Shown here piece after piece: positions 1 to 64,000 of a stretch of DNA of 64,000 nt. Source of the stretch: an uncultured Nitrososphaerales archaeon. Lineage in GTDB: Archaea; Thermoproteota; Nitrososphaeria; Nitrososphaerales; Nitrososphaeraceae. The translations under genes and the position numbers were made by a program. A model generated the notes under the pieces. The model worked only from the letters and a program-made list of their open reading frames with translations. It was not told the DNA's origin and did not search any database. How positions within the stretch are numbered: position 1 is the first letter of the stretch; each line of letters starts with the position of its first letter. The stretch spans positions 288,001-352,000 of the forward strand of contig CAVPXM010000055.1 in assembly GCA_963709405.1 (NCBI GenBank), written 5' to 3'.

Positions 1-786
1 ATCCTGTCATGCAGTGTTGACCGGAAGATAAGAAACATTCTGATTGTCGATACCAGACCGTTCAGTGATTATCTTAAGGGCCACATTCCTGGATCAATTA
101 ATGTAGATTTGATGCAATTTCATTGGATAGACACTTCCGCTGATGGAATCAGAGAATTTATTCGACAATCAAGATATCTTCTTTCAAATGTCGGAGTAAG
201 GGAGAAAGATCTAGTTATCTTTTATGACGATACGACTGGGCCTAGTGCTGCGCGGGGTCTATGGCTTTTGCTTTATTTCTCCCACAAGAGAGTCGCAATA
301 CTGAATGGAGGATTTAACAAATGGAAAGAAAAAGGACATGACATTCAGAAGTCGACTAATCAATTTAGGTATTCTAGATTTTACGGGAAGGTAAACCCCG
401 AACTCCTAGCAACCGCAAAAGACATTCTTTCTGGCTTGGGATCTCGAAAATCGTTAAGGGCCAACGTTATTGACTCTAGATCGAAACCAGAATTCGACGG
501 TACAATCGTGCGTGGAGGAAGAAGAGGTCATATCCCGACCGCCGTCCACATAGATTGGAAGATGAACTTGACAGGTGGATTTTTTAAGACGTGTAAGGAA
601 TTGGCCAAGCTCTATTGCACTTTACCAAAGGATAAACAAATAATAACGTATTGTCAAGGAGGATATAGAGCGGCAAACACTTTTTTAGCGTTAAGGCTAT
701 TAGGATATGACAAAGTAAAAGTTTATCTAGGCTCATGGGGAGAATGGAGTAGTCGTCATGATTTGCCAGTAGAATATCGAAAGTGA
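1..786 (+). CDS. Tandem-domain rhodanese / sulfurtransferase (5' end lies before the window)
   Basis: Frame open from base 1 (IVDTRP..YLKGHIPGS); second domain VIDSRS..GHIPTA, active-site YCQGGYRA and C-terminal YLGSWGEW. Confidence 0.9.
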   Translation: MLSCSVDRKIRNILIVDTRPFSDYLKGHIPGSINVDLMQFHWIDTSADGIREFIRQSRYLLSNVGVREKDLVIFYDDTTGPSAARGLWLLLYFSHKRVAILNGGFNKWKEKGHDIQKSTNQFRYSRFYGKVNPELLATAKDILSGLGSRKSLRANVIDSRSKPEFDGTIVRGGRRGHIPTAVHIDWKMNLTGGFFKTCKELAKLYCTLPKDKQIITYCQGGYRAANTFLALRLLGYDKVKVYLGSWGEWSSRHDLPVEYRK

Positions 787-1273
787 ATTTATTCTCTAGT
801 ATCTTATTTTAGGTAATTAGGTGATGAACACTTTCTAGCTGGAGGGCAAGGCTTTTTCATGCACTAATGTCGATTTGCAACTAGGAATGGTAGCATGCTG
901 ATTGGCCTTGATCTTATAAAGGCAGTCATCGGTTTGTATATTGCAATAACCAAACGTTCAACCGGGCATTATTCGTCTACGTGACAATCGAGACCTTGAA
1001 TGCACGTTTGGTTTATTGTCACTAGTCTGCGTAATAAGTTCAAATCTGCACATAATAGTTCTAACAAAGTCGGAAGGGTATTTCGAATAAGAAATGCTAC
1101 GAATAATTTCAACGTTAATTTTATCGAAAACCGATCGGTTTCTACGTTCTGGAATTTATTATAAATTATAGTCGAATGAATTTTTGAGTGGACTCAATAA
1201 TTTCACTTTCATTTGTATGTGCGACACGGAAAGTATAAGAATCCGGGTTAGCAGATAAATACATTGGTCCTTT

Positions 1274-1699
1274 ATGAAGGGATTTTTTCTCGAACTGTGT
1301 AATAAAATATTATCATTAGATCCTGCAATTAGATTTATAGGGATAGCTGATGAACATGGTACGCTATTAGCAACAGCGGAGCGCGATGGTCTTGTTCCTT
1401 TATTGAATAGGGAGGAAACCATACAATACGCGATAACTGCCGCGACTAGACAATATACAAGGATTAGATGGCAGGCAATATTGGGTAAGATCGATTATAC
1501 TTGTTCTCACTACGACAAGCTCTTGCGTGTGACTATCCCATTAACAGACCGATCTAACAGATTATCATTCGTTCTAATATTTACATTCGAAGTGAACACC
1601 AATAACTTCCACCAAATAATAATGGATAGAGTAATCCCGATTGTACGTAAACATACGACGCGTCTATTGCGAGAAAAATCTAAGGGTCAGCTTGCTTAG
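1274..1699 (+). CDS. Thaumarchaeal roadblock-like (DUF6659-type) hypothetical protein
   Basis: LCNKILSLDPAIRFIGIADEHG N-terminus and LGKIDY..Y.K motif typical of this expanded AOA family. Confidence 0.6.
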   Translation: MKGFFLELCNKILSLDPAIRFIGIADEHGTLLATAERDGLVPLLNREETIQYAITAATRQYTRIRWQAILGKIDYTCSHYDKLLRVTIPLTDRSNRLSFVLIFTFEVNTNNFHQIIMDRVIPIVRKHTTRLLREKSKGQLA

Positions 1700-1969
1700 C
1701 GTCGGACTTTAAGGTGAAATATATAATGTGAGAACCCCATCTTAATGCTATTCCTTCAAAGATAGGACAGAAATATTTACAACTAGCGCCATTGCGGAGA
1801 GTACCGCTTAACTTATTTACTTTATTGAATGAGCTATTTTGTTTATACATAGTCCCACATTGAATAGACCAAATTTTCGACTCATGTAAGAGTAATAAAA
1901 GATAAATGAGGTTAATTCAGACCTTGTGAGGTCCAAAAGTTTATAGATATGTACCAATTAGGTTCTTTT

Positions 1970-2584
1970 ATGACGCAGCAACCCCCTCCTAATTCCGGGG
2001 GCAAGGTTTCAAGGCGTGATTTTCTAAAGCTTCTTGCAGCTGCAGGAACAGTAATGACATTTGTACCTTTTGTTGACTGGGGAAAATTTCTACCAAATCC
2101 CGCAGGCAAGGTCTCTGCAAAGGCTAAAGTTGAACTGCCCGATGGTTCTCAGGCCAATGTAAAAACGTTTCCGATAAATTCCTCACAGGTTGTACTTTAT
2201 CCTAAAACTAAAGATCCAACCCTGAACAAAGAAGCTTTTAGAACATGGCAATTCATAAGATTACCAGAAGAACTAGGTGGCAAGCAAAATACTGCATCTG
2301 CATTTAGGGCATACAGTGCAGTATGTCTTCATCTTTGGTGTCTGTGGAAATACTGGCCGGATCCAGGGAGGAAAAGGGGAGAATGTCCCTGTCATGGGAG
2401 TATGTACGATCCGTTGACTGGAAAGGCATTTGCTGGCCCTGCATCATTACAATCACCTCCGTCAAATGTTCTTGCAAGATTAGATCTCGAAGTAGATACC
2501 GATGGAAATATATGGATAAAGCCTCCTAACTGGAGTCCAGAGGGTAATGGAGTAGTGGGATTTGGTCGTTTCCTTAAAGAATGA
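1970..2584 (+). CDS. Rieske 2Fe-2S protein of complex III, with Tat signal
   Basis: SRRDFLK twin-arginine signal; CLHLWC and CPCHGS Rieske motifs; directly upstream of cytochrome b. Confidence 0.93.
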   Translation: MTQQPPPNSGGKVSRRDFLKLLAAAGTVMTFVPFVDWGKFLPNPAGKVSAKAKVELPDGSQANVKTFPINSSQVVLYPKTKDPTLNKEAFRTWQFIRLPEELGGKQNTASAFRAYSAVCLHLWCLWKYWPDPGRKRGECPCHGSMYDPLTGKAFAGPASLQSPPSNVLARLDLEVDTDGNIWIKPPNWSPEGNGVVGFGRFLKE

Positions 2585-4219
2585 AAACAGCCTAGTTGGA
2601 TTCATCAGGTGGATATATGCTGGCTTAGATAGGACCATTTTCATGGGAATGAAGTTTACAGTCCCATCTAGGTTCGTAAGTCCCTTGGGATTTTTGGGTA
2701 TGCTCACATTTGTTATATTTATCATTTTAGGAGTTACAGGAGCTTTCTTGATGCTTTGGTACGAACCGATCTTGGATAGAGCATGGGACAGTGTTAAAAA
2801 CATAAACGACACAATTCCCTATGGATTTCATATCCGAAATATCCATTACCATGCGTCTAACGCCATGGTTATGGTAGCACTCCTTCATATGTATTACCAA
2901 TACTTTAGTGGCAGGTACAAGATCAAAAATGAAATTCTTTGGGTTACTGGGATTATAATAGGAGTGCTTACAATTTTAGAAGCATTTACGGGATATGATA
3001 TCATTTTTAGTGAGCGTGCCGAATTGGCTATATCGATCGCTCGCTTCGTTGACGAATTCAATTCCAGTTATGGGTCCTCAGATGAGGGAGGCGTTCTTTG
3101 GAGGTGGCTTCCATGACTTTGTACTGCGGTTCTACGCTTTTCACGTATTTTTCCTGCCCATATTTCTATTAGGATTAATGGTTGTTCATTTCCCGCGATT
3201 TATGGTTTTTGACATTCCTATGGTGATGGCCATTAGCGGAGCAATAATGATAACTGGAGGAGTATTTCCAGTAGATATGGGTACAAAGTTTGATCCCAAC
3301 ATACCCCCTGGGATCACAGTCCCGGAATGGTATTTGACTGGTCTCTATGCTTTCTTGAGAACGATGTATGATAAGTTCGTGACAGGAGTAGCATGGCCTG
3401 GGCTGTTTATATTTGCCCTACTGGTAGTGCCTTTTATAGACAGATACAAGAAATTTTCCTGGAAAGATAGACCGCTTATAACGGCAATAGGAATCACTAG
3501 TTTGGCTCAAATTATAGTTACGACTTATTGGGGGTTCTATATAGACCCAGACATTAAGAAAGCACTACTAGAAAGGCTTGTCATTGATCCTATATTTTTC
3601 TATCTGGTCATGCTTCTGTTGATCCCGCTATCCTTTGGATTCAGCTATATGATGATAAAATTGGCAAAGAATGCAGAAGCTAATGCTAAGCTAAAGCCCA
3701 AGAAGGCAAGTACAAAGACTTCAATTAGTCTTCCTCTAAGATGGATTTACATATTGATCATTGCGCTGCTTGCATTCCAAATTTATCTTAACATAGGCAG
3801 CATATTATGCAGTCATGAGTGGAATGAAGAATTTCTCGTTATTCGTTGTAGGCATAATAATGTTGGTATTTGCTGGGATGTTCCACCTTTACAGGTATGG
3901 CAGATCGATATCTAGAGCACCGCCGATTATTCCCAAACCAGCTATCCCTCCAAAACCATTTCCTTCTCCAAAAGCTGCACCTTCAATTTCCACCCCAGCA
4001 GATACTACTGCTAGGCAATTAGCCCCTCCTCCAGAAGTACAAAAATCTGCAAGTAGCCCACATTCTCAAGGAGCTTCATCTCCTCACTCAGAACGAGCAA
4101 CAAATGCTGATATATCTAAAGTTGGCAAAAATGCAACGCAATCATCTCCCACACCATCTCGAGACATAGTCGAACCTGCCGCTACCAAAACTGATACCTC
4201 TGAAGGACACACGATGTAA
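2562..4219 (+). CDS. petB: Cytochrome b/b6 of complex III, split by two apparent frameshifts (~3040, ~3800), with Pro-rich C-terminal tail
   Basis: RNIHYHAS, LLHMY, FYAFHV and PEWY motifs spread over ORFs 2562-3116, 2995-3915 and 3815-4219. Confidence 0.88.
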
Positions 4220-4285
4220 TCTGCGGGACACACCCCTAAAATTTATATGTGAACAAATACGTGCATTATACACTGAACAAGGTCT

Positions 4286-4747
4286 ATGGAAAATCAAGCC
4301 GCTGGTATCAGTATCTTAGCTTTTATCGTGGCTGTTGGGGTAAGCGCAGGGTATTATCAATTTGTGTATCTTCCTCAAGCTAATGCAAAGCCAATTCTAC
4401 CAGCAGAGATTCTGAATCCGCCTCAGATCACAAAAATCACTATTATACCCGGATCCTCTCAGCCGTCGCAGACTAAGAATTTTGTTCCTAAAGAGGGAGA
4501 GGCAACTTTGGGTTCTACCAATAAAGTCGTTTGGACTAATACCGACACGGTTCCCCATTCGGTAACTTCGGATAATGGATACAAGGATCTGATAAATGGA
4601 CAATTTAATTCCATCGCAACAATTGGACTTGTCTTGCCACAAAAGACATACCAGTTCACGTTTACTACAGACGGGCAGTATGCATACCATTGCGAACCAC
4701 ATCCTTGGATGACCGGTAAAATAGTAGTGGGAAAAGGCAAATTCTAA
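4286..4747 (+). CDS. Membrane-anchored plastocyanin/cupredoxin (blue copper protein next to complex III)
   Basis: N-terminal TM helix; WTNTD..PHSVT and YHCEPHPWMTG type-1 copper ligands. Confidence 0.9.
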   Translation: MENQAAGISILAFIVAVGVSAGYYQFVYLPQANAKPILPAEILNPPQITKITIIPGSSQPSQTKNFVPKEGEATLGSTNKVVWTNTDTVPHSVTSDNGYKDLINGQFNSIATIGLVLPQKTYQFTFTTDGQYAYHCEPHPWMTGKIVVGKGKF

Positions 4748-4789
4748 AAAATCATTTTGAATAATTTCTATGAGTCAATTTTGTCGGGA

Positions 4790-5152
4790 TTATTTTAGAA
4801 TCTTCAAGTATTTAACACTAGAAGCAATTTCTTTATGCTCCTGAATTATGGAAGCTCGAAATTTTACGTTAGATGATCCCTCTTTTGGAACATGATTTGC
4901 TTTTGCTACGAATTCTATGACCTTAGAATCTCCAATATCGCTCCTTAGCATAGACAGTCTGGGATATGGATGATTTATACGCTTTTTGTTTATAATTTCA
5001 ATACTAGCGGTATCATTAGAGTTTTCAATAAGCGAGTTAATTACTAGGGAGTCGAATCTGTCGTTGTAATTTAAAAGAATATTGCCATGAATTTCCTGTC
5101 CACTACTGATTTCTTTATCTCTAAGTGTTATTATTATATCATCATCAGACAT
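4790..5152 (-). CDS. Hypothetical protein
   Basis: 120-aa ORF filling an intergenic gap; no motif recognised. Confidence 0.55.
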   Translation of the reverse strand: MSDDDIIITLRDKEISSGQEIHGNILLNYNDRFDSLVINSLIENSNDTASIEIINKKRINHPYPRLSMLRSDIGDSKVIEFVAKANHVPKEGSSNVKFRASIIQEHKEIASSVKYLKILK

Positions 5153-5336
5153 TTTCGTGATAGTTCAGGTTGGCATTACTGGATATAAAGATATTTAAAG
5201 AACATAGATTATTTCACAATTCGCAGATGAGGATTTGTCGCATCAATTTTATATGAACTATCAAACAGAGAACTCTCAGTAAGTTTGATGAATAACATAT
5301 TAAATCGGGCAATAATACTATCTTCTTGTAGCATCG

Positions 5337-6164
5337 GTGTCGGATAACCACTTACCTATGAAGATAACTCATTTCAGGGAATACATAGTACGATATCTCG
5401 ATTACGATAACCACCAAGATCACTCAGATAGTAGAGATATTCTTGTACTGCTGCATGGACTTGGAGCTTCGGCTGAGAGATGGATGAGAGTAGTGCCGAC
5501 ACTATCCAAGTACTATAGACTAGTCATACCAGACATAATTGGCTCAGGCTATAGTGACAAACCTACTGTTGAATACACAATTGAGTTTTTTCTCGACTTT
5601 ATGCAGGATTTCTTAGAGGATCTAGACATTCAGCGAATGAATTTAGTTGGATCTTCATTCGGTGGTTATCTAGCGGCTGAATTTGCGATTCGTTTCACGG
5701 ATCGGGTTAAAAAACTGATTCTCGCTGCGCCAGCTGGAATAATGCGTTCCTCAACAAGAGTTCTCGATCAATATATAATGGCTGCACTATACCCAACTCA
5801 CGATAACGCTCTTCGAGCATTCAAAGAAATGGCCTGGGATCCAAATATAGTTTCTGTCGACATCGTTAAAGACTTTGTTAACAGAATGCGTCTGCCAAAT
5901 TCCAAATACGCATTTATGTCTACTCTGCTTGGAATAAGGGATTCGCAAAACTTTCTGCCTAGACTTCATAGAATTGATGCTCCCACGCTCATCATATGGG
6001 GTGATAGTGACAAAATGATACCTCCTCAATATGCTAAAGAACTTGAGGATACAATACCAAACAACGAGCTGGTGTTAATGGAAAACTGCGGACATGCCCC
6101 ATATGTCGAAAAACCTAGAGAATTCAATGAGATCGTTTTGAAATTCCTCTCTTCTAAGAAATGA
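5337..6164 (+). CDS. Alpha/beta-fold hydrolase adjacent to pha genes
   Basis: LLHGLG, GSSFGG nucleophile elbow, WGDSD and CGHAP motifs. Confidence 0.9.
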   Translation: MSDNHLPMKITHFREYIVRYLDYDNHQDHSDSRDILVLLHGLGASAERWMRVVPTLSKYYRLVIPDIIGSGYSDKPTVEYTIEFFLDFMQDFLEDLDIQRMNLVGSSFGGYLAAEFAIRFTDRVKKLILAAPAGIMRSSTRVLDQYIMAALYPTHDNALRAFKEMAWDPNIVSVDIVKDFVNRMRLPNSKYAFMSTLLGIRDSQNFLPRLHRIDAPTLIIWGDSDKMIPPQYAKELEDTIPNNELVLMENCGHAPYVEKPREFNEIVLKFLSSKK

Positions 6165-6216
6165 CTTGCTTAGGGTGAGTAATGTTAAATACAGTGATAG
6201 ATAATCGTCTAATTAA

Positions 6217-6525
6217 ATGGAAGATCCCAATGACCCAGTTTCCACATTTAAGAAGGCTGTAGACAAGGGCAGAGAGGCACAAAAAGAATTCCTAAAGCAA
6301 TTTTCTTCAATTCAACAAGACGCAATGCAGAACTTCTTCTCTACCCTCGGAGGTTTGGTTTACTATAATGCAATGTTCAAAACCACAGTTCAAAGCGGTG
6401 GCAGAATTTCTATACCTGAAGCAGAGAGAGAGGCGTTAGACATCGATGATGGGGACCTGGTCCAGGTTATTATAATACCCATAGAGAGAAGGAGGACAAA
6501 GGATAGTCCGCGTAAACAAACATGA
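6217..6525 (+). CDS. phaR: AbrB-family regulator resembling haloarchaeal PhaR
   Basis: FKTTVQSGGRISIPEAEREALDIDDGDLVQVII AbrB motif; convergent with phaC. Confidence 0.75.
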   Translation: MEDPNDPVSTFKKAVDKGREAQKEFLKQFSSIQQDAMQNFFSTLGGLVYYNAMFKTTVQSGGRISIPEAEREALDIDDGDLVQVIIIPIERRRTKDSPRKQT

Positions 6526-6663
6526 TATTATTTGTATTAATCATTTTTGACATACAGCATTTCCACCTAATTACGGAATATAGTGCGTTTATCGTGCTAA
6601 CAATTTAACCTTGTAGTAACGTATTCAAATCGTTGGCGACCAATAATCCAGAACTGTTATTAT

Positions 6664-7788
6664 TTATTGCGAGCGAGTTCTAAACCACTGGCCAACCTTT
6701 GGCAGGACATTATTTTGAGAGTAGCTACTTGCAATGAGACCGACATGCCCAGTATGAAATCTCATCAATCTCTTGTCAGGTACTAGAAACCGAGTCATTT
6801 AGGGCTGCGCTACATTCTGGCGAAACTAAATGATCTTCCTCAGCAACAATATTCAGGAAGGGAATTGTTATCTTTGAAAGATCGATAATATGATCGCCCA
6901 CTTTCATCTCATTCTTATAAAGCAAATTCTTCTGATAGATATCTAAAATCCATTGTCGGAATGTCTCACCTGCGATATCAGGAGTATCATAAAGCCATTT
7001 TTCCACTCGCAAAAAGTTTTGTACGAAGCTGTCGTTGTCTATATTCTCAACCAGGTTTAGATACTTGTTGACACCTTGCTTAAATGGCTTCAGTGCAGAA
7101 TAACATGAATATAGCTCGCTCCTTCGGCATATTTCCGATTGTTGAGAACATCCTATTGGCGTCAAGATGTTTCGAGAAATTTGCTAGTACCTGTGGTATC
7201 CCGACTCGAATCGACTACGGGCGCAATAGTCGCCAGATTTTTCACTTTTTCTTGATGCAAAGTACAATACATTGCTGACATGGTAGCCCCCATACAATAA
7301 CCGTGTAGCGTCACTTGGTCGATTGTCTTTTTTGCTCTGATGAATTCTACACAATCGTCTAGATAGACATTAACGTAGTCGTCGAAGGATGTATATTTAT
7401 CATATTGAGTTGGGGGCTTCCAATCAATTAGATAGACGTCAAAGCCTTGACTAACCAGGCTATGGATCCAGCTTTTATCTGGCTGCAAGTCTAGGATGTA
7501 CGATCTATTTATGAGAGCATAAACTATCAAGATGGGAGTCCTCGCGGTCTTGCTGAGCATTGGTCTGAAATGGGTTAACTTATACGCATTTGTTTCTTGG
7601 ACTATTTCGTGCGGTGTTGTTCCTACCTTGATACTACCCGAAGCATGAAGTACGGATCGGGTCTTTTGTATCTTGCGTAATAATTCCTCTGATTCTTTGG
7701 CAATTGAAAAATGAAGACTTGTCTGAGAGTTTTCGCTATTCCCAGACACCTTTCCAGGGACATTTGGCATCAATGCTTCCCGAGTCAT
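6664..7788 (-). CDS. phaC: Class III polyhydroxyalkanoate synthase PhaC (several apparent frameshifts)
   Basis: PILIVYALINRSYILDLQP, GYCMG lipase box, AEEDHLV, and C-terminal TGHVGLI read by hand to a TAA at 6664-6666. Confidence 0.9.
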
Positions 7789-8284
7789 CTAATCCGACGC
7801 CTGACCCTGCATGCTATTCGAATCACTTAAGTCTCTACATATGTTAATAGTTCTTTGTAACTGAGTGCTATCGAAGATTGAGAACAATAGATTGACCCCG
7901 TAATGCATTATCAACAATTTATAAAGATGGCCAAGAAGAATGAGTGGCTTGTATGGACTATTAAACTGAATGGCCAAACACAGGCTCCGCACTCCAGAAT
8001 CTGGCTTGAAAAACTCCGCCCTCGCTGTAATGACAGATCTCATTTCATCAGAAACCGATTCAATCGTCTTCACCATATAAATTCTTAATGTTAGGGGACG
8101 TATATAAAACGATTCCATTCTATTTATTCTTCCGTCAGCACAATACCTTTCCTTGCCAATTGCACATATCATTCAATTCTTTTGTTGGCTAACACCTCGG
8201 TTAAACTCTTTATAAAGGACTAAACCTCCATTTTCAAAATGCATAAAGTTTAAAGTAGAAGTAGACTAGAATCGCATATAACCC

Positions 8285-8374
8285 GGGCTCGTAGCTCAGT
8301 ATGGATAGAGCGCCTGCCTTCTAAGTTTTATCGAAGAAAGCCGGAAGTCGTGGGATCGAAGCCCACCGGGCCCG
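8285..8374 (+). tRNA. tRNA-Arg(TCT) with 15-nt intron at 37/38 (8324-8338)
   Basis: Acceptor GGGCTCG/CGGGCCC, D arm GCTC..GAGC, anticodon TCT at 8320-8322, T arm GTGGG-ATCGAAG-CCCAC. Confidence 0.88.
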
Positions 8375-8464
8375 CTCGTTCCAAATTTGCCTACAAGTGA
8401 TGACAGCTGAATTTTTGACTTTTCTAAAAGATTTTAAGTAGCTTTCTACGCATTGACTCCACAT

Positions 8465-9130
8465 ATGATAACGGACAGCGAGCTTGGGGAGCTTGTAAAA
8501 CGTGCACGTGAAGGTGCAACTGAAAGGAATTTCGATCAATCGGTGGAATTAACTTTGGTATTAAAGGATATAGATGTAAAGCGGGGATTCAGTATTAATG
8601 ACGTCATCGAGCTACCAAATAAGCCCTCGGATCCGCCTAAGATATGCGTGGTAGGATCTGGAGATCTTAGTACACGGGCAAAGAAAGCCGGAGTGGATAG
8701 AATAATAGAACCAGATGAGTTGGACAGGCTTAGCACAAACAAAAGAGAAGCAAGAAAGGTAGTACGATCTCACGACTTCTTTCTTGCAGATAGTTCTTTA
8801 ATGCCTAACGTAGGTAGATCCCTGGGTCAATTTCTGGGACCTAAAGGAAAGATGCCAGCTCCGTTATCGTATGGAGCACCGATTGAAACCATTTCAGCCA
8901 AGTTCAAAAACTCTGTCCGTGTTAGGACGAAGAATCAATTGAACCTGTCGGCAAAGATTGGTGACGAGAAAATGGAGGACTCGATGTTAATTGCGAACGC
9001 TGAAGCTGTCATTAACGAATTGGAAAAGAAACTCCCACAAGGTAATAAAAATATTCAAAATGCGGTAGTAAAATTCACTATGGGAAAAACGGCAAAACTT
9101 AGTTCGTTGAAGAAGGATAAGGGTGCCTAA
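8465..9130 (+). CDS. rpl1: 50S ribosomal protein L1
   Basis: RNFDQSVEL and GRSLGQFLGPKGKMP motifs. Confidence 0.95.
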   Translation: MITDSELGELVKRAREGATERNFDQSVELTLVLKDIDVKRGFSINDVIELPNKPSDPPKICVVGSGDLSTRAKKAGVDRIIEPDELDRLSTNKREARKVVRSHDFFLADSSLMPNVGRSLGQFLGPKGKMPAPLSYGAPIETISAKFKNSVRVRTKNQLNLSAKIGDEKMEDSMLIANAEAVINELEKKLPQGNKNIQNAVVKFTMGKTAKLSSLKKDKGA

Positions 9131-10025
9131 AGTGATCTCCCAAGAAACTCACTCCGAGCAGATTAAGACATATCCTAAGAAAAAAAGGATGATGTTTGAA
9201 GAGCTCCAGAAATTACCGAGGGATTACAACGTTCTCGCGTTATCAAAAATAACTAAGGTCAGAGCGGCTCAACTTATGATGCTCAGAAAAAAATTTCAAG
9301 GCGTCATCAAGATTAGAGTAATTAAGAATAAAGTTGCTCAAAAAGCGTTTCAAAAAGTACCTGACATCCCAAATCTTCAGGAGTTATCTAAACTTCTCGA
9401 AGGTCAGTGTGCATTGATGTTTTCCAACATAAACCCGTTCCGACTGAACCTCATTTTCGATAGGAACAAGATACTTTTACCTGCTAAAGAAGGTGATATT
9501 GCATCTAGCGAGATCATTATTAATGCCGGAAACACAGGAATCAATCCGGGCCCGGTGTTGTCGGAGTTCAAGGAAGCAAATGTACCAACTAAAATAGACC
9601 AAGGTACGATTTGGGTAGTTAAAGATACCCTTGTTGCGCGACCTGGCGAGAGATTGTCAAGTAAACTCGCATCCCTCATGAGCAAGCTTGGAATAAAGCC
9701 TATTGAGGCAGGCATATCCGTCAATTTTGCAGTTACAGAAGGTCTGCTTCTTCACGACAACGAGCTTCGAATTAATTTGATAGACTATACAAATGGCATT
9801 ACAAAATGTTTACATGAATCCTTTGCTTTAGCGGCAGAGGCTGGTTATGTTACTGCTGAAAATATCAAATCGTTACTCACCAGAGCACAACAGAATTCCA
9901 TAGCATTGGCTGTTGAATCAGGTTATTTGACAGATAGTACAATTGCCATTTCATTATCCAAATGTACAGTTAACGCCCTGGCCCTTGAAGCTGAATTGAT
10001 AAAAAAGGGGTATAAACCTCAGTAA
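9123..10025 (+). CDS. rpl10: 50S ribosomal protein L10 (P0)
   Basis: IRVIKNK, NTGINPGP and TKIDQGTI motifs; follows rpl1. Confidence 0.95.
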   Translation: MPKVISQETHSEQIKTYPKKKRMMFEELQKLPRDYNVLALSKITKVRAAQLMMLRKKFQGVIKIRVIKNKVAQKAFQKVPDIPNLQELSKLLEGQCALMFSNINPFRLNLIFDRNKILLPAKEGDIASSEIIINAGNTGINPGPVLSEFKEANVPTKIDQGTIWVVKDTLVARPGERLSSKLASLMSKLGIKPIEAGISVNFAVTEGLLLHDNELRINLIDYTNGITKCLHESFALAAEAGYVTAENIKSLLTRAQQNSIALAVESGYLTDSTIAISLSKCTVNALALEAELIKKGYKPQ

Positions 10026-10049
10026 CGAGCAGTGTATAGAAAAAAGGTT

Positions 10050-10358
10050 CTATCCGAAGAGTGCTGAAAGTCCCTCTAATGCCTCTTCTTCCTTCTTCTC
10101 TTCCTTCTTCTCTTCCTTCTCTGTCGGAATTGCGGATGCAGACGGGGCAGCGCTGGCGCTCATTTGCACTTGTTGTACAGGCATTGATGCATTCTTCAAG
10201 GCTTCGTCAATATTTACCTCACCTATGGCCGCGACAAGTGCCTTGATTCTAATCTCATCTGGTGTTGCGCCAGTTGCCTTAACAACATTCTTTACATTTT
10301 CTTCAGTTATATCTTGTTTTAACTTATGCAATAACAACGCGGCATATAGATATTCCAT
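10050..10358 (-). CDS. rpl12: 50S ribosomal protein L12 (P1)
   Basis: [11 protein letters not shown] start; acidic tail ending EGLSALFG. Confidence 0.95.
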
Positions 10359-10402
10359 AATTGTGGATGTTTCACAACTCCTTAATATAAAACTTTCAAG
10401 CC

Positions 10403-11005
10403 TCATAACACTCTTGTGCTTCTTGCCACTGCATACAAATGTTCTTTAAGATCCTTCTCGTAGATAGAGTTCATTTTTTCAAGTAGCATTGCCCTAGCTT
10501 CTAATCTTTCATCTCCGGAAGCGGCCAAAACAGAAGCAAAAATATCCGGAAGATTTTCCTTAAGCCAACCGTCAAGGACAAAATACCGCCTTTCGTTTAT
10601 CCAAATGATTTTGGAAGAATTTTGATTCACCTCTTGACTGAATATTTGTGTCTCCACCCGATCGATTAACATAAAGATACAATTATTAGGGTCTGGGTTT
10701 TCCAGAACTTCTTTAGGCCTGCCTATCGCTCGACCCGCCTTAACCCGCTCTAACAAACCTACTGGTTTAATTACTGTCCCGTTAACCCTTATCCTATCAC
10801 CATCAACAGACTGAACCTTGCCAATAATGATGGTATTCGTTAGCTGATCTTTCTGAACTACAAAGACGTGGTCTCCAGCCTTGATCTTTCCTCTACCGAA
10901 CATCCTCTCATGATCCCCCACATTAAGAATATAATTTTTACTACTAATTTTATAAAATAACGAAATGCATATAACCCATATATATTTGGTAATTTCGAAT
11001 GTCAA
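10403..11005 (-). CDS. Hypothetical protein (true start probably near 10903)
   Basis: Long ORF with plausible composition; no motif recognised. Confidence 0.6.
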
Positions 11006-11073
11006 TAATATGCCTAAATATTCAAAAAATTACATTTATTAATCAATACTACGATTCATGACATGACAAAAAT

Positions 11074-11535
11074 TTGCAAAGATTTGACGAATTAGATATG
11101 AAGATATTATCTGAACTGACTGTGGACGCCAGTATTTCTGTCCCGCAACTAAGCAAAAAGCTCAATGTCAACGCTTCTGTTCTTTACAGTAGAATCAAGC
11201 GTTTGTCCAAGCGCAATCTGATTGAGCGTTACACAGTTACTGTGAACGAAAGCATGTTGGGCATCAATGTCAAAGCAATCGTAGGAATCAACAGGGATCC
11301 AAAGTTAAAAGAGAAAATACGCTCAGAGCTTTTGAGAATTTCTGAGGTTCGATCCGTATCAGAGGTCACAGGTAGATTTGATATGGTAGTCTCAGTGAAT
11401 TCTCGTACCCTTGAAGAACTGCATAATGTTGTGATAGAGCAAATCGGAAAAATCGAGGGGATACAGAATACCGAAACCTTCGTGGAAATGCAAAGGACTG
11501 AGAAAGAGCCTATCTATGCAGTTAGATTACCCTAA
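11074..11535 (+). CDS. Lrp/AsnC family transcriptional regulator
   Basis: DELDMKIL wHTH and VTGRFD RAM domain. Confidence 0.92.
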   Translation: MQRFDELDMKILSELTVDASISVPQLSKKLNVNASVLYSRIKRLSKRNLIERYTVTVNESMLGINVKAIVGINRDPKLKEKIRSELLRISEVRSVSEVTGRFDMVVSVNSRTLEELHNVVIEQIGKIEGIQNTETFVEMQRTEKEPIYAVRLP

Positions 11536-11624
11536 TATACGTGCACGAGACCTTAGCTGACGCTTCTCATATACGCAAACGTTACCTTCAAATATGACAT
11601 GGAATTAAGATAAGTAGATTTTCA

Positions 11625-11807
11625 TTGTCAGTGGTACAGAGAAAGGTAGTAGAGATTATTCAAACCATGAAACTGGCAAAGAAGACTAGCAAAGATGATT
11701 ACATGACTCACCTGAGGCTTGTTTTGCTCGGAATGGGTGTTGTCGGTGCAATTGGCTTTGTGATAAAATTGATCGCAGAATTTGTAACCTTTGGCGGGAA
11801 AAGATAA
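11625..11807 (+). CDS. secE: Protein translocase SecE / Sec61 gamma
   Basis: KLAKK..DDY..LLGMGVVGAIGFVIKLI pattern. Confidence 0.85.
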   Translation: MSVVQRKVVEIIQTMKLAKKTSKDDYMTHLRLVLLGMGVVGAIGFVIKLIAEFVTFGGKR

Positions 11808-12346
11808 AATTACCTCAATCTAACACATGAAATCTCGTTATTTTCTGAGTAGCTAATACAGATGATCCCAATTTTACCCACAGGCTTATATGACCACGTC
11901 TATTTAGAAAGTCTTTCATCTATTCGGCTTAAGGAATCCAACCAAAGGTTTACACTAGCATTATTCTAATATTGCGGGGAAGATTAGTGGTACTTGTATT
12001 GTCTTGTTTTGATTCATTTCATACGATAATTTTTCGCATTATTACGAACGGATTATAACTGGCTAGCATGTTATAGCCAAGGAATCGTCACACTTTCTAC
12101 CTCCTCCTAATGTTCAGTAATGATCTTATTACTCGTATAATTCTTACACGATCATTTCATACAGATATGATTAGATTCATCGACATGATATAATATTCGG
12201 ATATAGATAACATCCAGAAAGTCACAACTTACACAGATCAAAATTTACTTTAAGTAGTTATGATCTCAAATGTACGACCCTGTATATCGAGAACTCTATT
12301 CCTCGGTGCACCCATATATATGGAAGGTACAATTACCGTTCGTAAC

Positions 12347-13385
12347 ATGGCAAGTCGAAATCATACTATTGCAACATTAGGTTCACACTGCGCATTGGCA
12401 GCTACTAAAGGGAGCAAAGGATGAGGGTTTAAGGACTCTTCTGGTATGTGAAAAAAAAAGGATCGATCTCTATAAGCGATTTAGATTCATTGATGATATT
12501 TTTATCATCGAAGACACAAACGAAATAACTAGTAAAAGATGTATTGACTACTTACAAAAGACAAATTCTATCCTAATACCTCATGGAACATTAATCGCCT
12601 ATATGGATTCAGACCAAATCGAACGAATCGACATTCCAATTTTTGGGAATAAATGGATCCTAAGATGGGAAGCAGATAGAGAATTAAAACAAAAGTTAAT
12701 GGAAAGATCCAATTTACTAGTCTCTAGATCTGTAAGGTCAAAAAATGATATTCAGGGGCTATGCATAGTAAAACTACACGGTGCGGCTGGCGGCAGAGGA
12801 TATTTCATAGCATGGAACAGACAAAGCTTCGAACGACATGCGACGAGATTGATCGGAGAGAAGATGATAGGAAGCGAGCAAGATCTATTTATCCAGGAAT
12901 ATGTTTTTGGCGTTCCCGCGTTCTTGCATTATTTTTATTCCCCTATTACTGGTGAAATAGAACTAATGGGAGTAGATAGAAGATACGAGTCTAATGTTGA
13001 CGGAATTGGGAGAATTCCTGCTAGAGAGTAGCTTTGTGCTGATATAGAGATGTCCTATAATGTAGTGGGTAACATCCCAATCGTTCTACGTGAATCGCTC
13101 CTTCTTAAGGCCTATCAAATGGGAGAATCCTTTGTTAACACATCCAAGACTTTAGTGCCCCCCGGCATGAACGGACCATTCTGTCTTGAAGGGGTCTATG
13201 ATAAAGACGGAAATTTTGTGTCTTTCGAATTTTCGGCAAGGATTGTGGCAGGCACTAATCTCTATCCTAGCGGCTCACCTTATTCGGATTTAATTTATGC
13301 TCAACCAATGAGCATGGGAAGGAGGATTGCTCGTGAGATAAAGCTAGCTAACGAAAAGGACATGATCGATAAGGTAACCACATGA
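12347..13385 (+). CDS. purP: FAICAR synthetase PurP (frameshift ~12398 and in-frame TAG at 13029-13031)
   Basis: IATLGSHCAL..KGAKDEG read by hand; GAAGGRGYF, VDRRYESNVDG, FEFSARIVAGTN and MSMGRRIAREI motifs. Confidence 0.9.
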
Positions 13386-13628
13386 CTCGGAATTATAACA
13401 TTGTTCTAATTTGATTTGGCAACTGGGTTTCACAACTAGGTCTCGAACCATTTCATTTTAAGCTCATTAATAGCTCTAGGATCGCAATGGAAAAGTTCGT
13501 TATTAAATAGGGACTTTCAAGAAACAAGCTGACTATCTCACCCCTTCGACAGAGATTGAGGGTTCAGATAAAAAAATTACCCTGTGGGAATAAGTTAAAC
13601 TTCGTGGGATTCGATCTTCAACCGAATA

Positions 13629-14012
13629 CTAATATCCCATTTTCTGCCGACTAATATTCTCTGCATGTTTCTGAGAATACTTTTCAACCAAGGCTAGTGG
13701 ATCTAGCTTGAGTTCGATGGATAATTGAATAACAAAATGCCATATATCGATGAGTTCTTCCTGGCAATTTTCCAAAGATACTTTGGATTCGCGTCTCCAC
13801 CATTTCCAATTCGTTTCCCTTTGCAATTCTACCACTTCATGAATTAGAGCTGATGATAACATGAAAATACGGTAGCCCCGAAATATTTCCGGCTTCTGAT
13901 AAATAGAACTCATCTTGTTTTCCGTGTTTCGCATTCGCTTTGTTAACTTTAGTTGTTTCTCAAATAGAAGCTCTAATTTGTCTTCTTTCAATAATCGAGA
14001 TTTTTCAGCCAT
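13629..14012 (-). CDS. All-alpha (dimeric) dUTPase-like NTP pyrophosphatase
   Basis: HEVVEL..NWKWW and EELIDIWHF motifs. Confidence 0.8.
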   Translation of the reverse strand: MAEKSRLLKEDKLELLFEKQLKLTKRMRNTENKMSSIYQKPEIFRGYRIFMLSSALIHEVVELQRETNWKWWRRESKVSLENCQEELIDIWHFVIQLSIELKLDPLALVEKYSQKHAENISRQKMGY

Positions 14013-14318
14013 TCTCCCATCTTGAAACGATTGAACGGTGATTAATGAGTTACGATAATACTGAGATCCTATCAATTTGAATTTAGACTTTGCAGATTAG
14101 GCAGATGTTCAGTCGGCATAATCCAGATTTGGATTGTTCGAGGATTGATTTAATTTGGGTAAATATCAATCCTATTTTGCAGGATGAAGACTCCCGTATG
14201 AACCTAAAATTATAGTATTAGACGAACTTGATTAAAGACCGTATTTGATCCTAGGTATATCCAAATTTCGAACTTATAATTTTGTAAGACTAAAATTACC
14301 AGATCAATTAGTCAGCAA

Positions 14319-14891
14319 TTGTTGAAAAGAGATCTGGAAACGGCGTTAGCAAGAAGGGCGTTTGGTGTTCTTTTTATTGCTATATCCGTGGCCTTATTAT
14401 CTGGTACAATATTAATTGAACTGTTTACACCTGGTGGACCTTCACTAATCTTCAACCTTCTTATCTGGATTGCATGTTTTGGGATTACATTTGGTATAAT
14501 ATTTGCTAAATTTCGTTCTTCGTTGTTGCTCATAAGAAAAAGAATGAAGCGAAGCGTGGAATGGCCCATGATTGCAAAAGTCATAAACGGCTTGTGTTGG
14601 ACAGGGCCGTTCCTTGCCATAGGTCTAATTCCGTCAGCGTACCAGTATTTCATCTTGCTTGGGATAGGAATGGGGAATATTTCCACGTTTATATTAATGA
14701 AAACAATCAACAAGCTTGATAATAAAGAGCAGTTGATAGTTGGTTCGATTTCATTAATATCTATACCGTTGGCTGCAGGATTGGATACATCTCTGTTTTC
14801 TTCAAGAAGCGATCTGGCCGTCTTATTTTCAAGAGCATTAATTGCGGTAGCCTACGGAGTCGCCGGAATCTATGCCTATTTTTCTGGTTAA
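14319..14891 (+). CDS. Multi-pass membrane protein
   Basis: About six hydrophobic segments. Confidence 0.7.
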   Translation: MLKRDLETALARRAFGVLFIAISVALLSGTILIELFTPGGPSLIFNLLIWIACFGITFGIIFAKFRSSLLLIRKRMKRSVEWPMIAKVINGLCWTGPFLAIGLIPSAYQYFILLGIGMGNISTFILMKTINKLDNKEQLIVGSISLISIPLAAGLDTSLFSSRSDLAVLFSRALIAVAYGVAGIYAYFSG

Positions 14892-14988
14892 TGGAAAGCT
14901 TAGTCCTTATTAAATTGGAACATGCATTTTATTAGTGCCCAAATACCATGAGTTTTTTGGAATGACCCAAGGTTTGTCTTCAGATGCA

Positions 14989-15709
14989 ATGGCTAAGAGC
15001 AATGATAAAAAAGCCATTTGCATAGTCAGCGGTGGGCTGGATTCAATATGCGCCGGCAGCGTATGTCAGTCGTATAAAGAAGTATAATATTTACATGATT
15101 AACTTTTCGTATGGGCAAAGAGCTAAAATGGAATTGTCCATAGCAAGAGACTTTGCAATTGCATTAAAGGCGAAACGTTATCATTCCGTCGACATTAGCT
15201 TCATGAAGAATTTTTATGGGCAAACAAATGCGTTGACTGACGATGCAATAAAGATGCCGTTAAGGTTTCAACACAATATTGTCGTCCCTATAAGGAATGC
15301 TATATTCATAACAATAGCGACGGCTTGGGCTCTGAGTATTAAAGCTCAAATCGTATGTTATGGAGCGCACACCGGGGACAACCACTACCCTGATTGCCGC
15401 CCTTCCTTTGTCAGATCCATAACTAGGACTCTAACCTTAGCAGATTTAGATAGTATCAAGGCAAAGTCGAGAAATAAGGTCAAAATCTGGTGTCCTGCGT
15501 CCTCAGGAATTGATAAGTCTAGTCTATTGAAAATCGGTTACCGGCTCTTAGGCAATGAAATTTTCAAAACGTGGAGTTGTTATTCGAATGGTGTAGACCG
15601 GAAAAATGCTACTAATAGTGTACAATGTGGAATTTGTGAATCATGTGTTAATAGGAAAAATGCGTTTAGAAAAGCAGGAATCGAAGACTTGACTGGGTAC
15701 GATAGATAG
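14989..15709 (+). CDS. queC: 7-cyano-7-deazaguanine synthase QueC (frameshift ~15055)
   Basis: SGGLDS read by hand at the 5' end; FSYGQR, VPIRN, YPDCRP, TWSCY and CGICESC motifs. Confidence 0.92.
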
Positions 15710-16020
15710 AGGTCCGTGATAACGGGCTCTAACGCATGAAAAGGATTTCGTTCTACCACGTGATTAATTTAGTTCTGGATAGTTTAAGCAGTTTGCCATA
15801 TTAACGTTGAGAAAATCACCTATCAACTAATCCTTTTTTGGATAGAAAATAAATGTTGACTCTTTGAGACAATAGAGTTATAATAGAGGCATTAGTCTTA
15901 ATTAATGAGCCAATAGTGAAGCGGCTTTTAATATATTACTATGACATTTACTGCTTAGTGTTTGTCCTACCTTGTACACAAAGAAAGCTAGAGGAGCTCG
16001 AGGAGCTCGAGGATTAGACA

Positions 16021-16629
16021 TTGTATCAGAACTTTGAAAACGAAAACTCGAAGCCATCGAAGAATCCTGTCAATAAAAGGAAGATAGAAAAGTTACTAAG
16101 GGAGCTTTTGATCGAATTAGGTGAGAATCCCGACCGGGAAGGTTTACTTGACACCCCTCGACGAATCGCAGACATGTACGAAGAGATTTTTGGTGGATAT
16201 AGAATTGATGCAGGATTGGATGTAAGTTTTAGTGAGGAAACAGACGCAATAATTGCTAAGGATATTCAGTTCTATAGTATGTGCGAACATCATATGCTTC
16301 CATTTTATGGCAAAATCCATATTGCATATATTCCTAATGGGAAGGTATTTGGCATCTCTAAATTAGTTCGACTGGTAGAAAAGTATTCTAGAAGAATGCA
16401 AATCCAAGAAAGATTAACAAAGGAAATCGCAACTGAGATAATGGAAATGGGAGTAAAGGGGGTGTTAGTTATCACGGAAGGGGAACATCTGTGTATGAAA
16501 ATGAGAGGCGTTCGTAATGATAGTGTAATCCTAACCTTAGCACATCGTGGAATAATGGAGAATAAAGAGATTCGTGAAAGTGCTCTCGTACTTTTATATA
16601 ACACTAAAGCTAAATTGCGAGCTATATGA
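16021..16629 (+). CDS. folE: GTP cyclohydrolase I
   Basis: REGLLDTPRR, SMCEHHMLPF, QIQERLT and HLCMKMRGV motifs. Confidence 0.95.
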   Translation: MYQNFENENSKPSKNPVNKRKIEKLLRELLIELGENPDREGLLDTPRRIADMYEEIFGGYRIDAGLDVSFSEETDAIIAKDIQFYSMCEHHMLPFYGKIHIAYIPNGKVFGISKLVRLVEKYSRRMQIQERLTKEIATEIMEMGVKGVLVITEGEHLCMKMRGVRNDSVILTLAHRGIMENKEIRESALVLLYNTKAKLRAI

Positions 16630-16883
16630 GACGTGGCACGTCTATTTGTGACGAGAACATATAAAGTGGCAGACAATTTGCAACAATCTGCAGACATTAA
16701 CTGAGATCTTTCACTACGGCGAACAAACCTGTCATTTTTGATAATAATCATAAAGCCTTTACGGTCTACTACACCAATCACCATCTTTCTTTGCAAAATA
16801 ATTTCTCATGGGCGTCTTCAAGTCGCAGATCGAGGGGAAAATACAACGGGTTATTTAGGTCTGATAAAGACCTCTAAAAATGC

Positions 16884-17156
16884 CTAAAAATCCTCCTCAA
16901 ATTCATTATCACCCTCTTCTTCTTCAATCTCGTCGAAATCCTCCTCAAACTCTTCTCGTTCTTCGGCGCTCTTATATGGAAGATCGGCCTCTCCGGGTGC
17001 TCCACATACTGGACATTTGAACTCAATAGTTTGGCCCTCTAGATCAAGTGGGAATTCTTTTGAAAAAACTTCATCACATTTGGAACAAACAAGGGTAGTC
17101 TGAATGTTATCTTGGCTAAATTTATGCGACTGGACTCTAAAGATTGTACTTGCCAT
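16884..17156 (-). CDS. Small Zn-ribbon protein with acidic tail
   Basis: CSKC...CPVC and a Glu/Asp-rich C-terminus. Confidence 0.65.
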   Translation of the reverse strand: MASTIFRVQSHKFSQDNIQTTLVCSKCDEVFSKEFPLDLEGQTIEFKCPVCGAPGEADLPYKSAEEREEFEEDFDEIEEEEGDNEFEEDF

Positions 17157-17499
17157 TCTTCTTACCTATAGGAAATATTCTTTTTTATAAGCCTTCTCTT
17201 CTATTCCTATAAGTAAATTGTACTGGAAATTAAAGATCCTAATAGGATCTCGACTTTTCAAATAAATGTCTAACAAGTCAGGCTGACAGGCCTATATGGT
17301 TGCTAGGCGGATTTTGATGAAACGCTTGGTTTGGGATGCTTTCGAATGTTAAACTCTGCTGCTCTCAATACCAATAGCATACATGATTTGATATTGTTGG
17401 ATTTTCCACTCCAGTGTACCTCACGCGGAACATTTCGTGTTGCATGATAGAGCTGGGAAATCAAATAAATATGCACGTGACTGCTTCAATGTGTTATCC

Positions 17500-19102
17500 A
17501 TGAATGACGACCGAATGTCTATGGCCGCTAAATGCTATGCGCAGTTGGAACAATCTGGTATCAAGGTAGGCAAAGTGCATCATAATCTGCCACCTGCATC
17601 ATTGATTGAGGTTGCCATTCGTAAGAGGGAGGGAATGCTATCTCTTACTGGAGCTCTGACAGTGAACACCGGAAAGTACACAGGCCGATCACCAGATGAT
17701 AGATTTATAGTAGACGATGAAATTACGCACAGCACCGTAGACTGGGGAAAAGTGAATCATCCTCTATCTCAAGAAAAATACAGTCTAATCTTCAACAGGT
17801 TAAGGGATCAGCTTGACCAGAAGGAATACTTTGTTTTTGATGGGTTTGTAGGAGCTGACAAAAAGGTAAGACTTCCAATAAGAGTGCTTACAGACAAAGC
17901 ATGGCAATGCCTGTTTGCAAACCAGATATTTCTTAGGCCTCATGCTATAGAGCTTCAGACATTCCAGCCTGAATTTAGTTTGATTTCCGTCAATGATTTC
18001 AAGGCCATTCCCGAGATAGATGGAACAAAGAGTGAGACATTTATAATAATAAATTTCTCCAAGAGAATGATAATTATTGGATCTACTTCCTACGCTGGCG
18101 AAATTAAGAAAGCAATGTTCTCAATTATGAGCTATCTTCTTCCACTTAGGGGTATTTTTCCTATGCACTGCTCTGCTAATATCGGGCCTGAAGGAGACAC
18201 TGCATTATTTTTTGGGCTATCTGGTACCGGAAAAACCACCCTTTCAGCTGACAGGGAACGGCATCTCGTCGGAGATGATGAACATGGATGGACTGAAGAT
18301 GGGATATTCAATTTTGAGGGTGGCTCGCTATGCTAAATGTATACATTTAAAAAAAGAACGCGAACCGCAGATATGGAATGCCATTAGGTTCGGAGCTGTG
18401 ATGGAAAATGTAGTTGTAAGCAAAAAGACAAGAGTACCTGACTTTGATGATGGGGCACTCACAGAAAACACTAGAGTCGTATATCCGCTTGAATTCATAC
18501 CCGGTTCTGTCATTCCAAGCTTGGCTACCCATCCTAAGGTGATAATCTTTTTAACTGCCGACGCATTCGGGGTGATGCCTCCAATTTCCAAACTAAGTCG
18601 AGAAGGTGGGATGTATCACTTCATGTCTGGTTATACAAGCAAACTAGCTGGGACAGAGAGAGGCATTACCGAGCCGCAGGAGACGTTTTCTCAATGTTTT
18701 GGAGCTCCATTCATGATGCTTCCGGCCAGTCGCTATGCTCAAATGCTAGGGGAAAAAATACTTGCCCATAATACTAAAGTATACTTGATAAATACTGGTT
18801 GGTATGGAGGGCCATACGGTGTCGGAAAAAGAATAAATCTTGATTATACAAGATCAATGGTAAGAGCCGTCATTAGAGGATTACTTGATAATCAGTCATA
18901 TGAACATCACCCTATTTTTAATCTGGATATTCCGACGGCTTGTCCAGATGTACCTCCTGAGATCTTAAATCCAGTTAATACTTGGCCTGACAAGGAGAAA
19001 TATAATACGGCTGCTCGCAGATTAGCTTCATTATTTGTCAAGAATTTTGAAAAGTTCAATGACATACCCCAAGAAGTAAGGGATGCAGGTCCGATTTTAT
19101 AA
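17500..19102 (+). CDS. pckA: ATP-dependent phosphoenolpyruvate carboxykinase (frameshift ~18325)
   Basis: [45 protein letters not shown] and YLINTGW motifs. Confidence 0.95.
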
Positions 19103-19107
19103 AGGAG

Positions 19108-19248
19108 TAGCCCGGAGCAGATTCGAACTGCTGTCTCCAGGTTTCTTTTCTCTTTAGAGATCCAGAGCCTGAAATCCCTAGCCCTACCATGGAGATTGGC
19201 CACTAGATTCGGCACCCGCTTGCTCTACTGTGCAGGTTCGACCGGGCT
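19108..19248 (-). tRNA. tRNA-Gln(CTG) with three introns: 10/11 (19238-19208), 21/22 (19195-19178), 37/38 (19161-19143)
   Basis: Removing the three segments gives a 73-nt cloverleaf AGCCCGGTCG-TCTAGTGGCCAA-GGATTTCAGGCTCTGG-ACCTGGAGACAGCAGTTCGAATCTGCTCCGGGCTA; each junction forms a bulge-helix-bulge. Confidence 0.88.
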
Positions 19249-19305
19249 TCTACCAAGCTACACCAAACTGAAAACACTACCAATATTTGACTTTAGCGTT
19301 TTGTA

Positions 19306-19671
19306 TTAATTTCCCTTATAAGCAGGCCGTAACTCTAGGATCACCTTCTTCCGCATGTAAGGAATTAATCGATAATGAATTGAATATATATCATTTTCTC
19401 GGGTCAATATCCCTTTGACTAGTAATGACACAAATCCTCCTGCTACTCTCGATGGAGGCATCCGATGAATCTGACAAAATTCATCTCTTCTTGTGTGGTA
19501 TTCTTTTAACGTAAAATATGACCTGTTTAGGTCCAATATCAATGGCCAGACTACTTTTTCCCAAACCATTCGACGATTTTCGGTAGATGTGGCATGTTTC
19601 CCTTTACCTTTATTCCCATAGTGTGAGTCGAGATCCACATTTATCATTTTATTACGGCGAGGTCCTTTCAA
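19306..19671 (-). CDS. Hypothetical protein (possible winged-helix)
   Basis: 121-aa ORF; SLLVKGIL..IYSIHYRL suggests a wHTH. Confidence 0.5.
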   Translation of the reverse strand: MKGPRRNKMINVDLDSHYGNKGKGKHATSTENRRMVWEKVVWPLILDLNRSYFTLKEYHTRRDEFCQIHRMPPSRVAGGFVSLLVKGILTRENDIYSIHYRLIPYMRKKVILELRPAYKGN

Positions 19672-20157
19672 TAGTTCGAACCGAGGAACATTTAAACGCC
19701 TTGTTTAAGTAGATTAAAACAGATTTATTATCAGGTGCGACATTCTCCTTGTTTTTAAATGCTATGTATATGATGTTTGCATCAACAATCAAAACAAGCA
19801 TAGCACATGCAATCTTTTCTTCACAGATTACAGTCCAGTAAATCTAACGCAGGAGTAGCACAAATAAAAAACCCAGGTTCCTCAGAACAGTTCCATACCT
19901 AAATCATATTTTAACTGATAATCATCTTACTCTATCTTAGTAAGTGCTGTATTCGCTTCCTCTACATTCAAGACCTATCCCTTGACCCTCTATTTTACCG
20001 ATTTATTACCCATTGATATGCAAGTAGTGTCGAACCGAAACGGTTCTATAGGGTCATTAATTGCAGCCGAGATTTTTCATCCCCTATTCGAATTAATGTA
20101 TAATTCAGTATCGTTTTCCTGGGGCGAGTCTTTACAACTCAATTTCCGAAATTCCCT

Positions 20158-20814
20158 TTATCTGCTCTCGCCCAACTCGGCTCTGATCCTACGTCTTCTC
20201 TTGTACAAAATGAGAGTTAAAACTAATGCCATTGAGGCAGATATCAATATAATCGACAACTGAAAAAGAGATGATGTTCCAGCAGGGGGAAATATAGAGC
20301 AAGGAAATTCATTGTACATACATCCTAACGCAAAAAATATCCCATTCCATAATGAGTGAGCGAGTATCGCAAACCAACCCTTTCCGCTGACCCATGTCCT
20401 TAAACTATAAAAAAAAGAAGGCATTACGAAGAGCCAGTTTGTATATGAAAGACTTGCAGCATCGATGGATTTTGTATTAAAGATGTGTAGTATAACCCAT
20501 GTGATGCCAGATATGACTACAATGAACTGATTTCCGGTAGCGTAAAACGGGATGCCAAAGAAAACTGATTCTTCAATTGGCCCTGCTGCCACTACTGGAG
20601 CCAAGTATCGTGGAATTCTGGGTTCAGCATATCCAGTCATCGAATACTGAAGTACTACTGACCCGACAAGTAATAGTAAAACACCTATTAAATGGTAGAA
20701 CATTAGCATTACAACAAGATGTATAATCGATGTATTACGATACTTAGAAAGCCACCGTTTTGGATTAACATCTAATTTAATATCCAACAGTTCTTTATGC
20801 AACGAAGACACCAT
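20158..20814 (-). CDS. CPBP (CAAX/Abi) family intramembrane metalloprotease
   Basis: GPIEESVF, WVILH and AILAHSLWN motifs in a multi-TM protein. Confidence 0.8.
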   Translation of the reverse strand: MVSSLHKELLDIKLDVNPKRWLSKYRNTSIIHLVVMLMFYHLIGVLLLLVGSVVLQYSMTGYAEPRIPRYLAPVVAAGPIEESVFFGIPFYATGNQFIVVISGITWVILHIFNTKSIDAASLSYTNWLFVMPSFFYSLRTWVSGKGWFAILAHSLWNGIFFALGCMYNEFPCSIFPPAGTSSLFQLSIILISASMALVLTLILYKRRRRIRAELGESR

Positions 20815-20912
20815 CTATCTACTATGAATAAATTATAGCCTTTAATATAGCAATAGAGGTGTCGCTAGAAAGCTTTTTTTATCCACAACAGGCATTATTA
20901 CAATCAAAGAAA

Positions 20913-21828
20913 CTACGAGATCGGCGTGAGCCACATTGCACTGTATTTATTATCACTTCCTTCAAGTATGTATTGAAATCTAGAAATCAGCCGCATCGTG
21001 AGATCGCCCACTTTCCCGTCGCCAACAACTCTCTGGTCAATTTCAGTTACCGGTTTTATTCCAGCTGCAGTTCCGGTCAAAAAAATCTCATCGGCCAAAT
21101 AAAGATCTTCTCTCCCGAAGTCTGAAACCGTGCAGGTGACTCCAAGCTCTTTTCCCAGAGTGAGAATGCTATCCCTAGTAATGCCACGTAGTGCGCCTGC
21201 AGTGAGTGGCGGTGTTATCATGCAGCCATTTTTTACTATGAAGACATTTTCTGCCGTGGCCTCTGCGACGTTGCCATTTGAATTTAGCATTATAGCTTCG
21301 TCATAACCCAAGTTTATGGCTTCAATTCTTGCCAAAACAGAATTTGCATAGTTAGCCGTCGCCTTAGCCAAAACAGGAAGCGACCTGCTGTCGAACCGAA
21401 TCCATGAGGAGACTACAACTCGAATTCCAATCTCTGAATTGCTATAAACGTTTTCATCCCATATCCATGCGGCTACCGCCATGCAAACCTTATTTGGGAG
21501 CGGATTCACACCCATCTTTCCGTGGCCATAGTATACGATCGGGCGAACGTAATAGCCGTCATTACCATTTGCCTTGACAGTTTCGAATATAGCACTCTTT
21601 ATTTGGTCCGCCGAGTAGCGTAGGTCCATATAGTAGATCTTACAGCTATCTATCAGCCTCTGAACATGATCATCCAACCTAAAAATTGCCAAGCCCTCTG
21701 TAGTTTTGTAGGCAGCGAATACCTTCAAAGACTGCAGTTCCGTAGTGCAAACTGTGAGTCAGGATGTGGATGCTTGCATTATCCCAATCTACAATTGTGC
21801 CATCCATCCAAATCTTTCCTGTGGTCAT
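20913..21828 (-). CDS. ilvE: Branched-chain amino acid aminotransferase (frameshift ~21720)
   Basis: IWMDG..HSLHYGTAVFEG read by hand; AKATANY, LRGITR and FLTGTAA motifs. Confidence 0.93.
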
Positions 21829-23255
21829 AGCCTACCTCCAGTAAGTATTTGTTTGCGTCGAGCATGGATGGCCCTCACTGTATCTCCTACGATTGTATCC
21901 TTGTCCTCAACTATGATTAATATCCTTGAAGTCTCCTCTTGCGCGTCTAAATTCAATATATTAATGGAATGATCTCCGACGGTACTACTAACTGCCGACA
22001 CGATTCCAGGGATCCTCCACATCATGTCCCCGATTAGAGTGACTGCCCCTCTTCTATAAACGATCTTCGTACCGGCATCATACGCTCTGATATGACGCTC
22101 ATGTCTCCTAAGATAATCTGCATCTAGGAATAATAACCGAGTGATCTCAATATCATTCTGTACATATGGAGATAACTTTATGAAATCATGATATGACTTT
22201 TCTTTTTCGAGAGACGCTATAAGATGAGAAGCCGCATTACTCTCCATCCTCACGATTGCGCAATTTCTCTTGCCAGTGATGATTTTTACAAAATTCTCAC
22301 CATCAGTAACAGGGACATCTTTTAGAATAGTCGTTTTTTTGGCCGGATCCTTCATACTGGTCACTACGATTGGAATATCAAGGTTGTTATCGTTGATCTC
22401 TTTTATAGCAACTGGATCTAGGATTTTCATTCCAAACATGCCTGCTAATCGCGCCTCATTATAAGAAAGATAGTCTACAAACTCAAGGTTATTAAAGACG
22501 ATTTTGGGATCCGCACTTAATACCGCGCTATCTTTCCCGAAATCCATACTCACATCATAACGACCGTGTAACAGTATTGCAATATCTGCGGCTGTTCTGT
22601 CTGAACCACCGCGTTCGTATGTAGTTTCCAATCCATCAATGGTTTTTCCGATGAAACCTCCCATAGAAACAACATCATTCTGTTCAATCAAATTTATGAG
22701 ATGGCTAATATGTTGCTTTGATTCTTCAAGTATGAAATTAGCCGCCTCGAAGTTGTCATCGGTTATTATTGGCCAGCTATCAATATCCACATGATCAGAT
22801 TTGATATCATTAGATCGTAAAATAAAATCCATTAAGTATGACATAGTTATTTCGCCTCCATAGGCAAGCGTCCTCGATCGAACCACGTCGACAAATCGTC
22901 TATTTTCCGCAGCCTGCTTTAATGAGACGATTATTCTTTGAGTAAATTTGTCTAGATAGTTCAGGAAATCGTTATAATAGCTATTTTTAAGATAATTTTT
23001 AGCAATCTTCTCATAAATTTGCATCAGAGTATCAATTTCTAAAGGGGCAGAAGAGGCATAGCTCCGACCTATATTTAACGCTACATCAGTCATGGAACTA
23101 ATCCTATTTGCATAAATGGTTAGTGGAGCCGAGAAGACGGCCACTACTTTAGATCCTTTCTTAAGCTGCTTTATTCTATCGATCGTTTGATTTATAGATT
23201 CACCATCCACTCCGAGAGCACTGCCACCGAATTTTGCAACTGTGACTGGAACCAA
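21825..23255 (-). CDS. lysC: Aspartate kinase
   Basis: VAKFGGS, ERGGSDRTA, SADPK and GMKILDP motifs plus ACT-like C-terminus. Confidence 0.9.
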   Translation of the reverse strand: MVPVTVAKFGGSALGVDGESINQTIDRIKQLKKGSKVVAVFSAPLTIYANRISSMTDVALNIGRSYASSAPLEIDTLMQIYEKIAKNYLKNSYYNDFLNYLDKFTQRIIVSLKQAAENRRFVDVVRSRTLAYGGEITMSYLMDFILRSNDIKSDHVDIDSWPIITDDNFEAANFILEESKQHISHLINLIEQNDVVSMGGFIGKTIDGLETTYERGGSDRTAADIAILLHGRYDVSMDFGKDSAVLSADPKIVFNNLEFVDYLSYNEARLAGMFGMKILDPVAIKEINDNNLDIPIVVTSMKDPAKKTTILKDVPVTDGENFVKIITGKRNCAIVRMESNAASHLIASLEKEKSYHDFIKLSPYVQNDIEITRLLFLDADYLRRHERHIRAYDAGTKIVYRRGAVTLIGDMMWRIPGIVSAVSSTVGDHSINILNLDAQEETSRILIIVEDKDTIVGDTVRAIHARRKQILTGGRL

Positions 23256-23984
23256 CGAAATAGATCGCCTTGGGAGGTAGTATAAATGCCATATATTAGC
23301 TATACTGGCATTGCATGCCAACAGGAACAATTGCACTTCCCTCTTCCCTTTAATGATCGACTATGATGAGACTATCAATTCGTCCAAGCGAAGGACGTCA
23401 AAATATCCCTAATATAGATCAGAAGTTAACGAATGAATTTACACCGAAACAAAGTGAAGTTCATGCGATATCCTGTGAACACATAAAATCTTAGTCATTA
23501 CCTATTCTTTAGCAACAAGCTAATCGGTTCTTACTAGATCCTATTTTTTGCTAGCCGTCCACTTGTGTAACTGAAAACGTAGGCGTAAGAACTTCATTCT
23601 GAATTAGTTAGAATATTTGAGTATGGAGGTATTAGTGTGTGGTACCGAGAGATCTAGTCGAAAAATAATTTGTATTGTAATAACTACATAATAATATCGA
23701 TATGATATTATCGATTAGTAAATACTTCATCTGAATACATCGGGAATAGATATTTAATCTTGATAGTAGAAGGCATTGTACTCTATGAAGACCCTAAAAG
23801 ATTTAATTAAAGGAAATGTTGTTGGATGCGGATCCGATTACATTGTTGTAGAGAAAGCAAAGAAAAGATTCTTTGTACATGTTCCTAACTTTAAAATCCA
23901 TGAATTAAAAAATTCAGTTACCCCCTATTGGTCGGAATTCTAGACTTAGAAAGCTATTTTTAACCTATAAAAAGTTAAATTAAG

Positions 23985-25883
23985 TTGGAGAAATATAAAC
24001 GTCGTTTGAAACAGCCTTCAAGGATTGAAATTACTACTCAGATTAGAGGCCCTCCCACAGCAAATCTCATACCTCGTAATGGTAAAGTGCGTTACGATAG
24101 GAAAGCAGAATCAGAATTTTTCGTTGATAACTCTGCTCTGGCTGGGTTTACTGGCGAACGCATACTGTACATGGCAGTCAGGGAACTTATTGAAAATTCT
24201 CTTGACTCTTGTGAGGTCAATCATATTTTGCCAAATATTTCCCTTTCTTTAAGGATTCATGATTCATTAAACGACATGTGGGTTATTACATGCGAAGATA
24301 ATGGTGTAGGAATACCCACAGACAAAGTACCGGTCGCAGTATGCTCTTTTTTGACCTCTGGTAAATATGTGGAACGACAGCAGCGTGGTCTGTTTGGTGT
24401 CGGTCTTAAAATGATCGCCGCTTTTTCTACAAAGGATACGGATCATCCACTTAGAGTATGGACAAAAACACTTGATGAAATTGGTGAAGCTTATTTTGAG
24501 CTCAGAACTGATATTGGTACTAACAAGCCGATTGTCTTATCGAGGAAGGTGATCAACAAGGAATATTCGATCAGATCAAAATCTGGTTTTAAGATTGAGG
24601 CAATGTTGCGAGCAAGATTGTCTCCCATAACAAAAAATAAGATCTATGATTACATTAGTCAAACTAGTATAGTCAATCCATACGCTGTGATAACCTTTTC
24701 CACCGATGAAGGCAGGGTGGTTTTTGATAGGCGGACAAAGAATATGCCTGAGCCTTCGAGAGAAGTATTGCCGCATCCTTCAGATATGGATCTTAAAACT
24801 CTAAAGAGGGCGATCCTTAACTTTACTAATCAGAAGACGACGTTACATGGAATATTATCTGGTTCGTTTCAGAAAATGTCCGGAGAAAAAGCTAAGGAAA
24901 TCCTAACGAGGGCGGCAGTGGATCTAAAAGTAGCAAGCAAGTATGATGAACACGAATTGATAAAAATAGTAAATGCATGCAGACAAACGAAATTCCAATC
25001 GCCAAATACTGATCATCTGAGTCCAGTCGGTGAGCATATTTTGACTGCAGGGATGATGGAAGAATATTCTATTGTTACTAAAAAGGAGAGCAATAGCCCA
25101 GGTGATCAATCGAATTCTCAATTGTCTGTCAAGGTTTTAAAACCGGCGCTTACGGCTTATTCGTCAAGGACTTGCATAATAAATAACCGAGCAACAATAG
25201 TTGAGTGTGGCGTAGCATACGGCGGGAATATAAATTCATTCAGACTTTACAGATTCGCCAACAAGATTCCACTACTGTATGACGAGGGTTCAGATGTAGC
25301 CCGAGAGGTGGTAGCCGAAGTTGAAATTAATAAAATGGGTATAACTAAAAAGGATGTGAAAGAACAATTCTTCAATCCAGAGGCAAAATCCGACCGTGCT
25401 ATAGAACTACTTCCAATTCACATATTCTTCCATATATGCTCTACCAGGATTCCATACAAAACCGCAGGTAAGGAAAGTATCGCATCTGAAGGAAGCCTCA
25501 AGAAGTACATGAGATTCTGTTTGACTGATCTATATCGAAGGGTAAGCGCCCAAATTCGTAAAGAAATTAGGATCAAAGAGGCTGAAAACAGGCTACGACT
25601 CTATAAGCACTACATACCGTTAATCGTTAGCGCCATTTCCGAATCGATTGATATTGACGCAAATAAACTCTCTGATGGGTTTACAAGCCTAGTAGAAAGG
25701 CATGCTAGCGAGACACACGTGATTCCGGCTCATACGATACACAATGCGAGAGACTATAAAGTCAGGGATGGTGAGGAGGAAGATTCCAAATTAAACTATG
25801 ATTCGATGAATCGTCTTAGGTTAACTGATACCAGAAAAATGAACACGCGAAGAAAGCAGATAGGAAGAGTGAAGAAATATTAG
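23985..25883 (+). CDS. top6B: DNA topoisomerase VI subunit B
   Basis: RELIENSLDS, EDNGVG, RGLFGVG, RFANKIPLLY and YKTAGKESI motifs. Confidence 0.95.
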   Translation: MEKYKRRLKQPSRIEITTQIRGPPTANLIPRNGKVRYDRKAESEFFVDNSALAGFTGERILYMAVRELIENSLDSCEVNHILPNISLSLRIHDSLNDMWVITCEDNGVGIPTDKVPVAVCSFLTSGKYVERQQRGLFGVGLKMIAAFSTKDTDHPLRVWTKTLDEIGEAYFELRTDIGTNKPIVLSRKVINKEYSIRSKSGFKIEAMLRARLSPITKNKIYDYISQTSIVNPYAVITFSTDEGRVVFDRRTKNMPEPSREVLPHPSDMDLKTLKRAILNFTNQKTTLHGILSGSFQKMSGEKAKEILTRAAVDLKVASKYDEHELIKIVNACRQTKFQSPNTDHLSPVGEHILTAGMMEEYSIVTKKESNSPGDQSNSQLSVKVLKPALTAYSSRTCIINNRATIVECGVAYGGNINSFRLYRFANKIPLLYDEGSDVAREVVAEVEINKMGITKKDVKEQFFNPEAKSDRAIELLPIHIFFHICSTRIPYKTAGKESIASEGSLKKYMRFCLTDLYRRVSAQIRKEIRIKEAENRLRLYKHYIPLIVSAISESIDIDANKLSDGFTSLVERHASETHVIPAHTIHNARDYKVRDGEEEDSKLNYDSMNRLRLTDTRKMNTRRKQIGRVKKY

Positions 25884-25961
25884 CAAAATCGAATTAAATA
25901 GAATTAATTTGACATTGAATCGTATCGAGTCTTATGCCAAGAGGAGTCTTCATAGTTAGAT

Positions 25962-27068
25962 ATGCCTGCAAGAGACAAACGACATCAGGAAGTTATTAAG
26001 AAGATTAAGTTAATGATGACAGACATAAGTCGAGACGTCTTACTCGAAAAGATCTTGCCTGTCCTGGACATTATTAAAGTTGGCTACGATAATACGGTGT
26101 GGTCAGATGAGAAAAGGATGCTTACTATTGGTACTAAAACTGTTCAAATTAGTCCTGAGAATACCAAAAAAATTCCTACTTTCTCTCAGTACATAGTAAT
26201 GGCAAATGCTGTCAGGAAGCTGTTGGATGAAGAAATGGAGAGCACAATCCGGGGAATGTATTATGCCACTCTTAGCACGATTGGCGATGAAAAGAATAAG
26301 CAAAAGTTCTGGAACACACAAGATAATTCCGATGATGCAATTAAAGCCATAGAATTACTCACGGGAGTTCCGAGAGAAGAATTCGCTGTTACTTCCAAAC
26401 CGAAAGGTATGATTTCTGGGCCGATTACTTTGCGAGTCGGTGGGGATTTAATCGACTGCAACCTAGGAAGTAGAGCAACCTCTCAGTTAGTCCCAACTAA
26501 TATTCGTGATCTAGAAATAGTTAATGTGAAGGCAGACTTTGTAATGGTGGTAGAGAAAGATACCGTCCTTAACAATATCCGCAAATCGGGGTTCATACAG
26601 AAATATAACGCGATATTGATGACTGGTTCGGGTGAACCGGATCGAGCAACTAGGATGATGGTAAAGACTCTCAATAAAGAATGGAAGAAACCTGTCGTGA
26701 TCTTTGCCGATGCTGACCCTTGGGGGCTGGGGATCGCGTTAAGGTATAAAATCGGAAGTGAGTCATTGAGTTACGATAGTGAAAGACTGGTAACTCCTGA
26801 TGCCATGGTGTTGGGGATGATGTTTTCAGATATTTATGACTACAATATTCCCGAGGTAGCAAGGTTGACAGCTTCTGAAGAAGACCTGAATAGAGCAAAT
26901 GATATGAAAAGAAAACCATGGCTTAAGGATAAGAAATGGCAAAAGGAACTGACTTTATTTATGCAGCGGAAAGAAAAATGTGAATTGGATGCATTCTTTA
27001 AACATGGATTCCGCTATTTGGCGGAAACTTATTTACCTCAGAAACTTCGTGAATCCGGTGTGATATAA
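25962..27068 (+). CDS. top6A: DNA topoisomerase VI subunit A
   Basis: STIRGMYY catalytic Tyr; VVEK, GEPDRATR and DADPWG TOPRIM motifs. Confidence 0.95.
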   Translation: MPARDKRHQEVIKKIKLMMTDISRDVLLEKILPVLDIIKVGYDNTVWSDEKRMLTIGTKTVQISPENTKKIPTFSQYIVMANAVRKLLDEEMESTIRGMYYATLSTIGDEKNKQKFWNTQDNSDDAIKAIELLTGVPREEFAVTSKPKGMISGPITLRVGGDLIDCNLGSRATSQLVPTNIRDLEIVNVKADFVMVVEKDTVLNNIRKSGFIQKYNAILMTGSGEPDRATRMMVKTLNKEWKKPVVIFADADPWGLGIALRYKIGSESLSYDSERLVTPDAMVLGMMFSDIYDYNIPEVARLTASEEDLNRANDMKRKPWLKDKKWQKELTLFMQRKEKCELDAFFKHGFRYLAETYLPQKLRESGVI

Positions 27069-27082
27069 TGCAAAGATACGGT

Positions 27083-27760
27083 TTATGGTGTGCTTGACTC
27101 CATTTTCCTTCTCTCGACGATTGTATTGGACTTGCTTGAGATTAGATGACTTGAAAATTCGGACAAATCCATGACCAATCCGTAGTAGCCTCTTACATTA
27201 TCTAGCGTTGATTCATAATGTTTTTCGTTACTAGAAGCGGTTGCATCGGATATGAGAACTATATCATAACCAATATTAAATGCATCCCTAAGTGACGTTT
27301 CCACGCAAATTGATGTATCGATTCCACAAAAGATAATTGTATTGACACTTAGACTCCTTAGCCAGACAGCGATTTCCGTGTCATGGAATGCAGAATCCCT
27401 TCTTTTTAGTACAATATGATCTGCTTGTGTTGGTTTTATGTCGTCTACGATGTCTGCGTCCCAACTCCCCCTGACGCAAATTGGCCTTTTCTTTATTCGT
27501 TCTTCCCTAGACTTTGGTAAGATCTTGTGGGTTTTTGTAAGAAGATCGATCCCAGATGACTCTCGAACAGCTTGGGTATAAAATATAGGAAGGCCAAACT
27601 CTCTGCATATCTGAATAAGTTGGCGAATTTTGGCAATAACAGCCCTATAGTTTGTTGTATCCATACCTAGCAGATCATAGGAACCACCCTTACTAACAAA
27701 GCCGTTTTGAACATCAATCACGATTAAGGCTGGGTTTACCCTATACTCTCTCAATTTCAT
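27083..27760 (-). CDS. Isochorismatase / cysteine hydrolase family protein
   Basis: ALIVIDVQNGF, KRRDSAF and GIDTSICVETS motifs. Confidence 0.9.
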   Translation of the reverse strand: MKLREYRVNPALIVIDVQNGFVSKGGSYDLLGMDTTNYRAVIAKIRQLIQICREFGLPIFYTQAVRESSGIDLLTKTHKILPKSREERIKKRPICVRGSWDADIVDDIKPTQADHIVLKRRDSAFHDTEIAVWLRSLSVNTIIFCGIDTSICVETSLRDAFNIGYDIVLISDATASSNEKHYESTLDNVRGYYGLVMDLSEFSSHLISSKSNTIVERRKMESSTP

Positions 27761-28112
27761 AGACCAGCATAATATCGATACCTTCATTTATACTGTATAG
27801 GGCCAGTGGGAAGTCGATTGCGAATACTAATGCAGAATTTATACGTAAACACTGTTAACTCAGTTGGATAAGGATCGCGACGGCAAGTCATTATTTTCAT
27901 CGAGCAGCCAGATTCCACTTGCGAATCACATGAACTTATTCAACATTATGTCCTACTCCATTTTATGGAGTCAGGCTTGCGGTTGCTTTCAGTGGGCGTT
28001 TTGGTTTATGATGAATAAAAAAGGCGTGTCTTAAATTGGTCAGGTACGGTTAACAGATTCGGAGGGCTTAATATTGACACTGTCACATTCATCATCCTAG
28101 TGATCCTGAGAA

Positions 28113-28874
28113 ATGGACTACTCGATATACATAGATGAAATAAGCAAATGTAATACAGAAAGACTGACAGAAAAGGAAAGAGTCGTACTTGCGAAAATAA
28201 TTAAATCAGCTTATTCCAGCGGAGGAATATCTCATTATTTAAAACTCAAGCGTCATCGCGTGGATTTCGCTGAAGGACCATACCTCAACAACCTCATAAA
28301 GAAGGGCTTCGTTGAGACACGACGTGGAAATTTCCTACTGGAAGGAACTTCATATGACTTAACTGCATGCTGCTTATTTTATATATTTCTAAATATGCGG
28401 AATTATCCGAATCAGCTCTTACTAAAATATCAAGACAATATCATTTTAAAAACGTTGGTATATCCATATTTCACGCCTAACAGCATAAAGGTCTTCTATC
28501 CTTTATTATCTCGATCCATAACTCACTACCTTAGACTTTGCTGTCGCACTACCTTGAACCTGCTAAAAACTATGGGAAAATCTAGTAATTCATCCCATCG
28601 TGAAAAGTTGAGATTGATTTTAGAATATGAATTGGAATGGCATTCCAGAACCCTGGTTATAGGAGCCGCAATGTTAGCCGATTCTATACCTCAAGAAGAA
28701 AAACAGACTAACAGAGTGGTCTCGTCTCAATTGGTTAAAGATAATCCCATAAAGACTCTGCTTATGAATGATGATCGATTTCTAAGCCTTTTCAGAAGGG
28801 TTAAAAATGAATTTACTGATGGGTATAAAGAGCTATCAGATCTACGCCGAAACTATTCAAGACCAGCAGGGTAA
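28113..28874 (+). CDS. Hypothetical protein (N-terminal wHTH-like)
   Basis: 253-aa ORF; LNNLIKKGFVE..YDLT pattern. Confidence 0.6.
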   Translation: MDYSIYIDEISKCNTERLTEKERVVLAKIIKSAYSSGGISHYLKLKRHRVDFAEGPYLNNLIKKGFVETRRGNFLLEGTSYDLTACCLFYIFLNMRNYPNQLLLKYQDNIILKTLVYPYFTPNSIKVFYPLLSRSITHYLRLCCRTTLNLLKTMGKSSNSSHREKLRLILEYELEWHSRTLVIGAAMLADSIPQEEKQTNRVVSSQLVKDNPIKTLLMNDDRFLSLFRRVKNEFTDGYKELSDLRRNYSRPAG

Positions 28875-28992
28875 TATTTGTAATAGCAGTGATTATTAGA
28901 CAATGAACTCAGCTTGGATAGAAATTATGTGATCACAAATCGCAGTCCAATAACGAATAATATCAAGGTCTGCTATTTACGGATAGATAAGA

Positions 28993-29605
28993 ATGAAGTG
29001 GAACATTAACGATTTCACAAAGGTCGGATTTTCGACCTTGCTCAAACCTTATGAAAATTCTATTAATGATTTGACAAAAATAACTCGGGCTTTCAGTTTA
29101 GCGATGAAGGCTCATGCCGGCCAATATCGAAATAGTGGAAAGATTGAACCGCATATTAATCATTCATTGAGAGTTGCACTTATTTTGACAGAAGAGATTA
29201 AACTTTTCGATGTGGATTTGATTTGTGCTGCTCTCCTGCATGACATTCTAGAAAAAAAATTGAGCAGACAGGCGGACTGCAATGATATACTGAAGTCAGA
29301 CTTTGGGGATAATGTCTATAACATAATATCTACTGTTACCAGGCCAATCCTACTCGACTCACAAAAGACTAAAGTTGATATTCTTGGTAAGGTACTATCA
29401 AGGTATTGCAAACGGATCCAAATTCATAAGATACATTAAACTTGCGGACCGACTTGATAATATCAGGTCGCTTAAGAGCACTTTCCACAAATATCAAATG
29501 AATAAATATAAAGAAGAGACACTGAAGTATCTGATGCCTATAGCAGAAAACACGGATGAAAAAATGGTATTAAAATTATCGGTAGCGCTGTATGAGCTAA
29601 AGTGA
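28993..29605 (+). CDS. Stand-alone RelA/SpoT-type HD hydrolase (Mesh1/SAH-like; frameshift ~29385)
   Basis: AHAGQYR..EPHINH, AALLHD and IKLADRLDN motifs. Confidence 0.8.
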
Positions 29606-29926
29606 ATTAACCCGCTTTATTGTCGCTAGGCGGATGGGGATTTAATGAATCTCAAAGTATAAAACTTGTAATATATTTCAAATATTAGAGTCAATTACGA
29701 TTGAGCTTGGTTAAAATCTAGCTAATATTGTAAGATCAGCCAAGCTTATTCGAAATCGAAACTTGAGCAGAGTGGTTGTGCACTACATTCATTACATGAA
29801 TAGCATATAAAATCTAGAAAGTACATTGCGGAGTTTTTGACAGGACTGAAAGTAAATGAGACAAGAATCAATAAAATGTGACTCATTATTTTTTTAAATT
29901 AAGCACAGCTATCCATTGAGATAAAT

Positions 29927-30634
29927 ATGCACTTCAACTTAAATTATTTGAAGACATTTTTCGTATTTCAAGCAGTATCTCTTATGATTCTACCCCATAT
30001 CTCGTTTGGTGGTACTGCGCAGGCCCAGCTAAGTGGCATTCCAGATAGTTCTGCTGGAGAAACAAACAACAAGTTAAGTCAATCAACCCTGGATTCATTC
30101 GTTTCTCCAAAATCGTTAATGGCATCAGTATTTGGCGAAATTAAGAATAATACAGCAAGGAATACAAATTCAAACAACCTCCAAGATGCAAAGAATCTTG
30201 TCGGAGAGTCGACCACTATCATCCTTTCAAATCAAGTAGTACCTGCTAAGGACTATATTCATATTTATGACAGTTTGCCATATAAAATAGACAACGGCCA
30301 TCTAACAGCTAAGCTTTCGTGCGACATGGATTCTAAACCAGCTCTTAGAATATTTATTGGAAAGATTCCAGTCCTTAAGCCATCTCCATTGCAGGTAGTA
30401 AAGGAGTTGTCCAAGCCCGGATACATGTGTTTGTATTATCTCGATATCCCACCACGATTAGATAAAGATAGTACTCAGGCTAAAAATTCAACTGATACAA
30501 TCACTGATATCGTATTGTATAACCCTACGAGTGTGAAGCAGGTGCTCTTGAATACGAGTAGTATTGTGATAGGAATTAATCAGATTGATCTCGTAGACAC
30601 CTTCTTACCAAGGAACACAACAATGAAATCGTAA
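29927..30634 (+). CDS. Secreted hypothetical protein
   Basis: Signal-peptide-like N-terminus; DYIHIYDS..GHLTAKLSCD..PGYMCLY segment. Confidence 0.65.
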   Translation: MHFNLNYLKTFFVFQAVSLMILPHISFGGTAQAQLSGIPDSSAGETNNKLSQSTLDSFVSPKSLMASVFGEIKNNTARNTNSNNLQDAKNLVGESTTIILSNQVVPAKDYIHIYDSLPYKIDNGHLTAKLSCDMDSKPALRIFIGKIPVLKPSPLQVVKELSKPGYMCLYYLDIPPRLDKDSTQAKNSTDTITDIVLYNPTSVKQVLLNTSSIVIGINQIDLVDTFLPRNTTMKS

Positions 30635-30679
30635 AATTATATACTGTAACAGACTCAGGTCTCGGTTATTATTGTGCCG

Positions 30680-31459
30680 TTAATATAAGTTACTGAGCTT
30701 GCAAACGACTGGCATTTCTCCTTTGTGTTTATTTTTTTCGATTAGTACTTGAACTCTTCTAACGGCATCAGCTTCGTATAGATTACTATTCACATTCTTA
30801 TTTTCTGATTCTCTTAAGATATTATCCACAACCATGTAGGGAAGGCCAATCTCACCTTCGGCCGTGTGCTCTTCCCACAAGCCGGGCCTACTATCCTTTT
30901 TAATAATTCTTTCAGGTACATCTAAATAGTAAGATAATTCCCTCACTTGAGTTTTATACAAATCGGCGATGGGCAAAATATCAGCCGATCCGTCACCATA
31001 TTTTGTGTAGTATCCAAGCTTTAGTTCGCTTTTGTCTGTCGTTCCTGCTACTAACATACCCTTATATGAAGCGAAGAAATACAGAATGCACATTCTTATT
31101 CTCGCTGCCAGGTTACCCTGAGCTAGGGGATCAGATGGAAGATCTTTCATAATCTCCTGTTTCTTCTTACTTATTTCTATAATTCTGTATGATATTGCTA
31201 ATTTCTTGGCAAGATCTAAAGCATCATCGAAATCTTCTCTTGGTGTAATTCCCTGTTCTGGTAGTAGAAGACCCAACACTGATGAGGATTTAAGAGCTTT
31301 GACAGCTAGGGCGGCAACAACAGATGAATCTAATCCTCCGCTTATTCCAATGACTACACCTTTTGCTTTTCTTTCTCGTACTTGGTTAATCAAAAATTCT
31401 TTTATAAAATCACATATTTTTTGCAATGCCAGATAATAGTGGCAACACATAATATACAT
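30680..31459 (-). CDS. nadE: NH3-dependent NAD+ synthetase
   Basis: GISGGLDS, NLAARIRM, GYYTKYGDG and LYKTQV motifs. Confidence 0.95.
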   Translation of the reverse strand: MYIMCCHYYLALQKICDFIKEFLINQVRERKAKGVVIGISGGLDSSVVAALAVKALKSSSVLGLLLPEQGITPREDFDDALDLAKKLAISYRIIEISKKKQEIMKDLPSDPLAQGNLAARIRMCILYFFASYKGMLVAGTTDKSELKLGYYTKYGDGSADILPIADLYKTQVRELSYYLDVPERIIKKDSRPGLWEEHTAEGEIGLPYMVVDNILRESENKNVNSNLYEADAVRRVQVLIEKNKHKGEMPVVCKLSNLY

Positions 31460-32284
31460 TTATTATTGAGATCATTCTAATATTTTGGTCGCTATAATTC
31501 ATGTTACAGATCAAAGACCAGTCGAATACAAAGTAAAATATCATTATTCTTTATATATTTCTAATTTTATTCAATGCTAAGATGAGTATAACTGCATTGT
31601 ATAATAACAAAAGGTTTGAGGTTTAGATAGATTTCTTGACCCTTACTCTGCAAAGGCATTTTATTTTCCCCCAAAATTTAGACGATAGCAGAATCTTACG
31701 ATGGCTTGTACGCTCTTGATAGACAATCGTATTGAGCAATTCCATCAAGTTAATTCCTATTCGAGAATGACCAAATAAAGACGAAAATCTTGAACAAGGT
31801 GACGATAGGATAGTCTTAAGGAGATTAATTTATCCATATTCGATTAAAATCAATTAAATAATAAGCCATGGCTGAGAATAACCTTATTAGTTCTCGTCCT
31901 AGTTATGTATTAGCTGGGATGAATGCAGCGAGATGCTGGCGATAGATGAATGCGAGGAGTGGATATGGCATATTTTAGATTGTACCAAAGATTGTGGTTT
32001 TGAGTATATTTGTGATACAACAAGAGAGTTTCTTATCTTTAATACAAATGACTTCTTTGCCGACATGAAGGCATTACAGAAAATAAAGAAAATTACGGGC
32101 ATGATACTGGTGCAGATGAGTACTCACAATTGTCACACACAGCTCTGGTTCGCCAGGGGCCGCGGTCGAACCTAATTTGATTAGGCTCAGATTTTTCTGG
32201 CTCAACAAGAAAGGTATGCTTAAGGTGATAGGTCTTGATAACGTAGCCGATAATATGGTTCGGTATAACTAATATAAAAATACC

Positions 32285-32593
32285 TTAGTGCCAAATATTA
32301 ATTTTTTCTTTCTGAAGACTAAAATGTTTTTCTACTTCATTTAGTCTTTCTAGAAATCCGTCAACCTCTCTTATATCCGAATACGATGCATGACTTCGCA
32401 GCTTATTTAAGAGAGATAGTACTTGCTCATGAGTAACCCCGTGTTTCATATCATAATCAATCTGACGGCAACAATTTGCCACGGTACCGTACCGCTTATG
32501 TTGCCTCTTCTCCCATAAAGATGCATTTGCCGACAAACCTCGAACAAACTTTACAACTGTCTTTTCCATATGTAAAACGTGCCATTCCTTCAT
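32285..32593 (-). CDS. Hypothetical protein
   Basis: ORF with plausible composition; start uncertain. Confidence 0.55.
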   Translation of the reverse strand: MKEWHVLHMEKTVVKFVRGLSANASLWEKRQHKRYGTVANCCRQIDYDMKHGVTHEQVLSLLNKLRSHASYSDIREVDGFLERLNEVEKHFSLQKEKINIWH

Positions 32594-32926
32594 GGGAAAG
32601 CTATTCTGAACCAAAAAGATCATTATAAAATCTGCATACTGACATATAAGCCAACCTGATGAGGTGGAAAATAGCGCAATGAATTTCAATATTGATGGAG
32701 AGCGATTGTGCAACTATTAGATTAATTTGAAATCCTTATAATAACATGAATTAGCTTTTTAAGCAATAAGCTAACCCCGTAATATCTGGAGAATGTGAAC
32801 CGTCTGCTGGACTATGTAACACAATAAGGTGAAGACCAAAGCTTCACAACCTAAGGTATGTACATCTGGGCGCTGATTCTGGGCTGCCAAAATGGTGTTT
32901 GATACTCTCCTAAAGAACAAGAGTAT

Positions 32927-34255
32927 CTACAATTGTTTTTCAGGTGTACTGGGTTCTATCTCTTTTCTTTGCTGAGGCAGCATGATATAAACACATGCAG
33001 ACCCACACATTGTGCAAGGAACGTTATTTCCTTCGTGCTGCCCTTGTCTCGTGTGGATTCTCTCAGCCTCTTCAGGATTGATAGACAAGGATATCTGCTT
33101 TTCCCAATTTAGTGTACGTCTTGCCTCAGTGATTGCTCTATCCCATTTGATTGCTTTTTCTCTCATCTTTACCAGGTCCCCAGCATGCCCGGCAATGCGA
33201 TAAGCAATTAAACCTTGCTTGACCTCCTCCGCGGTTGGTAATGCTAGATGCTCAGATGGTGTCAAGTAGCAAAGCAGATCAACGCCCTCAGCAGCAGAAA
33301 TGGCTGCACCTATTGCACTGGCGATGTGGTCGTACCCTGCAGCTATGTCTGTTACTAAGGGACCTAACACATAGTAGGGGACATTACCAAGTAAAGATTT
33401 TGCAAGCCTCACATTTGCAGCAACTTCATTTAACGGTACGTGGCCGGGACCTTCGATCATAACCTGAACATCTTTTTCATGCGCCCTCTTCGCTAACCTT
33501 GCTACATTTATCATTTCGGCAATCTGCAACTCATCATGAGCATCTAGTATGGAGCCAGGCCTAAGAGCGTCGCCCAGGCTGAAAGTAACATCATTTTGCC
33601 TTGCAATTTCACACATGTAATCGAAGTGTTCAAAATATGGGTTCTCCTTATCGTATTTTAGCATCCAAGCTGCTGTTATAGTTCCACCCTTTGAAACAAT
33701 ACCCCCATACCTTCTTACCTTAAGAACACGCTGAGCTAGCTCTTTCGTTATACCAGAATGAATGGTTGTATAATCCACTCCGTCCTTTACATGTTTCTCA
33801 AACGACCGTAAGAAGTCTTCTGAACTTATGTTAAGTGGATTTTTATATTTTTCTACTCCATGGGCGTACGCCTGGTATACTGGAACGGTTCCGAAGGTAA
33901 TAGGTGCCGCTTCGAGTAATTTTTCTCTAATGAAGTCAAGGTTTCCTCCGTCTGACAAATCCATTATCGTGTCTCCGCCATATTTTACTGCCACTATTGC
34001 TTTAGAGACTTCTTCATCCAAATTTTGGTACAAGGTCGATGTGCCGATATTAACATTAATTTTCGTTCGCAAACCATGACCTATTCCAGCGTACTTAACG
34101 TCTTTTTGTTTTCTATTGGTATTATTTGGAATAATAATTGATCCATTAGCCACACAATCTTTGATAAAATTTAAGCTAACATCTTCGTATTTAGCAAGTT
34201 GGATCATTTCTGGAGTCACGACTCCTCTCCTGGCAGACGTAACTTGAGTAGCCAT
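32927..34255 (-). CDS. thiC: Phosphomethylpyrimidine synthase ThiC
   Basis: TKINVNIGTS, DTIMDLS, SLGDALRPG, EGPGH, GYDHI and CTMCG..C motifs. Confidence 0.97.
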   Translation of the reverse strand: MATQVTSARRGVVTPEMIQLAKYEDVSLNFIKDCVANGSIIIPNNTNRKQKDVKYAGIGHGLRTKINVNIGTSTLYQNLDEEVSKAIVAVKYGGDTIMDLSDGGNLDFIREKLLEAAPITFGTVPVYQAYAHGVEKYKNPLNISSEDFLRSFEKHVKDGVDYTTIHSGITKELAQRVLKVRRYGGIVSKGGTITAAWMLKYDKENPYFEHFDYMCEIARQNDVTFSLGDALRPGSILDAHDELQIAEMINVARLAKRAHEKDVQVMIEGPGHVPLNEVAANVRLAKSLLGNVPYYVLGPLVTDIAAGYDHIASAIGAAISAAEGVDLLCYLTPSEHLALPTAEEVKQGLIAYRIAGHAGDLVKMREKAIKWDRAITEARRTLNWEKQISLSINPEEAERIHTRQGQHEGNNVPCTMCGSACVYIMLPQQRKEIEPSTPEKQL

Positions 34256-34650
34256 ATTTCAGTAAATGCAATATGAAAGATGAGTATAAAAAAGTACGTC
34301 TTGACTTTATGTTGGGTATTATAATCGAACCGAGTATGAAAGAATTAACCATTACTTCAGCTGAAGCAGTAATAACATCATGGCTTTTTCGAATCTAGCA
34401 ATCAAATATGCTATCAAATGATTATCTGAATCGAGTCTTTTACTATTTTAACATTCTTATCACAACGAGCTGGGCATTACACAAAATTACATTTAATCAG
34501 CTCCATCAGACCATCCGGAAACTCCACCAGTCCATCAGCTGTTTAACTTAGCCGTTTACCTTAGATCACTTGGCTCGATCGCACTTTAGTTATGTACGAC
34601 TTTAGGATATAATCTAACAGTTAGCGTCAGAATAAAGTGTTTGTTCTACG

Positions 34651-35265
34651 TCATTCTTCTATATACATTGCATAATTATTCGAGTAGGTATATTTCAGCC
34701 ATCTGTTGACCATGATAAGCTCTGCCAGATGAGACCTTAAGTAGCTGGCACGCTTAGCTTCCAAATATTTTTCATACATTGCAACGACTTGTTCTTGCGT
34801 CTCCGACTGAATTGAGCCCGGTCGAAGTTGTCGTATTTTCTTGATTGCCTGATATGAAGTCAAACTAGGATTTTCTCTGAGAAGATACGATGCCAAGATA
34901 GTGCCTGTTCTGCCTCTACCCGCTGCACAATGTACCATTACCGATTTTCCAGACTTAATCTGGCCATGAATATAATCCTCAGTTGAATCTAATTCATCTA
35001 ACGTAGGAGCACCGTAGTCTTTCACCTTCAAATGCAAATAATTAACCGAATTGGTTTTGAGATACTCTAACCATTTCGACGGCAAAGGCACCTCCCTGAC
35101 TGTGACTATCACATTTATCCCATTCTCTACGACCCATTGTAGCTGGGATTTGCTCATTGGGATCCCGCTCCCGGCTAATTTTGAATCTATTATCCAACTA
35201 AAGTTGGTTGGTCTAGTAGCGAATTTACCATGAAACCATCTGTAAGTATTACCAATTACGGTCAT
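34651..35265 (-). CDS. Dual-specificity protein phosphatase
   Basis: VHCAAGRGRTG (HCX5R) and RPGSIQ motifs. Confidence 0.9.
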   Translation of the reverse strand: MTVIGNTYRWFHGKFATRPTNFSWIIDSKLAGSGIPMSKSQLQWVVENGINVIVTVREVPLPSKWLEYLKTNSVNYLHLKVKDYGAPTLDELDSTEDYIHGQIKSGKSVMVHCAAGRGRTGTILASYLLRENPSLTSYQAIKKIRQLRPGSIQSETQEQVVAMYEKYLEAKRASYLRSHLAELIMVNRWLKYTYSNNYAMYIEE

Positions 35266-35851
35266 ATTAACACGCCCAAGTATAAATATGAAATGACTCG
35301 ATATAATAGTAGTGGGCGCTAGCATTCCTCTCAATTTAATCGAAATAAAGGATGTAACGTACGGGCATTAACTTTGAGGCATAATCAGTTCCTGTTATAT
35401 AAGAGGTGGCAGTACTGGATAGAATTGATGGTTGGTCGAAAGTGTCATCGTTGATTCAAGGTATTGGATGTTGCACTACAGTAACATTCTCAATTTGATC
35501 TAAGTAATGACGGCAATAAAATACTTTTAGCATAACGAGATACGTCGTAGGCCTAACCTTTAATTCTAATAGTTCGAACAGCTCTTAAAACTCGTTCTAA
35601 ATTGGGAATTACCATTTGATGATCAATATAAAGACTACCCAAGTTCTATGTTCAAGCAGCCTGATAACATTCGGAATGCTCATGACGGTATAATCACTTT
35701 TTCGAATTAGATATACCCAATTAGATTCTTTTCTAATTTGTAAACCTGAATAACCGTAAAGACTTTAGCAACTATAACAATTCACTATAAGATAACGAAT
35801 GAGAAAGGAATCGAATCATATAAAATCCTACCCTACCAAAGTATTTGCAAA

Positions 35852-36040
35852 TTGCCACGGCCCGTAATTATTACTCGAGATAATATGACACATAGAATAA
35901 GTTCTATCATCAATAGCAGACAAAATGGGCTTTGTTATTTTTGTGGGGTAAAAATTAATGGCACAGACGTTATTGTGAGCACAGGGATTCCTCGAAGCTA
36001 TTATCATATTGAATGCGCCAAGCGGCTTCACATTATTTAA
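35852..36040 (+). CDS. Small zinc-finger protein
   Basis: CYFC...YYHIECA ligands. Confidence 0.55.
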   Translation: MPRPVIITRDNMTHRISSIINSRQNGLCYFCGVKINGTDVIVSTGIPRSYYHIECAKRLHII

Positions 36041-36337
36041 CTTAATGAATTCATAAATTCTAGCTGAATCAAATATACTTAATCTAGATTTATACTAGAA
36101 AAGTTGATTTATAAGCTGAAGGTGTTTTCTAGTGATTTTACTACCGTAGTCTTTTGCTGGAATGGGAATATTAGCTTCCTGATGCATCAATTCAAATTAA
36201 TGCCTAAAGATGTTCATTATAGAAATTATAGACAGTTTTGAGGTTGATTCCTCATATCTTTTCCTGTATCCTTTATCCCTCATTGTTAATTTGTATATTG
36301 GGTGTAGAATTATAGTAAAGGAATAAAAAGTCAGATC

Positions 36338-37552
36338 TTATAACATCTTTTCAAAGAATATGCTCAAGTTGTTACTACTTAAGGTTACGTTAATCATTTT
36401 CATGTTATAAGTGATAATAGGAAGTGGGATCACATTTGCCAGAGTTCCAGTAGGAGTTCTTACTTTTATAATTATATCTCCCCCACTGACACGTTTGATA
36501 TCAAAATCTTTTTGCTCTGTGAATGGGACTTTTACTACCAAATGTAACTTGCTTTGACCTTCCTGTACTATGGAAAATGGTTTGCCCTGATACATTATAT
36601 CCATAGCATTCTCTTCTTCTCCAAATAGCAGGTTAGCATTAAAACGAAGCGAATTTATTCCAGCTAACTCTGTGGAGTGAAGCGGGACTTCTTTGACCGG
36701 AAGAGGATAGAAATTTACTCGCGCTTCCTCTACCTTACTCCGATGAAAATATGACCACTTTGAATAATAGTTCTCAGGGTCATCATCGTGTCCTACTGAT
36801 GGCATGGGCCAAATCTTATTTACTATGGCTAGATCAACATTGATGCCGTATAAGCTCGCAGACATTAAGGCTCTTTTTGCATTTTCTATACTGAAGGAAT
36901 CTGGATTTGCTACTAATCTAATACTTGTTACATTATTGTCTGTAATTATATTCGCTAAACTACTTAGCCTACGAAAAAAATCCTCTTCGAATTGCAAGAT
37001 ATTACTTGGAATAGAAATGCCAGAAAAGAGGTGGAACATTTTTGAAAATCCAGAAAACAAACCAAAAACACCAGTTAGTTTTTTACCAACGGTGCCGACA
37101 AGTTTAGGAAAATACAGATATCTTAATGCCTCGCCTGACGCAGGCATATCAAGAATAACTGCATCAAATGAATCAGCGCGTGCAATTTCTTCAACCTTTA
37201 ATAAAGAAAATAGCTGAGTCATACCGGGCATCATGGCTATTTCATATGAAATACTTTCATCAATCCCTTTTTGGGTAAATACTGATGCCATGTAGGCAAG
37301 TAAGTTATTGTATTTCGTGTTAATTTCGTTTATTGGGTCAACCTGCAACAAACGGAGATTAGGAATAATTTCTTCCGTATCATACTTTTCTGCATTCTCA
37401 TCAGACAGCATAAACGCATCGCCTAATGTATGTGCCGGATCAGAGGAAATTAACAAGGTTTTGTGATTTCTGTCAGCAAGGCTAATAGCGGTCGAAGCCG
37501 ATGTAACAGTTTTGCCTGTTCCGCCTTTTCCGGTGTATATGATTACCCTCAT
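36338..37552 (-). CDS. ArsA/Get3-family ATPase with C-terminal HSP20-like extension
   Basis: GKGGTGKT, SSDPAH and LDMP motifs. Confidence 0.9.
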   Translation of the reverse strand: MRVIIYTGKGGTGKTVTSASTAISLADRNHKTLLISSDPAHTLGDAFMLSDENAEKYDTEEIIPNLRLLQVDPINEINTKYNNLLAYMASVFTQKGIDESISYEIAMMPGMTQLFSLLKVEEIARADSFDAVILDMPASGEALRYLYFPKLVGTVGKKLTGVFGLFSGFSKMFHLFSGISIPSNILQFEEDFFRRLSSLANIITDNNVTSIRLVANPDSFSIENAKRALMSASLYGINVDLAIVNKIWPMPSVGHDDDPENYYSKWSYFHRSKVEEARVNFYPLPVKEVPLHSTELAGINSLRFNANLLFGEEENAMDIMYQGKPFSIVQEGQSKLHLVVKVPFTEQKDFDIKRVSGGDIIIKVRTPTGTLANVIPLPIITYNMKMINVTLSSNNLSIFFEKML

Positions 37553-37592
37553 TTTCGTTTACGACTTACCGATATAAGATTTGAGATCAACA

Positions 37593-38348
37593 CTACGATA
37601 AGTTCGAGGTCACAAAATTGATAAGTCCATAGCTGTGTCGTAGCGTCCTTCTGATTGCCATATTATATCCATATATTGTCACTGCATATTCCTCGAGTAT
37701 TGGAATCATTTGATCCAATGAGTCGCTCAAGTAGAATCCAGGACAATCACCTGTAAACTGAAATGTGGCATGAATTGCAGGTAATTCATTCTCAATATTT
37801 ATCCATGAAGCGAATGGATAAAGCCAGCAAACTCCTGGCTTTTCTGGTTGTAGTCTGCAATTACCTTCATTGCTCAAGAATCTACATCTCACAGGGGTAC
37901 CATCCTCGTTGTCTTTCTCGTCTGTTTTACGCTTCAACGAAAGCATAGTAAATGAAGTACTTATATTTCCTCGTTCATCCTTTTCGTCCCAACTTGATAT
38001 CCGTGTTTCATTCTTCAGAAATTCTGACTCCAACTTGTATCCCATTTTGCGTGTAATTATATGGACATCATCAATTGTCAATGGCAACCTACCTTGCCGG
38101 TTGCAGCAGTTATGACAATCGGGCCATAAACATTTCCACAAGACATACAATTTGTCATTCGCAAGAGTTGGAATATGAAATGTCACCTTTCCTATTCTCA
38201 AAGTAGTATCAATTACGTCAGTTCGGCCACCAACCTGTAGATCATATACCTGTGGTTCAATGGGCCAATCCTTCGCGAGGAGATCTAACGACTCCTTTAC
38301 TGAAGACGATGAAGTTGCCAAATATGACCTAAATAATGATGTATGCAC
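37593..38348 (-). CDS. YkgJ/UPF0153 cysteine-cluster protein
   Basis: C..DCHNCC, CRFL...C...KP..CWLYPF motifs. Confidence 0.8.
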   Translation of the reverse strand: MHTSLFRSYLATSSSSVKESLDLLAKDWPIEPQVYDLQVGGRTDVIDTTLRIGKVTFHIPTLANDKLYVLWKCLWPDCHNCCNRQGRLPLTIDDVHIITRKMGYKLESEFLKNETRISSWDEKDERGNISTSFTMLSLKRKTDEKDNEDGTPVRCRFLSNEGNCRLQPEKPGVCWLYPFASWINIENELPAIHATFQFTGDCPGFYLSDSLDQMIPILEEYAVTIYGYNMAIRRTLRHSYGLINFVTSNLS

Positions 38349-38824
38349 CTTTAAATGTGCCTAAAATGTGTGCTTCCTCCTACTTAGACTATGTCCTAGA
38401 CCCTGATTTATGCTAATTCCTAATAAAATCTATACTTTTTCTATATTGGTTTATTCGCTTTGTCCATCAGTATTTGAAAAAATAACAAAATAGTTCAGTG
38501 TCATGATGGAAATTCAAAAAAAATGAAATGTGGGGGGGCTCCCATACGCATTACCAAACTATTCAGGATTACGCATCAACCTTGACATCTAATTCATCCA
38601 TTCTAGAATAACTGCCAAGTGAAGAGTTTCTTTTACCTCGCAAAACATTAGGCAGATCGAAATCCAATCTTCTTTCAGATTATGCAGATTTAAAGACAAA
38701 ACAGAGATCCATTCCAAAGCTACAGGTATCTCGAAAGCAAATATGGTAGGTATCAAACAGCGTCTACTGTAACAATAGACAATAGGAGAAGCAGCCGGGT
38801 TGTGTTTTGGTTGGATTCCCGATT

Positions 38825-40577
38825 CTATTGGTGCGCAGATGGCGAGACATTGAGGGCGGATTGCGGGCTTTGAGGCAAAACTTGAACACCAACTATCTTA
38901 TCTGCAGTTTTTTTGTTTCCATATGCATCGTTATACGTTATGTGAATTGTTAATACCTCTAGCGGTACCTGCAACAGCAATACTGGGAAAGATGGCTGTA
39001 TCCACTTTTTTGAGCTGATTTGCCTGGACAGATCCGATGTTAAATGTACTGCTTCCTAAAATTATGAGAGGGATTATATTATTTTGTTGTACGACGTTAG
39101 TTGATACTGATAGATTCCGAACTGATGGAGTAACGATGTTGTTAGCAGTGGCAGCTTGGATTCTTGCCAAGACGTCAGCTATTACACCATTGGCTGTCGC
39201 AGAACCCTCGTTTCTAATTATTAGAGCTACTCTAGTTGCGGAGCCTGGATTTGCAGACAACACACTTAACTGACTTGCCGATACCAATGATGATTGGATT
39301 CTATTCCCAGTTAATACTTGTGATTCTGGGAGGGCGATTGCATCCAATATAACTTTGCCGCTTATCCTGAATGGAATATCAATCGTTCTAGAAGTAGACT
39401 CAAATGGCGTGATTCGATTTGTGATCTGACGGTTTGATTTGTCCCTTGCATCTAGTTTATCCAGTGATTTTAATATCTGAATCGATGCGGAGGCATTTAT
39501 TCGCCGGGAGAGATCAAATGCCTTTGCTTTATCTGCTGTGTTAAACTCTGATTTTATTTTCCTCTCCTGTTCAAGTGTAAAGAAATGTAGTTTTAGTGAG
39601 CCGTGATATAACTTTCCAACCTGAGCAGAAGGACCGACATAAACTGGAAAATATAATACGAAAGTCTGTCCAGCCTTTACTAGTCCGTTATAACTTGCTA
39701 TCGCGGTATCGCTATCATTATTATTGCTTATACTATTGCTGCTATTGCCTGTCAAACTCGAATTAAGTATACTTGAATTAGCAGCAGGAATGATGGGTGA
39801 TGCATTGGTGGGCGCGACGGTTGAATTATTCGCAGGATCACTGGTATCGGGTGAAACGATTGCTTGAAATCCGGCTGGCAATTGTAAAGACCCACGAATA
39901 CTTGTTACATCTACAAAACCTCTATTTATTAACACCACTGCAAGTATTGAATTTCCTTCTCCTGGACCAACCTCTTGCCTAAGTACTGGTGGTAACGCCT
40001 GTGCCGGAGTTCTATCAGATGACGATCCGGCATCAATACCACCTGGGGCTGTATTATCAGTCCAATACGAATTTACAAATTGAAATCTGACCGGACCTTC
40101 AGTTATGTTCTTAATAGTAGCACTAGATGTAGATTTACTTTTATTTATTGAAAGGTTTTTACTTATCTGTAAAAATCTTGAAGTTGGGGTAAATGAGGAA
40201 TTAGAGGTTGGCTTTCCAAATTGTATGTTATTACCACATACAAAAGTATTGTTTTGCTGGGTTTGTGCAGGTGCAATCTGTACGTTACCACACATAATAC
40301 TCGAATTGTGTGGAGATTGTGATAATGCGTTAGAGAAATTGGAAGAAAAAAAGACTGACGGTGAGCTCGATGTCGAAATAGCCTGAGCCCTTGGTAACAT
40401 CTTAGCAATAATATCCAACTTGGCTAATTGCATTGCAATAGTGATCGTACTTGATAATAAAAGTAAGATGAAAGTAAATGCGACTAAATAATAAGGTCGA
40501 ATATAATAATAAATTTTGATGCGTCCTCTATCCTTTGTTTCACTACTAGTATCCTTTTTATGATTTCGTAGACGCAT
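38825..40577 (-). CDS. COG1361-like surface/S-layer domain protein (frameshift ~38960)
   Basis: N-terminal TM/signal, Ser/Asn-rich linkers, EVGPGEG..LAVVL and IRNEGSATA motifs; continuation ITYNDAYGN read by hand to a TAG at 38825. Confidence 0.7.
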
Positions 40578-40781
40578 AGTCCTTAGGTATTTTGCGAGCT
40601 TCAGATTTATGGATGATGGAGATTTTATTTTAATCTGTACCTGTATGAACTTTATCCGAACATTCTATAGATGGAATGTAAAAAGTTCCAACATGGTACA
40701 TTCGACGAATGTATCGAATGATTTTTATAACTATAACAAGTAGATATTTTGATAGCGTAATATATCTAGTAATAGTATCGT

Positions 40782-41525
40782 TTGGGAAAGGTTAAAGTGA
40801 TTATGAATGCCAATTACAGGCGGGGGTATGAGGTAGAGACACTGAAGGTTGAAAATCTCACTAAGATTTACAATTCCTCGATGGGTAAGGTCGTACCGTT
40901 AAAAAATGTGTCCTTTTCAGTAAACAAGGGTGAATTTGTATCAATAGTAGGTCCTTCAGGAAGCGGTAAATCAACCCTAATGAATATGCTAGGAGCATTG
41001 GACAGGCCAACTTCTGGAAAAGTCTTTATTAACGGGATTGACATCTTTACATTGAACGACTCACAGCTTTCGACTCTAAGAAATAATACAATAGGCTTTA
41101 TCTTTCAATCTTATAATTTAATCAACAGGACGACGGTTTTAAAAAATGTAGAATTTCCGGGCATTACAGGTGGAATGAGCGACAAAGATAGAAGGCGTCG
41201 TGCAGAAAAGATTCTAGGGTTCCTCGGTATTCGCGATAAGGCCAAGTTTAAGCCGACGAATTTAAGCGGAGGTCAACAACAACGAGTTGCAATCGCAAGA
41301 GCATTAATGAATAATCCAAAAATAATTCTGGCTGACGAACCGACAGGCAATCTGGATACGAAGACCGGAGAAGATGTATTTGCACTGCTTACTATGCTCT
41401 CTAATAAATTTTTAAGAACCATAATCATGGTTACTCACAATCCTGATCTTGCTGCCAGAACTGATAGAGCAATCCACATTCGAGATGGCGCGATAGAAAG
41501 AGAAGTTGTTAATATTGAAAATTAG
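40782..41525 (+). CDS. ABC transporter ATP-binding protein (LolD/MacB type)
   Basis: [26 protein letters not shown] and MVTH motifs. Confidence 0.95.
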
Positions 41526-44500
41526 AATTGTTAATCTTCCGATGTTGAAGAGCTTCGTAACAATAACGTGCTTGGTACTACTCCTTTTAGGTGGGTCTAT
41601 CTCGAATTTAAGTGAGCTATCTTTAGCATTACCATCAAATGTGTCTGCTCCCGCATTGCATTCAGTACCGTTAAAGGGAACGCAAGATCAGTCGTTCATC
41701 CATATCACCGCAGGAAAGGTTCAAGATTTTAACTTTAGTATTAGTGGAAGCTCTAACACTCCTAAGACTAGTATAAACCCACTCCTAACCTCACAAGAAC
41801 AACCATTGCCAAGGATATCCGATTTGTCAGTCTCGTTGGCTTCACAATCTGGCTCGGTAAGAATTCTGGGCAACACCCATTGGAATTTGCAGAGTATCCA
41901 ACCGGGCTCCAACGTTGTGCTTTCTACACAAGTTTACGCTTCATCTGCATTAATAGGATCCCCAGTCTTTTTTACAGTAGCAATACAATATATTCAAAAT
42001 GGCCAGCAGGTAAAAACAGAGTCATTTGATATAGGAGCGATTGTAGTTGGTGACATTAAATTACAAATAAATAATATTGGTATTAGATATATAGGTAGCA
42101 CTCCGAATCTTGTTGGCAATTTACTAAACGAAGGTAATACTCCTGCACTTTTTACTAACGTCGAAATGCTTCAACAGAAACAACAGTCTAAAGTCAATAA
42201 TTCGCTCGGATCTCAAACGTCAGATAAAGGTATTGTAATCTTACCGTTATCCTCAGATTATCTAGGCAGTATTCCTGCTAATACACCTGTGCCTTTTAAT
42301 ATCCCATTAAAAATAACTCAACAGCCCATCAGGATAAATGAACAGCAAAACAATATCAATGCTCGGATTAACCAGATAGGAGCTGAGTCTACTTCCGAGA
42401 ATGTTGTTCAGGATTCAAGTGTAATTCCTAAGAAATTACCAGATCCGAATCTGCAATCCGAGAATCGACCAATTTTATACCCTGTTGCATTAAATATCAC
42501 TTATAGTGATGATCTAAAAAATGACCATCAACTTATCGTAAACAAAACCTTAGGCTATAATTTCGAGTTAGGACAAGTGCAAAATGCTCAGAACAAATTG
42601 GAATACAGTACTTCAGATCAAAACCAAAACTTCCCGAGTCAGGGTGGTAGTTTTTTTACTAATGGCTTCATAGACGCGTATTGGGCGACTAATACATCAG
42701 TTTGTTCAGCAAACAGCAATTCATCTACACTATCTGTATGTTCATCCACGTCTTCAGCGCTTCCTGTTCCCCCTCAACAAGAAGTTGGTCCAGGAGAAGG
42801 GCAATCTATATTTGCAGTTGTATTGAGTAACACAGAATTTACAGATATTAATGGTATTATTGGTTACCTAACCTTACCCCCAGGTTTTACTTCGGCGACG
42901 AGTGCTGGAGCTGGCCTGATCAATAATAATGGACTTAATGAAAAAAATGCTAACCCCCCAAATGTAGCACAAAGCAAAATTTCCGGTATACTATCACCTA
43001 GTTTGCAGCAACCACAAACAGCAATTGCTAGCTTCACGAATTTAGTCAAATCGGGCCAGACATATACACTCTATTTCAAAGTAAATATTGGCAAGGGAGT
43101 AAAGGTCGGAGATTATTTGGCCTCCCTTAGGATATTCTACTTTAAAGTGCCGGCACTGGAACCAGGGCTATATAATTCTCAGTCTTTCAGGATACCCTTT
43201 TTCCTTCCTGGCAAGGTTATTTTAGATGCGAGTTCGAAAACAACTACTCTGAAACCTGGATTATCCAATACCGCAAGTATAGAAATTAGGAATAAAGGGA
43301 CTGCAAATGCGAACAGTGTTCTTGTCTCTATTACAGGGATAAGCGGTAACACCATTGCGAATAATGTTGTCATTAATCAACCCGGCACGATAAGCAGTAG
43401 TAATACTACAACTAGTCCCTCAAATCCTAGCGGTCAGATAACGACTACATCTCCTACATCAAGTATTCCTACTGTAAATTTAGGGGCTAGGACCTTCAAT
43501 ATTGGGACAATTCCCGTTAATGGAACAGCAGAAATCAATCCGATCATATATCCATCAGAATCAGCTGGCGGAACATTGCAGAACTTGAATCTTCAAATTT
43601 CGTACACAGCTGCAAATGGCAATGCAAAAAGCTCAAACTTCTCAGTAGGACTGCTTGTTTTACCGACTCCTCCTGAGGCTGGTATAAGTGTCGGATCATC
43701 GATAACCCCCTCTATCAACAGTAGTAGGATCTCAAATAACAATCAAAATAATAACACGAATAGGATTACTTCTTCAGGTATAACTGCAAGTGCATCCTCG
43801 TTTGAATTAAACAACCAAGAAAAGCAAGGAATTACAATCACACCCTATTAAATACTACAGTGCTGATGCTCACGATCCCAAATACTTTACAGATTTTAAA
43901 AACAGCACCAATAAAGATTACACTCAAGTTCCGCACTTAAACAATATAGCCTACCGTGATCCCGGGAATAATGCTAATGCAAATGTTATGGGAATTACCC
44001 CCTTCCATGGCAATTTGAATAGTTCTTCGCTGATCCTGACGGCTGGCAAAGTGCAAGATATGAAATTCACTATTGCCAATAACAATGATTTTCCCATTAC
44101 GAATGCGGTTGCATCCATAGCATCTGAATCTAACGATCTAGAGATTGTTGGAAATTCACTCTGGAGTATTCCAAGTTTTGCACCACACTCCAAGCATGTG
44201 TTCACAACTAAAATCTACGCTTCTACATCTTTAATAGCTGCACCTGTATCATTTTTAGTAACGCTTCAATATATTTCCGGTGGGCAGTCAAAAATTGGAT
44301 CCTTTGTTTTGGGCGGAAATGTCGTTGGTGATATAAGAGCCACCGTTACAGACTTGGCTGTAAATTATGTGGCCGGTACGCCAAACCTAGTAGGGAATCT
44401 TTTAAACCAAGGAAATACAATAGGCCTCTACACTACTGTGCAATTAGTAAACCAGCCATTTTCAAGCGGCTCAGAGTCTCAGATAGGTAATAACCAGCCC

Positions 44501-45044
44501 CATCCTCAAAAAGGGGCTCAGGATCAGGCCAGAGAAAGCAAACCCCAGTCGATAGGATCCTCTGCCGCATCATATTTTCTTCCTCCTGCTCAATACCTAG
44601 GCGATCTTCAACCTGACTCTCCATTGCCTTTTAGTATTCCACTGACAAATGTCGATAACTCTACCCTTTTAGGCGAGCCACCCAGTTTCTCTTAAGATAA
44701 CTTACAGTGACGATCTAAAAAATAGTCATGATGTAACAATAAACCAAACTCTACTAGTCAAACCGCAGATATCGCACAACCGAGGAGATCGTCACGGACA
44801 AAATACCATATTTGGTATCCCTTTTCCAATTGTAATAATAGCAATTATTGCCATCATCGCTCTCATACTGATAAGAATTATTAGAAAAAGAAGGAAAGCT
44901 AGAGCAGAAGCGCTTCTTAGTTCTGATATCAACCAACAAGGAATCGATGAGGACGATATCGAAAAATTGCTCGACTCTTCCGAATCTCCAGATAACGGCA
45001 GTCATAGTATTGAGGACCGGAAATCCAGCATTAGAAAAAAATGA
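41506..45044 (+). CDS. Large COG1361-like surface protein with C-terminal TM anchor (apparent frameshifts ~43850 and ~44690-44800)
   Basis: Repeated TPNLVGNLLN(E/Q)GNT modules; C-terminal IVIIAIIAIIALILIRIIRKRRK read by hand; TGA at 45042-45044. Confidence 0.72.
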
Positions 45045-46301
45045 AATTGTTACAGATCATACCGCGTGCCGAGACTCGGAAGGGATTGGAGTTGGATTTG
45101 GCGTGCAATTGTATTACTAATACCCTTCAGCCGTAAGAAACGATAGTACGGCTTATATGTTATCAGGGCTATTATCGCGTGCTGACCGTCCCAAGAAAAG
45201 GCATGCATAGGATAAATGCATTATAGAGCCTTAACGGGCCAGGCCAGCCGCAGCACTCCCATTAATCGGGGAAACGACACGACTGCGGGCACTGAGTCCA
45301 TCGTGGATTCCGGAAGAGCAAAAATAGCAGCTTTTCCACGGCAGCAACCAGCCCAGGGGACATAACCAGCCATATTTTTAACTGCTTGCTTTACTTGCTT
45401 GCTAGGTGATGGAGATTAGCAAGGGGGGTGGTTTGGGTTAATTACCAGTCATTATTAAGTAATGGCGGACCTTTTCGATAATATTGGGCAATTGCTCAAA
45501 CAGCATTAAAGTCTCAAATAGACATCCTAAAGGATATCGTTATTCAACTTTCAGATGTCAAAAATAATGAAAAGATCGAAAGTAGTTTAGATGGTATGTT
45601 CAAACAATATGATTCCTCGTTCTAGATAATTCCCCGGTGACTATATTTCCCGGTTCGTCGTGGTGCGGAAAAGATAGATTTAGCACAAACTATGAGATTG
45701 AAGCCATGTATGCATGTCTTCGGCTAAGTCAAAAGGATTTTACGAGATCGGAGTTGGATTCACTTCAGGCTCGTTATGTTTTTTGGTAATTCTACAGCAG
45801 TATGGTTAGTAATTATTGATTGGTATGTAATTTTGACTGTAGTCAATGAGTCCATTTTATATCCTCATTAGATAACATGTAAGACAACATTTGTTGATGT
45901 AAATTCAGTACTTTGTGGTAACATGATACGTGCTGTCTTGATAATTAGAATTGATGTGATTATCTTTATGCCTTTCCAATAGTTTACACTCCTGCTACCA
46001 CTGTTACCATTACAATACCATTTCCATTACGAGAAGGAAAAGGATTAACCTATCAAGTCTCAGATAGCTTATCAATCGATTCGTCTAGATTCAATCTTCT
46101 CTAATCTCTCTTTCGATGATCTCACATTCATATGGATGCTGCATTTTCGAATAAACCGGCCTTAAATTCGTTGCATTCTCTTATTACTTTTAATGCAAAC
46201 AGCATGTCTCTTGGTGATAAGTTACTATATTTTGTTATCGTGATTATTGAACATTGCACATCTTCAGGACTGAAGTGGAAAATTAGCAAACGGCATGATC
46301 G

Positions 46302-46973
46302 CTATATGAAATGCTGATCTTCTTTGTTTGCTTTTTCCCTTACGTGAACATCTGCTGATGGCACAACTTCTGAATCCGGATATGTCTCTGTTGATGGTTG
46401 CAATAATTTTGGTGAATCTGTATTGTCATTAATCATGCTATCAAGAAACGCTTCTGTTAAATCTTCTACTCTCTGACTGAACAGTTGTTCTGCCTTGTCT
46501 AGTAAAAAATTCTCGTATACATAGTCATTGTTAGTGTAATTGCAACGCGACTGTTCGTCTGAATATAACCCATTAGTATATGAACCGCTTTCTCTTGATG
46601 GTAATGAAGGTAATTCTGTTGTTTTAGTGACAATTGGCAAGTTATGGTACAGAATATTAAATTTGCTGGGATCACTTCTACAAGAATCTATAACGGATAT
46701 AAAAGCTGTTCTCAACAGACCTCGATAATTCATGAGCGTGTCCTGAACTCTCTGTTTAACTTTCTCCCTAACCTTCAGATAGTCTTCATTATTATTCCGA
46801 AATTGCTTAACAATAGACTCTCGTCTTACTTTCTCTATTCGCAATCTAGTCAGAGCAAGATGCTCCTCTGTACATAAATCACGATAATGGTTCAATAATC
46901 TGTGTTCCTCAGATATGTCATTACCCAGCTGTTCAAAGGTTTTAGATGCGTGTAAGTTATTGGCCGTTAGCAA
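46302..46973 (-). pseudogene. C-terminal part of a coiled-coil protein of a type I associate with Nitrososphaeraceae integrated elements
   Basis: FRNNNEDYLKV..AFISVIDSCRSDP..LLDKAEQL pattern; no clear start. Confidence 0.45.
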
Positions 46974-47305
46974 TGCCTCTTCTCTTCTAAGATCTTCACA
47001 TGTTCTTTCAATTGATGATCGCCTTCTTCTCCTCTCTGGCGAATCCTATAAGAGAACTATATCGTTGCGGGTTCGGTGGTTCTCGCACTAATGGCAGTTC
47101 TAAAAAGAAACTCAATAATACTAACATAAACCTAGCTATTAAGTTTTCTGTCGAACGAATAGAGTTGCCTTACTAAGGACAACCTGTGATAGGGTCATAA
47201 CAGGATTTACAAATGTAGAGCCAGGCTTTAGAACGAATCTATACCTTCAAATTATAATATCCGAAAAATATAAAGCTAAATTAGTCGAAATACTATTAAC
47301 AAGAA

Positions 47306-47659
47306 ATGGGTAATTCATTCATGCCACCTGCTACACCAAAAGTTATTGGGACTAATAATATCAAAGAAGATCACGAAGAAGTTATTTCAATAACTGAAAA
47401 AATAAATCTTACCAAGAAGCAATATCAAGTCTTGAATATTATTTGTAATACATATGAGGAATCTATTTCGCAATATCTAGAAGAGGCACTAGTCGAAGCA
47501 ATGAGATTTGATATAGAAGAAGGTAACTTCTGTGATGCTTTGCTGGAAAAGATAGGCGAAGATAACAGTAAAAAGGATACCTCTACTTCACCCTCTACCA
47601 CTCTTGCTGCCAACCTGATAAACAGTGATTTAAATTTGCTTAAGAAGCTGCAGACATAG
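47306..47659 (+). CDS. Hypothetical protein (possible ribbon-helix-helix)
   Basis: INLTKKQYQVL..ISQYLEEAL; TATA-like AATATAAA upstream. Confidence 0.55.
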   Translation: MGNSFMPPATPKVIGTNNIKEDHEEVISITEKINLTKKQYQVLNIICNTYEESISQYLEEALVEAMRFDIEEGNFCDALLEKIGEDNSKKDTSTSPSTTLAANLINSDLNLLKKLQT

Positions 47660-47789
47660 ATACCGTAGTTACATAAGATTCTATAAAAATGGCACCAAAT
47701 CTTATGTAACTGGACATATACACAGTTTTGAATTAGCAAGCTCTTACTGTCTGCTAACAATATTACCATTCTGCAGCATATACACTTAC

Positions 47790-48266
47790 CTACAATATCT
47801 GATTGTTATTATTGCAATCGTTATTCAATTCTTCATTATTTGGCATATGATCGCCAATGTATTTTTTCTTCAACTTCTTGCTTTCAGGATCTTTCCAGTA
47901 TGCGTAGTAGTAAGGCCCATGCTTTTGTTCACACATCTCTTTTCCGCACTTGATGTATTCCTTTCTTATTGTTGCATTCTCAGGTATTGATTTGACTCTA
48001 TTAGCACAAGCAAGCTGTTTTGATTTCATTTTATTTATGAACTTATTTGATTTCTCAATTGTCTTGTTAGCGTTTTCAAGTACTTTTTGCAATGAGGCGT
48101 GCCTATTTCCAAAAAGAGGTTTACTCCAATCAAATGATAGCTTCCTGCTGTTGTATTTATACAGAGATCCTAATTCGTTGAAATGTGACTGCGATCTAGA
48201 GTTGTTATCATTACTGTTGTTGCTGGGGACATTATGATATCTGCCTAAGCGTTTTGTATTAGTCAA
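47790..48266 (-). CDS. Small basic Zn-binding protein (DUF6788-like), mobile-element associated
   Basis: EYIKCGKEMC..HGPYYYAYW..KKKYIG motif. Confidence 0.65.
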   Translation of the reverse strand: MTNTKRLGRYHNVPSNNSNDNNSRSQSHFNELGSLYKYNSRKLSFDWSKPLFGNRHASLQKVLENANKTIEKSNKFINKMKSKQLACANRVKSIPENATIRKEYIKCGKEMCEQKHGPYYYAYWKDPESKKLKKKYIGDHMPNNEELNNDCNNNNQIL

Positions 48267-48758
48267 ATGATCTTATTATTATCATATAATATTTTCCTAA
48301 TACTAAATTTTTTCTTGTATTTTAGAGCGAGTATGCATAGCGCACGATATTCTTTATTATTATAGGTAAATAAAAACATGTTCCAGAGTTTTCAATCACA
48401 TCATGCTTACTATCCTTACGATCCTTACTTATAGATAGATGTTAATTCGTGATAAAATATCCGGTGAGTTTGATATTTAGTAATGATGGTAAGGGTGATA
48501 AGCATCATATAGTGCAAAGTTTCTGGATTCATTAGGTAATTATCCGTTATCATGATAATTCGTCATATTAAAGAGTAAAATGATACTGTAATTCCTTTAT
48601 TTACTACCGCTGTCTATTTCATTTTATTATCAGTACAGGAGATGTAGCATAGTGATTACTGTGGAAGCAACTTGCTTTTTTGACCGTTCCTTAGTAGGAA
48701 ATACAATTAGATGGTTAAAACAGGTGTGCCTTGCAGTTTTTCAAATAGCTATTTTGTT

Positions 48759-48935
48759 GTTATTTTGTCTGCAACGATAGAACAAATCAACAAAATTACA
48801 ATGTAATGAATTGTACCCTTTGTAAATAAATAGCAGAGTTGACCCGTGTTTAAAAATGGATCAAATTAATTCTGGAGAAAGGGTGAGAGGGAAATGACGA
48901 GTACCAGCAAGAAACAGAATGGGACAATTACAGGA
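48759..48935 (+). repeat. Dispersed promoter/leader repeat, copy 1
   Basis: Core 48789-48896 differs from copy 2 at 2 positions and from copy 3 at 6; similarity to copy 3 spans 48759-48935. Confidence 0.95.
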
Positions 48936-49076
48936 GAGACGACGGGCCAGTCATCAATGGAGTCGCTTGGCGGAGCCAAGAAACTTGACAAAAACGACCC
49001 CAAATTTCAAGTTGGTATGCTAGCAATGAAAACCGAAGCAGGCAGGACAACAAATCACGCCGCTTCATCAACGTAG
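48894..49076 (+). pseudogene. 60-aa leader ORF, probably an internally deleted homologue of the 53607 gene
   Basis: Same MTS start context as 53607; shares AGTCGCTT and CTTGACAAAAACGACCCC (SL..LDKNDP) with 53962-53990. Confidence 0.65.
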
Positions 49077-49090
49077 AAAGAGAAGACAGT

Positions 49091-50919
49091 ATGTTCTACA
49101 GTAACGGTAACTACGAAGCATTCATTCGTCCCCGCAAGCCGCAGGGCGTGGACGAGAAGTCTGCCTATCTCATCGGCGGTGGCATCGCCTCGCTCGCGGC
49201 GGCGGGCTTTTTGATCCGCGACGGGCAGATGGATGGCAAACGCATCACCATCTACGAGGCGAGCAATATCGCCGGCGGCTGCCTGGACGGCATCAAGGAC
49301 CCAAAGGAGGGCTACCTCTTCCGCGGCGAGCGCGAGATGGAGGACCACTACGAGTGCCTGTGGGATCTGATGCGCTCGATCCCGTCGCTCGATGTCGAGG
49401 ACGCCTCGGTCCTTGAAGACTTTTACCAGGTCAACAAGGACCACCCCAACTACTCCCTGTGCCGGACCACTCACAAGCGCGGGCAGCCCTTCCCGACCGA
49501 CGGCAAGATGCTCCTGACCCCCAAGGCGCAGGGCGAGCTGATGAAGCTCTTCTACACCCGCAGAAGAGAGCTATTCGACAGGCGGTTCGAGGAATTCGTG
49601 AGCGAGGAGTTCTTCACCAGCAACTTCTGGGTGTATTGGCTGTCGATGTTCGCTATCGGGCCCTGGCACGGCGCCCTGGAGATGAAGCTCTACATGAACC
49701 GCTTCGTCCAGCACTTCGGTGGGATGACGGATCTCAGCACTATCAAGTTCACTCGCCTCAACCAGTTCGACTCGCTGGTCCTCCCGCTAGTCAAGTGGCT
49801 CGAGCAGCAAGGCGTCACGATTGTGTACGACACGAAGGTCACCAACGTCGTGTTCGACATCACCCCGGAACGCAAGGTCGCTCGCCGGATCGAGTGGATT
49901 CAAGGCGGAAAGCGCGGAGGACGCGACGTCACTAAGAACGACCTCGTCCTCATTACCAACGGCTCTGCGGTCGAAAACACCTCGTGGGGGGACCACCACA
50001 CCCCGGCCAAGTGGATCAGGGACATCCAGGAGGGCAGCATCTGGGCGATGTGGCGCAACATCGCCGCCCAGGACGCCGCCTTCGGTCAGCCCGACAAGTT
50101 CTGTACCCACACCGACAAGAGCAGCTATGAGTCGGCATGCATCATCACCCTCGACGACAAGATTCCGCCCTACATCGAGCGGATCTGCCAGCGCGACCCG
50201 TACAGTTTCGACTCGAGCCCCATCACCGGTGGCTTGGTGACCGTGCGCGATTCCAATTGGATCCTGTCGTGGAACGTCGAGCGCAACCCGCACTTCAGGA
50301 ACGCGCCGAAGGACCAGCTGATGATCCACGCCTACGGCACGTACAGCCTCGACCGGCCCGGCAACTACGTCACGAAGGCGATGCGTGAGTGCACCGGCGA
50401 GGAGATCGCCCGGGAATGGCTCTACCACCTGGGGGTGCCGGACGATCAGATCAACCAGCTGGCGGCCAAGTCGGTGAACGTGCATCCGTGCATGATGCCC
50501 TACATCACGGCCTTCTTCTTGCCCCGGCGTGACGGCGACCGTCCCAAGGTGGTGCCCGAGGGAGCGGTCAACTTCGGGTTCCTGGGGCAGCTCGCCGAGA
50601 GCCACCCGCGGGACGTCATCTTCACCGTCGAATACTCGGTGCGGACGGCGATGGAGGCGGTCTACACCCTGCTGGACATCGAGCGGGGCGTGCCGGAGCC
50701 GTGGGGCTCGCAGTACGACATTCGTGCGCTGCTCAACTCGGCGATCGTGCTGCGGGATGGCGAGAAGCTAAAGCTGCCCCCCATGCTCGAGGCTACGTGT
50801 TGAACACCGAAATCGGCGAGCTGTTGAGGGACTACGGGTTAATCGGCGAACTCGGCGACAACGAGCTCACGGTCGCGATACACAAGAACCCTCCGCGGGT
50901 GACTCGCACGGTCCTTTAG
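49091..50919 (+). CDS. ohyA: Oleate hydratase (MCRA family, FAD-dependent), bacterial GC-rich; frameshift ~50790
   Basis: MFYSNGNYEAF start, IGGGIAS, RGEREMEDHYECLWDL.RSIPS, MMPYIT and FTVEYSVRTAMEAVY motifs; tail TEIGELLRDYGLI in the next frame. Confidence 0.93.
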
Positions 50920-51144
50920 AGACTAGTGGAGAGACGGAATGGACAGGGAACTTCTATGTTTACAAGATCGGGCTGGTTCGGCTCTTAGCGGAGGACCGGG
51001 AGCGGGTTTACGCGCGTGCTCCAGTCCTCCTTTGCCTTCAGCGGACGGCGCACCTTGGAAAGAGTTCGAGTCCAATTGGTCGCCTCCCCAACGCCAAAGT
51101 TCCGTTTCTCTTCTGACGAAGTATCGCCCGCAATCGTTCGAGAC

Positions 51145-51280
51145 TAGCCCGGATCGATGGGATGTGAAAAGAGCGGATATCGGAACGCTGGGCTATAGCG
51201 TTTTCGAGCGAAGTGGGTACCCGGTTCCCGTGACGAGATAGAGAACGCGTCAAAGCAAATGCATAGAGCCTCGGCTCTAG
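51145..51280. repeat. Hyphomicrobiales (Bradyrhizobium-like) intergenic repeat element(s)
   Basis: AGCGTTTTCGAGCGAAGTGG..ACCCGGTTC.CGT..AACGCGTCAAA..TAGAGC matches, from memory, a common rhizobial intergenic repeat; preceded by TAGCCC..GGGCTA inverted ends. Confidence 0.6.
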
Positions 51281-51293
51281 GGAAAACGGAGGA

Positions 51294-51545
51294 ATGCGAT
51301 TGAACGAGAGGTTGACAAAGTGGGCGGCAGCCGCTGTGCTGTCGATTGTCGCCGCTGCGCCGGCGCTTGGCGGCTCCGTCACGCGTCAGGGTGACACAGC
51401 TGGCCTTGCGGTGGGAATGCCGCTCCCTCCAGGCTTCTATTTGCAGAATCAACTGACCGAGGATTACGTGGTCACAAGCCCGCATGACACGTCTGTCCTA
51501 GACGATGTCCCCGTCTTGGTTTGGTCGACCCCCTGGACGATTTAG
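51294..51545 (+). pseudogene. N-terminal fragment of a bacterial SphA/MetA-pathway-type outer-membrane transporter
   Basis: Bacterial SD GGAGG, signal peptide, G.PLPPGFY and VPVLVWSTPWTI motifs; stops where GC content falls. Confidence 0.6.
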
Positions 51546-51686
51546 CTGAGCGAGCGCGCTTTGCACTAGCAAAATATGCATTAGATACTAAGCCCTCTTT
51601 GTCTACCCAGTCTCCTACTACATAGAATTGTCTGTCCCCCCTGACCCCCCCCACAGGTTTTAATATTAAATATTTTCGTATATATT

Positions 51687-52628
51687 ATGAAAGCCGGAAT
51701 ATTCTTACCGCAATCTGGAGACTCTGCGACAAGAGATAACGTTCTCTATATTGCAAATGAGGCTGAAAGGGAAGGCTTTAAATCTGTTTGGGTAATGGAG
51801 CGACTTTTGTGGCCAATGAAGCCCCAGTCACCATATCCTGGAACACCTGATGGTTCTCTTCCGGTTGAATACCAAAATGTACTTGACCCACTGGAGACGC
51901 TTACCTACTTGGCAGGCAATACCAATCAAATTTCTTTAGGAACTTGTATAATTGATATGCTGTTTCATAATCCATTAGTATTAGCAAGGCGATTTGCAAC
52001 ACTCGACATCCTGTCGCAGGGAAGGGCTATTGCAGGTCTAGGAATCGGATGGTCAAAAGATGAGTATGAAGCTTCAGGTATACCTTACAAATACAGAGGA
52101 GAAAGGGCAAATGAATATTTGCAAGTGCTAAAACGAATTTGGACCGATGAGGTAGTCGAATTTAAAGGTCACTTCTACTCGATACCAGCTTCAAAAATTG
52201 GGCCTAAGCCTGTGCAGAAGCCTCATCCCCCAATACTGCTAGGTGGATTCAGTCCAAAGACATTCTTACGAATAGTAAACTATGCGGATGGTTGGATATC
52301 TGTTGCCGGATTTGGACCATTGAAACAGCTTGAACAGGCTATAAACGGCTTAAGAGAAGGCGCAAGAAAAGCCGACAAAGACCCTTCAAAGATTCGTGTA
52401 GTTATGTTGACGTATCCGAATGTGCTAGACTCCTCCTCCTCAAATTCCTCCTCAGAGCCACAGAGATTGCCCATGACTGGTACCATTGACCAAATTGGAA
52501 CTGACATTGATCAAATCAAAGCGATGGGCGTAGAGCATATAATATTCGGCCATTTCTTATCTCCAACAGGCAAGGATATGAAGAAGATGATCGAGATAAC
52601 GAAACAGCTTGCTAAATTTGCTAAATAA
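51687..52628 (+). CDS. LLM-class (probably F420-dependent) oxidoreductase
   Basis: SVWVMERL, LDPLETL, ATLDILSQGR..GLGIGW and PKPVQKPHPPI motifs; host-like codon usage. Confidence 0.9.
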   Translation: MKAGIFLPQSGDSATRDNVLYIANEAEREGFKSVWVMERLLWPMKPQSPYPGTPDGSLPVEYQNVLDPLETLTYLAGNTNQISLGTCIIDMLFHNPLVLARRFATLDILSQGRAIAGLGIGWSKDEYEASGIPYKYRGERANEYLQVLKRIWTDEVVEFKGHFYSIPASKIGPKPVQKPHPPILLGGFSPKTFLRIVNYADGWISVAGFGPLKQLEQAINGLREGARKADKDPSKIRVVMLTYPNVLDSSSSNSSSEPQRLPMTGTIDQIGTDIDQIKAMGVEHIIFGHFLSPTGKDMKKMIEITKQLAKFAK

Positions 52629-52843
52629 AAATGGAGGCTACTATAGTAAATTTATGAGAGGCTCTCGTGATTGCTACGTCATCGGTTTTTGTGAAACTAT
52701 ATCTGTTTTTTGAGATCTCCATTTTCCAATGTTATCGTATTTATCGTATTGCATTTCTCACACTTGGCACAAGAGTCAGTTATATTCCAAAAAGCGTAGG
52801 GAGTAAGAGAATTTAATTCACCGTATTTCTTACACGAATTATA

Positions 52844-53074
52844 CTACTTCCAATGCAATTCTCTGAGTACAAAATTTCCACTCTCTTCTTTCTCACCCTT
52901 ATATATACCCAGCATATTATTCAAAAAAGATAGTTTCCCAGTAGAATTTATGCTATATGCTGATGCCCCTTGATAGTCTGTAAAATTTCTTACATCTATG
53001 GAACTATAGTTTGCCGTCTCACTCCCATCCTTGGTCGTTATTACTCCATCCTTGGTCGTGCTTAGATGGAGCAT
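52844..53074 (-). pseudogene. Fragment of a thaumarchaeal hypothetical protein
   Basis: ITTKDGSETANY..STGKLSFLNNMLGIYK..LHWK with a local TTKDG duplication; broken 5' end. Confidence 0.45.
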
Positions 53075-53310
53075 GCCATTTGGTTTTGTTATCTACCTGT
53101 CTCCAGTATTCAAGTATTCTGTGATCCATATTGTAGTAATAGTTGGTAGCTGCCGATAGGTCCTCGTGTGAATCTGAAACTATTCTTGTTTTTTAAGTTC
53201 TCCGTTCTTGAGGGCTATCGTAGTTGTCCGGTCTTATAGCATGTAGTTATTTCTAATATATGAGTGCTTAAGAATATTCGACCACATTATATAGATATGA
53301 AAACAATCGC

Positions 53311-53501
53311 ATGGGCACGATTCTGTATATCTATACAGATTCAAAACATAACAATCCTCTCTGTAGGGTGACACCTATAGAGAACCTAGAATCTCTTCCC
53401 CAATACGATAAGGGAAAATATAAAGAAATGATACTTGATGCTACTACAACAGTTTACAATTTTTTTGGCTTTGATAGGACCATTTATAGCAATTTCAAGA
53501 G
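53311..53501 (+). pseudogene. C-terminal remnant of a family-B DNA polymerase-like gene
   Basis: ILYIYTDS.H.NPLCRV..YDK.KYKEMILDA...FFGFDR resembles the end of thaumarchaeal PolB paralogues; runs directly into repeat copy 2. Confidence 0.55.
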
Positions 53502-53620
53502 AACAAAATTACAATGTAATGAATTGTACCCTTTGTAAATAAATAGCAGAGTTGACCCGTGTTCAAAAATGAATCAAATTAATTCTGGAGAAAGGGTGAG
53601 AGGGAAATGACGAGTTCCAG
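53502..53620 (+). repeat. Dispersed promoter/leader repeat, copy 2
   Basis: AACAAAATTACAATGTAATGAATTGTACC...GAGAGGGAAATGACGAGT, near-identical to 48789 and 63188. Confidence 0.95.
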
Positions 53621-54221
53621 TAACGTTACCAAAAAGTCAGGTAAGGGCAACAACCACGGCTTTGTCTCGGAGGTGAGCGCATACATGACCGTCAAGCCGG
53701 GTCACGAGGAGGAGGCGCGAGCGGCTTGTCGCCGCTTCGGCGACATGCTGCGTAACTCCGACCCGAAGGCTGTACAGAAGACTGGTCTGCGCGACGCGCG
53801 GTTGGTGGTCTTCGATGACGGTCGACGACTTATGTTCGCCTCTGGCTTCGAGACCGAATGGGACCCATACGTCGACGATGCCATTCTGATCGTTGGCATC
53901 GAACACTTTCTGGACTGGATGCAGCATACCGTAGAGGCAGAAGAACTTGTGGCATCGGTGAAGTCGCTTAACCTTGACAAAAACGACCCCGATTTGGATG
54001 AGAAAGTGAAGCCGGCCGGCGCCAAACTCAAGGCGGTCATCCAGTCGATTCAGACCCCAGCGACCGCCTACTTCAATGCACTGAGCGATCTTACGGTGCC
54101 ACAGATAAAGAAGGCCCAGCGCCTCCAACAGGCCTTCCAGCAGGTGCTCGACGACCCAGCCGCCCAGGATGCACTCAAACACCCGGCCCTGAAGCCGCTG
54201 CTAGAGCAGGCGGCCGACTGA
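53607..54221 (+). CDS. Bacterial-type DyP-associated hypothetical protein
   Basis: DARLVVFDDGRRLMFASGFETEWDPYVDD motif; GC-rich body with an AT-richer first ~10 codons. Confidence 0.75.
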   Translation: MTSSSNVTKKSGKGNNHGFVSEVSAYMTVKPGHEEEARAACRRFGDMLRNSDPKAVQKTGLRDARLVVFDDGRRLMFASGFETEWDPYVDDAILIVGIEHFLDWMQHTVEAEELVASVKSLNLDKNDPDLDEKVKPAGAKLKAVIQSIQTPATAYFNALSDLTVPQIKKAQRLQQAFQQVLDDPAAQDALKHPALKPLLEQAAD

Positions 54222-54252
54222 CCTGGGTACCCGTAGGTAGTAAGATAGAACC

Positions 54253-55433
54253 ATGTCAGACCATTTCTCTGGACCCCGGGCGATAGCGGGTCCGGCCGGC
54301 GACATCACTGATCTCTATGTGTTCCCCAGCCCTGAGCGCCCGGGCCATCTTGTGCTCGTGCTGGACGTGCAGCCAGACGCCCCCCATGACTCGTACTTTT
54401 CAGATGCGATCGTCTATCGCTTCCGGCTGCGGCCACTCACCATTTCGGGCGTAGGGGCAGCCGCAGCCTTTCCCTTCGCCGGCGAGGACAAAGAGATAGT
54501 CTTCAGCTGCCACTTCGAGGCTCCGCGGCAAGGCGGAGCTGGAGTGGCGCCTGTGCAGGAAGGTTGGTGTGAGACGCCGTCGGGTGAGACGACACGCTTC
54601 CGCGTTCACGAGGAGAGGGGCGCGAGCAGCGATGGCCTGCGCGTCTTTGCCGGCCTCAGAGCGGAACCATTCTTCTTCGATGTGCAGGCCCTCATAGAGT
54701 CGCAAAAGACTGGGCGGCTTGCCTTCAAGGAGGTCGGGACCAATGCCGCGATCGGCTTCAACGTTCTGAGCATCGTCGTCGAGGCTGACTGTCGGCCGTG
54801 GCTGCGCAGCGGCAGCGGGCCACTGCTAGCGGTGGTCGGCGAGACGGTGGTCGCCGGCAAGCTCCCGATCCGGATCGAGCGAATAGGCCGCCCAGAGATC
54901 AAGAACGTGATCTTGCAGTTGAAGCAGTTTGACCAGGTCAATCGCGACATGGAGCTGCGCGATCTCTACAACCTCGAAGACGCCTTCCACATGAGCAAGG
55001 ACTATGGTGGCGCCTACCGTGCCGGTTGAACGCCAACCTGGCCTTCAACGATCGCCTTGACGGTAAGACGGACTGGCAGCTCGGCCCGGATGGCGCCCAC
55101 CCCCTGACCGAGCTGCTACTCGCCGACTATCTAGTCGTCGACGTCTCACGGCCGTACGCCGCCGACAGCTTCTTTGAGATCGAGCAGGCGACTCTCGATG
55201 GGCACGCCCACCAAACGTGTGGTGGCCGGTCGCTGAACGACGACGTGATGGACAAGCTGCTCACACTGCTCGTTAACGGCGGCAAAGGACCGCGCGTGAG
55301 TGACGGCGTGGACCGGCCGGCAACCCCGGTCTCGGACGTCTTCCCCTACCTAGGCGCCGCCAACTCATCAGCCGCGGGCCAAGCAAGGACTGGGCCTTGC
55401 AATCGGCCAAGCAAGCAAGTAAGGAGACTATGA
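54253..55433 (+). CDS. DUF4331-family protein (frameshift ~55025)
   Basis: MSDH..DITDLYVF, VFAGLR.EPFFFD, RIGRPEI and GGRSLNDDVMD..FPYLG motifs. Confidence 0.75.
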
Positions 55434-56759
55434 CCGCTAAGTCGACCGTCGCGCTGGAGCTTGACGACATCCAGGCCGGCGCCCTAGAGCCGCGGCCGGT
55501 TCCTTACGCGGGTATATACCAGATCCTGCGTCTTGACGACCGGCATGCAGGGCGTGAGCTGCTGCGGCGGCTAATCCCGTATCTCGACTCGGTTGCCTCC
55601 TTCGATCCCAAAACGCCGGTGTCGCTCGCCGTGGCACTCAGCTTCCAGGGTCTCAAAGCCCTCGGGGTACCGGAGGAGTCACTTGCCAGCTTCCCACCCG
55701 AGTTCCAGCAGGGAATGGCCGCACGAGCGGCCGAGCTTGGGGACGTGGGGGAGAACGCTCCCGAGCACTGGGAGAAACCGCTGGGTTCGCAGGACGGCCA
55801 TCTCGTGGTGGTCGGGCTCGCGCCCGACACTGCCCGCCTGGAGGCCGCTTTCCGCTACGCCCGCGACGCCCTACGCGATCTGTCCGGCGTCGTGCCCATC
55901 TGGCAACAGGACGTACACGCCGCGGCTGACCTGCGCAACATGTTCGGTTTCGCGGACGGCATCGCCCATCCGGCCGTCGAGGGTACTGGCATTCCCGGCA
56001 CCAATCCGTACGAAGTGCCGCTCAAGGCGGGCGAGTTCGTCCTGGGGTACGAGGATGAGACCCACAACCTCCCCCCCGTACCGCAGCCCGAGGTGCTGGG
56101 CCGCAACGGCACCTACGCGGTCTTCCGCAAGCTGCACACGCGCGTAGCCGCCTTCCGCCAGTACCTGCGCCAGCACGCCAAGGACCGCGCCGAGGAGGAG
56201 TGGCTGGCCGCCAAGATCGTCGGGCGCTGGCCGCAGCGGCGCGCCGCTGGCACTGACTCCGGACAAGGACGATCCCGAACTTGGGGCCGACCCGAAACGC
56301 AACAACGCCTTCATGTTCGGCGACGACCCGCATGGCCTCAAGTCCCCGATCGGCGCGCATGTCCGACGGATGAACCCCCGCGACTCGGTCGTCATTGGCG
56401 AAGTGCGCTTGCACCGCATGATCAGGCGCGGCACCAACTATGGCCCGCCGCTGCCCCCGGACGTCCTGGAGGACGACGGCGCCGACCGCGGCCTCATATT
56501 CGCCTTTGTCGGGGCGCACCTTGACCGGCAGTTCGAGTTCATCCAGAGGGAGTGGGTAAACGACGGCAAGTTCATCGGCGCACCGGCCGAAAAGGACCCG
56601 CTGGTGGGCAGTAACGATGGCCGTGAATTCACCATCCCGAAGCAGCCAATCCGCCGCCACCTCAAGGGACTGCCCGCTTTCGTCGTCAATCGCGGCGGCG
56701 AATACTGCTTCATGCCCGGCCTGCGGGCGCTGCGCTGGCTCGCCGATCTCGACACTTGA
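55430..56759 (+). CDS. Dye-decolorising (DyP-type) heme peroxidase (frameshift ~56235)
   Basis: FGFADGI (GxxDG), GEFVLGY, NGTY.VFRKL, AHVRRMNPR, HRMIRRG and QFEFIQ motifs; ATGA overlap with the DUF4331 gene. Confidence 0.92.
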
Positions 56760-57089
56760 GCCAGGGCGCAGGAGGAATGGCACCTGATATGACAGCCGAG
56801 CTATGCGTCTGGGAATCTTAATTTTAGGAATCTTAGAAATGTTGGGATAACAGTGTAGTTCTTTCTCACGAGCAATATAGCGGATCCCGCTTCGGCTTCG
56901 GTCGCCAAGAAGGGTAAAAGCGTTTCTAGTTTTATTTTTGTGGTTATTCCTGCAAGCCTTGCAACTTTATATTCTCACGAGAAGGTAAGAGGTAGGGATA
57001 CTAGGCGACTTGATAGAACCAGCAGAAGCCGAGGATGTCTTTGGAACCTTAAGCCAGTAAACCTGAAAATTCATAGCTCGATCTAGAGA

Positions 57090-57590
57090 TTATGAAATGT
57101 TTTTGATATCGAATCCCAGAATGCTAGTTGGGATACATTGCAAAAGAAACTTTACTATCCAAAAAACTGTGGCAAGACTAGAAAAGATGATGATAGAAAA
57201 CAATATTTTGCAATTTACTATTTTTACAGACCCATCTTCTACGAATTAACAGGGTTTATCAAATTCGGAGTGTATTAAGTTGATGCACTTTATCATCAAA
57301 ATATAGTTCAGAGAATATAGAATGAAATGCAAGAATATATACTGCATCCAGTTGATGATGTAGAATAATACCAAATCAACTGTTTAATTGTCTATCCAAA
57401 GGAACTTGTTATTGCATCTTTCTGTTGTGCAAACATATCTACAGTCAACTTAATATTGAGAAGACTAGAATCATATGAAGGGGTTAACAAAAGTCGAATC
57501 AATAACAGTAACTAGCGAAACCAGAATTTATCGGGACTGGTTAAGGAGTGATATTGACAGAAGGTTAACATCTAGTCAAAAGCATTTATG
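57090..57590 (+). pseudogene. Degraded AsnC/Lrp-type regulator, paralogue of 59330-60302
   Basis: Fragments KTVARLEKM, YHQNIVQRI, FCCANISTVNLILRRLESYEG and DWLRS.IDRRL, with stops and shifts. Confidence 0.7.
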
Positions 57591-57904
57591 ATCGTTAATA
57601 TCATTAATATCCTGAGCACCGCTGTCTTTTCGAAGAGTTAGTTTACTTGTTACCTGACTCAGTAGGCTGACTAGCCATGCGAAAAGCCATTATTGCCTAC
57701 ATTAGCAGGCAACATTAACAGGGTTTATCGAACTGACTGCAGAGCTCAAAACTACCACTTGGCTTAAGATATATACTATATTGTCTTTTTTGGACTACTG
57801 TTTTTTAACTCAACGCATTAAAAATCGGACAGATACTACAAAAAGTATACCAAAATTACTGGTTGACTTGCACCAAGCCTAAATCAATACTGGAGTATTG
57901 ATAT

Positions 57905-58174
57905 ATGGACTATTCGTATATGGCATTACTTAACCATAGCAGGTATTCACTACCAAAGTCACTCAATTGGCTGAGGGCAGTACAAATAGGCTTTGGAGCT
58001 TTAACTATTGTTACATCTATATTCGCTCTAGCGTTTCCAGGCTCCACCTACATTTCGGTAGTTTGGGTACTTGCTCTAGTACTGTTCTTCGTTGGAATAG
58101 AAGAAATCATCGTCGGAATTTTTTCACGTAGAGAGCCAGTCAGAGGAAGATATGCAGAAACTCCTGGCCTCTGA
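57905..58174 (+). pseudogene. Truncated DUF308/HdeD-like membrane protein
   Basis: WLRAVQIGFG..ALAFP..LFFVGIEEIIVGI followed by a premature end. Confidence 0.5.
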
Positions 58175-58338
58175 TCTTCAATATTCCGTAATTGGTGCAA
58201 TCTTTGCTAATGAATCACAAAGAAAATAAACATGAACCAAGCAAACAACCATCCGAGGATTATCATGCTGGAGACAATTGTCATTTACACAATGAGGTGA
58301 TATATTGCAAATAAAACCAGCACAAGGAGTGTGTAAAA

Positions 58339-58869
58339 GTGAAAGTGCTACTTTTAGATTTGACTTCTGAAACTATGAAAAGTTTACGACAGGAAGCCAA
58401 GCAAAAAGATATCAGCACTAATACCTTGTTAAACCAAATAGTAAAAGAACATTTAAGATGGCATGCTAACGCATCTAATGCCGGTTTTATCGCAGTCAAT
58501 AGACTCTTTATTACAAGCTTGATAAGTCATTTATCAGAGCAAGATATTATTTCTATAACAGAACATGTAGCCAAGAACACAACCAAAGACACAATATTGC
58601 TTTTAGAAAATGAATATACAATGAAATCAGCGCTAGACTTTATAGAAAACTGGATAAAAATATCTGGTTATAAATATAAACATCATGAAATTAATGATGG
58701 CCAAAATAGGCATATGTATGTAATACAACATGACATGGGAATTAAATGGTCTATTTATTTGGCTAATATATACCAATTCTTATTTGATGAGGTAAAGGAA
58801 GACAATAAAAGAAGAGCAAAATTTGAAAAAACCGAAAATACATTAGCATTTACAGTTGATGTCGACTAA
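58339..58869 (+). CDS. Ribbon-helix-helix-containing thaumarchaeal regulator-like protein
   Basis: LRQEAKQKDISTNTLLNQIVKEHL and IQHDMGIKWS motifs. Confidence 0.7.
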   Translation: MKVLLLDLTSETMKSLRQEAKQKDISTNTLLNQIVKEHLRWHANASNAGFIAVNRLFITSLISHLSEQDIISITEHVAKNTTKDTILLLENEYTMKSALDFIENWIKISGYKYKHHEINDGQNRHMYVIQHDMGIKWSIYLANIYQFLFDEVKEDNKRRAKFEKTENTLAFTVDVD

Positions 58870-59268
58870 TACGTTAGAGTAGTGTAAGTTTCGACACTAG
58901 TCCATCATCGTTTTGTGTTGTAGCCATAATTATTAGCCTAAATTTAGTATTTAGAGTCTAGTCATTTAGGAAAGTCGGGGCAACAATCTTCAAATGCATA
59001 GACAAAAAGAATATTGTAGATATAGGCCAACACTGATTCATTCTGGAGGATCCGTGCATGATTATATTCACATTAGAATTGTTCTTATCGAATTACTTCT
59101 GCACAAGGGACACCTAGAACACATTTTATTATTAATCAGATGTAGACCTGGAGCAAGATAACGAGAAAGCACACCCGAAGTACGCTCACATATTTAAAAA
59201 TGCTTTTGTTTGTTATGGATATTTTCGTAGCTATAGATATTAAAACAAATAAAAAAATCATGTAGCGG

Positions 59269-59291
59269 GGATAATTTTCGCAAAATTATCC
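59269..59291. promoter_or_regulatory. Perfect 10-bp inverted repeat upstream of a BRE/TATA-like box
   Basis: GGATAATTTT-CGC-AAAATTATCC followed by GAAAAGTATAT, about 40 bp before the 59330 gene. Confidence 0.6.
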
Positions 59292-59329
59292 GAAAAGTAT
59301 ATGACGACCGCAAATATTACTAATATTTA

Positions 59330-60302
59330 TTGCAACAAGCGATAGTAGATGATATTGATTTACAAATTATAAGGTTACTTGTTAGTGACTGTAGAACAGG
59401 TTACACTGATATTGCTTCTGCAGTTGGAATATCTACAAATGCTGCAAAAGTAAGGACTAACAAAATGATTTCAAATGGCGTGATACAAGGTTTTAGAGTA
59501 CTTGTAAATCCAGCAACATTTGGATATGAGAAATTATTATTTTTAATAGCTAATAATATTGATAAAACAATTAAAGAACAAGACCTATTCAAAAAGATAC
59601 GTCTTTTAGGGGAGGTTTTTGCATATGCCAGGCACTTTGAAAGCGCTAGTATTTTTGTACTATTTGCTAAGGATATATCGCAGGACAAAATAGATATATT
59701 GGGTGATTTACTAAAGCCAGCAACAGTAGAGTCTATCTTTGGCAACTATAGACCACCAACCATGACTGTTAATGATTCTGATTTGGAGATTATGAAATGT
59801 TTATTGTCAGATCCTAGAATGTCGGGTAAAGATCTAGCCCAGCAAACTTCACTTTCACATAAGACGGTAGCAAGAAGATTAGAAAAGATGAGAGAAAACA
59901 ATGTTTTACAATTCTTTACAATTAAAGCAAACCTGGCTTCTCTTAGATTAGTAGGTTACATTGAATTTCCAGCATTAATTTATGTCAGGGAGCCAAGTTA
60001 CCAAAGCATAGTTGAAAGAATATACCAGGAATTACAAGAATATTTATTCTTGCTATCTAGTACCTCGATATTGGGATCAAAAGAGATTCATTTTTGCAGT
60101 ATTCTTTGCTTCGAACATTTCCATCGTCAACTTGGTATTAGGAAGGTTGCGATCCTATGAAGGAATTACCAAAGTTGAATCATTTATAACAACTAATGTG
60201 TCATATCATCTAGACTGGTTAAGGATCGAGATGGACAAAAGGTTAGCAGCTGGTAAGAAGTATTTATTATCATCAACATATGCTGCAGCTAAAGATTCGT
60301 GA
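59330..60302 (+). CDS. Double-wHTH AsnC/Lrp-family regulator (frameshift ~60050-60080)
   Basis: DDIDLQIIRLL..CRT.Y..IA and DLEIMKCLLSDPRM..SHKTVARRLEKM motifs. Confidence 0.8.
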
Positions 60303-61269
60303 TTATTCGTTCCAATTCAATAGCACATCAAGGCCTATGTCATTTATCGTATATCCTTGATTTTGCCCAATTTAAGAAATTAGTCAATTAAATAAAACAA
60401 ATATTTCTTTTAGTAGGTCAGGCGACGATAAAGGCATTACTCGCATTATATCATCAAGTATAGATCTTCTAGTACATAATAACAAAACTATTGCTACTGT
60501 CTTCATTGCTACTTTGTGAACTAGAACAAGCATTGAATAGGATATGACAAACAAAAAAAGTTGGCACAGTATGCGAGAAGACGGATAGAAAACTATGATA
60601 AACTATTAAGAGAAGAAGAAGTTGATTCACAAAATAACTGCCAAAGTGTTTTGAGAATCTACTACTCTCCAATTCTTCTTTCCAACAACCTTATGTATTT
60701 GCTCTGTGCTATAATTACTTTAAACAATACGTCACCTGACTGTTTAATCCATCGATCAGTTTCTATTTGGTTAAGAGCCACATTAACAATGTTTTCGTTA
60801 CTTGATCTTTCCTTTATTTGGCGTGACCAAGCTTCCAACTCTGGAAACTGTGTCATCAAAAATTCTACCTTATGTCTTTTCTTATCTAATTCCTCGTCTG
60901 AACGCAGCCAGCGTGTCGAGGCTAAGATAACGAGAGAATGATCCTACAGCAGTAGTTGCGGTTGAGACATGGAGTCAACTGCACTTTGTTCTATAATAAT
61001 AGAATGATGTGGCACATTAATCTTCACCAATGAAGTAAATAGAGCTACATGGCTGATGGTATTTCGACGGGATTTATTTGAACGAAAGCTGATAGTATAG
61101 ATTTTCCGTAGGAAGAGATCTATGATATACGACTAGAACTATCAAGGCAAAGCATGCAAATTGATAAGTGGACGTTGTAAACCAGGTCGGAACTACCTGA
61201 CCTTCCTGCATATAAGAAGCCATATCTGAAGGTACGTCATTGTGGAGTTTGATGAAATTCCACAGGATC

Positions 61270-62746
61270 TCATTTCTGTTCAGATTCAAAGGTTTGGAGA
61301 CTGCCGCCGGTGGCGGCCAAACGTTTGAAGCCATCAAATGCAGCATATTTGTAGGCCATAGTATAGGTAGGTGTAGCAACTGTCAGGTTGTTAAACACGT
61401 CAATCGCGTCTGAATTGTAAAGCGTGGCCTGTCCAAGGGCGATGAGTTCTGACGCAATGTCGCCGAGGATATGGATTCCGAGTAAGCGGCGGTCTTGACG
61501 GCGGAATACCAGTTTCAGGATGCCATCCGTATCCCCAGAGATGAGTCCGCGGGGGATTTCTCCAAAACTGCAACGCCCGACTTCGTAATCGATCCCTTGC
61601 TCTTTGGCTTTATCTTCAGTTAATCCGACTCCCGCCAATTCCGGAACTGAATAAACTGCTGAGACAGATAATGGGTCTAACTTCACCTTGAATCCAAGGC
61701 CCAAGGCATGACAAGCCGCTACCCGGCCTTGCTCCGTCGAAACTGAGGCTAGCGAAGGACCAATTACATCGCCAGCAGCGTAAATCCCCTCAATACTAGT
61801 TTGAAAATGGTTGTCCACTTCAACCACTCCTCGAGGATTCAATTTTACCCCAGCTGCGTCAAAACATAGGCCTTCAGTGTCAACCAAGCGGCCGGTCGCA
61901 AACAGCGCCATGTCCGGTCCCAGCACTTCGCCGGTTTTCAAAGTGACCTGTAGCTCGCCATTGATCCGGCCGGCGGTGTGCACTCCTGTACCGAGCACAA
62001 TCCTCATCCCCTGTTTCTCAAAGGCCCTACGCAACAAATCCGACAGCTCACTATCCATGGTGCCTAACAGATGTTCTCCAGAGTGGACCACAGTCACGGG
62101 AATCCCATAGGCATTAAAAATTGAAGCAAACTCACATCCTATCGCCCCACCGCCAACGACCAGGGCGCTCTTAGGAACACGCTTAATCTTTGGCAGCTCT
62201 TCTGAATCGAAAATGTCGGGATCATCAAACGGGATGTTTGCTGGATGAAATGGGCGCGACCCTGTCGCAATCAGAATTTTTTCTGCCGTAAAGACGCGTT
62301 CCGTTTCTGAAACCTCGCGGGGGGTGACTATAACGGTGCGATTTGGGCCCAAACGCGCTGACCCATAGACGACATCTACTCCTAACTTGTCTACAAAAAA
62401 AGAGTGAGTAAAGTTCTGCATCGCAGAAGAAACTTCTTCTGTTCTTGCGCGCGAGCGCTTTACTGCCATAACTATATCAGGTTGCTCAGTAATTCCATAA
62501 AGGGCCCGATAACGAAAACCAGTAAGATGTAAGGTCTGCCTCACGGAGCGTCTTGGTTGGCCCTCCGCCCGTTGTGACCACAAGGCCGCCAAGGACTTCG
62601 CGCTCGATAACCAATGTGCGTCGCCCGGCGAATGCGGCAAACTCAGCCGCACCTTGTCCCGCTGGGCCACCACCAATGATAATTAGGTCGTAGTGCTGGA
62701 TGCCTGTCATGGTTTCGTCTCTGTCACCAACTGCTTCTTGCACCAT
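61270..62746 (-). CDS. sthA: Soluble pyridine nucleotide transhydrogenase-like flavoprotein, bacterial origin (frameshift ~62540)
   Basis: YDLIIIGGGPAG, PTKTLREA, IATGSRP, GGGAIGCE, IYAAGDVIG..LASVS.EQGR and PT...AYK.AA.DG motifs. Confidence 0.8.
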
Positions 62747-63157
62747 TTAGCATAAGGAATAGTCGCGAGATTAGTTATAATAAGATAAATCACAATCACA
62801 TCCGACACCACCTTGTACAGGTACTTTGATAGCCGCTCTAAGGATATGGTTCAGTCAGAGCCTCACTCTTGATTGAGTATGTTCACTTTGAACCTAGCCA
62901 ACATGCAGAATATGCTAGTGCTAGAAGATTTTCATATCGTCAGGGCCATAGAATGTATCGGATTATTTTATAGTTGTGATATTAGCTTGACCTTGACCTG
63001 TACTACTTTTTATTATATACTTCTTTGATGATGTAGACTACCACGTATAGAACTACAGTCTTTGGGGGAATAGTCATTAACCTGTATGACATAAGCGATC
63101 AAGTTAGGGAATATGGACTAGAGGCTATAGAAGGTATCAAGCGACAAAGTTAGCCTA

Positions 63158-63334
63158 GTTATTCTCTCTGCAGCGATAGAACAAATCAACAAAATTACAA
63201 TGTAATGAATTGTACCCTTTGTAAATAAATAGCAGAGTTGACGTGTGTTTAAAAATGAATCAAATTAATTCTAAAGAAAGAGTGAGAGGGAAATGACGAG
63301 TACCAGCAAGAAACAGAATGGGACAATTACAGGA
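63158..63334 (+). repeat. Dispersed promoter/leader repeat, copy 3
   Basis: Aligns with 48759-48935, including ATGACGAGTACCAGCAAGAAACAGAATGGGACAATTACAGGA. Confidence 0.95.
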
Positions 63335-63342
63335 CAGAAACT

Positions 63343-64000
63343 ATGAGAAACTATTACTGTGTCAACACCCTGCCGCCTGCGGGTATCGACAAGAAGAACG
63401 CCCACATCGTGGGTGGCGGGATCGCCGGCCTGGCCGTGGCGGTCTTCCTGGTCGACGATGCACACATGCCCGGGGACAGGATCACCGTCTACGAGCAGCT
63501 CCCCGTCACCGGTGGAGCGTTAGACGGCGCCGGTGACCATCAAACCGGCTACACCGCCCGGGGAGATCGTGAGCAACATGAATCGATGGACTGCCTGTGG
63601 TATTTGTGCGCCAAGATTCCCTCGGTAGCGAGCCCCGGCATGACGATCCTCGACGAGACCTACGAGTCGAACGTGCAAGAGCCCATCAACGCCAAGTTCA
63701 GATTGATGGCAAACCGGGGTCAGCAGTATTCCGCGGGCGAAGAGCTTATGTCGGATGAGGACCGACGCAGGATGATCAAGTTGTGGCTCACGCCAGAGGA
63801 GAAGCTGGAGAACCAAACCCTGGCCGACTGGTTTACCCCTGAGTTCTTCAGCAAATCTGCATTTTGGCACTACTGGTCTAGCATGTACGCGTTTTGGCCG
63901 GATCACGCGCTGATCGAGGGCCGGCGCTACCTGCTGCGCTACTCCGAGATCAACCCTGCGAACCTACACGGGATCCTGCACTACAAATACAATCAGTACG
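63343..64000 (+). CDS. Second, divergent oleate hydratase-family protein (runs off the window; absent from the ORF track)
   Basis: Hand translation: MRNYYCVNTLPPAGIDKKNAHIVGGGIAGLA..RGDREQHESMDCLWYL.AKIPS..FWHYWSSMYAF..EGRRYLLRY..YKYNQY. Confidence 0.88.
   Translation, partial: MRNYYCVNTLPPAGIDKKNAHIVGGGIAGLAVAVFLVDDAHMPGDRITVYEQLPVTGGALDGAGDHQTGYTARGDREQHESMDCLWYLCAKIPSVASPGMTILDETYESNVQEPINAKFRLMANRGQQYSAGEELMSDEDRRRMIKLWLTPEEKLENQTLADWFTPEFFSKSAFWHYWSSMYAFWPDHALIEGRRYLLRYSEINPANLHGILHYKYNQY

Follow-up and report, generated by a model that had tools for sequence, protein, structure and literature searches.

How can a tRNA precursor present an intron to the splicing endonuclease when the motif around that intron is built from bases that also belong to the acceptor stem? 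This question is raised by a tRNA-Gln(CTG) gene in a 64,000-nt stretch of the genome of a Nitrososphaeraceae (thaumarchaeal) archaeon, an ammonia oxidiser from soil, referred to here as the window, which an earlier note had described as interrupted by three introns of the bulge-helix-bulge (BHB) type at positions 10/11, 21/22 and 37/38. We reexamined the gene model, compared it with related genes, and folded the precursor with and without its 5' leader.

A tRNA-Gln(CTG) gene with three introns

The coordinates, the minus strand, the lengths of the inserts and the junctions given in the earlier note were all as described, and orthologous genes agree with three BHB-type introns at these sites. 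The gene and the elements that flank it are laid out as follows.

19248..19108, minus strand: tRNA-Gln(CTG) gene, 141 nt
19248-19239, minus strand: exon 1, tRNA positions 1-10 (5' acceptor strand, U8, C9, G10)
19238-19208, minus strand: intron 1, 31 nt, site 10/11
19207-19196, minus strand: exon 2, positions 11-21 (D-stem 5' strand and D-loop)
19195-19178, minus strand: intron 2, 18 nt, site 21/22
19177-19162, minus strand: exon 3, positions 22-37, with the anticodon CTG inside
19161-19143, minus strand: intron 3, 19 nt, canonical 37/38 site
19142-19108, minus strand: exon 4, positions 38-73, ending in the discriminator A
19282..19288, minus strand: TATA-like element AAATATT, predicted promoter, about 34-40 nt upstream of the tRNA 5' end
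19094..19107, minus strand: T-rich trailer, likely terminator, overlapping the stop codon of the convergent PEPCK gene

In-silico removal of the three introns leaves 73 nt, which ARAGORN calls as tRNA-Gln(ctg) with a normal cloverleaf (stems of 7/4/5/5 bp, T-loop TTCGAAT); the expectation that splicing would give a canonical 73-nt tRNA-Gln(CTG) therefore agrees with the computed product. The spliced sequence reads anticodon CUG and has an A1-U72 pair and discriminator A73, both of which are identity elements of archaeal tRNA-Gln. Exon 4 supplies the 3' strand of the anticodon stem, a 4-nt variable loop, the T arm and the 3' acceptor strand, and CCA is not encoded at the 3' end of the gene. The acceptor stem and T arm are common to this gene and to intron-less tRNA-Gln genes of Methanomicrobiales and Nitrososphaeria. 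Upstream, the block ..gtcAAATAT.. is conserved at an equal distance in most orthologous CTG loci among the matches listed. Given the usual spacing between an archaeal TATA box and the start of transcription, we infer that AAATATT is the promoter and that transcription begins near -12. On the other side the gene converges with PEPCK, whose plus-strand end is at 19102, and the T-rich trailer that likely serves as terminator has counterparts in orthologues.

The unspliced gene received no call from ARAGORN in either default or intron mode, and no match from Rfam at the gathering threshold. Relaxing Rfam to E<=10 returned a single 12.8-bit tmRNA fragment across the T arm. The suspicion that standard scans could miss the gene was thus well founded for these two tools, and annotation based on them silently drops an essential tRNA in the Nitrososphaeraceae group. 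A scan of the window with a T-arm plus acceptor motif recovered this gene and one AT-rich chance match and no further hidden tRNA, and a Pfam scan of 43 window ORFs found no gene for a splicing endonuclease or ligase.

The 10/11 intron is widespread in tRNA-Gln genes of the class

To place the gene among its relatives we used a genome scan whose query fixed the 3' acceptor strand and which listed at least 120 loci. The same three introns are present in at least 22 other Nitrososphaeraceae loci in public genomes, and the three-intron layout is therefore not a novelty at the sequence level. At least 10 related CTG genes lack intron 1 only and read through exactly at G10|T11. The exons are identical in at least 10 other loci, and tRNA-Gln(CTG) adjoins PEPCK in at least 28.

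The earlier note did not count 10/11 among the common insertion sites; within the class the site is not rare: 65 of the 85 parsed in-class tRNA-Gln genes among the matches listed carry an intron there. Across the class, 42 tRNA-Gln(TTG) paralogues among the matches listed bear introns, and in 39 of them the 10/11 intron is the sole one. Transposed intron families of the Thermoproteales type consist of near-identical introns in different tRNA genes. The CTG and TTG versions of the 10/11 intron have only the first base, GCCG and the AA bulge in common, and their inner helices differ (ACC../..GGT in CTG genes, GGA../..TCC in TTG genes); as judged from these shared bases, a common origin is possible. 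Wherever an assembly among the matches listed yielded both Gln isoacceptors (for example the same-assembly pairs L024/L096, L074/L105 and L111/L107), the CTG gene was always the intron-bearing form.

Splice motifs and their conservation

Intron 1 has a central helix of four pairs, one of them U-G (CGGT/GCCG), in which the 3' GCCG pairs with exon bases 5-8; its inner helix, ACCTGC/GCGGGT, has six pairs, and its bulges, CG|A and AA|T, are 3 nt each. The central helix of intron 2 (GGCC/GGCT; four pairs, one G-U) uses D-loop bases 17-20 and is accompanied by bulges AA|T and AG|G and an inner helix of only 2 bp. Intron 3 has bulges GG|A and AA|A and a 4-bp inner helix, and its outer helix is supplied by the anticodon stem. 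All of the helices and bulges assigned in the earlier note are present, with the correction that CTCT/AAAG, the central helix of intron 3, pairs at three of four positions and contains a C-A mismatch. This mismatch is conserved, as 31 of 33 related CTG genes among the matches listed show three of four central pairs in intron 3. All three introns have a central helix, a 5' bulge and an inner helix. In introns 1 and 2 every pair of the central helix forms and both bulges are 3 nt long; because these introns have no outer helix (in intron 1 the 3' splice site is left without one to close it), we class them as relaxed HBh'-like rather than strict hBHBh', using the definitions of relaxed motifs (HBh', hBH and BHL) in PMC5829648. 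In the strict form a 4-bp central helix lies between two 3-nt bulges and the cut follows the second bulge base. Intron 3, from its sequence, is a near-canonical BHB. Each of the three central helices has a segment of its own (5-8, 17-20 and 32-35), and all three are compatible in one written structure.

These assignments were compared across an alignment of 33 related CTG genes, taken from the matches listed. The pairing lies far above chance: the named structure pairs in 94.5% of cells, versus at most 50.8% with slid partners; 12 pairs changed on both sides, and the covariation score was reached by none of 500 shuffles. Because the scan fixed the 3' acceptor strand, that strand is unable to covary in this sample. 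Two-sided changes were found in five of the six pairs of the intron 1 inner helix, which averaged 5.1 bp with its own partner versus 1.77 bp when the arms came from different genes. In 64 of 65 genes among the matches listed, all pairs of the intron 1 central helix form; shifted registers were tried and rejected, as none gave full pairing in more than 4 of the 65. The same genes contain 25 departures from GCCG in the intron strand of this helix, all of them transitions, and 24 of the 25 still pair with G6, G7 or U8, the exception being GCCA.

In intron 2, 32 of 33 genes among the matches listed have all four central pairs, and C-G has become U-A in at least four loci. The intron 3 site is occupied in all 33 CTG genes among the matches listed. 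A shifted 3-bp register for intron 3, suggested by the minimum free energy (MFE) structure, was set aside, since the distant GGGG genes L005 and L011 fit only the register of the earlier note. The inner helices of introns 2 and 3 gained nothing from their own partners over those of other genes (2.29 vs 2.30 bp for intron 2 and 3.39 vs 3.06 bp for intron 3) because those sequences are conserved; support for these two helices comes from conservation rather than covariation. In the 33 CTG genes the lengths range over 22-36 nt for intron 1, 13-26 nt for intron 2 and 14-29 nt for intron 3.

In folding models the intron 1 helix competes with the acceptor stem

The central helix of intron 1 borrows acceptor-stem bases 5-7 as well as U8. 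In nearest-neighbour folding the acceptor stem wins over this helix by 6.4 kcal/mol in the window gene and by a mean of 6.5 kcal/mol over 65 genes among the matches listed, and the helix is predicted in none of the 65 full-length ensembles among these matches. The proposal that the intron 1 helix takes acceptor-stem bases and competes with the cloverleaf is therefore one with which folding models agree. The MFE structure of the 141-nt precursor (-51.8 kcal/mol, z = -2.2) retains the full acceptor stem. An alternative from the MFE structure, in which bases 8-10 instead of 5-8 pair with the intron, was rejected, being feasible in only 21 of 65 genes among the matches listed.

A leader segment that mimics the 5' acceptor strand accompanies the 10/11 intron

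Just upstream of the tRNA lies a segment with complementarity to the 3' acceptor strand.

19253..19260, minus strand: leader mimic TAGCTTGG, -12 to -5, complementary to 3' acceptor strand positions 66-73

In the window gene the two strands form eight pairs, two of them G-U. With a threshold of 6 nt, a leader stretch (6-8 nt) able to pair with the 3' acceptor strand is found in 63 of 64 genes that have the 10/11 intron. Of the genes that lack this intron, 1 of 20 within the class and 0 of 33 outside it have such a stretch; all of these counts are among the matches listed (for the in-class association, Fisher p = 1e-16 with relatedness ignored). The motif has one register in TTG genes (GCCCGG) and another in CTG genes (TAGCTCG). 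The Nitrososphaera CTG genes without intron 1 do not have it, and neither do TTG genes with no intron and an otherwise unchanged mature sequence, for example in Nitrosotalea and Nitrosotenuis. The exceptions are L100, which has intron 1 and no leader match, and L027, which has a 7-nt match and no intron 1. The other tRNA gene in the window has no such leader. The start of transcription is a predicted one; were it downstream of -12, the motif would be partly outside the RNA.

Addition of the leader changes the predicted folding. With the native leader the intron 1 helix exceeds P = 0.5 in 26 of 64 genes, versus none of 64 with no leader and none of 64 with a shuffled leader, and in 63 of 64 the leader makes the splicing-competent conformer less costly (both among the matches listed). 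The best structure that holds the intron 1 central helix uses a helix between the leader and the 3' strand. In TTG genes the mean cost of the conformer with the leader is -1.7 kcal/mol. For the window gene the leader brings this cost down from +6.4 to +2.2 kcal/mol, and the full acceptor stem is still favoured at equilibrium, with the central helix at P = 0.04. Of 22 CTG genes among the matches listed, only 2 reach a negative cost. Since most CTG genes keep the acceptor stem at equilibrium despite the leader, a kinetic or enzyme-capture argument is needed for them.

The link between a leader mimic and the 10/11 intron appears unreported: our literature searches brought up no description of a 10/11 tRNA-Gln intron or of a leader that mimics the acceptor strand. 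For annotators seeking genes with a 10/11 intron, the mimic is a simple added signature.

A model for removal of intron 1 and its alternatives

The precursor would be about 150 nt, with a leader of 12-13 nt and three short introns. The archaeal splicing endonuclease would cut the introns at their BHB-type motifs and a ligase would join the exons. Thaumarchaeota are reported to have the broad-specificity (alpha-beta)2 endonuclease, and relaxed motifs are cut by (alpha-beta)2 and epsilon2 enzymes only (PMC5829648, PMC4090602). In the primary transcript the conserved leader segment, which copies the 5' acceptor strand imperfectly, may pair with the 3' acceptor strand; this pairing would leave bases 5-8 free to present the intron 1 motif and would also tether the 10-nt 5' exon to the body of the tRNA after cleavage. 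Once intron 1 had been removed, the true 5' strand would retake the 3' strand and the leader would become open to RNase P. We assign a rough probability of 0.8 to the reading that combines the gene and intron model with a functional leader pairing. Its parts differ in strength. That this is a real and functional tRNA-Gln(CTG) gene with the three-intron model appears close to certain. A function for the pairing of leader and 3' strand seems slightly more likely than not, and the odds are about even that the leader stands in for the 5' strand in the full sense, freeing bases 5-8, holding the 5' exon and making RNase P cleavage follow removal of intron 1. The analysis itself shows the structure and junctions of the gene, their conservation and covariation, the association of leader and intron, and a thermodynamic effect in models; the transcription start, splicing itself, leader pairing in vivo and the order relative to RNase P are inferred. 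If the model is correct, the leader would act in cis as an RNA chaperone and tether, so that an intron at the junction of acceptor stem and D arm can be tolerated, and the order of splicing and end processing would be hard-wired. An intron that unzips the acceptor stem has been kept across a class of abundant ammonia oxidisers, with the leader copy nearly always present or absent together with it. This pattern offers a cheap test of how relaxed motifs at awkward positions reach the endonuclease, and it bears on whether archaeal splicing and RNase P cleavage are ordered.

It is also conceivable that the gene and its introns are real and that the leader motif has no role in the RNA, being either a promoter-proximal or initiator element or the decaying relic of a tandem duplication of exon 1. 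The motif does lie at the predicted start of transcription, about 26 nt below the TATA-like block, its resemblance to exon 1 in sequence goes beyond complementarity, and in CTG genes it fails to make the splicing conformer the equilibrium structure. A relic, however, would not have lasted in 63 of 64 genes among the matches listed, which span Nitrosocaldus, Nitrosopumilaceae and Nitrososphaeraceae, and it would not disappear wherever the 10/11 intron is missing. Changes in the motif (C to T opposite G69 or G68, and the two registers) preserve pairing and not sequence, and the second tRNA gene of the window, which has no such leader, also speaks against a motif without an RNA role, a reading we regard as unlikely on balance. 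A decayed tRNA pseudogene with chance insertions, never spliced, would account for the failure of ARAGORN and Rfam to recognise the gene, and an intact copy could lie outside the 64 kb examined; against this, the exons match at least 10 other loci exactly, the gene is syntenic in at least 28 loci, the intron helices are maintained by compensatory changes, and same-assembly isoacceptor pairs among the matches listed always show the CTG gene in its intron-bearing form. We give this explanation next to no weight.

Two further alternatives concern the intron 1 helix itself. The earlier note had held that its competition with the cloverleaf implies an ordered splicing path, that is, a fixed order of removal of the three introns. 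The competition is real in folding models, archaeal tRNAs are described in which one intron must leave before the next BHB can form (PMC8450103), and a pairing of GCCG with D-loop bases 16-19 would overlap bases 17-20 of intron 2, so that introns 1 and 2 could interfere. The implication itself does not stand, because the 10/11 intron also occurs alone and the helices use separate segments. Since 39 of the 42 TTG genes with introns among the matches listed have the 10/11 intron and no other, its handling cannot depend on other introns, and competition for the acceptor stem implies no order among the three. Lineages that lost intron 1, moreover, keep introns 2 and 3 unchanged, and a fixed order seems to us improbable. 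More doubtful still is a structure in which GCCG pairs with 16-19, the acceptor stem stays intact and cleavage is of a bulge-helix-loop-like kind. Such a pairing is allowed in 60 of 65 genes among the matches listed and spares the 6.5 kcal/mol cost of opening the acceptor stem; yet it places neither splice site in a 3-nt bulge beside a 4-bp helix, fails in 5 of 65 genes versus 1 of 65 for the pairing with 5-8 (among the matches listed), takes bases 17-20 that CTG genes need for intron 2, and leaves the association with the leader unexplained.

Comparison with known intron-bearing and split tRNA genes

Multi-intron tRNA genes are known from Thermoproteales such as Pyrobaculum and Thermofilum (Sugahara et al. 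2008, cited in PMC4033280 and PMC8450103). There too a single gene can have as many as three short introns, at canonical as well as non-canonical sites; their motifs are BHB or relaxed BHB, and an (alpha-beta)2 endonuclease of broad specificity cuts them. Thermoproteales, however, are hyperthermophiles of another class, whereas the window gene comes from mesophilic soil archaea, and their introns are spread over many tRNAs, whereas the Nitrososphaeraceae set is stably inherited in one orthologous gene. Position 10/11 is not among the intron positions named in the review PMC4090602, whose list ends in 'etc.'.

The tRNAscan-SE 2.0 paper (PMC8450103) reports multiple non-canonical thaumarchaeal introns, 107 in the genomes analysed, and describes a separate thaumarchaeal BHB covariance model, with candidates extended by 60 nt for introns near the ends. 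The window gene is most probably the kind of target for which this model was built. As multi-intron thaumarchaeal tRNAs are known and such a model exists, the gene is an ordinary new member of this group. The supplement passages that list differences between v1.3 and v2.0 have no row for a Nitrososphaera Gln-CTG gene, and the passages of PMC8450103 on thaumarchaeal introns make no mention of a leader element. The tRNA-Gln(CUG) of Caldiarchaeum subterraneum is also multi-intron (PMC3082918).

Introns 2 and 3 resemble those of the Methanopyrus kandleri pre-tRNA-Glu(UUC), in which a relaxed HBh' intron at the 3' end of the D-loop (20b/21) is combined with a canonical 37/38 intron, and a crenarchaeal (alpha-beta)2 enzyme was shown to cut both (PMC5829648). 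As described there, this precursor differs in having no third intron and none that draws on acceptor-stem bases. The proposed leader resembles the split and permuted tRNAs of Nanoarchaeum equitans and Cyanidioschyzon, as reviewed in PMC4090602, where pairing of leader and trailer likewise builds an endonuclease substrate and holds the pieces together. In those genes the BHB is made of the flanks, which the endonuclease cuts away, whereas the leader proposed here would be a stand-in for the 5' strand on the 3' acceptor strand and would be removed by RNase P.

A tRNA-Gln(CTG) gene with three introns

The 141-nt unspliced stretch at 19248..19108 on the minus strand opens with a 5' acceptor strand and closes with the T arm, the matching 3' acceptor strand and the discriminator A. 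Between these lie three inserts, whose removal leaves a 73-nt product that ARAGORN folds as tRNA-Gln(ctg) with four whole stems and a variable loop of 4 nt, in agreement with the canonical tRNA-Gln proposed in an earlier note made from the sequence.

Inserts in the tRNA-Gln(CTG) precursor (precursor positions, strand, length)
11-41, minus strand: insert 1, 31 nt
54-71, minus strand: insert 2, 18 nt
88-106, minus strand: insert 3, 19 nt

As had been anticipated, standard scans can miss this gene: ARAGORN (default and intron mode) and Rfam at the gathering threshold gave no match to the unspliced locus, and at E<=10 the only Rfam match was a tmRNA fragment of 12.8 bits covering the T arm. A convergently transcribed PEPCK gene is its neighbour; the stop codon of that gene falls 5 nt from the 3' end of the tRNA. 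The PEPCK gene itself (17437-19102, plus strand) is divided into two overlapping ORFs, one matching the Pfam profile from position 2 to 253 and the other from 255 to 464; orthologues of 539-575 aa without this interruption follow frame 3 to ~18354 and frame 1 from ~18329. Either the gene carries a frameshift, or it is a pseudogene, or the split stems from a sequencing error.

The three-intron layout is shared by relatives

Relatives were collected in one scan of a species-representative genome collection with a T-loop/3'-acceptor pattern, which gave at least 120 loci; since the pattern fixes the 3' acceptor sequence, that strand could not covary. We parsed 117 of the 120 listed loci from the 5' acceptor strand through the 3' end, the others being two at contig ends (L007 and L025) and one whose 5' half is absent within 170 nt (L056). 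Among the listed loci, 30 are 73-nt intron-less genes of Methanomicrobiales and relatives and three come from contigs that are Asgard or mis-binned; a further 84, and the window, are Nitrososphaeria or labelled Thaumarchaeota/Thermoproteota (in-class below). One exon template fits 33 CTG genes among the listed loci, window included. Introns occupy all three sites (10/11, 21/22 and 37/38) in 23/33, as the earlier note had placed them, and the other 10 have introns 2 and 3 only, with a continuous G10-T11 junction. The mature sequence of the window gene recurs in 10 other listed loci, and the PEPCK neighbour is common to 28, at ~65-78% identity. The compared CTG loci are orthologues of the window gene; none of the loci sampled comes from a close relative of the window genome.

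Several loci stood apart. L056 (Nitrosocosmicus MAG contig WHSX01000256.1) is a tRNA-Gln(TTG) 3' half with no 5' acceptor strand recognised within 170 nt upstream; it could belong to a split gene, be a remnant, or be separated from its 5' half by a very long intron. Two Asgard tRNA-Gln genes (Borrarchaeum L078, 139 nt; Hodarchaeota L093, 99 nt) share the acceptor and T arm and have inserts at other positions. One MAG (assembly DATFEP01) has two three-intron CTG genes that differ from each other and lie on different contigs (L017 and L089), which is a real duplication or a mixed bin. L073, an archaeal tRNA-Gln with the same sequence as the Methanoregula type, sits on a contig of 1.6 kb whose bin is labelled Anaerolineales bacterium, and is probably mis-binned.

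Intron motifs and covariation

In intron 1, the four bases ahead of the terminal AA are fully paired with bases 5-8 of the exon in 64/65 genes, compared with at most 4/65 in shifted registers. The intron strand of this central helix is GCCG (40 genes), GCTG (13), ACCG (8), GTCG (2), ATCG (1) or GCCA (1); the variants are transitions throughout, and every one except GCCA keeps the pairing. Both bulges are 3 nt in 65/65 genes. The inner helix is very variable in sequence and keeps its complementarity, averaging 5.1 bp with its own partner versus 1.77 bp when arms are exchanged between genes. For intron 2, D-loop bases 17-20 pair with the intron in 32/33 genes, one C-G pair becoming U-A in four loci. 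Intron 3 occupies the canonical site, where the anticodon stem serves as its outer helix; a C34-A mismatch is conserved in the central helix, which has 3/4 pairs in 31/33 genes and is fully paired in two distant genes with GGGG. Introns 1 and 2 have no outer helix and are thus relaxed HBh'-type motifs (vocabulary from PMC5829648).

Covariation was tested in a MAFFT alignment of the 33 genes, with the structure taken from the window gene and 500 shuffles. Paired cells made up 94.5%, versus 34-51% for slid partners; two-sided changes occurred at 12 pairs, including 5/6 pairs of the intron-1 inner helix, and 0/500 shuffles matched the score. At the level of comparative sequence, the introns are real and their bounds as predicted.

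Multi-intron tRNAs are known in Thaumarchaeota, for which tRNAscan-SE 2.0 has a dedicated intron model (both PMC8450103), as are an (alpha-beta)2 endonuclease and relaxed motifs (PMC5829648 and PMC4090602); Caldiarchaeum tRNA-Gln(CUG) is likewise multi-intron (PMC3082918). The window gene therefore adds to a known type, and its layout is common to at least 22 other public genomes.

Position 10/11 is a standard intron site

Besides the 23 CTG genes, 42 tRNA-Gln(TTG) genes among the listed loci have an intron of the same architecture exactly at 10/11; their hosts are Nitrososphaeraceae, Nitrosocosmicus, Nitrosopumilaceae/Nitrosarchaeum and Nitrosocaldus, and it is the sole intron in 39/42. The site, which the earlier note did not count as common and which is unnamed among known intron sites in the review text consulted (PMC4090602), is thus occupied in 65/85 parsed in-class genes (window included), making it standard for the glutamine tRNAs of the class. 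In the alignment, three TTG-type genes have apparent extra introns, L095 (132 nt) with three in all and L035 and L019 with two; if these are true, multi-intron layouts arose in both isoacceptors.

A midpoint-rooted PEPCK tree of 21 rows (20 loci and the window, eight short-fragment loci being left out) places five genes without intron 1 in one Nitrososphaera clade of eight (99/98), adjoining the remaining three, which have it. Intron 1 is present in 13/13 rows outside this clade. With a root outside the clade, one or two precise losses of intron 1 would follow.

A leader complementary to the 3' acceptor strand accompanies intron 1

The intron-1 central helix uses acceptor-stem bases, and the earlier note had concluded that it competes with cloverleaf folding and implies an ordered splicing path. 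The competition stands. Without flanks the helix was predicted in 0/65 full-length ensembles, and forcing it cost 6.4 kcal/mol in the window gene (mean 6.5, range 2.7-13.1). When the folded fragment has no 3' acceptor strand, the helix forms in the MFE structure of the window gene, and its P exceeds 0.5 in 28/65 genes. A fixed order among the three introns does not follow, because in TTG genes this intron functions without the others and each of the three central helices draws on its own exon segment. The 3' GCCG of intron 1 (19213-19210, minus strand) is also complementary to D-loop bases 16-19 (19203-19200, minus strand), as in 60/65 genes; these overlap bases used by intron 2, so introns 1 and 2 could interfere.

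Each leader's score is the length of the longest stretch within its last 25 nt that can pair with the 3' acceptor strand, G-U pairs included; L017, for which upstream sequence is lacking, was left out.

Leader scores by gene class
In-class, with 10/11 intron: at least 6 in 63/64 (6, 7 or 8 in 63 genes; 3 in L100)
In-class, without 10/11 intron: at least 6 in 1/20 (7 in L027; others 3-5)
Outside the class: at least 6 in 0/33 (scores 3-5)

The in-class Fisher value (p = 1e-16) is inflated by the relatedness of the genes. In CTG genes the leader stretch is TAGCTCG, found as gTAGCTCG just 5' of all those with intron 1 and absent from those without it; in the window gene, TAGCTTGG (19260-19253) makes 8 pairs with positions 66-73. 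In TTG genes GCCCGG at -7 to -2 is a direct repeat of bases 2-7, and in Nitrosocaldus the stretch reads TAGCCCGG. By leader scoring the stretch was not found in intron-less TTG genes of Nitrosotalea, Nitrosotenuis and other Nitrosopumilaceae, whose mature sequences are the same as those of intron-bearing orthologues; after intron-1 loss, Nitrososphaera genes have at most a shifted 5-nt remnant. The exceptions are L100, with the intron and no match, and L027, the sole counter-example among in-class genes without the intron. L027 is a CTG gene with a 7-nt match in its upstream 40 nt and a further TAGCCCGG copy ~20 nt higher, forming an inverted repeat. Full-text searches of the available literature gave no account of such a leader mimic or of a link between it and an intron at 10/11.

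In foldings of 64 genes, P for the central helix of intron 1 exceeded 0.5 in 26/64 with 14 nt of native leader and in 0/64 with either no leader or shuffled leaders. The splicing conformer, the structure containing this helix, became cheaper with the leader in 63/64 genes, averaging -1.7 kcal/mol in TTG genes (favoured in 29/42) and +2.7 kcal/mol in CTG genes. Its cost in the window gene fell from +6.4 to +2.2 kcal/mol; at equilibrium the leader thus narrows the gap in this gene and does not close it.

By the archaeal TATA-to-start spacing rule, transcription is predicted to start near -12, ~26 nt below a conserved AAATAT block, so that the leader would be hardly longer than the mimic. Transcription would yield intron 1 and bases 5-8 first, free to form the motif; ~120 nt further on, the emerging 3' strand could pair with the unoccupied leader, with no strand displacement needed, and the motif would stay available. 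After cleavage, this pairing may hold the 10-nt 5' exon, otherwise left with only four acceptor pairs, on the body. Once ligation is complete, the true 5' strand, with an extra A1-U72 pair and no G-U pairs, would displace the leader and allow RNase P to act. If so, intron-1 splicing would precede 5' maturation. We infer this scheme as a whole from support that is all computational.

Other features of the window

The window (GC ~39%) is archaeal chromosome, with genes for topoisomerase VI A and B, ribosomal proteins L1 and L10/P0, QueC and ThiC. QueC and GTP cyclohydrolase I (7-deazaguanine precursor; 15032-16629, plus strand) lie 2.5-4 kb from the tRNA-Gln gene, with no link seen. A tRNA-Arg(TCT) gene (8285-8375, plus strand) with a 15-nt anticodon-loop intron, just upstream of the ribosomal L1/L10 genes, was detected by Rfam (44.4 bits) and ARAGORN intron mode and missed by default ARAGORN; its leader has no acceptor-strand mimic. 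A GC-rich island at 48000-56000 (0.52-0.53 versus ~0.39 elsewhere in the window), encoding an MCRA-family (oleate-hydratase-like) protein, a luciferase-like monooxygenase, DUF4331 and a weak DyP-like match, looks like acquired DNA.

Follow-up and report, generated by a model that had tools for sequence, protein, structure and literature searches.

The analysis of a 64,000-nt stretch of DNA from a soil-type archaeon (hereafter the window) reveals two oleate-hydratase-type genes of bacterial type, MCRA1 and MCRA2, each lying behind a near-identical copy of one putative promoter cassette, while a third copy precedes another foreign operon (Table 1). The explanation we favor, with moderate confidence, is a recent uptake of bacterial genes in which the hydratases were wired to a resident promoter cassette and would serve in fatty-acid detoxification.

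Table 1. Features of the region (positions in the window)
Feature	Position	Strand	Remarks
Promoter cassette A	48759..48939	+	GC 0.34; from repeat, alignment, core identity and 20-mer count
Leader ORF A, 60 aa (MTSTSKKQNGTITGETTGQ...)	48894..49076	+	Remnant of a 204-aa-family gene copy
MCRA1, oleate-hydratase-type gene	49091..50919	+	Loop RGEREM; GC3 0.88
High-GC tail of island 1	50920..51560		Bacterial non-coding or relic DNA, by composition and blastn
F420-dependent luciferase-like (LLM) oxidoreductase	51687..52628	+	Host-like composition; GC3 0.38
Promoter cassette B	53472..53652	+	Core as in cassette A; extends into the start of the 204-aa gene
204-aa protein, ABM-like N-terminal domain (dimeric alpha+beta barrel), helical C-terminal part	53607..54221	+	GC3 0.71
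DUF4331 gene, two ORFs	54253..55433	+	Single-base frameshift near 55026; GC3 0.75
DyP-type peroxidase gene	55397..56759	+	Split by a single extra base near 56235; GC3 0.80-0.84
Degraded duplicate: 3' half of the double-HTH regulator gene and downstream DNA	56989..57601	+	From tblastn and repeats D2, D3, D10, D11
Lrp/AsnC-type protein, two HTH domains	59330..60160	+	Host-like composition; GC3 0.25
SthA-like pyridine-nucleotide-disulfide oxidoreductase	61270..62746	-	Single extra base near 62535; moderately raised GC, GC3 0.51
Promoter cassette C	63158..63338	+	94% identical to cassette A
Leader ORF C, 17 aa (MTSTSKKQNGTITGQKL)	63293..63346	+	Upstream of MCRA2
MCRA2, divergent oleate-hydratase-type gene	63343..63999	+	First 219 codons; loop RGDREQ; GC3 0.79

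The preliminary description had reported two divergent hydratase genes with variant catalytic loops, and both genes were recovered as described. As sequenced, the MCRA1 ORF (49091..50803, plus strand) encodes 570 aa, matches the Pfam profile MCRA (PF06100) over positions 2-495 of 495 (E 1.3e-191) and reaches 776.9 bits with the NCBIfam equivalog for oleate hydratase, NF010584 (cut-off 567); the MCRA2 ORF of 219 aa, open at the window end and therefore a partial gene, matches PF06100 at positions 1-205 (E 6.4e-58). The two products are 36% identical (76/211), and both keep the two loop arginines, the catalytic Glu, the Tyr of the E..(R/L)Y stretch (ALEMKLYMNRF in MCRA1, LIEGRRYLLRY in MCRA2) and the FAD-binding Gly motif, whose roles are described in the passages of PMC7948970 on these residues. 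By these matches both qualify as genuine members of the MCRA hydratase family, in which they represent two different subfamilies. The solved structures nearest to MCRA1 are Lactobacillus acidophilus LAH (4ia5, full-length alignment of residues 1-557 with 1-561 of MCRA1, E 2.9e-185) and Staphylococcus aureus OhyA (7kav, E 2.6e-182), with which it shares the FAD-binding motif, both loop arginines, the catalytic Glu, the Tyr and a C-terminal FTVEYSVRTAMEAV block, as well as the predicted reaction, FAD-assisted hydration of a cis double bond by the mechanism outlined in PMC7948970. These characterized enzymes carry Gly as the third loop residue, whereas it is Glu in MCRA1 and Asp in MCRA2, which also has Gln for Met; they further lack the archaeal host, the archaeal promoter and the predicted second-cistron position seen here, and MCRA1 is frameshifted as sequenced. 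The idea that such loops are special to the archaeon was not borne out by the homologs: RGEREM occurs in 15 of the 115 MCRA1 matches in which the loop was found, Streptomyces among them, and RG[E/H/D]RE[L/Q] is the dominant form in the MCRA2 clade. On this comparison, both loops are ordinary bacterial-subfamily traits rather than archaeal adaptations.

A bacterial origin, as previously proposed, is supported by relatives and composition alike. All organisms named among the matches listed are bacterial (19/19 within the 120 listed for MCRA1 and 4/4 for MCRA2), with identities to MCRA1 of 78% in Streptomyces, 75% in a Ktedonobacterales metagenome-assembled genome (MAG) and 73% in Planctomycetaceae, and of 60% between MCRA2 and a Ktedonobacterales MAG protein. 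This observation is further strengthened by a quick maximum-likelihood tree (58 rows), the phylogeny suggested at the outset, in which both proteins group with bacterial sequences: MCRA1 falls in a 6-row clade (SH-aLRT 100) nested in a 28-row clade (97) with Streptomyces, Ktedonobacterales and Planctomycetaceae, and MCRA2 pairs with P0242 (100), their sister group containing the Ktedonobacterales protein (99). The clusters of relatives hold 598 members for MCRA1 (P0001) and 87 for MCRA2 (P0242). The bacterial RGEREM clade (Streptomyces mirabilis and others, a Ktedonobacterales MAG and a Planctomycetaceae MAG) consists of uncharacterized proteins annotated as oleate hydratase, which resemble MCRA1 in overall identity (73-78%), in the loop and in a long C-terminal extension ending ...PPR...TVL, but reside in high-GC bacterial genomes, whereas MCRA1 stands behind an archaeal promoter in a low-GC archaeon. 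For the Ktedonobacterales relatives of MCRA1 (P0018) and MCRA2 (P0244) the longest contig given is 23,140 nt in each case, and these two may be paralogs on one bacterial contig.

The GC3 values of the hydratases (0.88 and 0.79) and of the foreign operon (0.71-0.84) contrast with 0.29-0.41 in host genes (n = 20 measured), and GC shifts sharply at the start codons. Within the high-GC tail behind MCRA1, where six ORFs tested gave no Pfam family, about 85 nt (51191-51278) match by blastn a small palindromic repeat that neighbors IS transposases on plasmids of Bradyrhizobium. The GC3 contrast, the bacterial named relatives and this bacterial non-coding DNA together point to a very recent inter-domain transfer from bacteria into a Nitrososphaerota genome. 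As for the host, its description as an ammonia-oxidizing archaeon holds in that it is archaeal and probably a member of Nitrososphaerota; the ammonia-oxidizing lifestyle itself we infer, and no amo gene lies within the 64-kb window. The surrounding archaeal genome has a GC content of about 39%.

The sequence described as a shared promoter of both hydratases was confirmed as part of a 181-nt direct repeat with three copies, of which cassette B is 75% identical to cassette A, and in whose 118-nt core 115, 112 and 111 of the 118 positions are identical between copies. The near-identical portion spans roughly 120-180 nt. Cassette A contains a palindrome (TACAAT-N7-ATTGTA, 48797-48815), AT-rich TATA-like boxes (48822-48833 and 48849-48856), a purine-rich stretch and an ATG at 48894; the 20-mer palindrome is found three times in the window against 0.03 expected, and 0 of 100 shuffles gave three matches. 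Position and composition suggest a promoter role; a search of GTDB species representatives gave no relatives with this cassette. The first ~19 residues of leader ORF A match the N-termini of four close homologs of the 204-aa protein (P0126, P0130, P0124 and P0125), the leader N-termini equal those of 204-aa homologs from other samples, one of them labeled Nitrososphaera sp., and a 21-nt stretch upstream of MCRA1 (encoding LDKNDP) corresponds at 20/21 positions to 53970-53990 of the intact 204-aa gene, comparisons by which the leader ORFs derive from that gene. The TGA stop of leader ORF C overlaps the MCRA2 start codon as ATGA.

The operon behind cassette B opens with this 204-aa gene, whose product gave no Pfam or NCBIfam family and has 658 homologs, one labeled Nitrososphaera sp. 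at 93%; its AlphaFold2 model (pLDDT 83.5) matched ABM proteins in Foldseek (probability 1.0, E ~1e-3, target TM-score 0.5-0.64). In the two ORFs that follow, Pfam DUF4331 is matched at 159-280 and 333-420 of the profile, and insertion of a single base yields an open frame of 396 aa; the DyP ORFs cover positions 8-213 and 232-322 of the TIGR01413 profile, along with a DyP_N match. Four abrupt GC switches within 15 kb, the bacterial repeat DNA and the indel errors in the assembly are features that a chimera of bacterial contigs misjoined to an archaeal contig, or contamination, would also produce. Such a chimera, however, would join at random shared k-mers, whereas in this case three foreign units each have their junction at the start codon, preceded by the 118-nt archaeal core, the leader ORFs stem from the neighboring 204-aa gene, and the independent Nitrososphaera sp. 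record has a like N-terminus; we consider this account highly improbable. The same homologs bear on the route of the transfer. It is conceivable, though doubtful, that the wired units were built earlier in a higher-GC Nitrososphaera-like lineage and spread from there, a question of route only and compatible with our favored explanation. Many 204-aa homologs at 82-96% identity with an archaeal-type N-terminal extension, and a GC3 of the 204-aa gene that is here still raised, would fit such a spread between archaea, but the GC3 of MCRA1 and the unmodified bacterial DNA behind it argue against a long archaeal stay, and archaeal labels are absent among the MCRA matches listed.

Single-base frameshifts affect four of the five complete higher-GC genes (MCRA1, DUF4331, DyP and the SthA-like gene), the 204-aa gene being intact. 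In MCRA1 the shift lies at about 50791-50802 (near 50795), and the conserved last ~38 residues continue in another frame to 50916, with the stop at 50917-50919; relative to the five closest relatives, the gap at this site is 28 nt, not 1 nt. These breaks could mean that the genes are decaying transfer debris, recent arrivals that are free of selection and are being inactivated, in a region littered with duplications and relics that contributes nothing to fatty-acid defense. That reading is consistent with the relic copies of the regulator gene (38% identity over 78 aa by tblastn, E 3e-8) and of the 204-aa gene, with the non-coding bacterial DNA, with a 97% relative of MCRA2 (P0241) that is likewise truncated (395 aa, tail garbled), and with indel density, since four indels in ~8 kb of higher-GC genes compare with three frameshifts and one stop in ~48 kb of host DNA, an enrichment that would also fit decay. 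However, host cytochrome b, PEPCK and PhaC are split by single-base indels too and PurP carries an in-frame TAG; breakage of core genes such as cytochrome b, PEPCK and PurP would hardly be tolerable, which makes assembly error the simpler reading. A change of one base is enough to reopen each frameshifted gene (for MCRA1 as judged from homology). Other datasets hold relatives at 86-97% identity, and full-length ones at 86-89% are common there. In all three cases, moreover, the join between cassette and foreign ORF lies precisely at the ORF's own start codon, once with a start/stop overlap, which suggests selection for expression. Given that host housekeeping genes are frameshifted as well, the frameshifts are likely sequence errors, decay cannot be called, and we regard the debris reading as rather unlikely.

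In the explanation we favor, a low-GC Nitrososphaerota genome would have taken up several high-GC bacterial-type pieces, including the two fatty-acid hydratase genes, and the wiring would have occurred when a resident gene's promoter and initial codons were copied ahead of the foreign genes. The cassette would combine a palindromic operator and an AT-rich TATA-like box with a start codon plus the opening 14-19 codons, its own unit being the 204-aa (ABM-like)/DUF4331/DyP operon. With a common cassette, one signal would switch all three transcription units, and the hydratases would be translated as second cistrons behind short leader ORFs, with the ATGA overlap in the case of MCRA2. The cassette is predicted to be an inducible promoter, possibly bound by the neighboring double-HTH Lrp/AsnC protein (Pfam HTH_AsnC-type and HTH_24, two stretches each), a presumed candidate for regulation through the shared palindrome. 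Other genes of the region include the LLM oxidoreductase (Pfam Bac_luciferase, E 1.2e-51; TIGR03619, 224.8 bits, cut-off 166.9) and the SthA-like gene, which scores 350 bits against NF003585, under the 465 cut-off, and has an N-terminal FAD motif in the ORF at 62486-62746. The enzymes are predicted to hydrate free unsaturated fatty acids of C16-C18 at their cis double bonds, with FAD as a structural cofactor, in the manner of OhyA and LAH, and so may lower the toxicity of these acids for the archaeon.

Since no enzyme with Glu or Asp at the third loop position was found in the literature searched, their activity toward oleate or linoleate is an assumption based on homology. The acidic residue, together with the predicted co-regulation with a peroxidase operon of unknown role, leaves room for an alkene substrate other than exogenous free fatty acids, such as unsaturated isoprenoid chains in the archaeon's own lipids (yielding hydroxylated ether lipids) or a xenobiotic, for which the DyP/ABM-like operon might supply partner chemistry. 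In the account given by bioRxiv 10.1101/2025.10.20.683597, hydroxylated archaeal lipids are products of water-adding enzymes, and homologs of the AttH-type OH-GDGT synthase are almost confined to Methanobacteriota and Bathyarchaeota, which would leave room for another enzyme in Nitrososphaerota. Against this, RGEREM- and RGDREQ-type loops occur in many bacteria without isoprenoid membrane lipids, the carboxylate-handling arginines are kept, MCRA1 exceeds the oleate hydratase equivalog cut-off, and OH-GDGTs are general in ammonia-oxidizing archaea (AOA) whereas these hydratase genes are recent and compositionally foreign; a shifted substrate therefore seems quite improbable.

Fatty-acid hydratases detoxify free unsaturated fatty acids according to the relevant passages of PMC8994360 and PMC7948970, and linoleic and linolenic acid are stated in PMC12999751 (citing Kaur-Bhambra 2022) to inhibit AOA more than ammonia-oxidizing bacteria. 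A link of the hydratases to plant nitrification inhibitors is a plausible hypothesis; no paper connecting the MCRA family with AOA was found in the literature searched. The premise that a hydratase is unexpected in an organism with isoprenoid membranes is weakened, as haloarchaeal replicons carry annotated oleate hydratases, and the MCRA family is therefore not new to Archaea. The protein on pHV3 of Haloferax volcanii DS2 (HVO_RS00720) is likewise of the MCRA family in an archaeon with such membranes, but it is only 38% identical to MCRA1 (203/535), has a GGRMF loop without the Glu and belongs to a different phylum, and a shared-promoter arrangement is not known for it. The entry of bacterial genes into this archaeal phylum has precedents in the inter-domain transfers into Thaumarchaeota/Nitrososphaerales that PMC4122925 and PMC7603488 describe, from which, as presented there, the present case differs in being so recent that GC3 has not changed, and in that the wiring step, a copied promoter and leader, is visible in the sequence. 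MCRA1 and MCRA2 add to a known family, and the point of interest is the context of their transfer.

MCRA1, the first of the two MCRA/oleate hydratase genes (570 aa), matched Pfam MCRA PF06100 over profile positions 2-495 of 495 (E 1.3e-191), scored 776.9 bits on the NCBIfam oleate hydratase equivalog NF010584 against a cut-off of 567, and aligned over its full length with two solved structures, LAH of L. acidophilus (4ia5, E 2.9e-185) and OhyA of S. aureus (7kav, E 2.6e-182). MCRA2, the second gene, matched PF06100 over positions 1-205 (E 6.4e-58), and its 225.8 bits on NF010584 lie under the same cut-off because only 219 aa fall inside the window; P0242, a 571-aa homologue that is 89% identical to MCRA2, aligns with 4ia5 over its whole length. 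Both proteins carry an N-terminal FAD-binding Rossmann motif of the GxGxxG type (GGGIASLAAAGFLIRDG in MCRA1, GGGIAGLAVAVFLVDD in MCRA2) that lines up with those of 4ia5 and 9iqi, and NAD_binding_8 matches too. Homology predicts that both add water across the cis double bonds of free unsaturated fatty acids. The preliminary description of two oleate hydratases is supported by the family match, the FAD motif and the conserved tyrosine; as sequenced, the MCRA1 frame is interrupted, and MCRA2 runs past the end of the window.

In the RGGREM loop of S. aureus OhyA, Arg81 is described as the gate of the substrate tunnel and Glu82 as holding the catalytic hydronium, with Arg78 touching the product carboxylate and Tyr201 joining the lobes and stabilising the product (PMC7948970). 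The loop reads RGEREM in MCRA1 and RGDREQ in MCRA2, so that the second Gly is replaced by Glu or Asp, respectively, and Met by Gln in MCRA2, while both arginines and the Glu are kept in each. The equivalent of Tyr201 aligns in ALEMKLYMNRF (MCRA1) and LIEGRRYLLRY (MCRA2), and the alignments thus bear out the earlier observation that the Arg, the Glu and the Tyr of E..(R/L)Y are retained. The idea that the loop variants are special to this archaeon did not survive comparison. A simple pattern located the loop in 115 of the 120 MCRA1 matches listed, giving RGGREM in 80/115, RGEREM in 15/115 (every Streptomyces row included), RGEREL in 5/115, RGDREQ in 4/115 and other variants in 11/115; located in the same simple way in 85 of 102 MCRA2 matches, it was RGEREL in 68/85, RGHREL in 4/85 and RGDREQ in 2/85. 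Archaeal adaptation is ruled out by the frequency of the same variants in bacterial homologues, and RGEREM and RGDREQ are traits of bacterial subfamilies. A literature search with these two loop strings returned no relevant paper on such enzymes. Rhodococcus families with an RGGRML loop are reported as active (PMC7306040), so loop variation by itself is no argument against activity. In P0001, a homologue 86% identical to MCRA1 that represents a cluster of 598 member sequences, the loop is RGERCM, with Cys in place of the catalytic Glu.

The bacterial character first attributed to the two genes was upheld by phylogeny. MCRA1 and MCRA2 are 36% identical (76/211) and fell into two well-separated clades of a quick maximum-likelihood tree of 58 rows from which rows of 450 aa or less were excluded, which argues that they are two acquisitions or two old paralogues and not a duplication inside this genome. 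Every named organism was bacterial, both for MCRA1 (names in 19 of the best 120 of 7,992 scored matches) and for MCRA2 (4 of 102 matches). Among the MCRA1 matches listed, the closest were metagenome proteins at 86-92%, with Streptomyces at 77-78%, a Ktedonobacterales MAG at 75% and Planctomycetaceae at 73%; for MCRA2, two relatives at 97% and 89% were followed by a fall to 61-60%, where the same Ktedonobacterales MAG reappears. The two proteins of this MAG, P0018 and P0244, are the closest named relatives of MCRA1 and MCRA2, and the longest contig is 23,140 nt for both. They may be linked on one bacterial contig, which, if true, would point to a single donor with both paralogues.

The surrounding window is archaeal DNA. 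An ORF scan found topoisomerase VI A and B and ribosomal proteins L1 and L10, together with a plastocyanin-type copper protein, a Rieske protein, cytochrome b, ThiC and QueC, among others; no amo gene (amoA/B/C) was among the scanned ORFs of the 64-kb window. For Topo VI B the closest Atlas clusters belong to Nitrososphaerota, a lead rather than proof, and one homologue of the 204-aa protein described below carries a Nitrososphaera sp. label. The tRNA near the L1 gene probably contains an intron. GC content stays at 35-42% up to ~49 kb and from there becomes a mosaic in which high-GC blocks alternate with stretches of 28-44% GC. Third-position composition follows the same division: GC3 is 0.88 in MCRA1 and 0.79 in MCRA2, 0.80-0.84, 0.75 and 0.71 in the DyP-type peroxidase, DUF4331 and 204-aa genes, and 0.51 in an SthA-like gene, against 0.29-0.41 in 20 upstream host genes and 0.25-0.38 in the interspersed LLM, DUF308, 176-aa and Lrp genes.

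Features of the window and their positions (nt unless marked kb)
Feature	Position	Observation
MCRA1	49091-50803 (+)	First MCRA/oleate hydratase gene
MCRA2	63343 to window end (+)	Second MCRA/oleate hydratase gene
204-aa gene	53607-54221	First gene of the unit behind cassette B
Cassette A	48759-48939	Repeat analysis; before MCRA1
Cassette B	53472-53652	Repeat analysis; before 204-aa gene
Cassette C	63158-63338	Repeat analysis; before MCRA2
High-GC block 1	49.0-51.5 kb	~55-67% GC
High-GC block 2	53.5-56.8 kb	50-69% GC
Raised-GC block 3	61.3-62.8 kb	~47-54% GC
High-GC block 4	63.4 kb to window end	55-63% GC
F420-dependent LLM oxidoreductase gene		Host-like, between islands
DUF308 protein gene		Host-like, between islands
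176-aa protein gene		Host-like, between islands
Lrp/AsnC-type gene		Host-like, between islands; two HTH domains
Decayed half-copy of Lrp/AsnC-type gene	56989-57601	~75% identical to 59780-60279
Bradyrhizobium-type repeat	51191-51278	~85-nt match; window copy diverged
tRNA	8285-8374	90 nt, Rfam 44.4 bits; just 5' of L1 gene; missed by ARAGORN
HD-domain ORF	28987-29436	Overlaps second ORF, 29327-29602
MCRA1 defect	near 50795	One base missing; 28 nt missing vs five closest relatives
DUF4331 defect	near 55026	One base missing
DyP defect	near 56235	One extra base
SthA-like gene defect	near 62535	One extra base
Host cytochrome b defect	near 3042	One extra base
Host PEPCK defect	near 18326	One extra base
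Host PhaC defect	near 7175	One base missing
Host PurP defect	13029-13031	In-frame TAG; DUF1246/DUF1297 divided into 12381-13028 and 13032-13382, same frame

The high-GC DNA 3' of MCRA1 (50.9-51.56 kb) is without a recognisable gene, and a relaxed-threshold Rfam search of 50800-51700 gave a chance miRNA match only. This DNA holds the match to a small palindromic repeat of Bradyrhizobium plasmids, which in Bradyrhizobium (L004 2501-2611) lies between IS91-associated and IS1380 transposase genes and has 16-nt perfect inverted ends, so bacterial non-coding DNA arrived with the gene. Recent horizontal acquisition from bacteria is thus seen in composition, bacterial relatives, tree and co-transferred repeat. 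An integron-like or provirus origin was considered and is not supported: neither the 21 small nor the 15 larger ORFs of the window that were scanned contained an integrase or transposase domain, ARAGORN found 0 tRNAs and Rfam a single one far from the islands, leaving no flanking tRNA, the window repeat analysis found no repeated end motif flanking the islands, and the cassette matched no phage record.

Both hydratase genes lie behind a shared putative promoter, as the preliminary description had proposed, and the 118-nt core of the three cassettes (30-34% GC) is identical at 111-115/118 positions between copies. The core contains a perfect palindrome, TACAAT-N7-ATTGTA, AT-rich TATA-like boxes, a purine-rich stretch and an ATG; in the whole window the 20-mer that spans the palindrome was counted 3 times, against 0.03 expected. 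A scan of genome contigs with this 20-nt operator gave three matches (a Desulfobacula MAG, a Hyphomicrobiales MAG and a Lachnospiraceae genome), which were rejected as chance level, their flanks fitting the cassette at 49/131, 47/131 and 57/131 positions. The ATG of the middle cassette starts the 204-aa gene, and those of the outer two start short leader ORFs, one of 60 aa before MCRA1 that begins MTSTSKKQNGTITGETTGQ and one of 17 aa before MCRA2 (MTSTSKKQNGTITGQKL). In other datasets the 204-aa protein has close homologues with the N-termini MSTSKKQNEPITGETKGQVTKKSGKG, MSKKITGETTGQVTKKSGKG or MSKKQNETLTEETKGQVTKKSGKG, the last labelled Nitrososphaera sp., and this match indicates that the leaders are the original N-terminus of the 204-aa gene family. 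The MCRA1 leader also holds a 21-nt piece (20/21 identical) from the middle of the 204-aa gene. MCRA2 begins with an ATG that overlaps the TGA stop of its leader, and MCRA1 starts 14 nt past the stop of its own. In the simplest history, the resident 204-aa gene would have had its promoter and 5' end duplicated, and bacterial ORFs would then have come to sit behind the duplicated cassettes, starting from their own ATG. The Lrp/AsnC-type protein encoded between the islands might, we infer, be a candidate binder of the palindrome. The half-copy of its gene covers the 3' half of this double-HTH regulator gene together with the DNA downstream, which suggests a segmental duplication within the region.

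Behind the middle cassette, the 204-aa gene heads a unit that continues with DUF4331 and DyP-type peroxidase genes; a literature search for DUF4331 paired with DyP found no paper. The 204-aa protein has no family in Pfam or NCBIfam, with 658 close homologues, 295 cluster representatives at E up to 0.001, and Atlas look-alikes that are hypothetical proteins of Actinomycetota. Its AlphaFold2 model (pLDDT 83.5) predicts a ferredoxin-like ABM-type domain at the N-terminus, with a helical part at the C-terminus, and Foldseek matched the model to ABM proteins with probability 1.0, E ~1e-3 and target TM-scores of 0.5-0.64. In the family alignment (A4), the C-terminus is strongly conserved (...AFQQVLDDPAA..AL.HPALKPLLEQAAD), with the V, L and P positions invariant.

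The MCRA1 frame ends at 50803, and the conserved C-terminal ~38 residues are encoded in another frame up to 50916. Here the frame was set by homology, as a search for the longest ORF that a single edit would open was misled by stop-poor GC-rich DNA, which yields a longer spurious frame. Decay of the foreign genes could explain such frameshifts, in keeping with the higher indel density of foreign than of host DNA, but core host genes carry the same kind of break, and error-prone assembly is for this reason the likelier cause. The TAG in the PurP-like gene could be an error, or perhaps a codon that is read through, and the overlap at the HD-domain ORF may be a further frameshift. The heptamer GCTCGCT holds the extra base in both cytochrome b (3036-3048) and PEPCK (18319-18333), where removal of its middle C reopens the frame, and these extra bases may stem from a systematic artefact of sequencing or polishing. 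As a general rule the heptamer fails, since a third copy (7114) is not at the PhaC frameshift and reverse-complement copies (e.g. 63627 in MCRA2) are not at frameshifts either. P0241, a homologue 97% identical to MCRA2, is truncated at 395 aa, with a tail that looks out-of-frame after ~residue 385, and the full MCRA2 of this genome might share this defect beyond the window.

An ecological defence in which the archaeon detoxifies fatty acids would be a reasonable idea. Linoleic and linolenic acids reportedly come from Brachiaria, as Subbarao et al. 2008 are said to have found. AOA are described as more susceptible than AOB to inhibition by linoleic acid, linolenic acid and methyl linoleate (PMC12999751, citing Kaur-Bhambra et al. 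2022), and detoxification of free unsaturated fatty acids is given as the accepted role of the MCRA family (PMC8994360, PMC7948970). No paper among the top-ranked records linked the oleate hydratase family to AOA or Nitrososphaera, and the retrieved text of PMC11515146 and PMC8994360 mentions neither archaea nor Streptomyces. The enzymes could instead act on another substrate such as isoprenoid chains, given that hydratases do make hydroxylated archaeal lipids and that known OH-GDGT synthase homologues lie almost only outside Nitrososphaerota, as stated in bioRxiv 10.1101/2025.10.20.683597; this is unlikely because bacterial relatives have the same loops and the genes arrived recently. The family is already annotated in haloarchaea, on Haloferax volcanii pHV3 (HVO_RS00720) and on Halogeometricum, Natrinema and Natribaculum replicons; the Haloferax protein shares 38% identity with MCRA1 and has no Glu in the loop. 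MCRA1 and MCRA2 themselves are ordinary members of two bacterial MCRA subclades; what is new here is the phylum of the host, and that the wiring through a duplicated promoter and leader can be seen before codon composition has shifted.

A broader scenario, which we consider rather improbable, would have a soil Nitrososphaerota lineage domesticate new bacterial genes through a copied inducible promoter-plus-leader, creating a co-regulated stress regulon of the two hydratases and the ABM-like/DUF4331/DyP unit that protects the ammonia oxidiser from plant or microbial unsaturated fatty acids, including the biological nitrification inhibitors linoleic and linolenic acids. If intact and expressed, the genes would link fatty-acid hydratases to a nitrifying archaeon for the first time and would provide a concrete resistance mechanism against fatty-acid nitrification inhibitors, one that, if true, bears on the durability of biological nitrification inhibition in soils. 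Whatever the function, the locus is an inter-domain gene transfer caught unusually early, with donor-like codon composition and bacterial non-coding DNA still attached. The sequence itself displays how a bacterial gene is made expressible in an archaeon, namely by a copied resident promoter together with the first codons of a resident gene.
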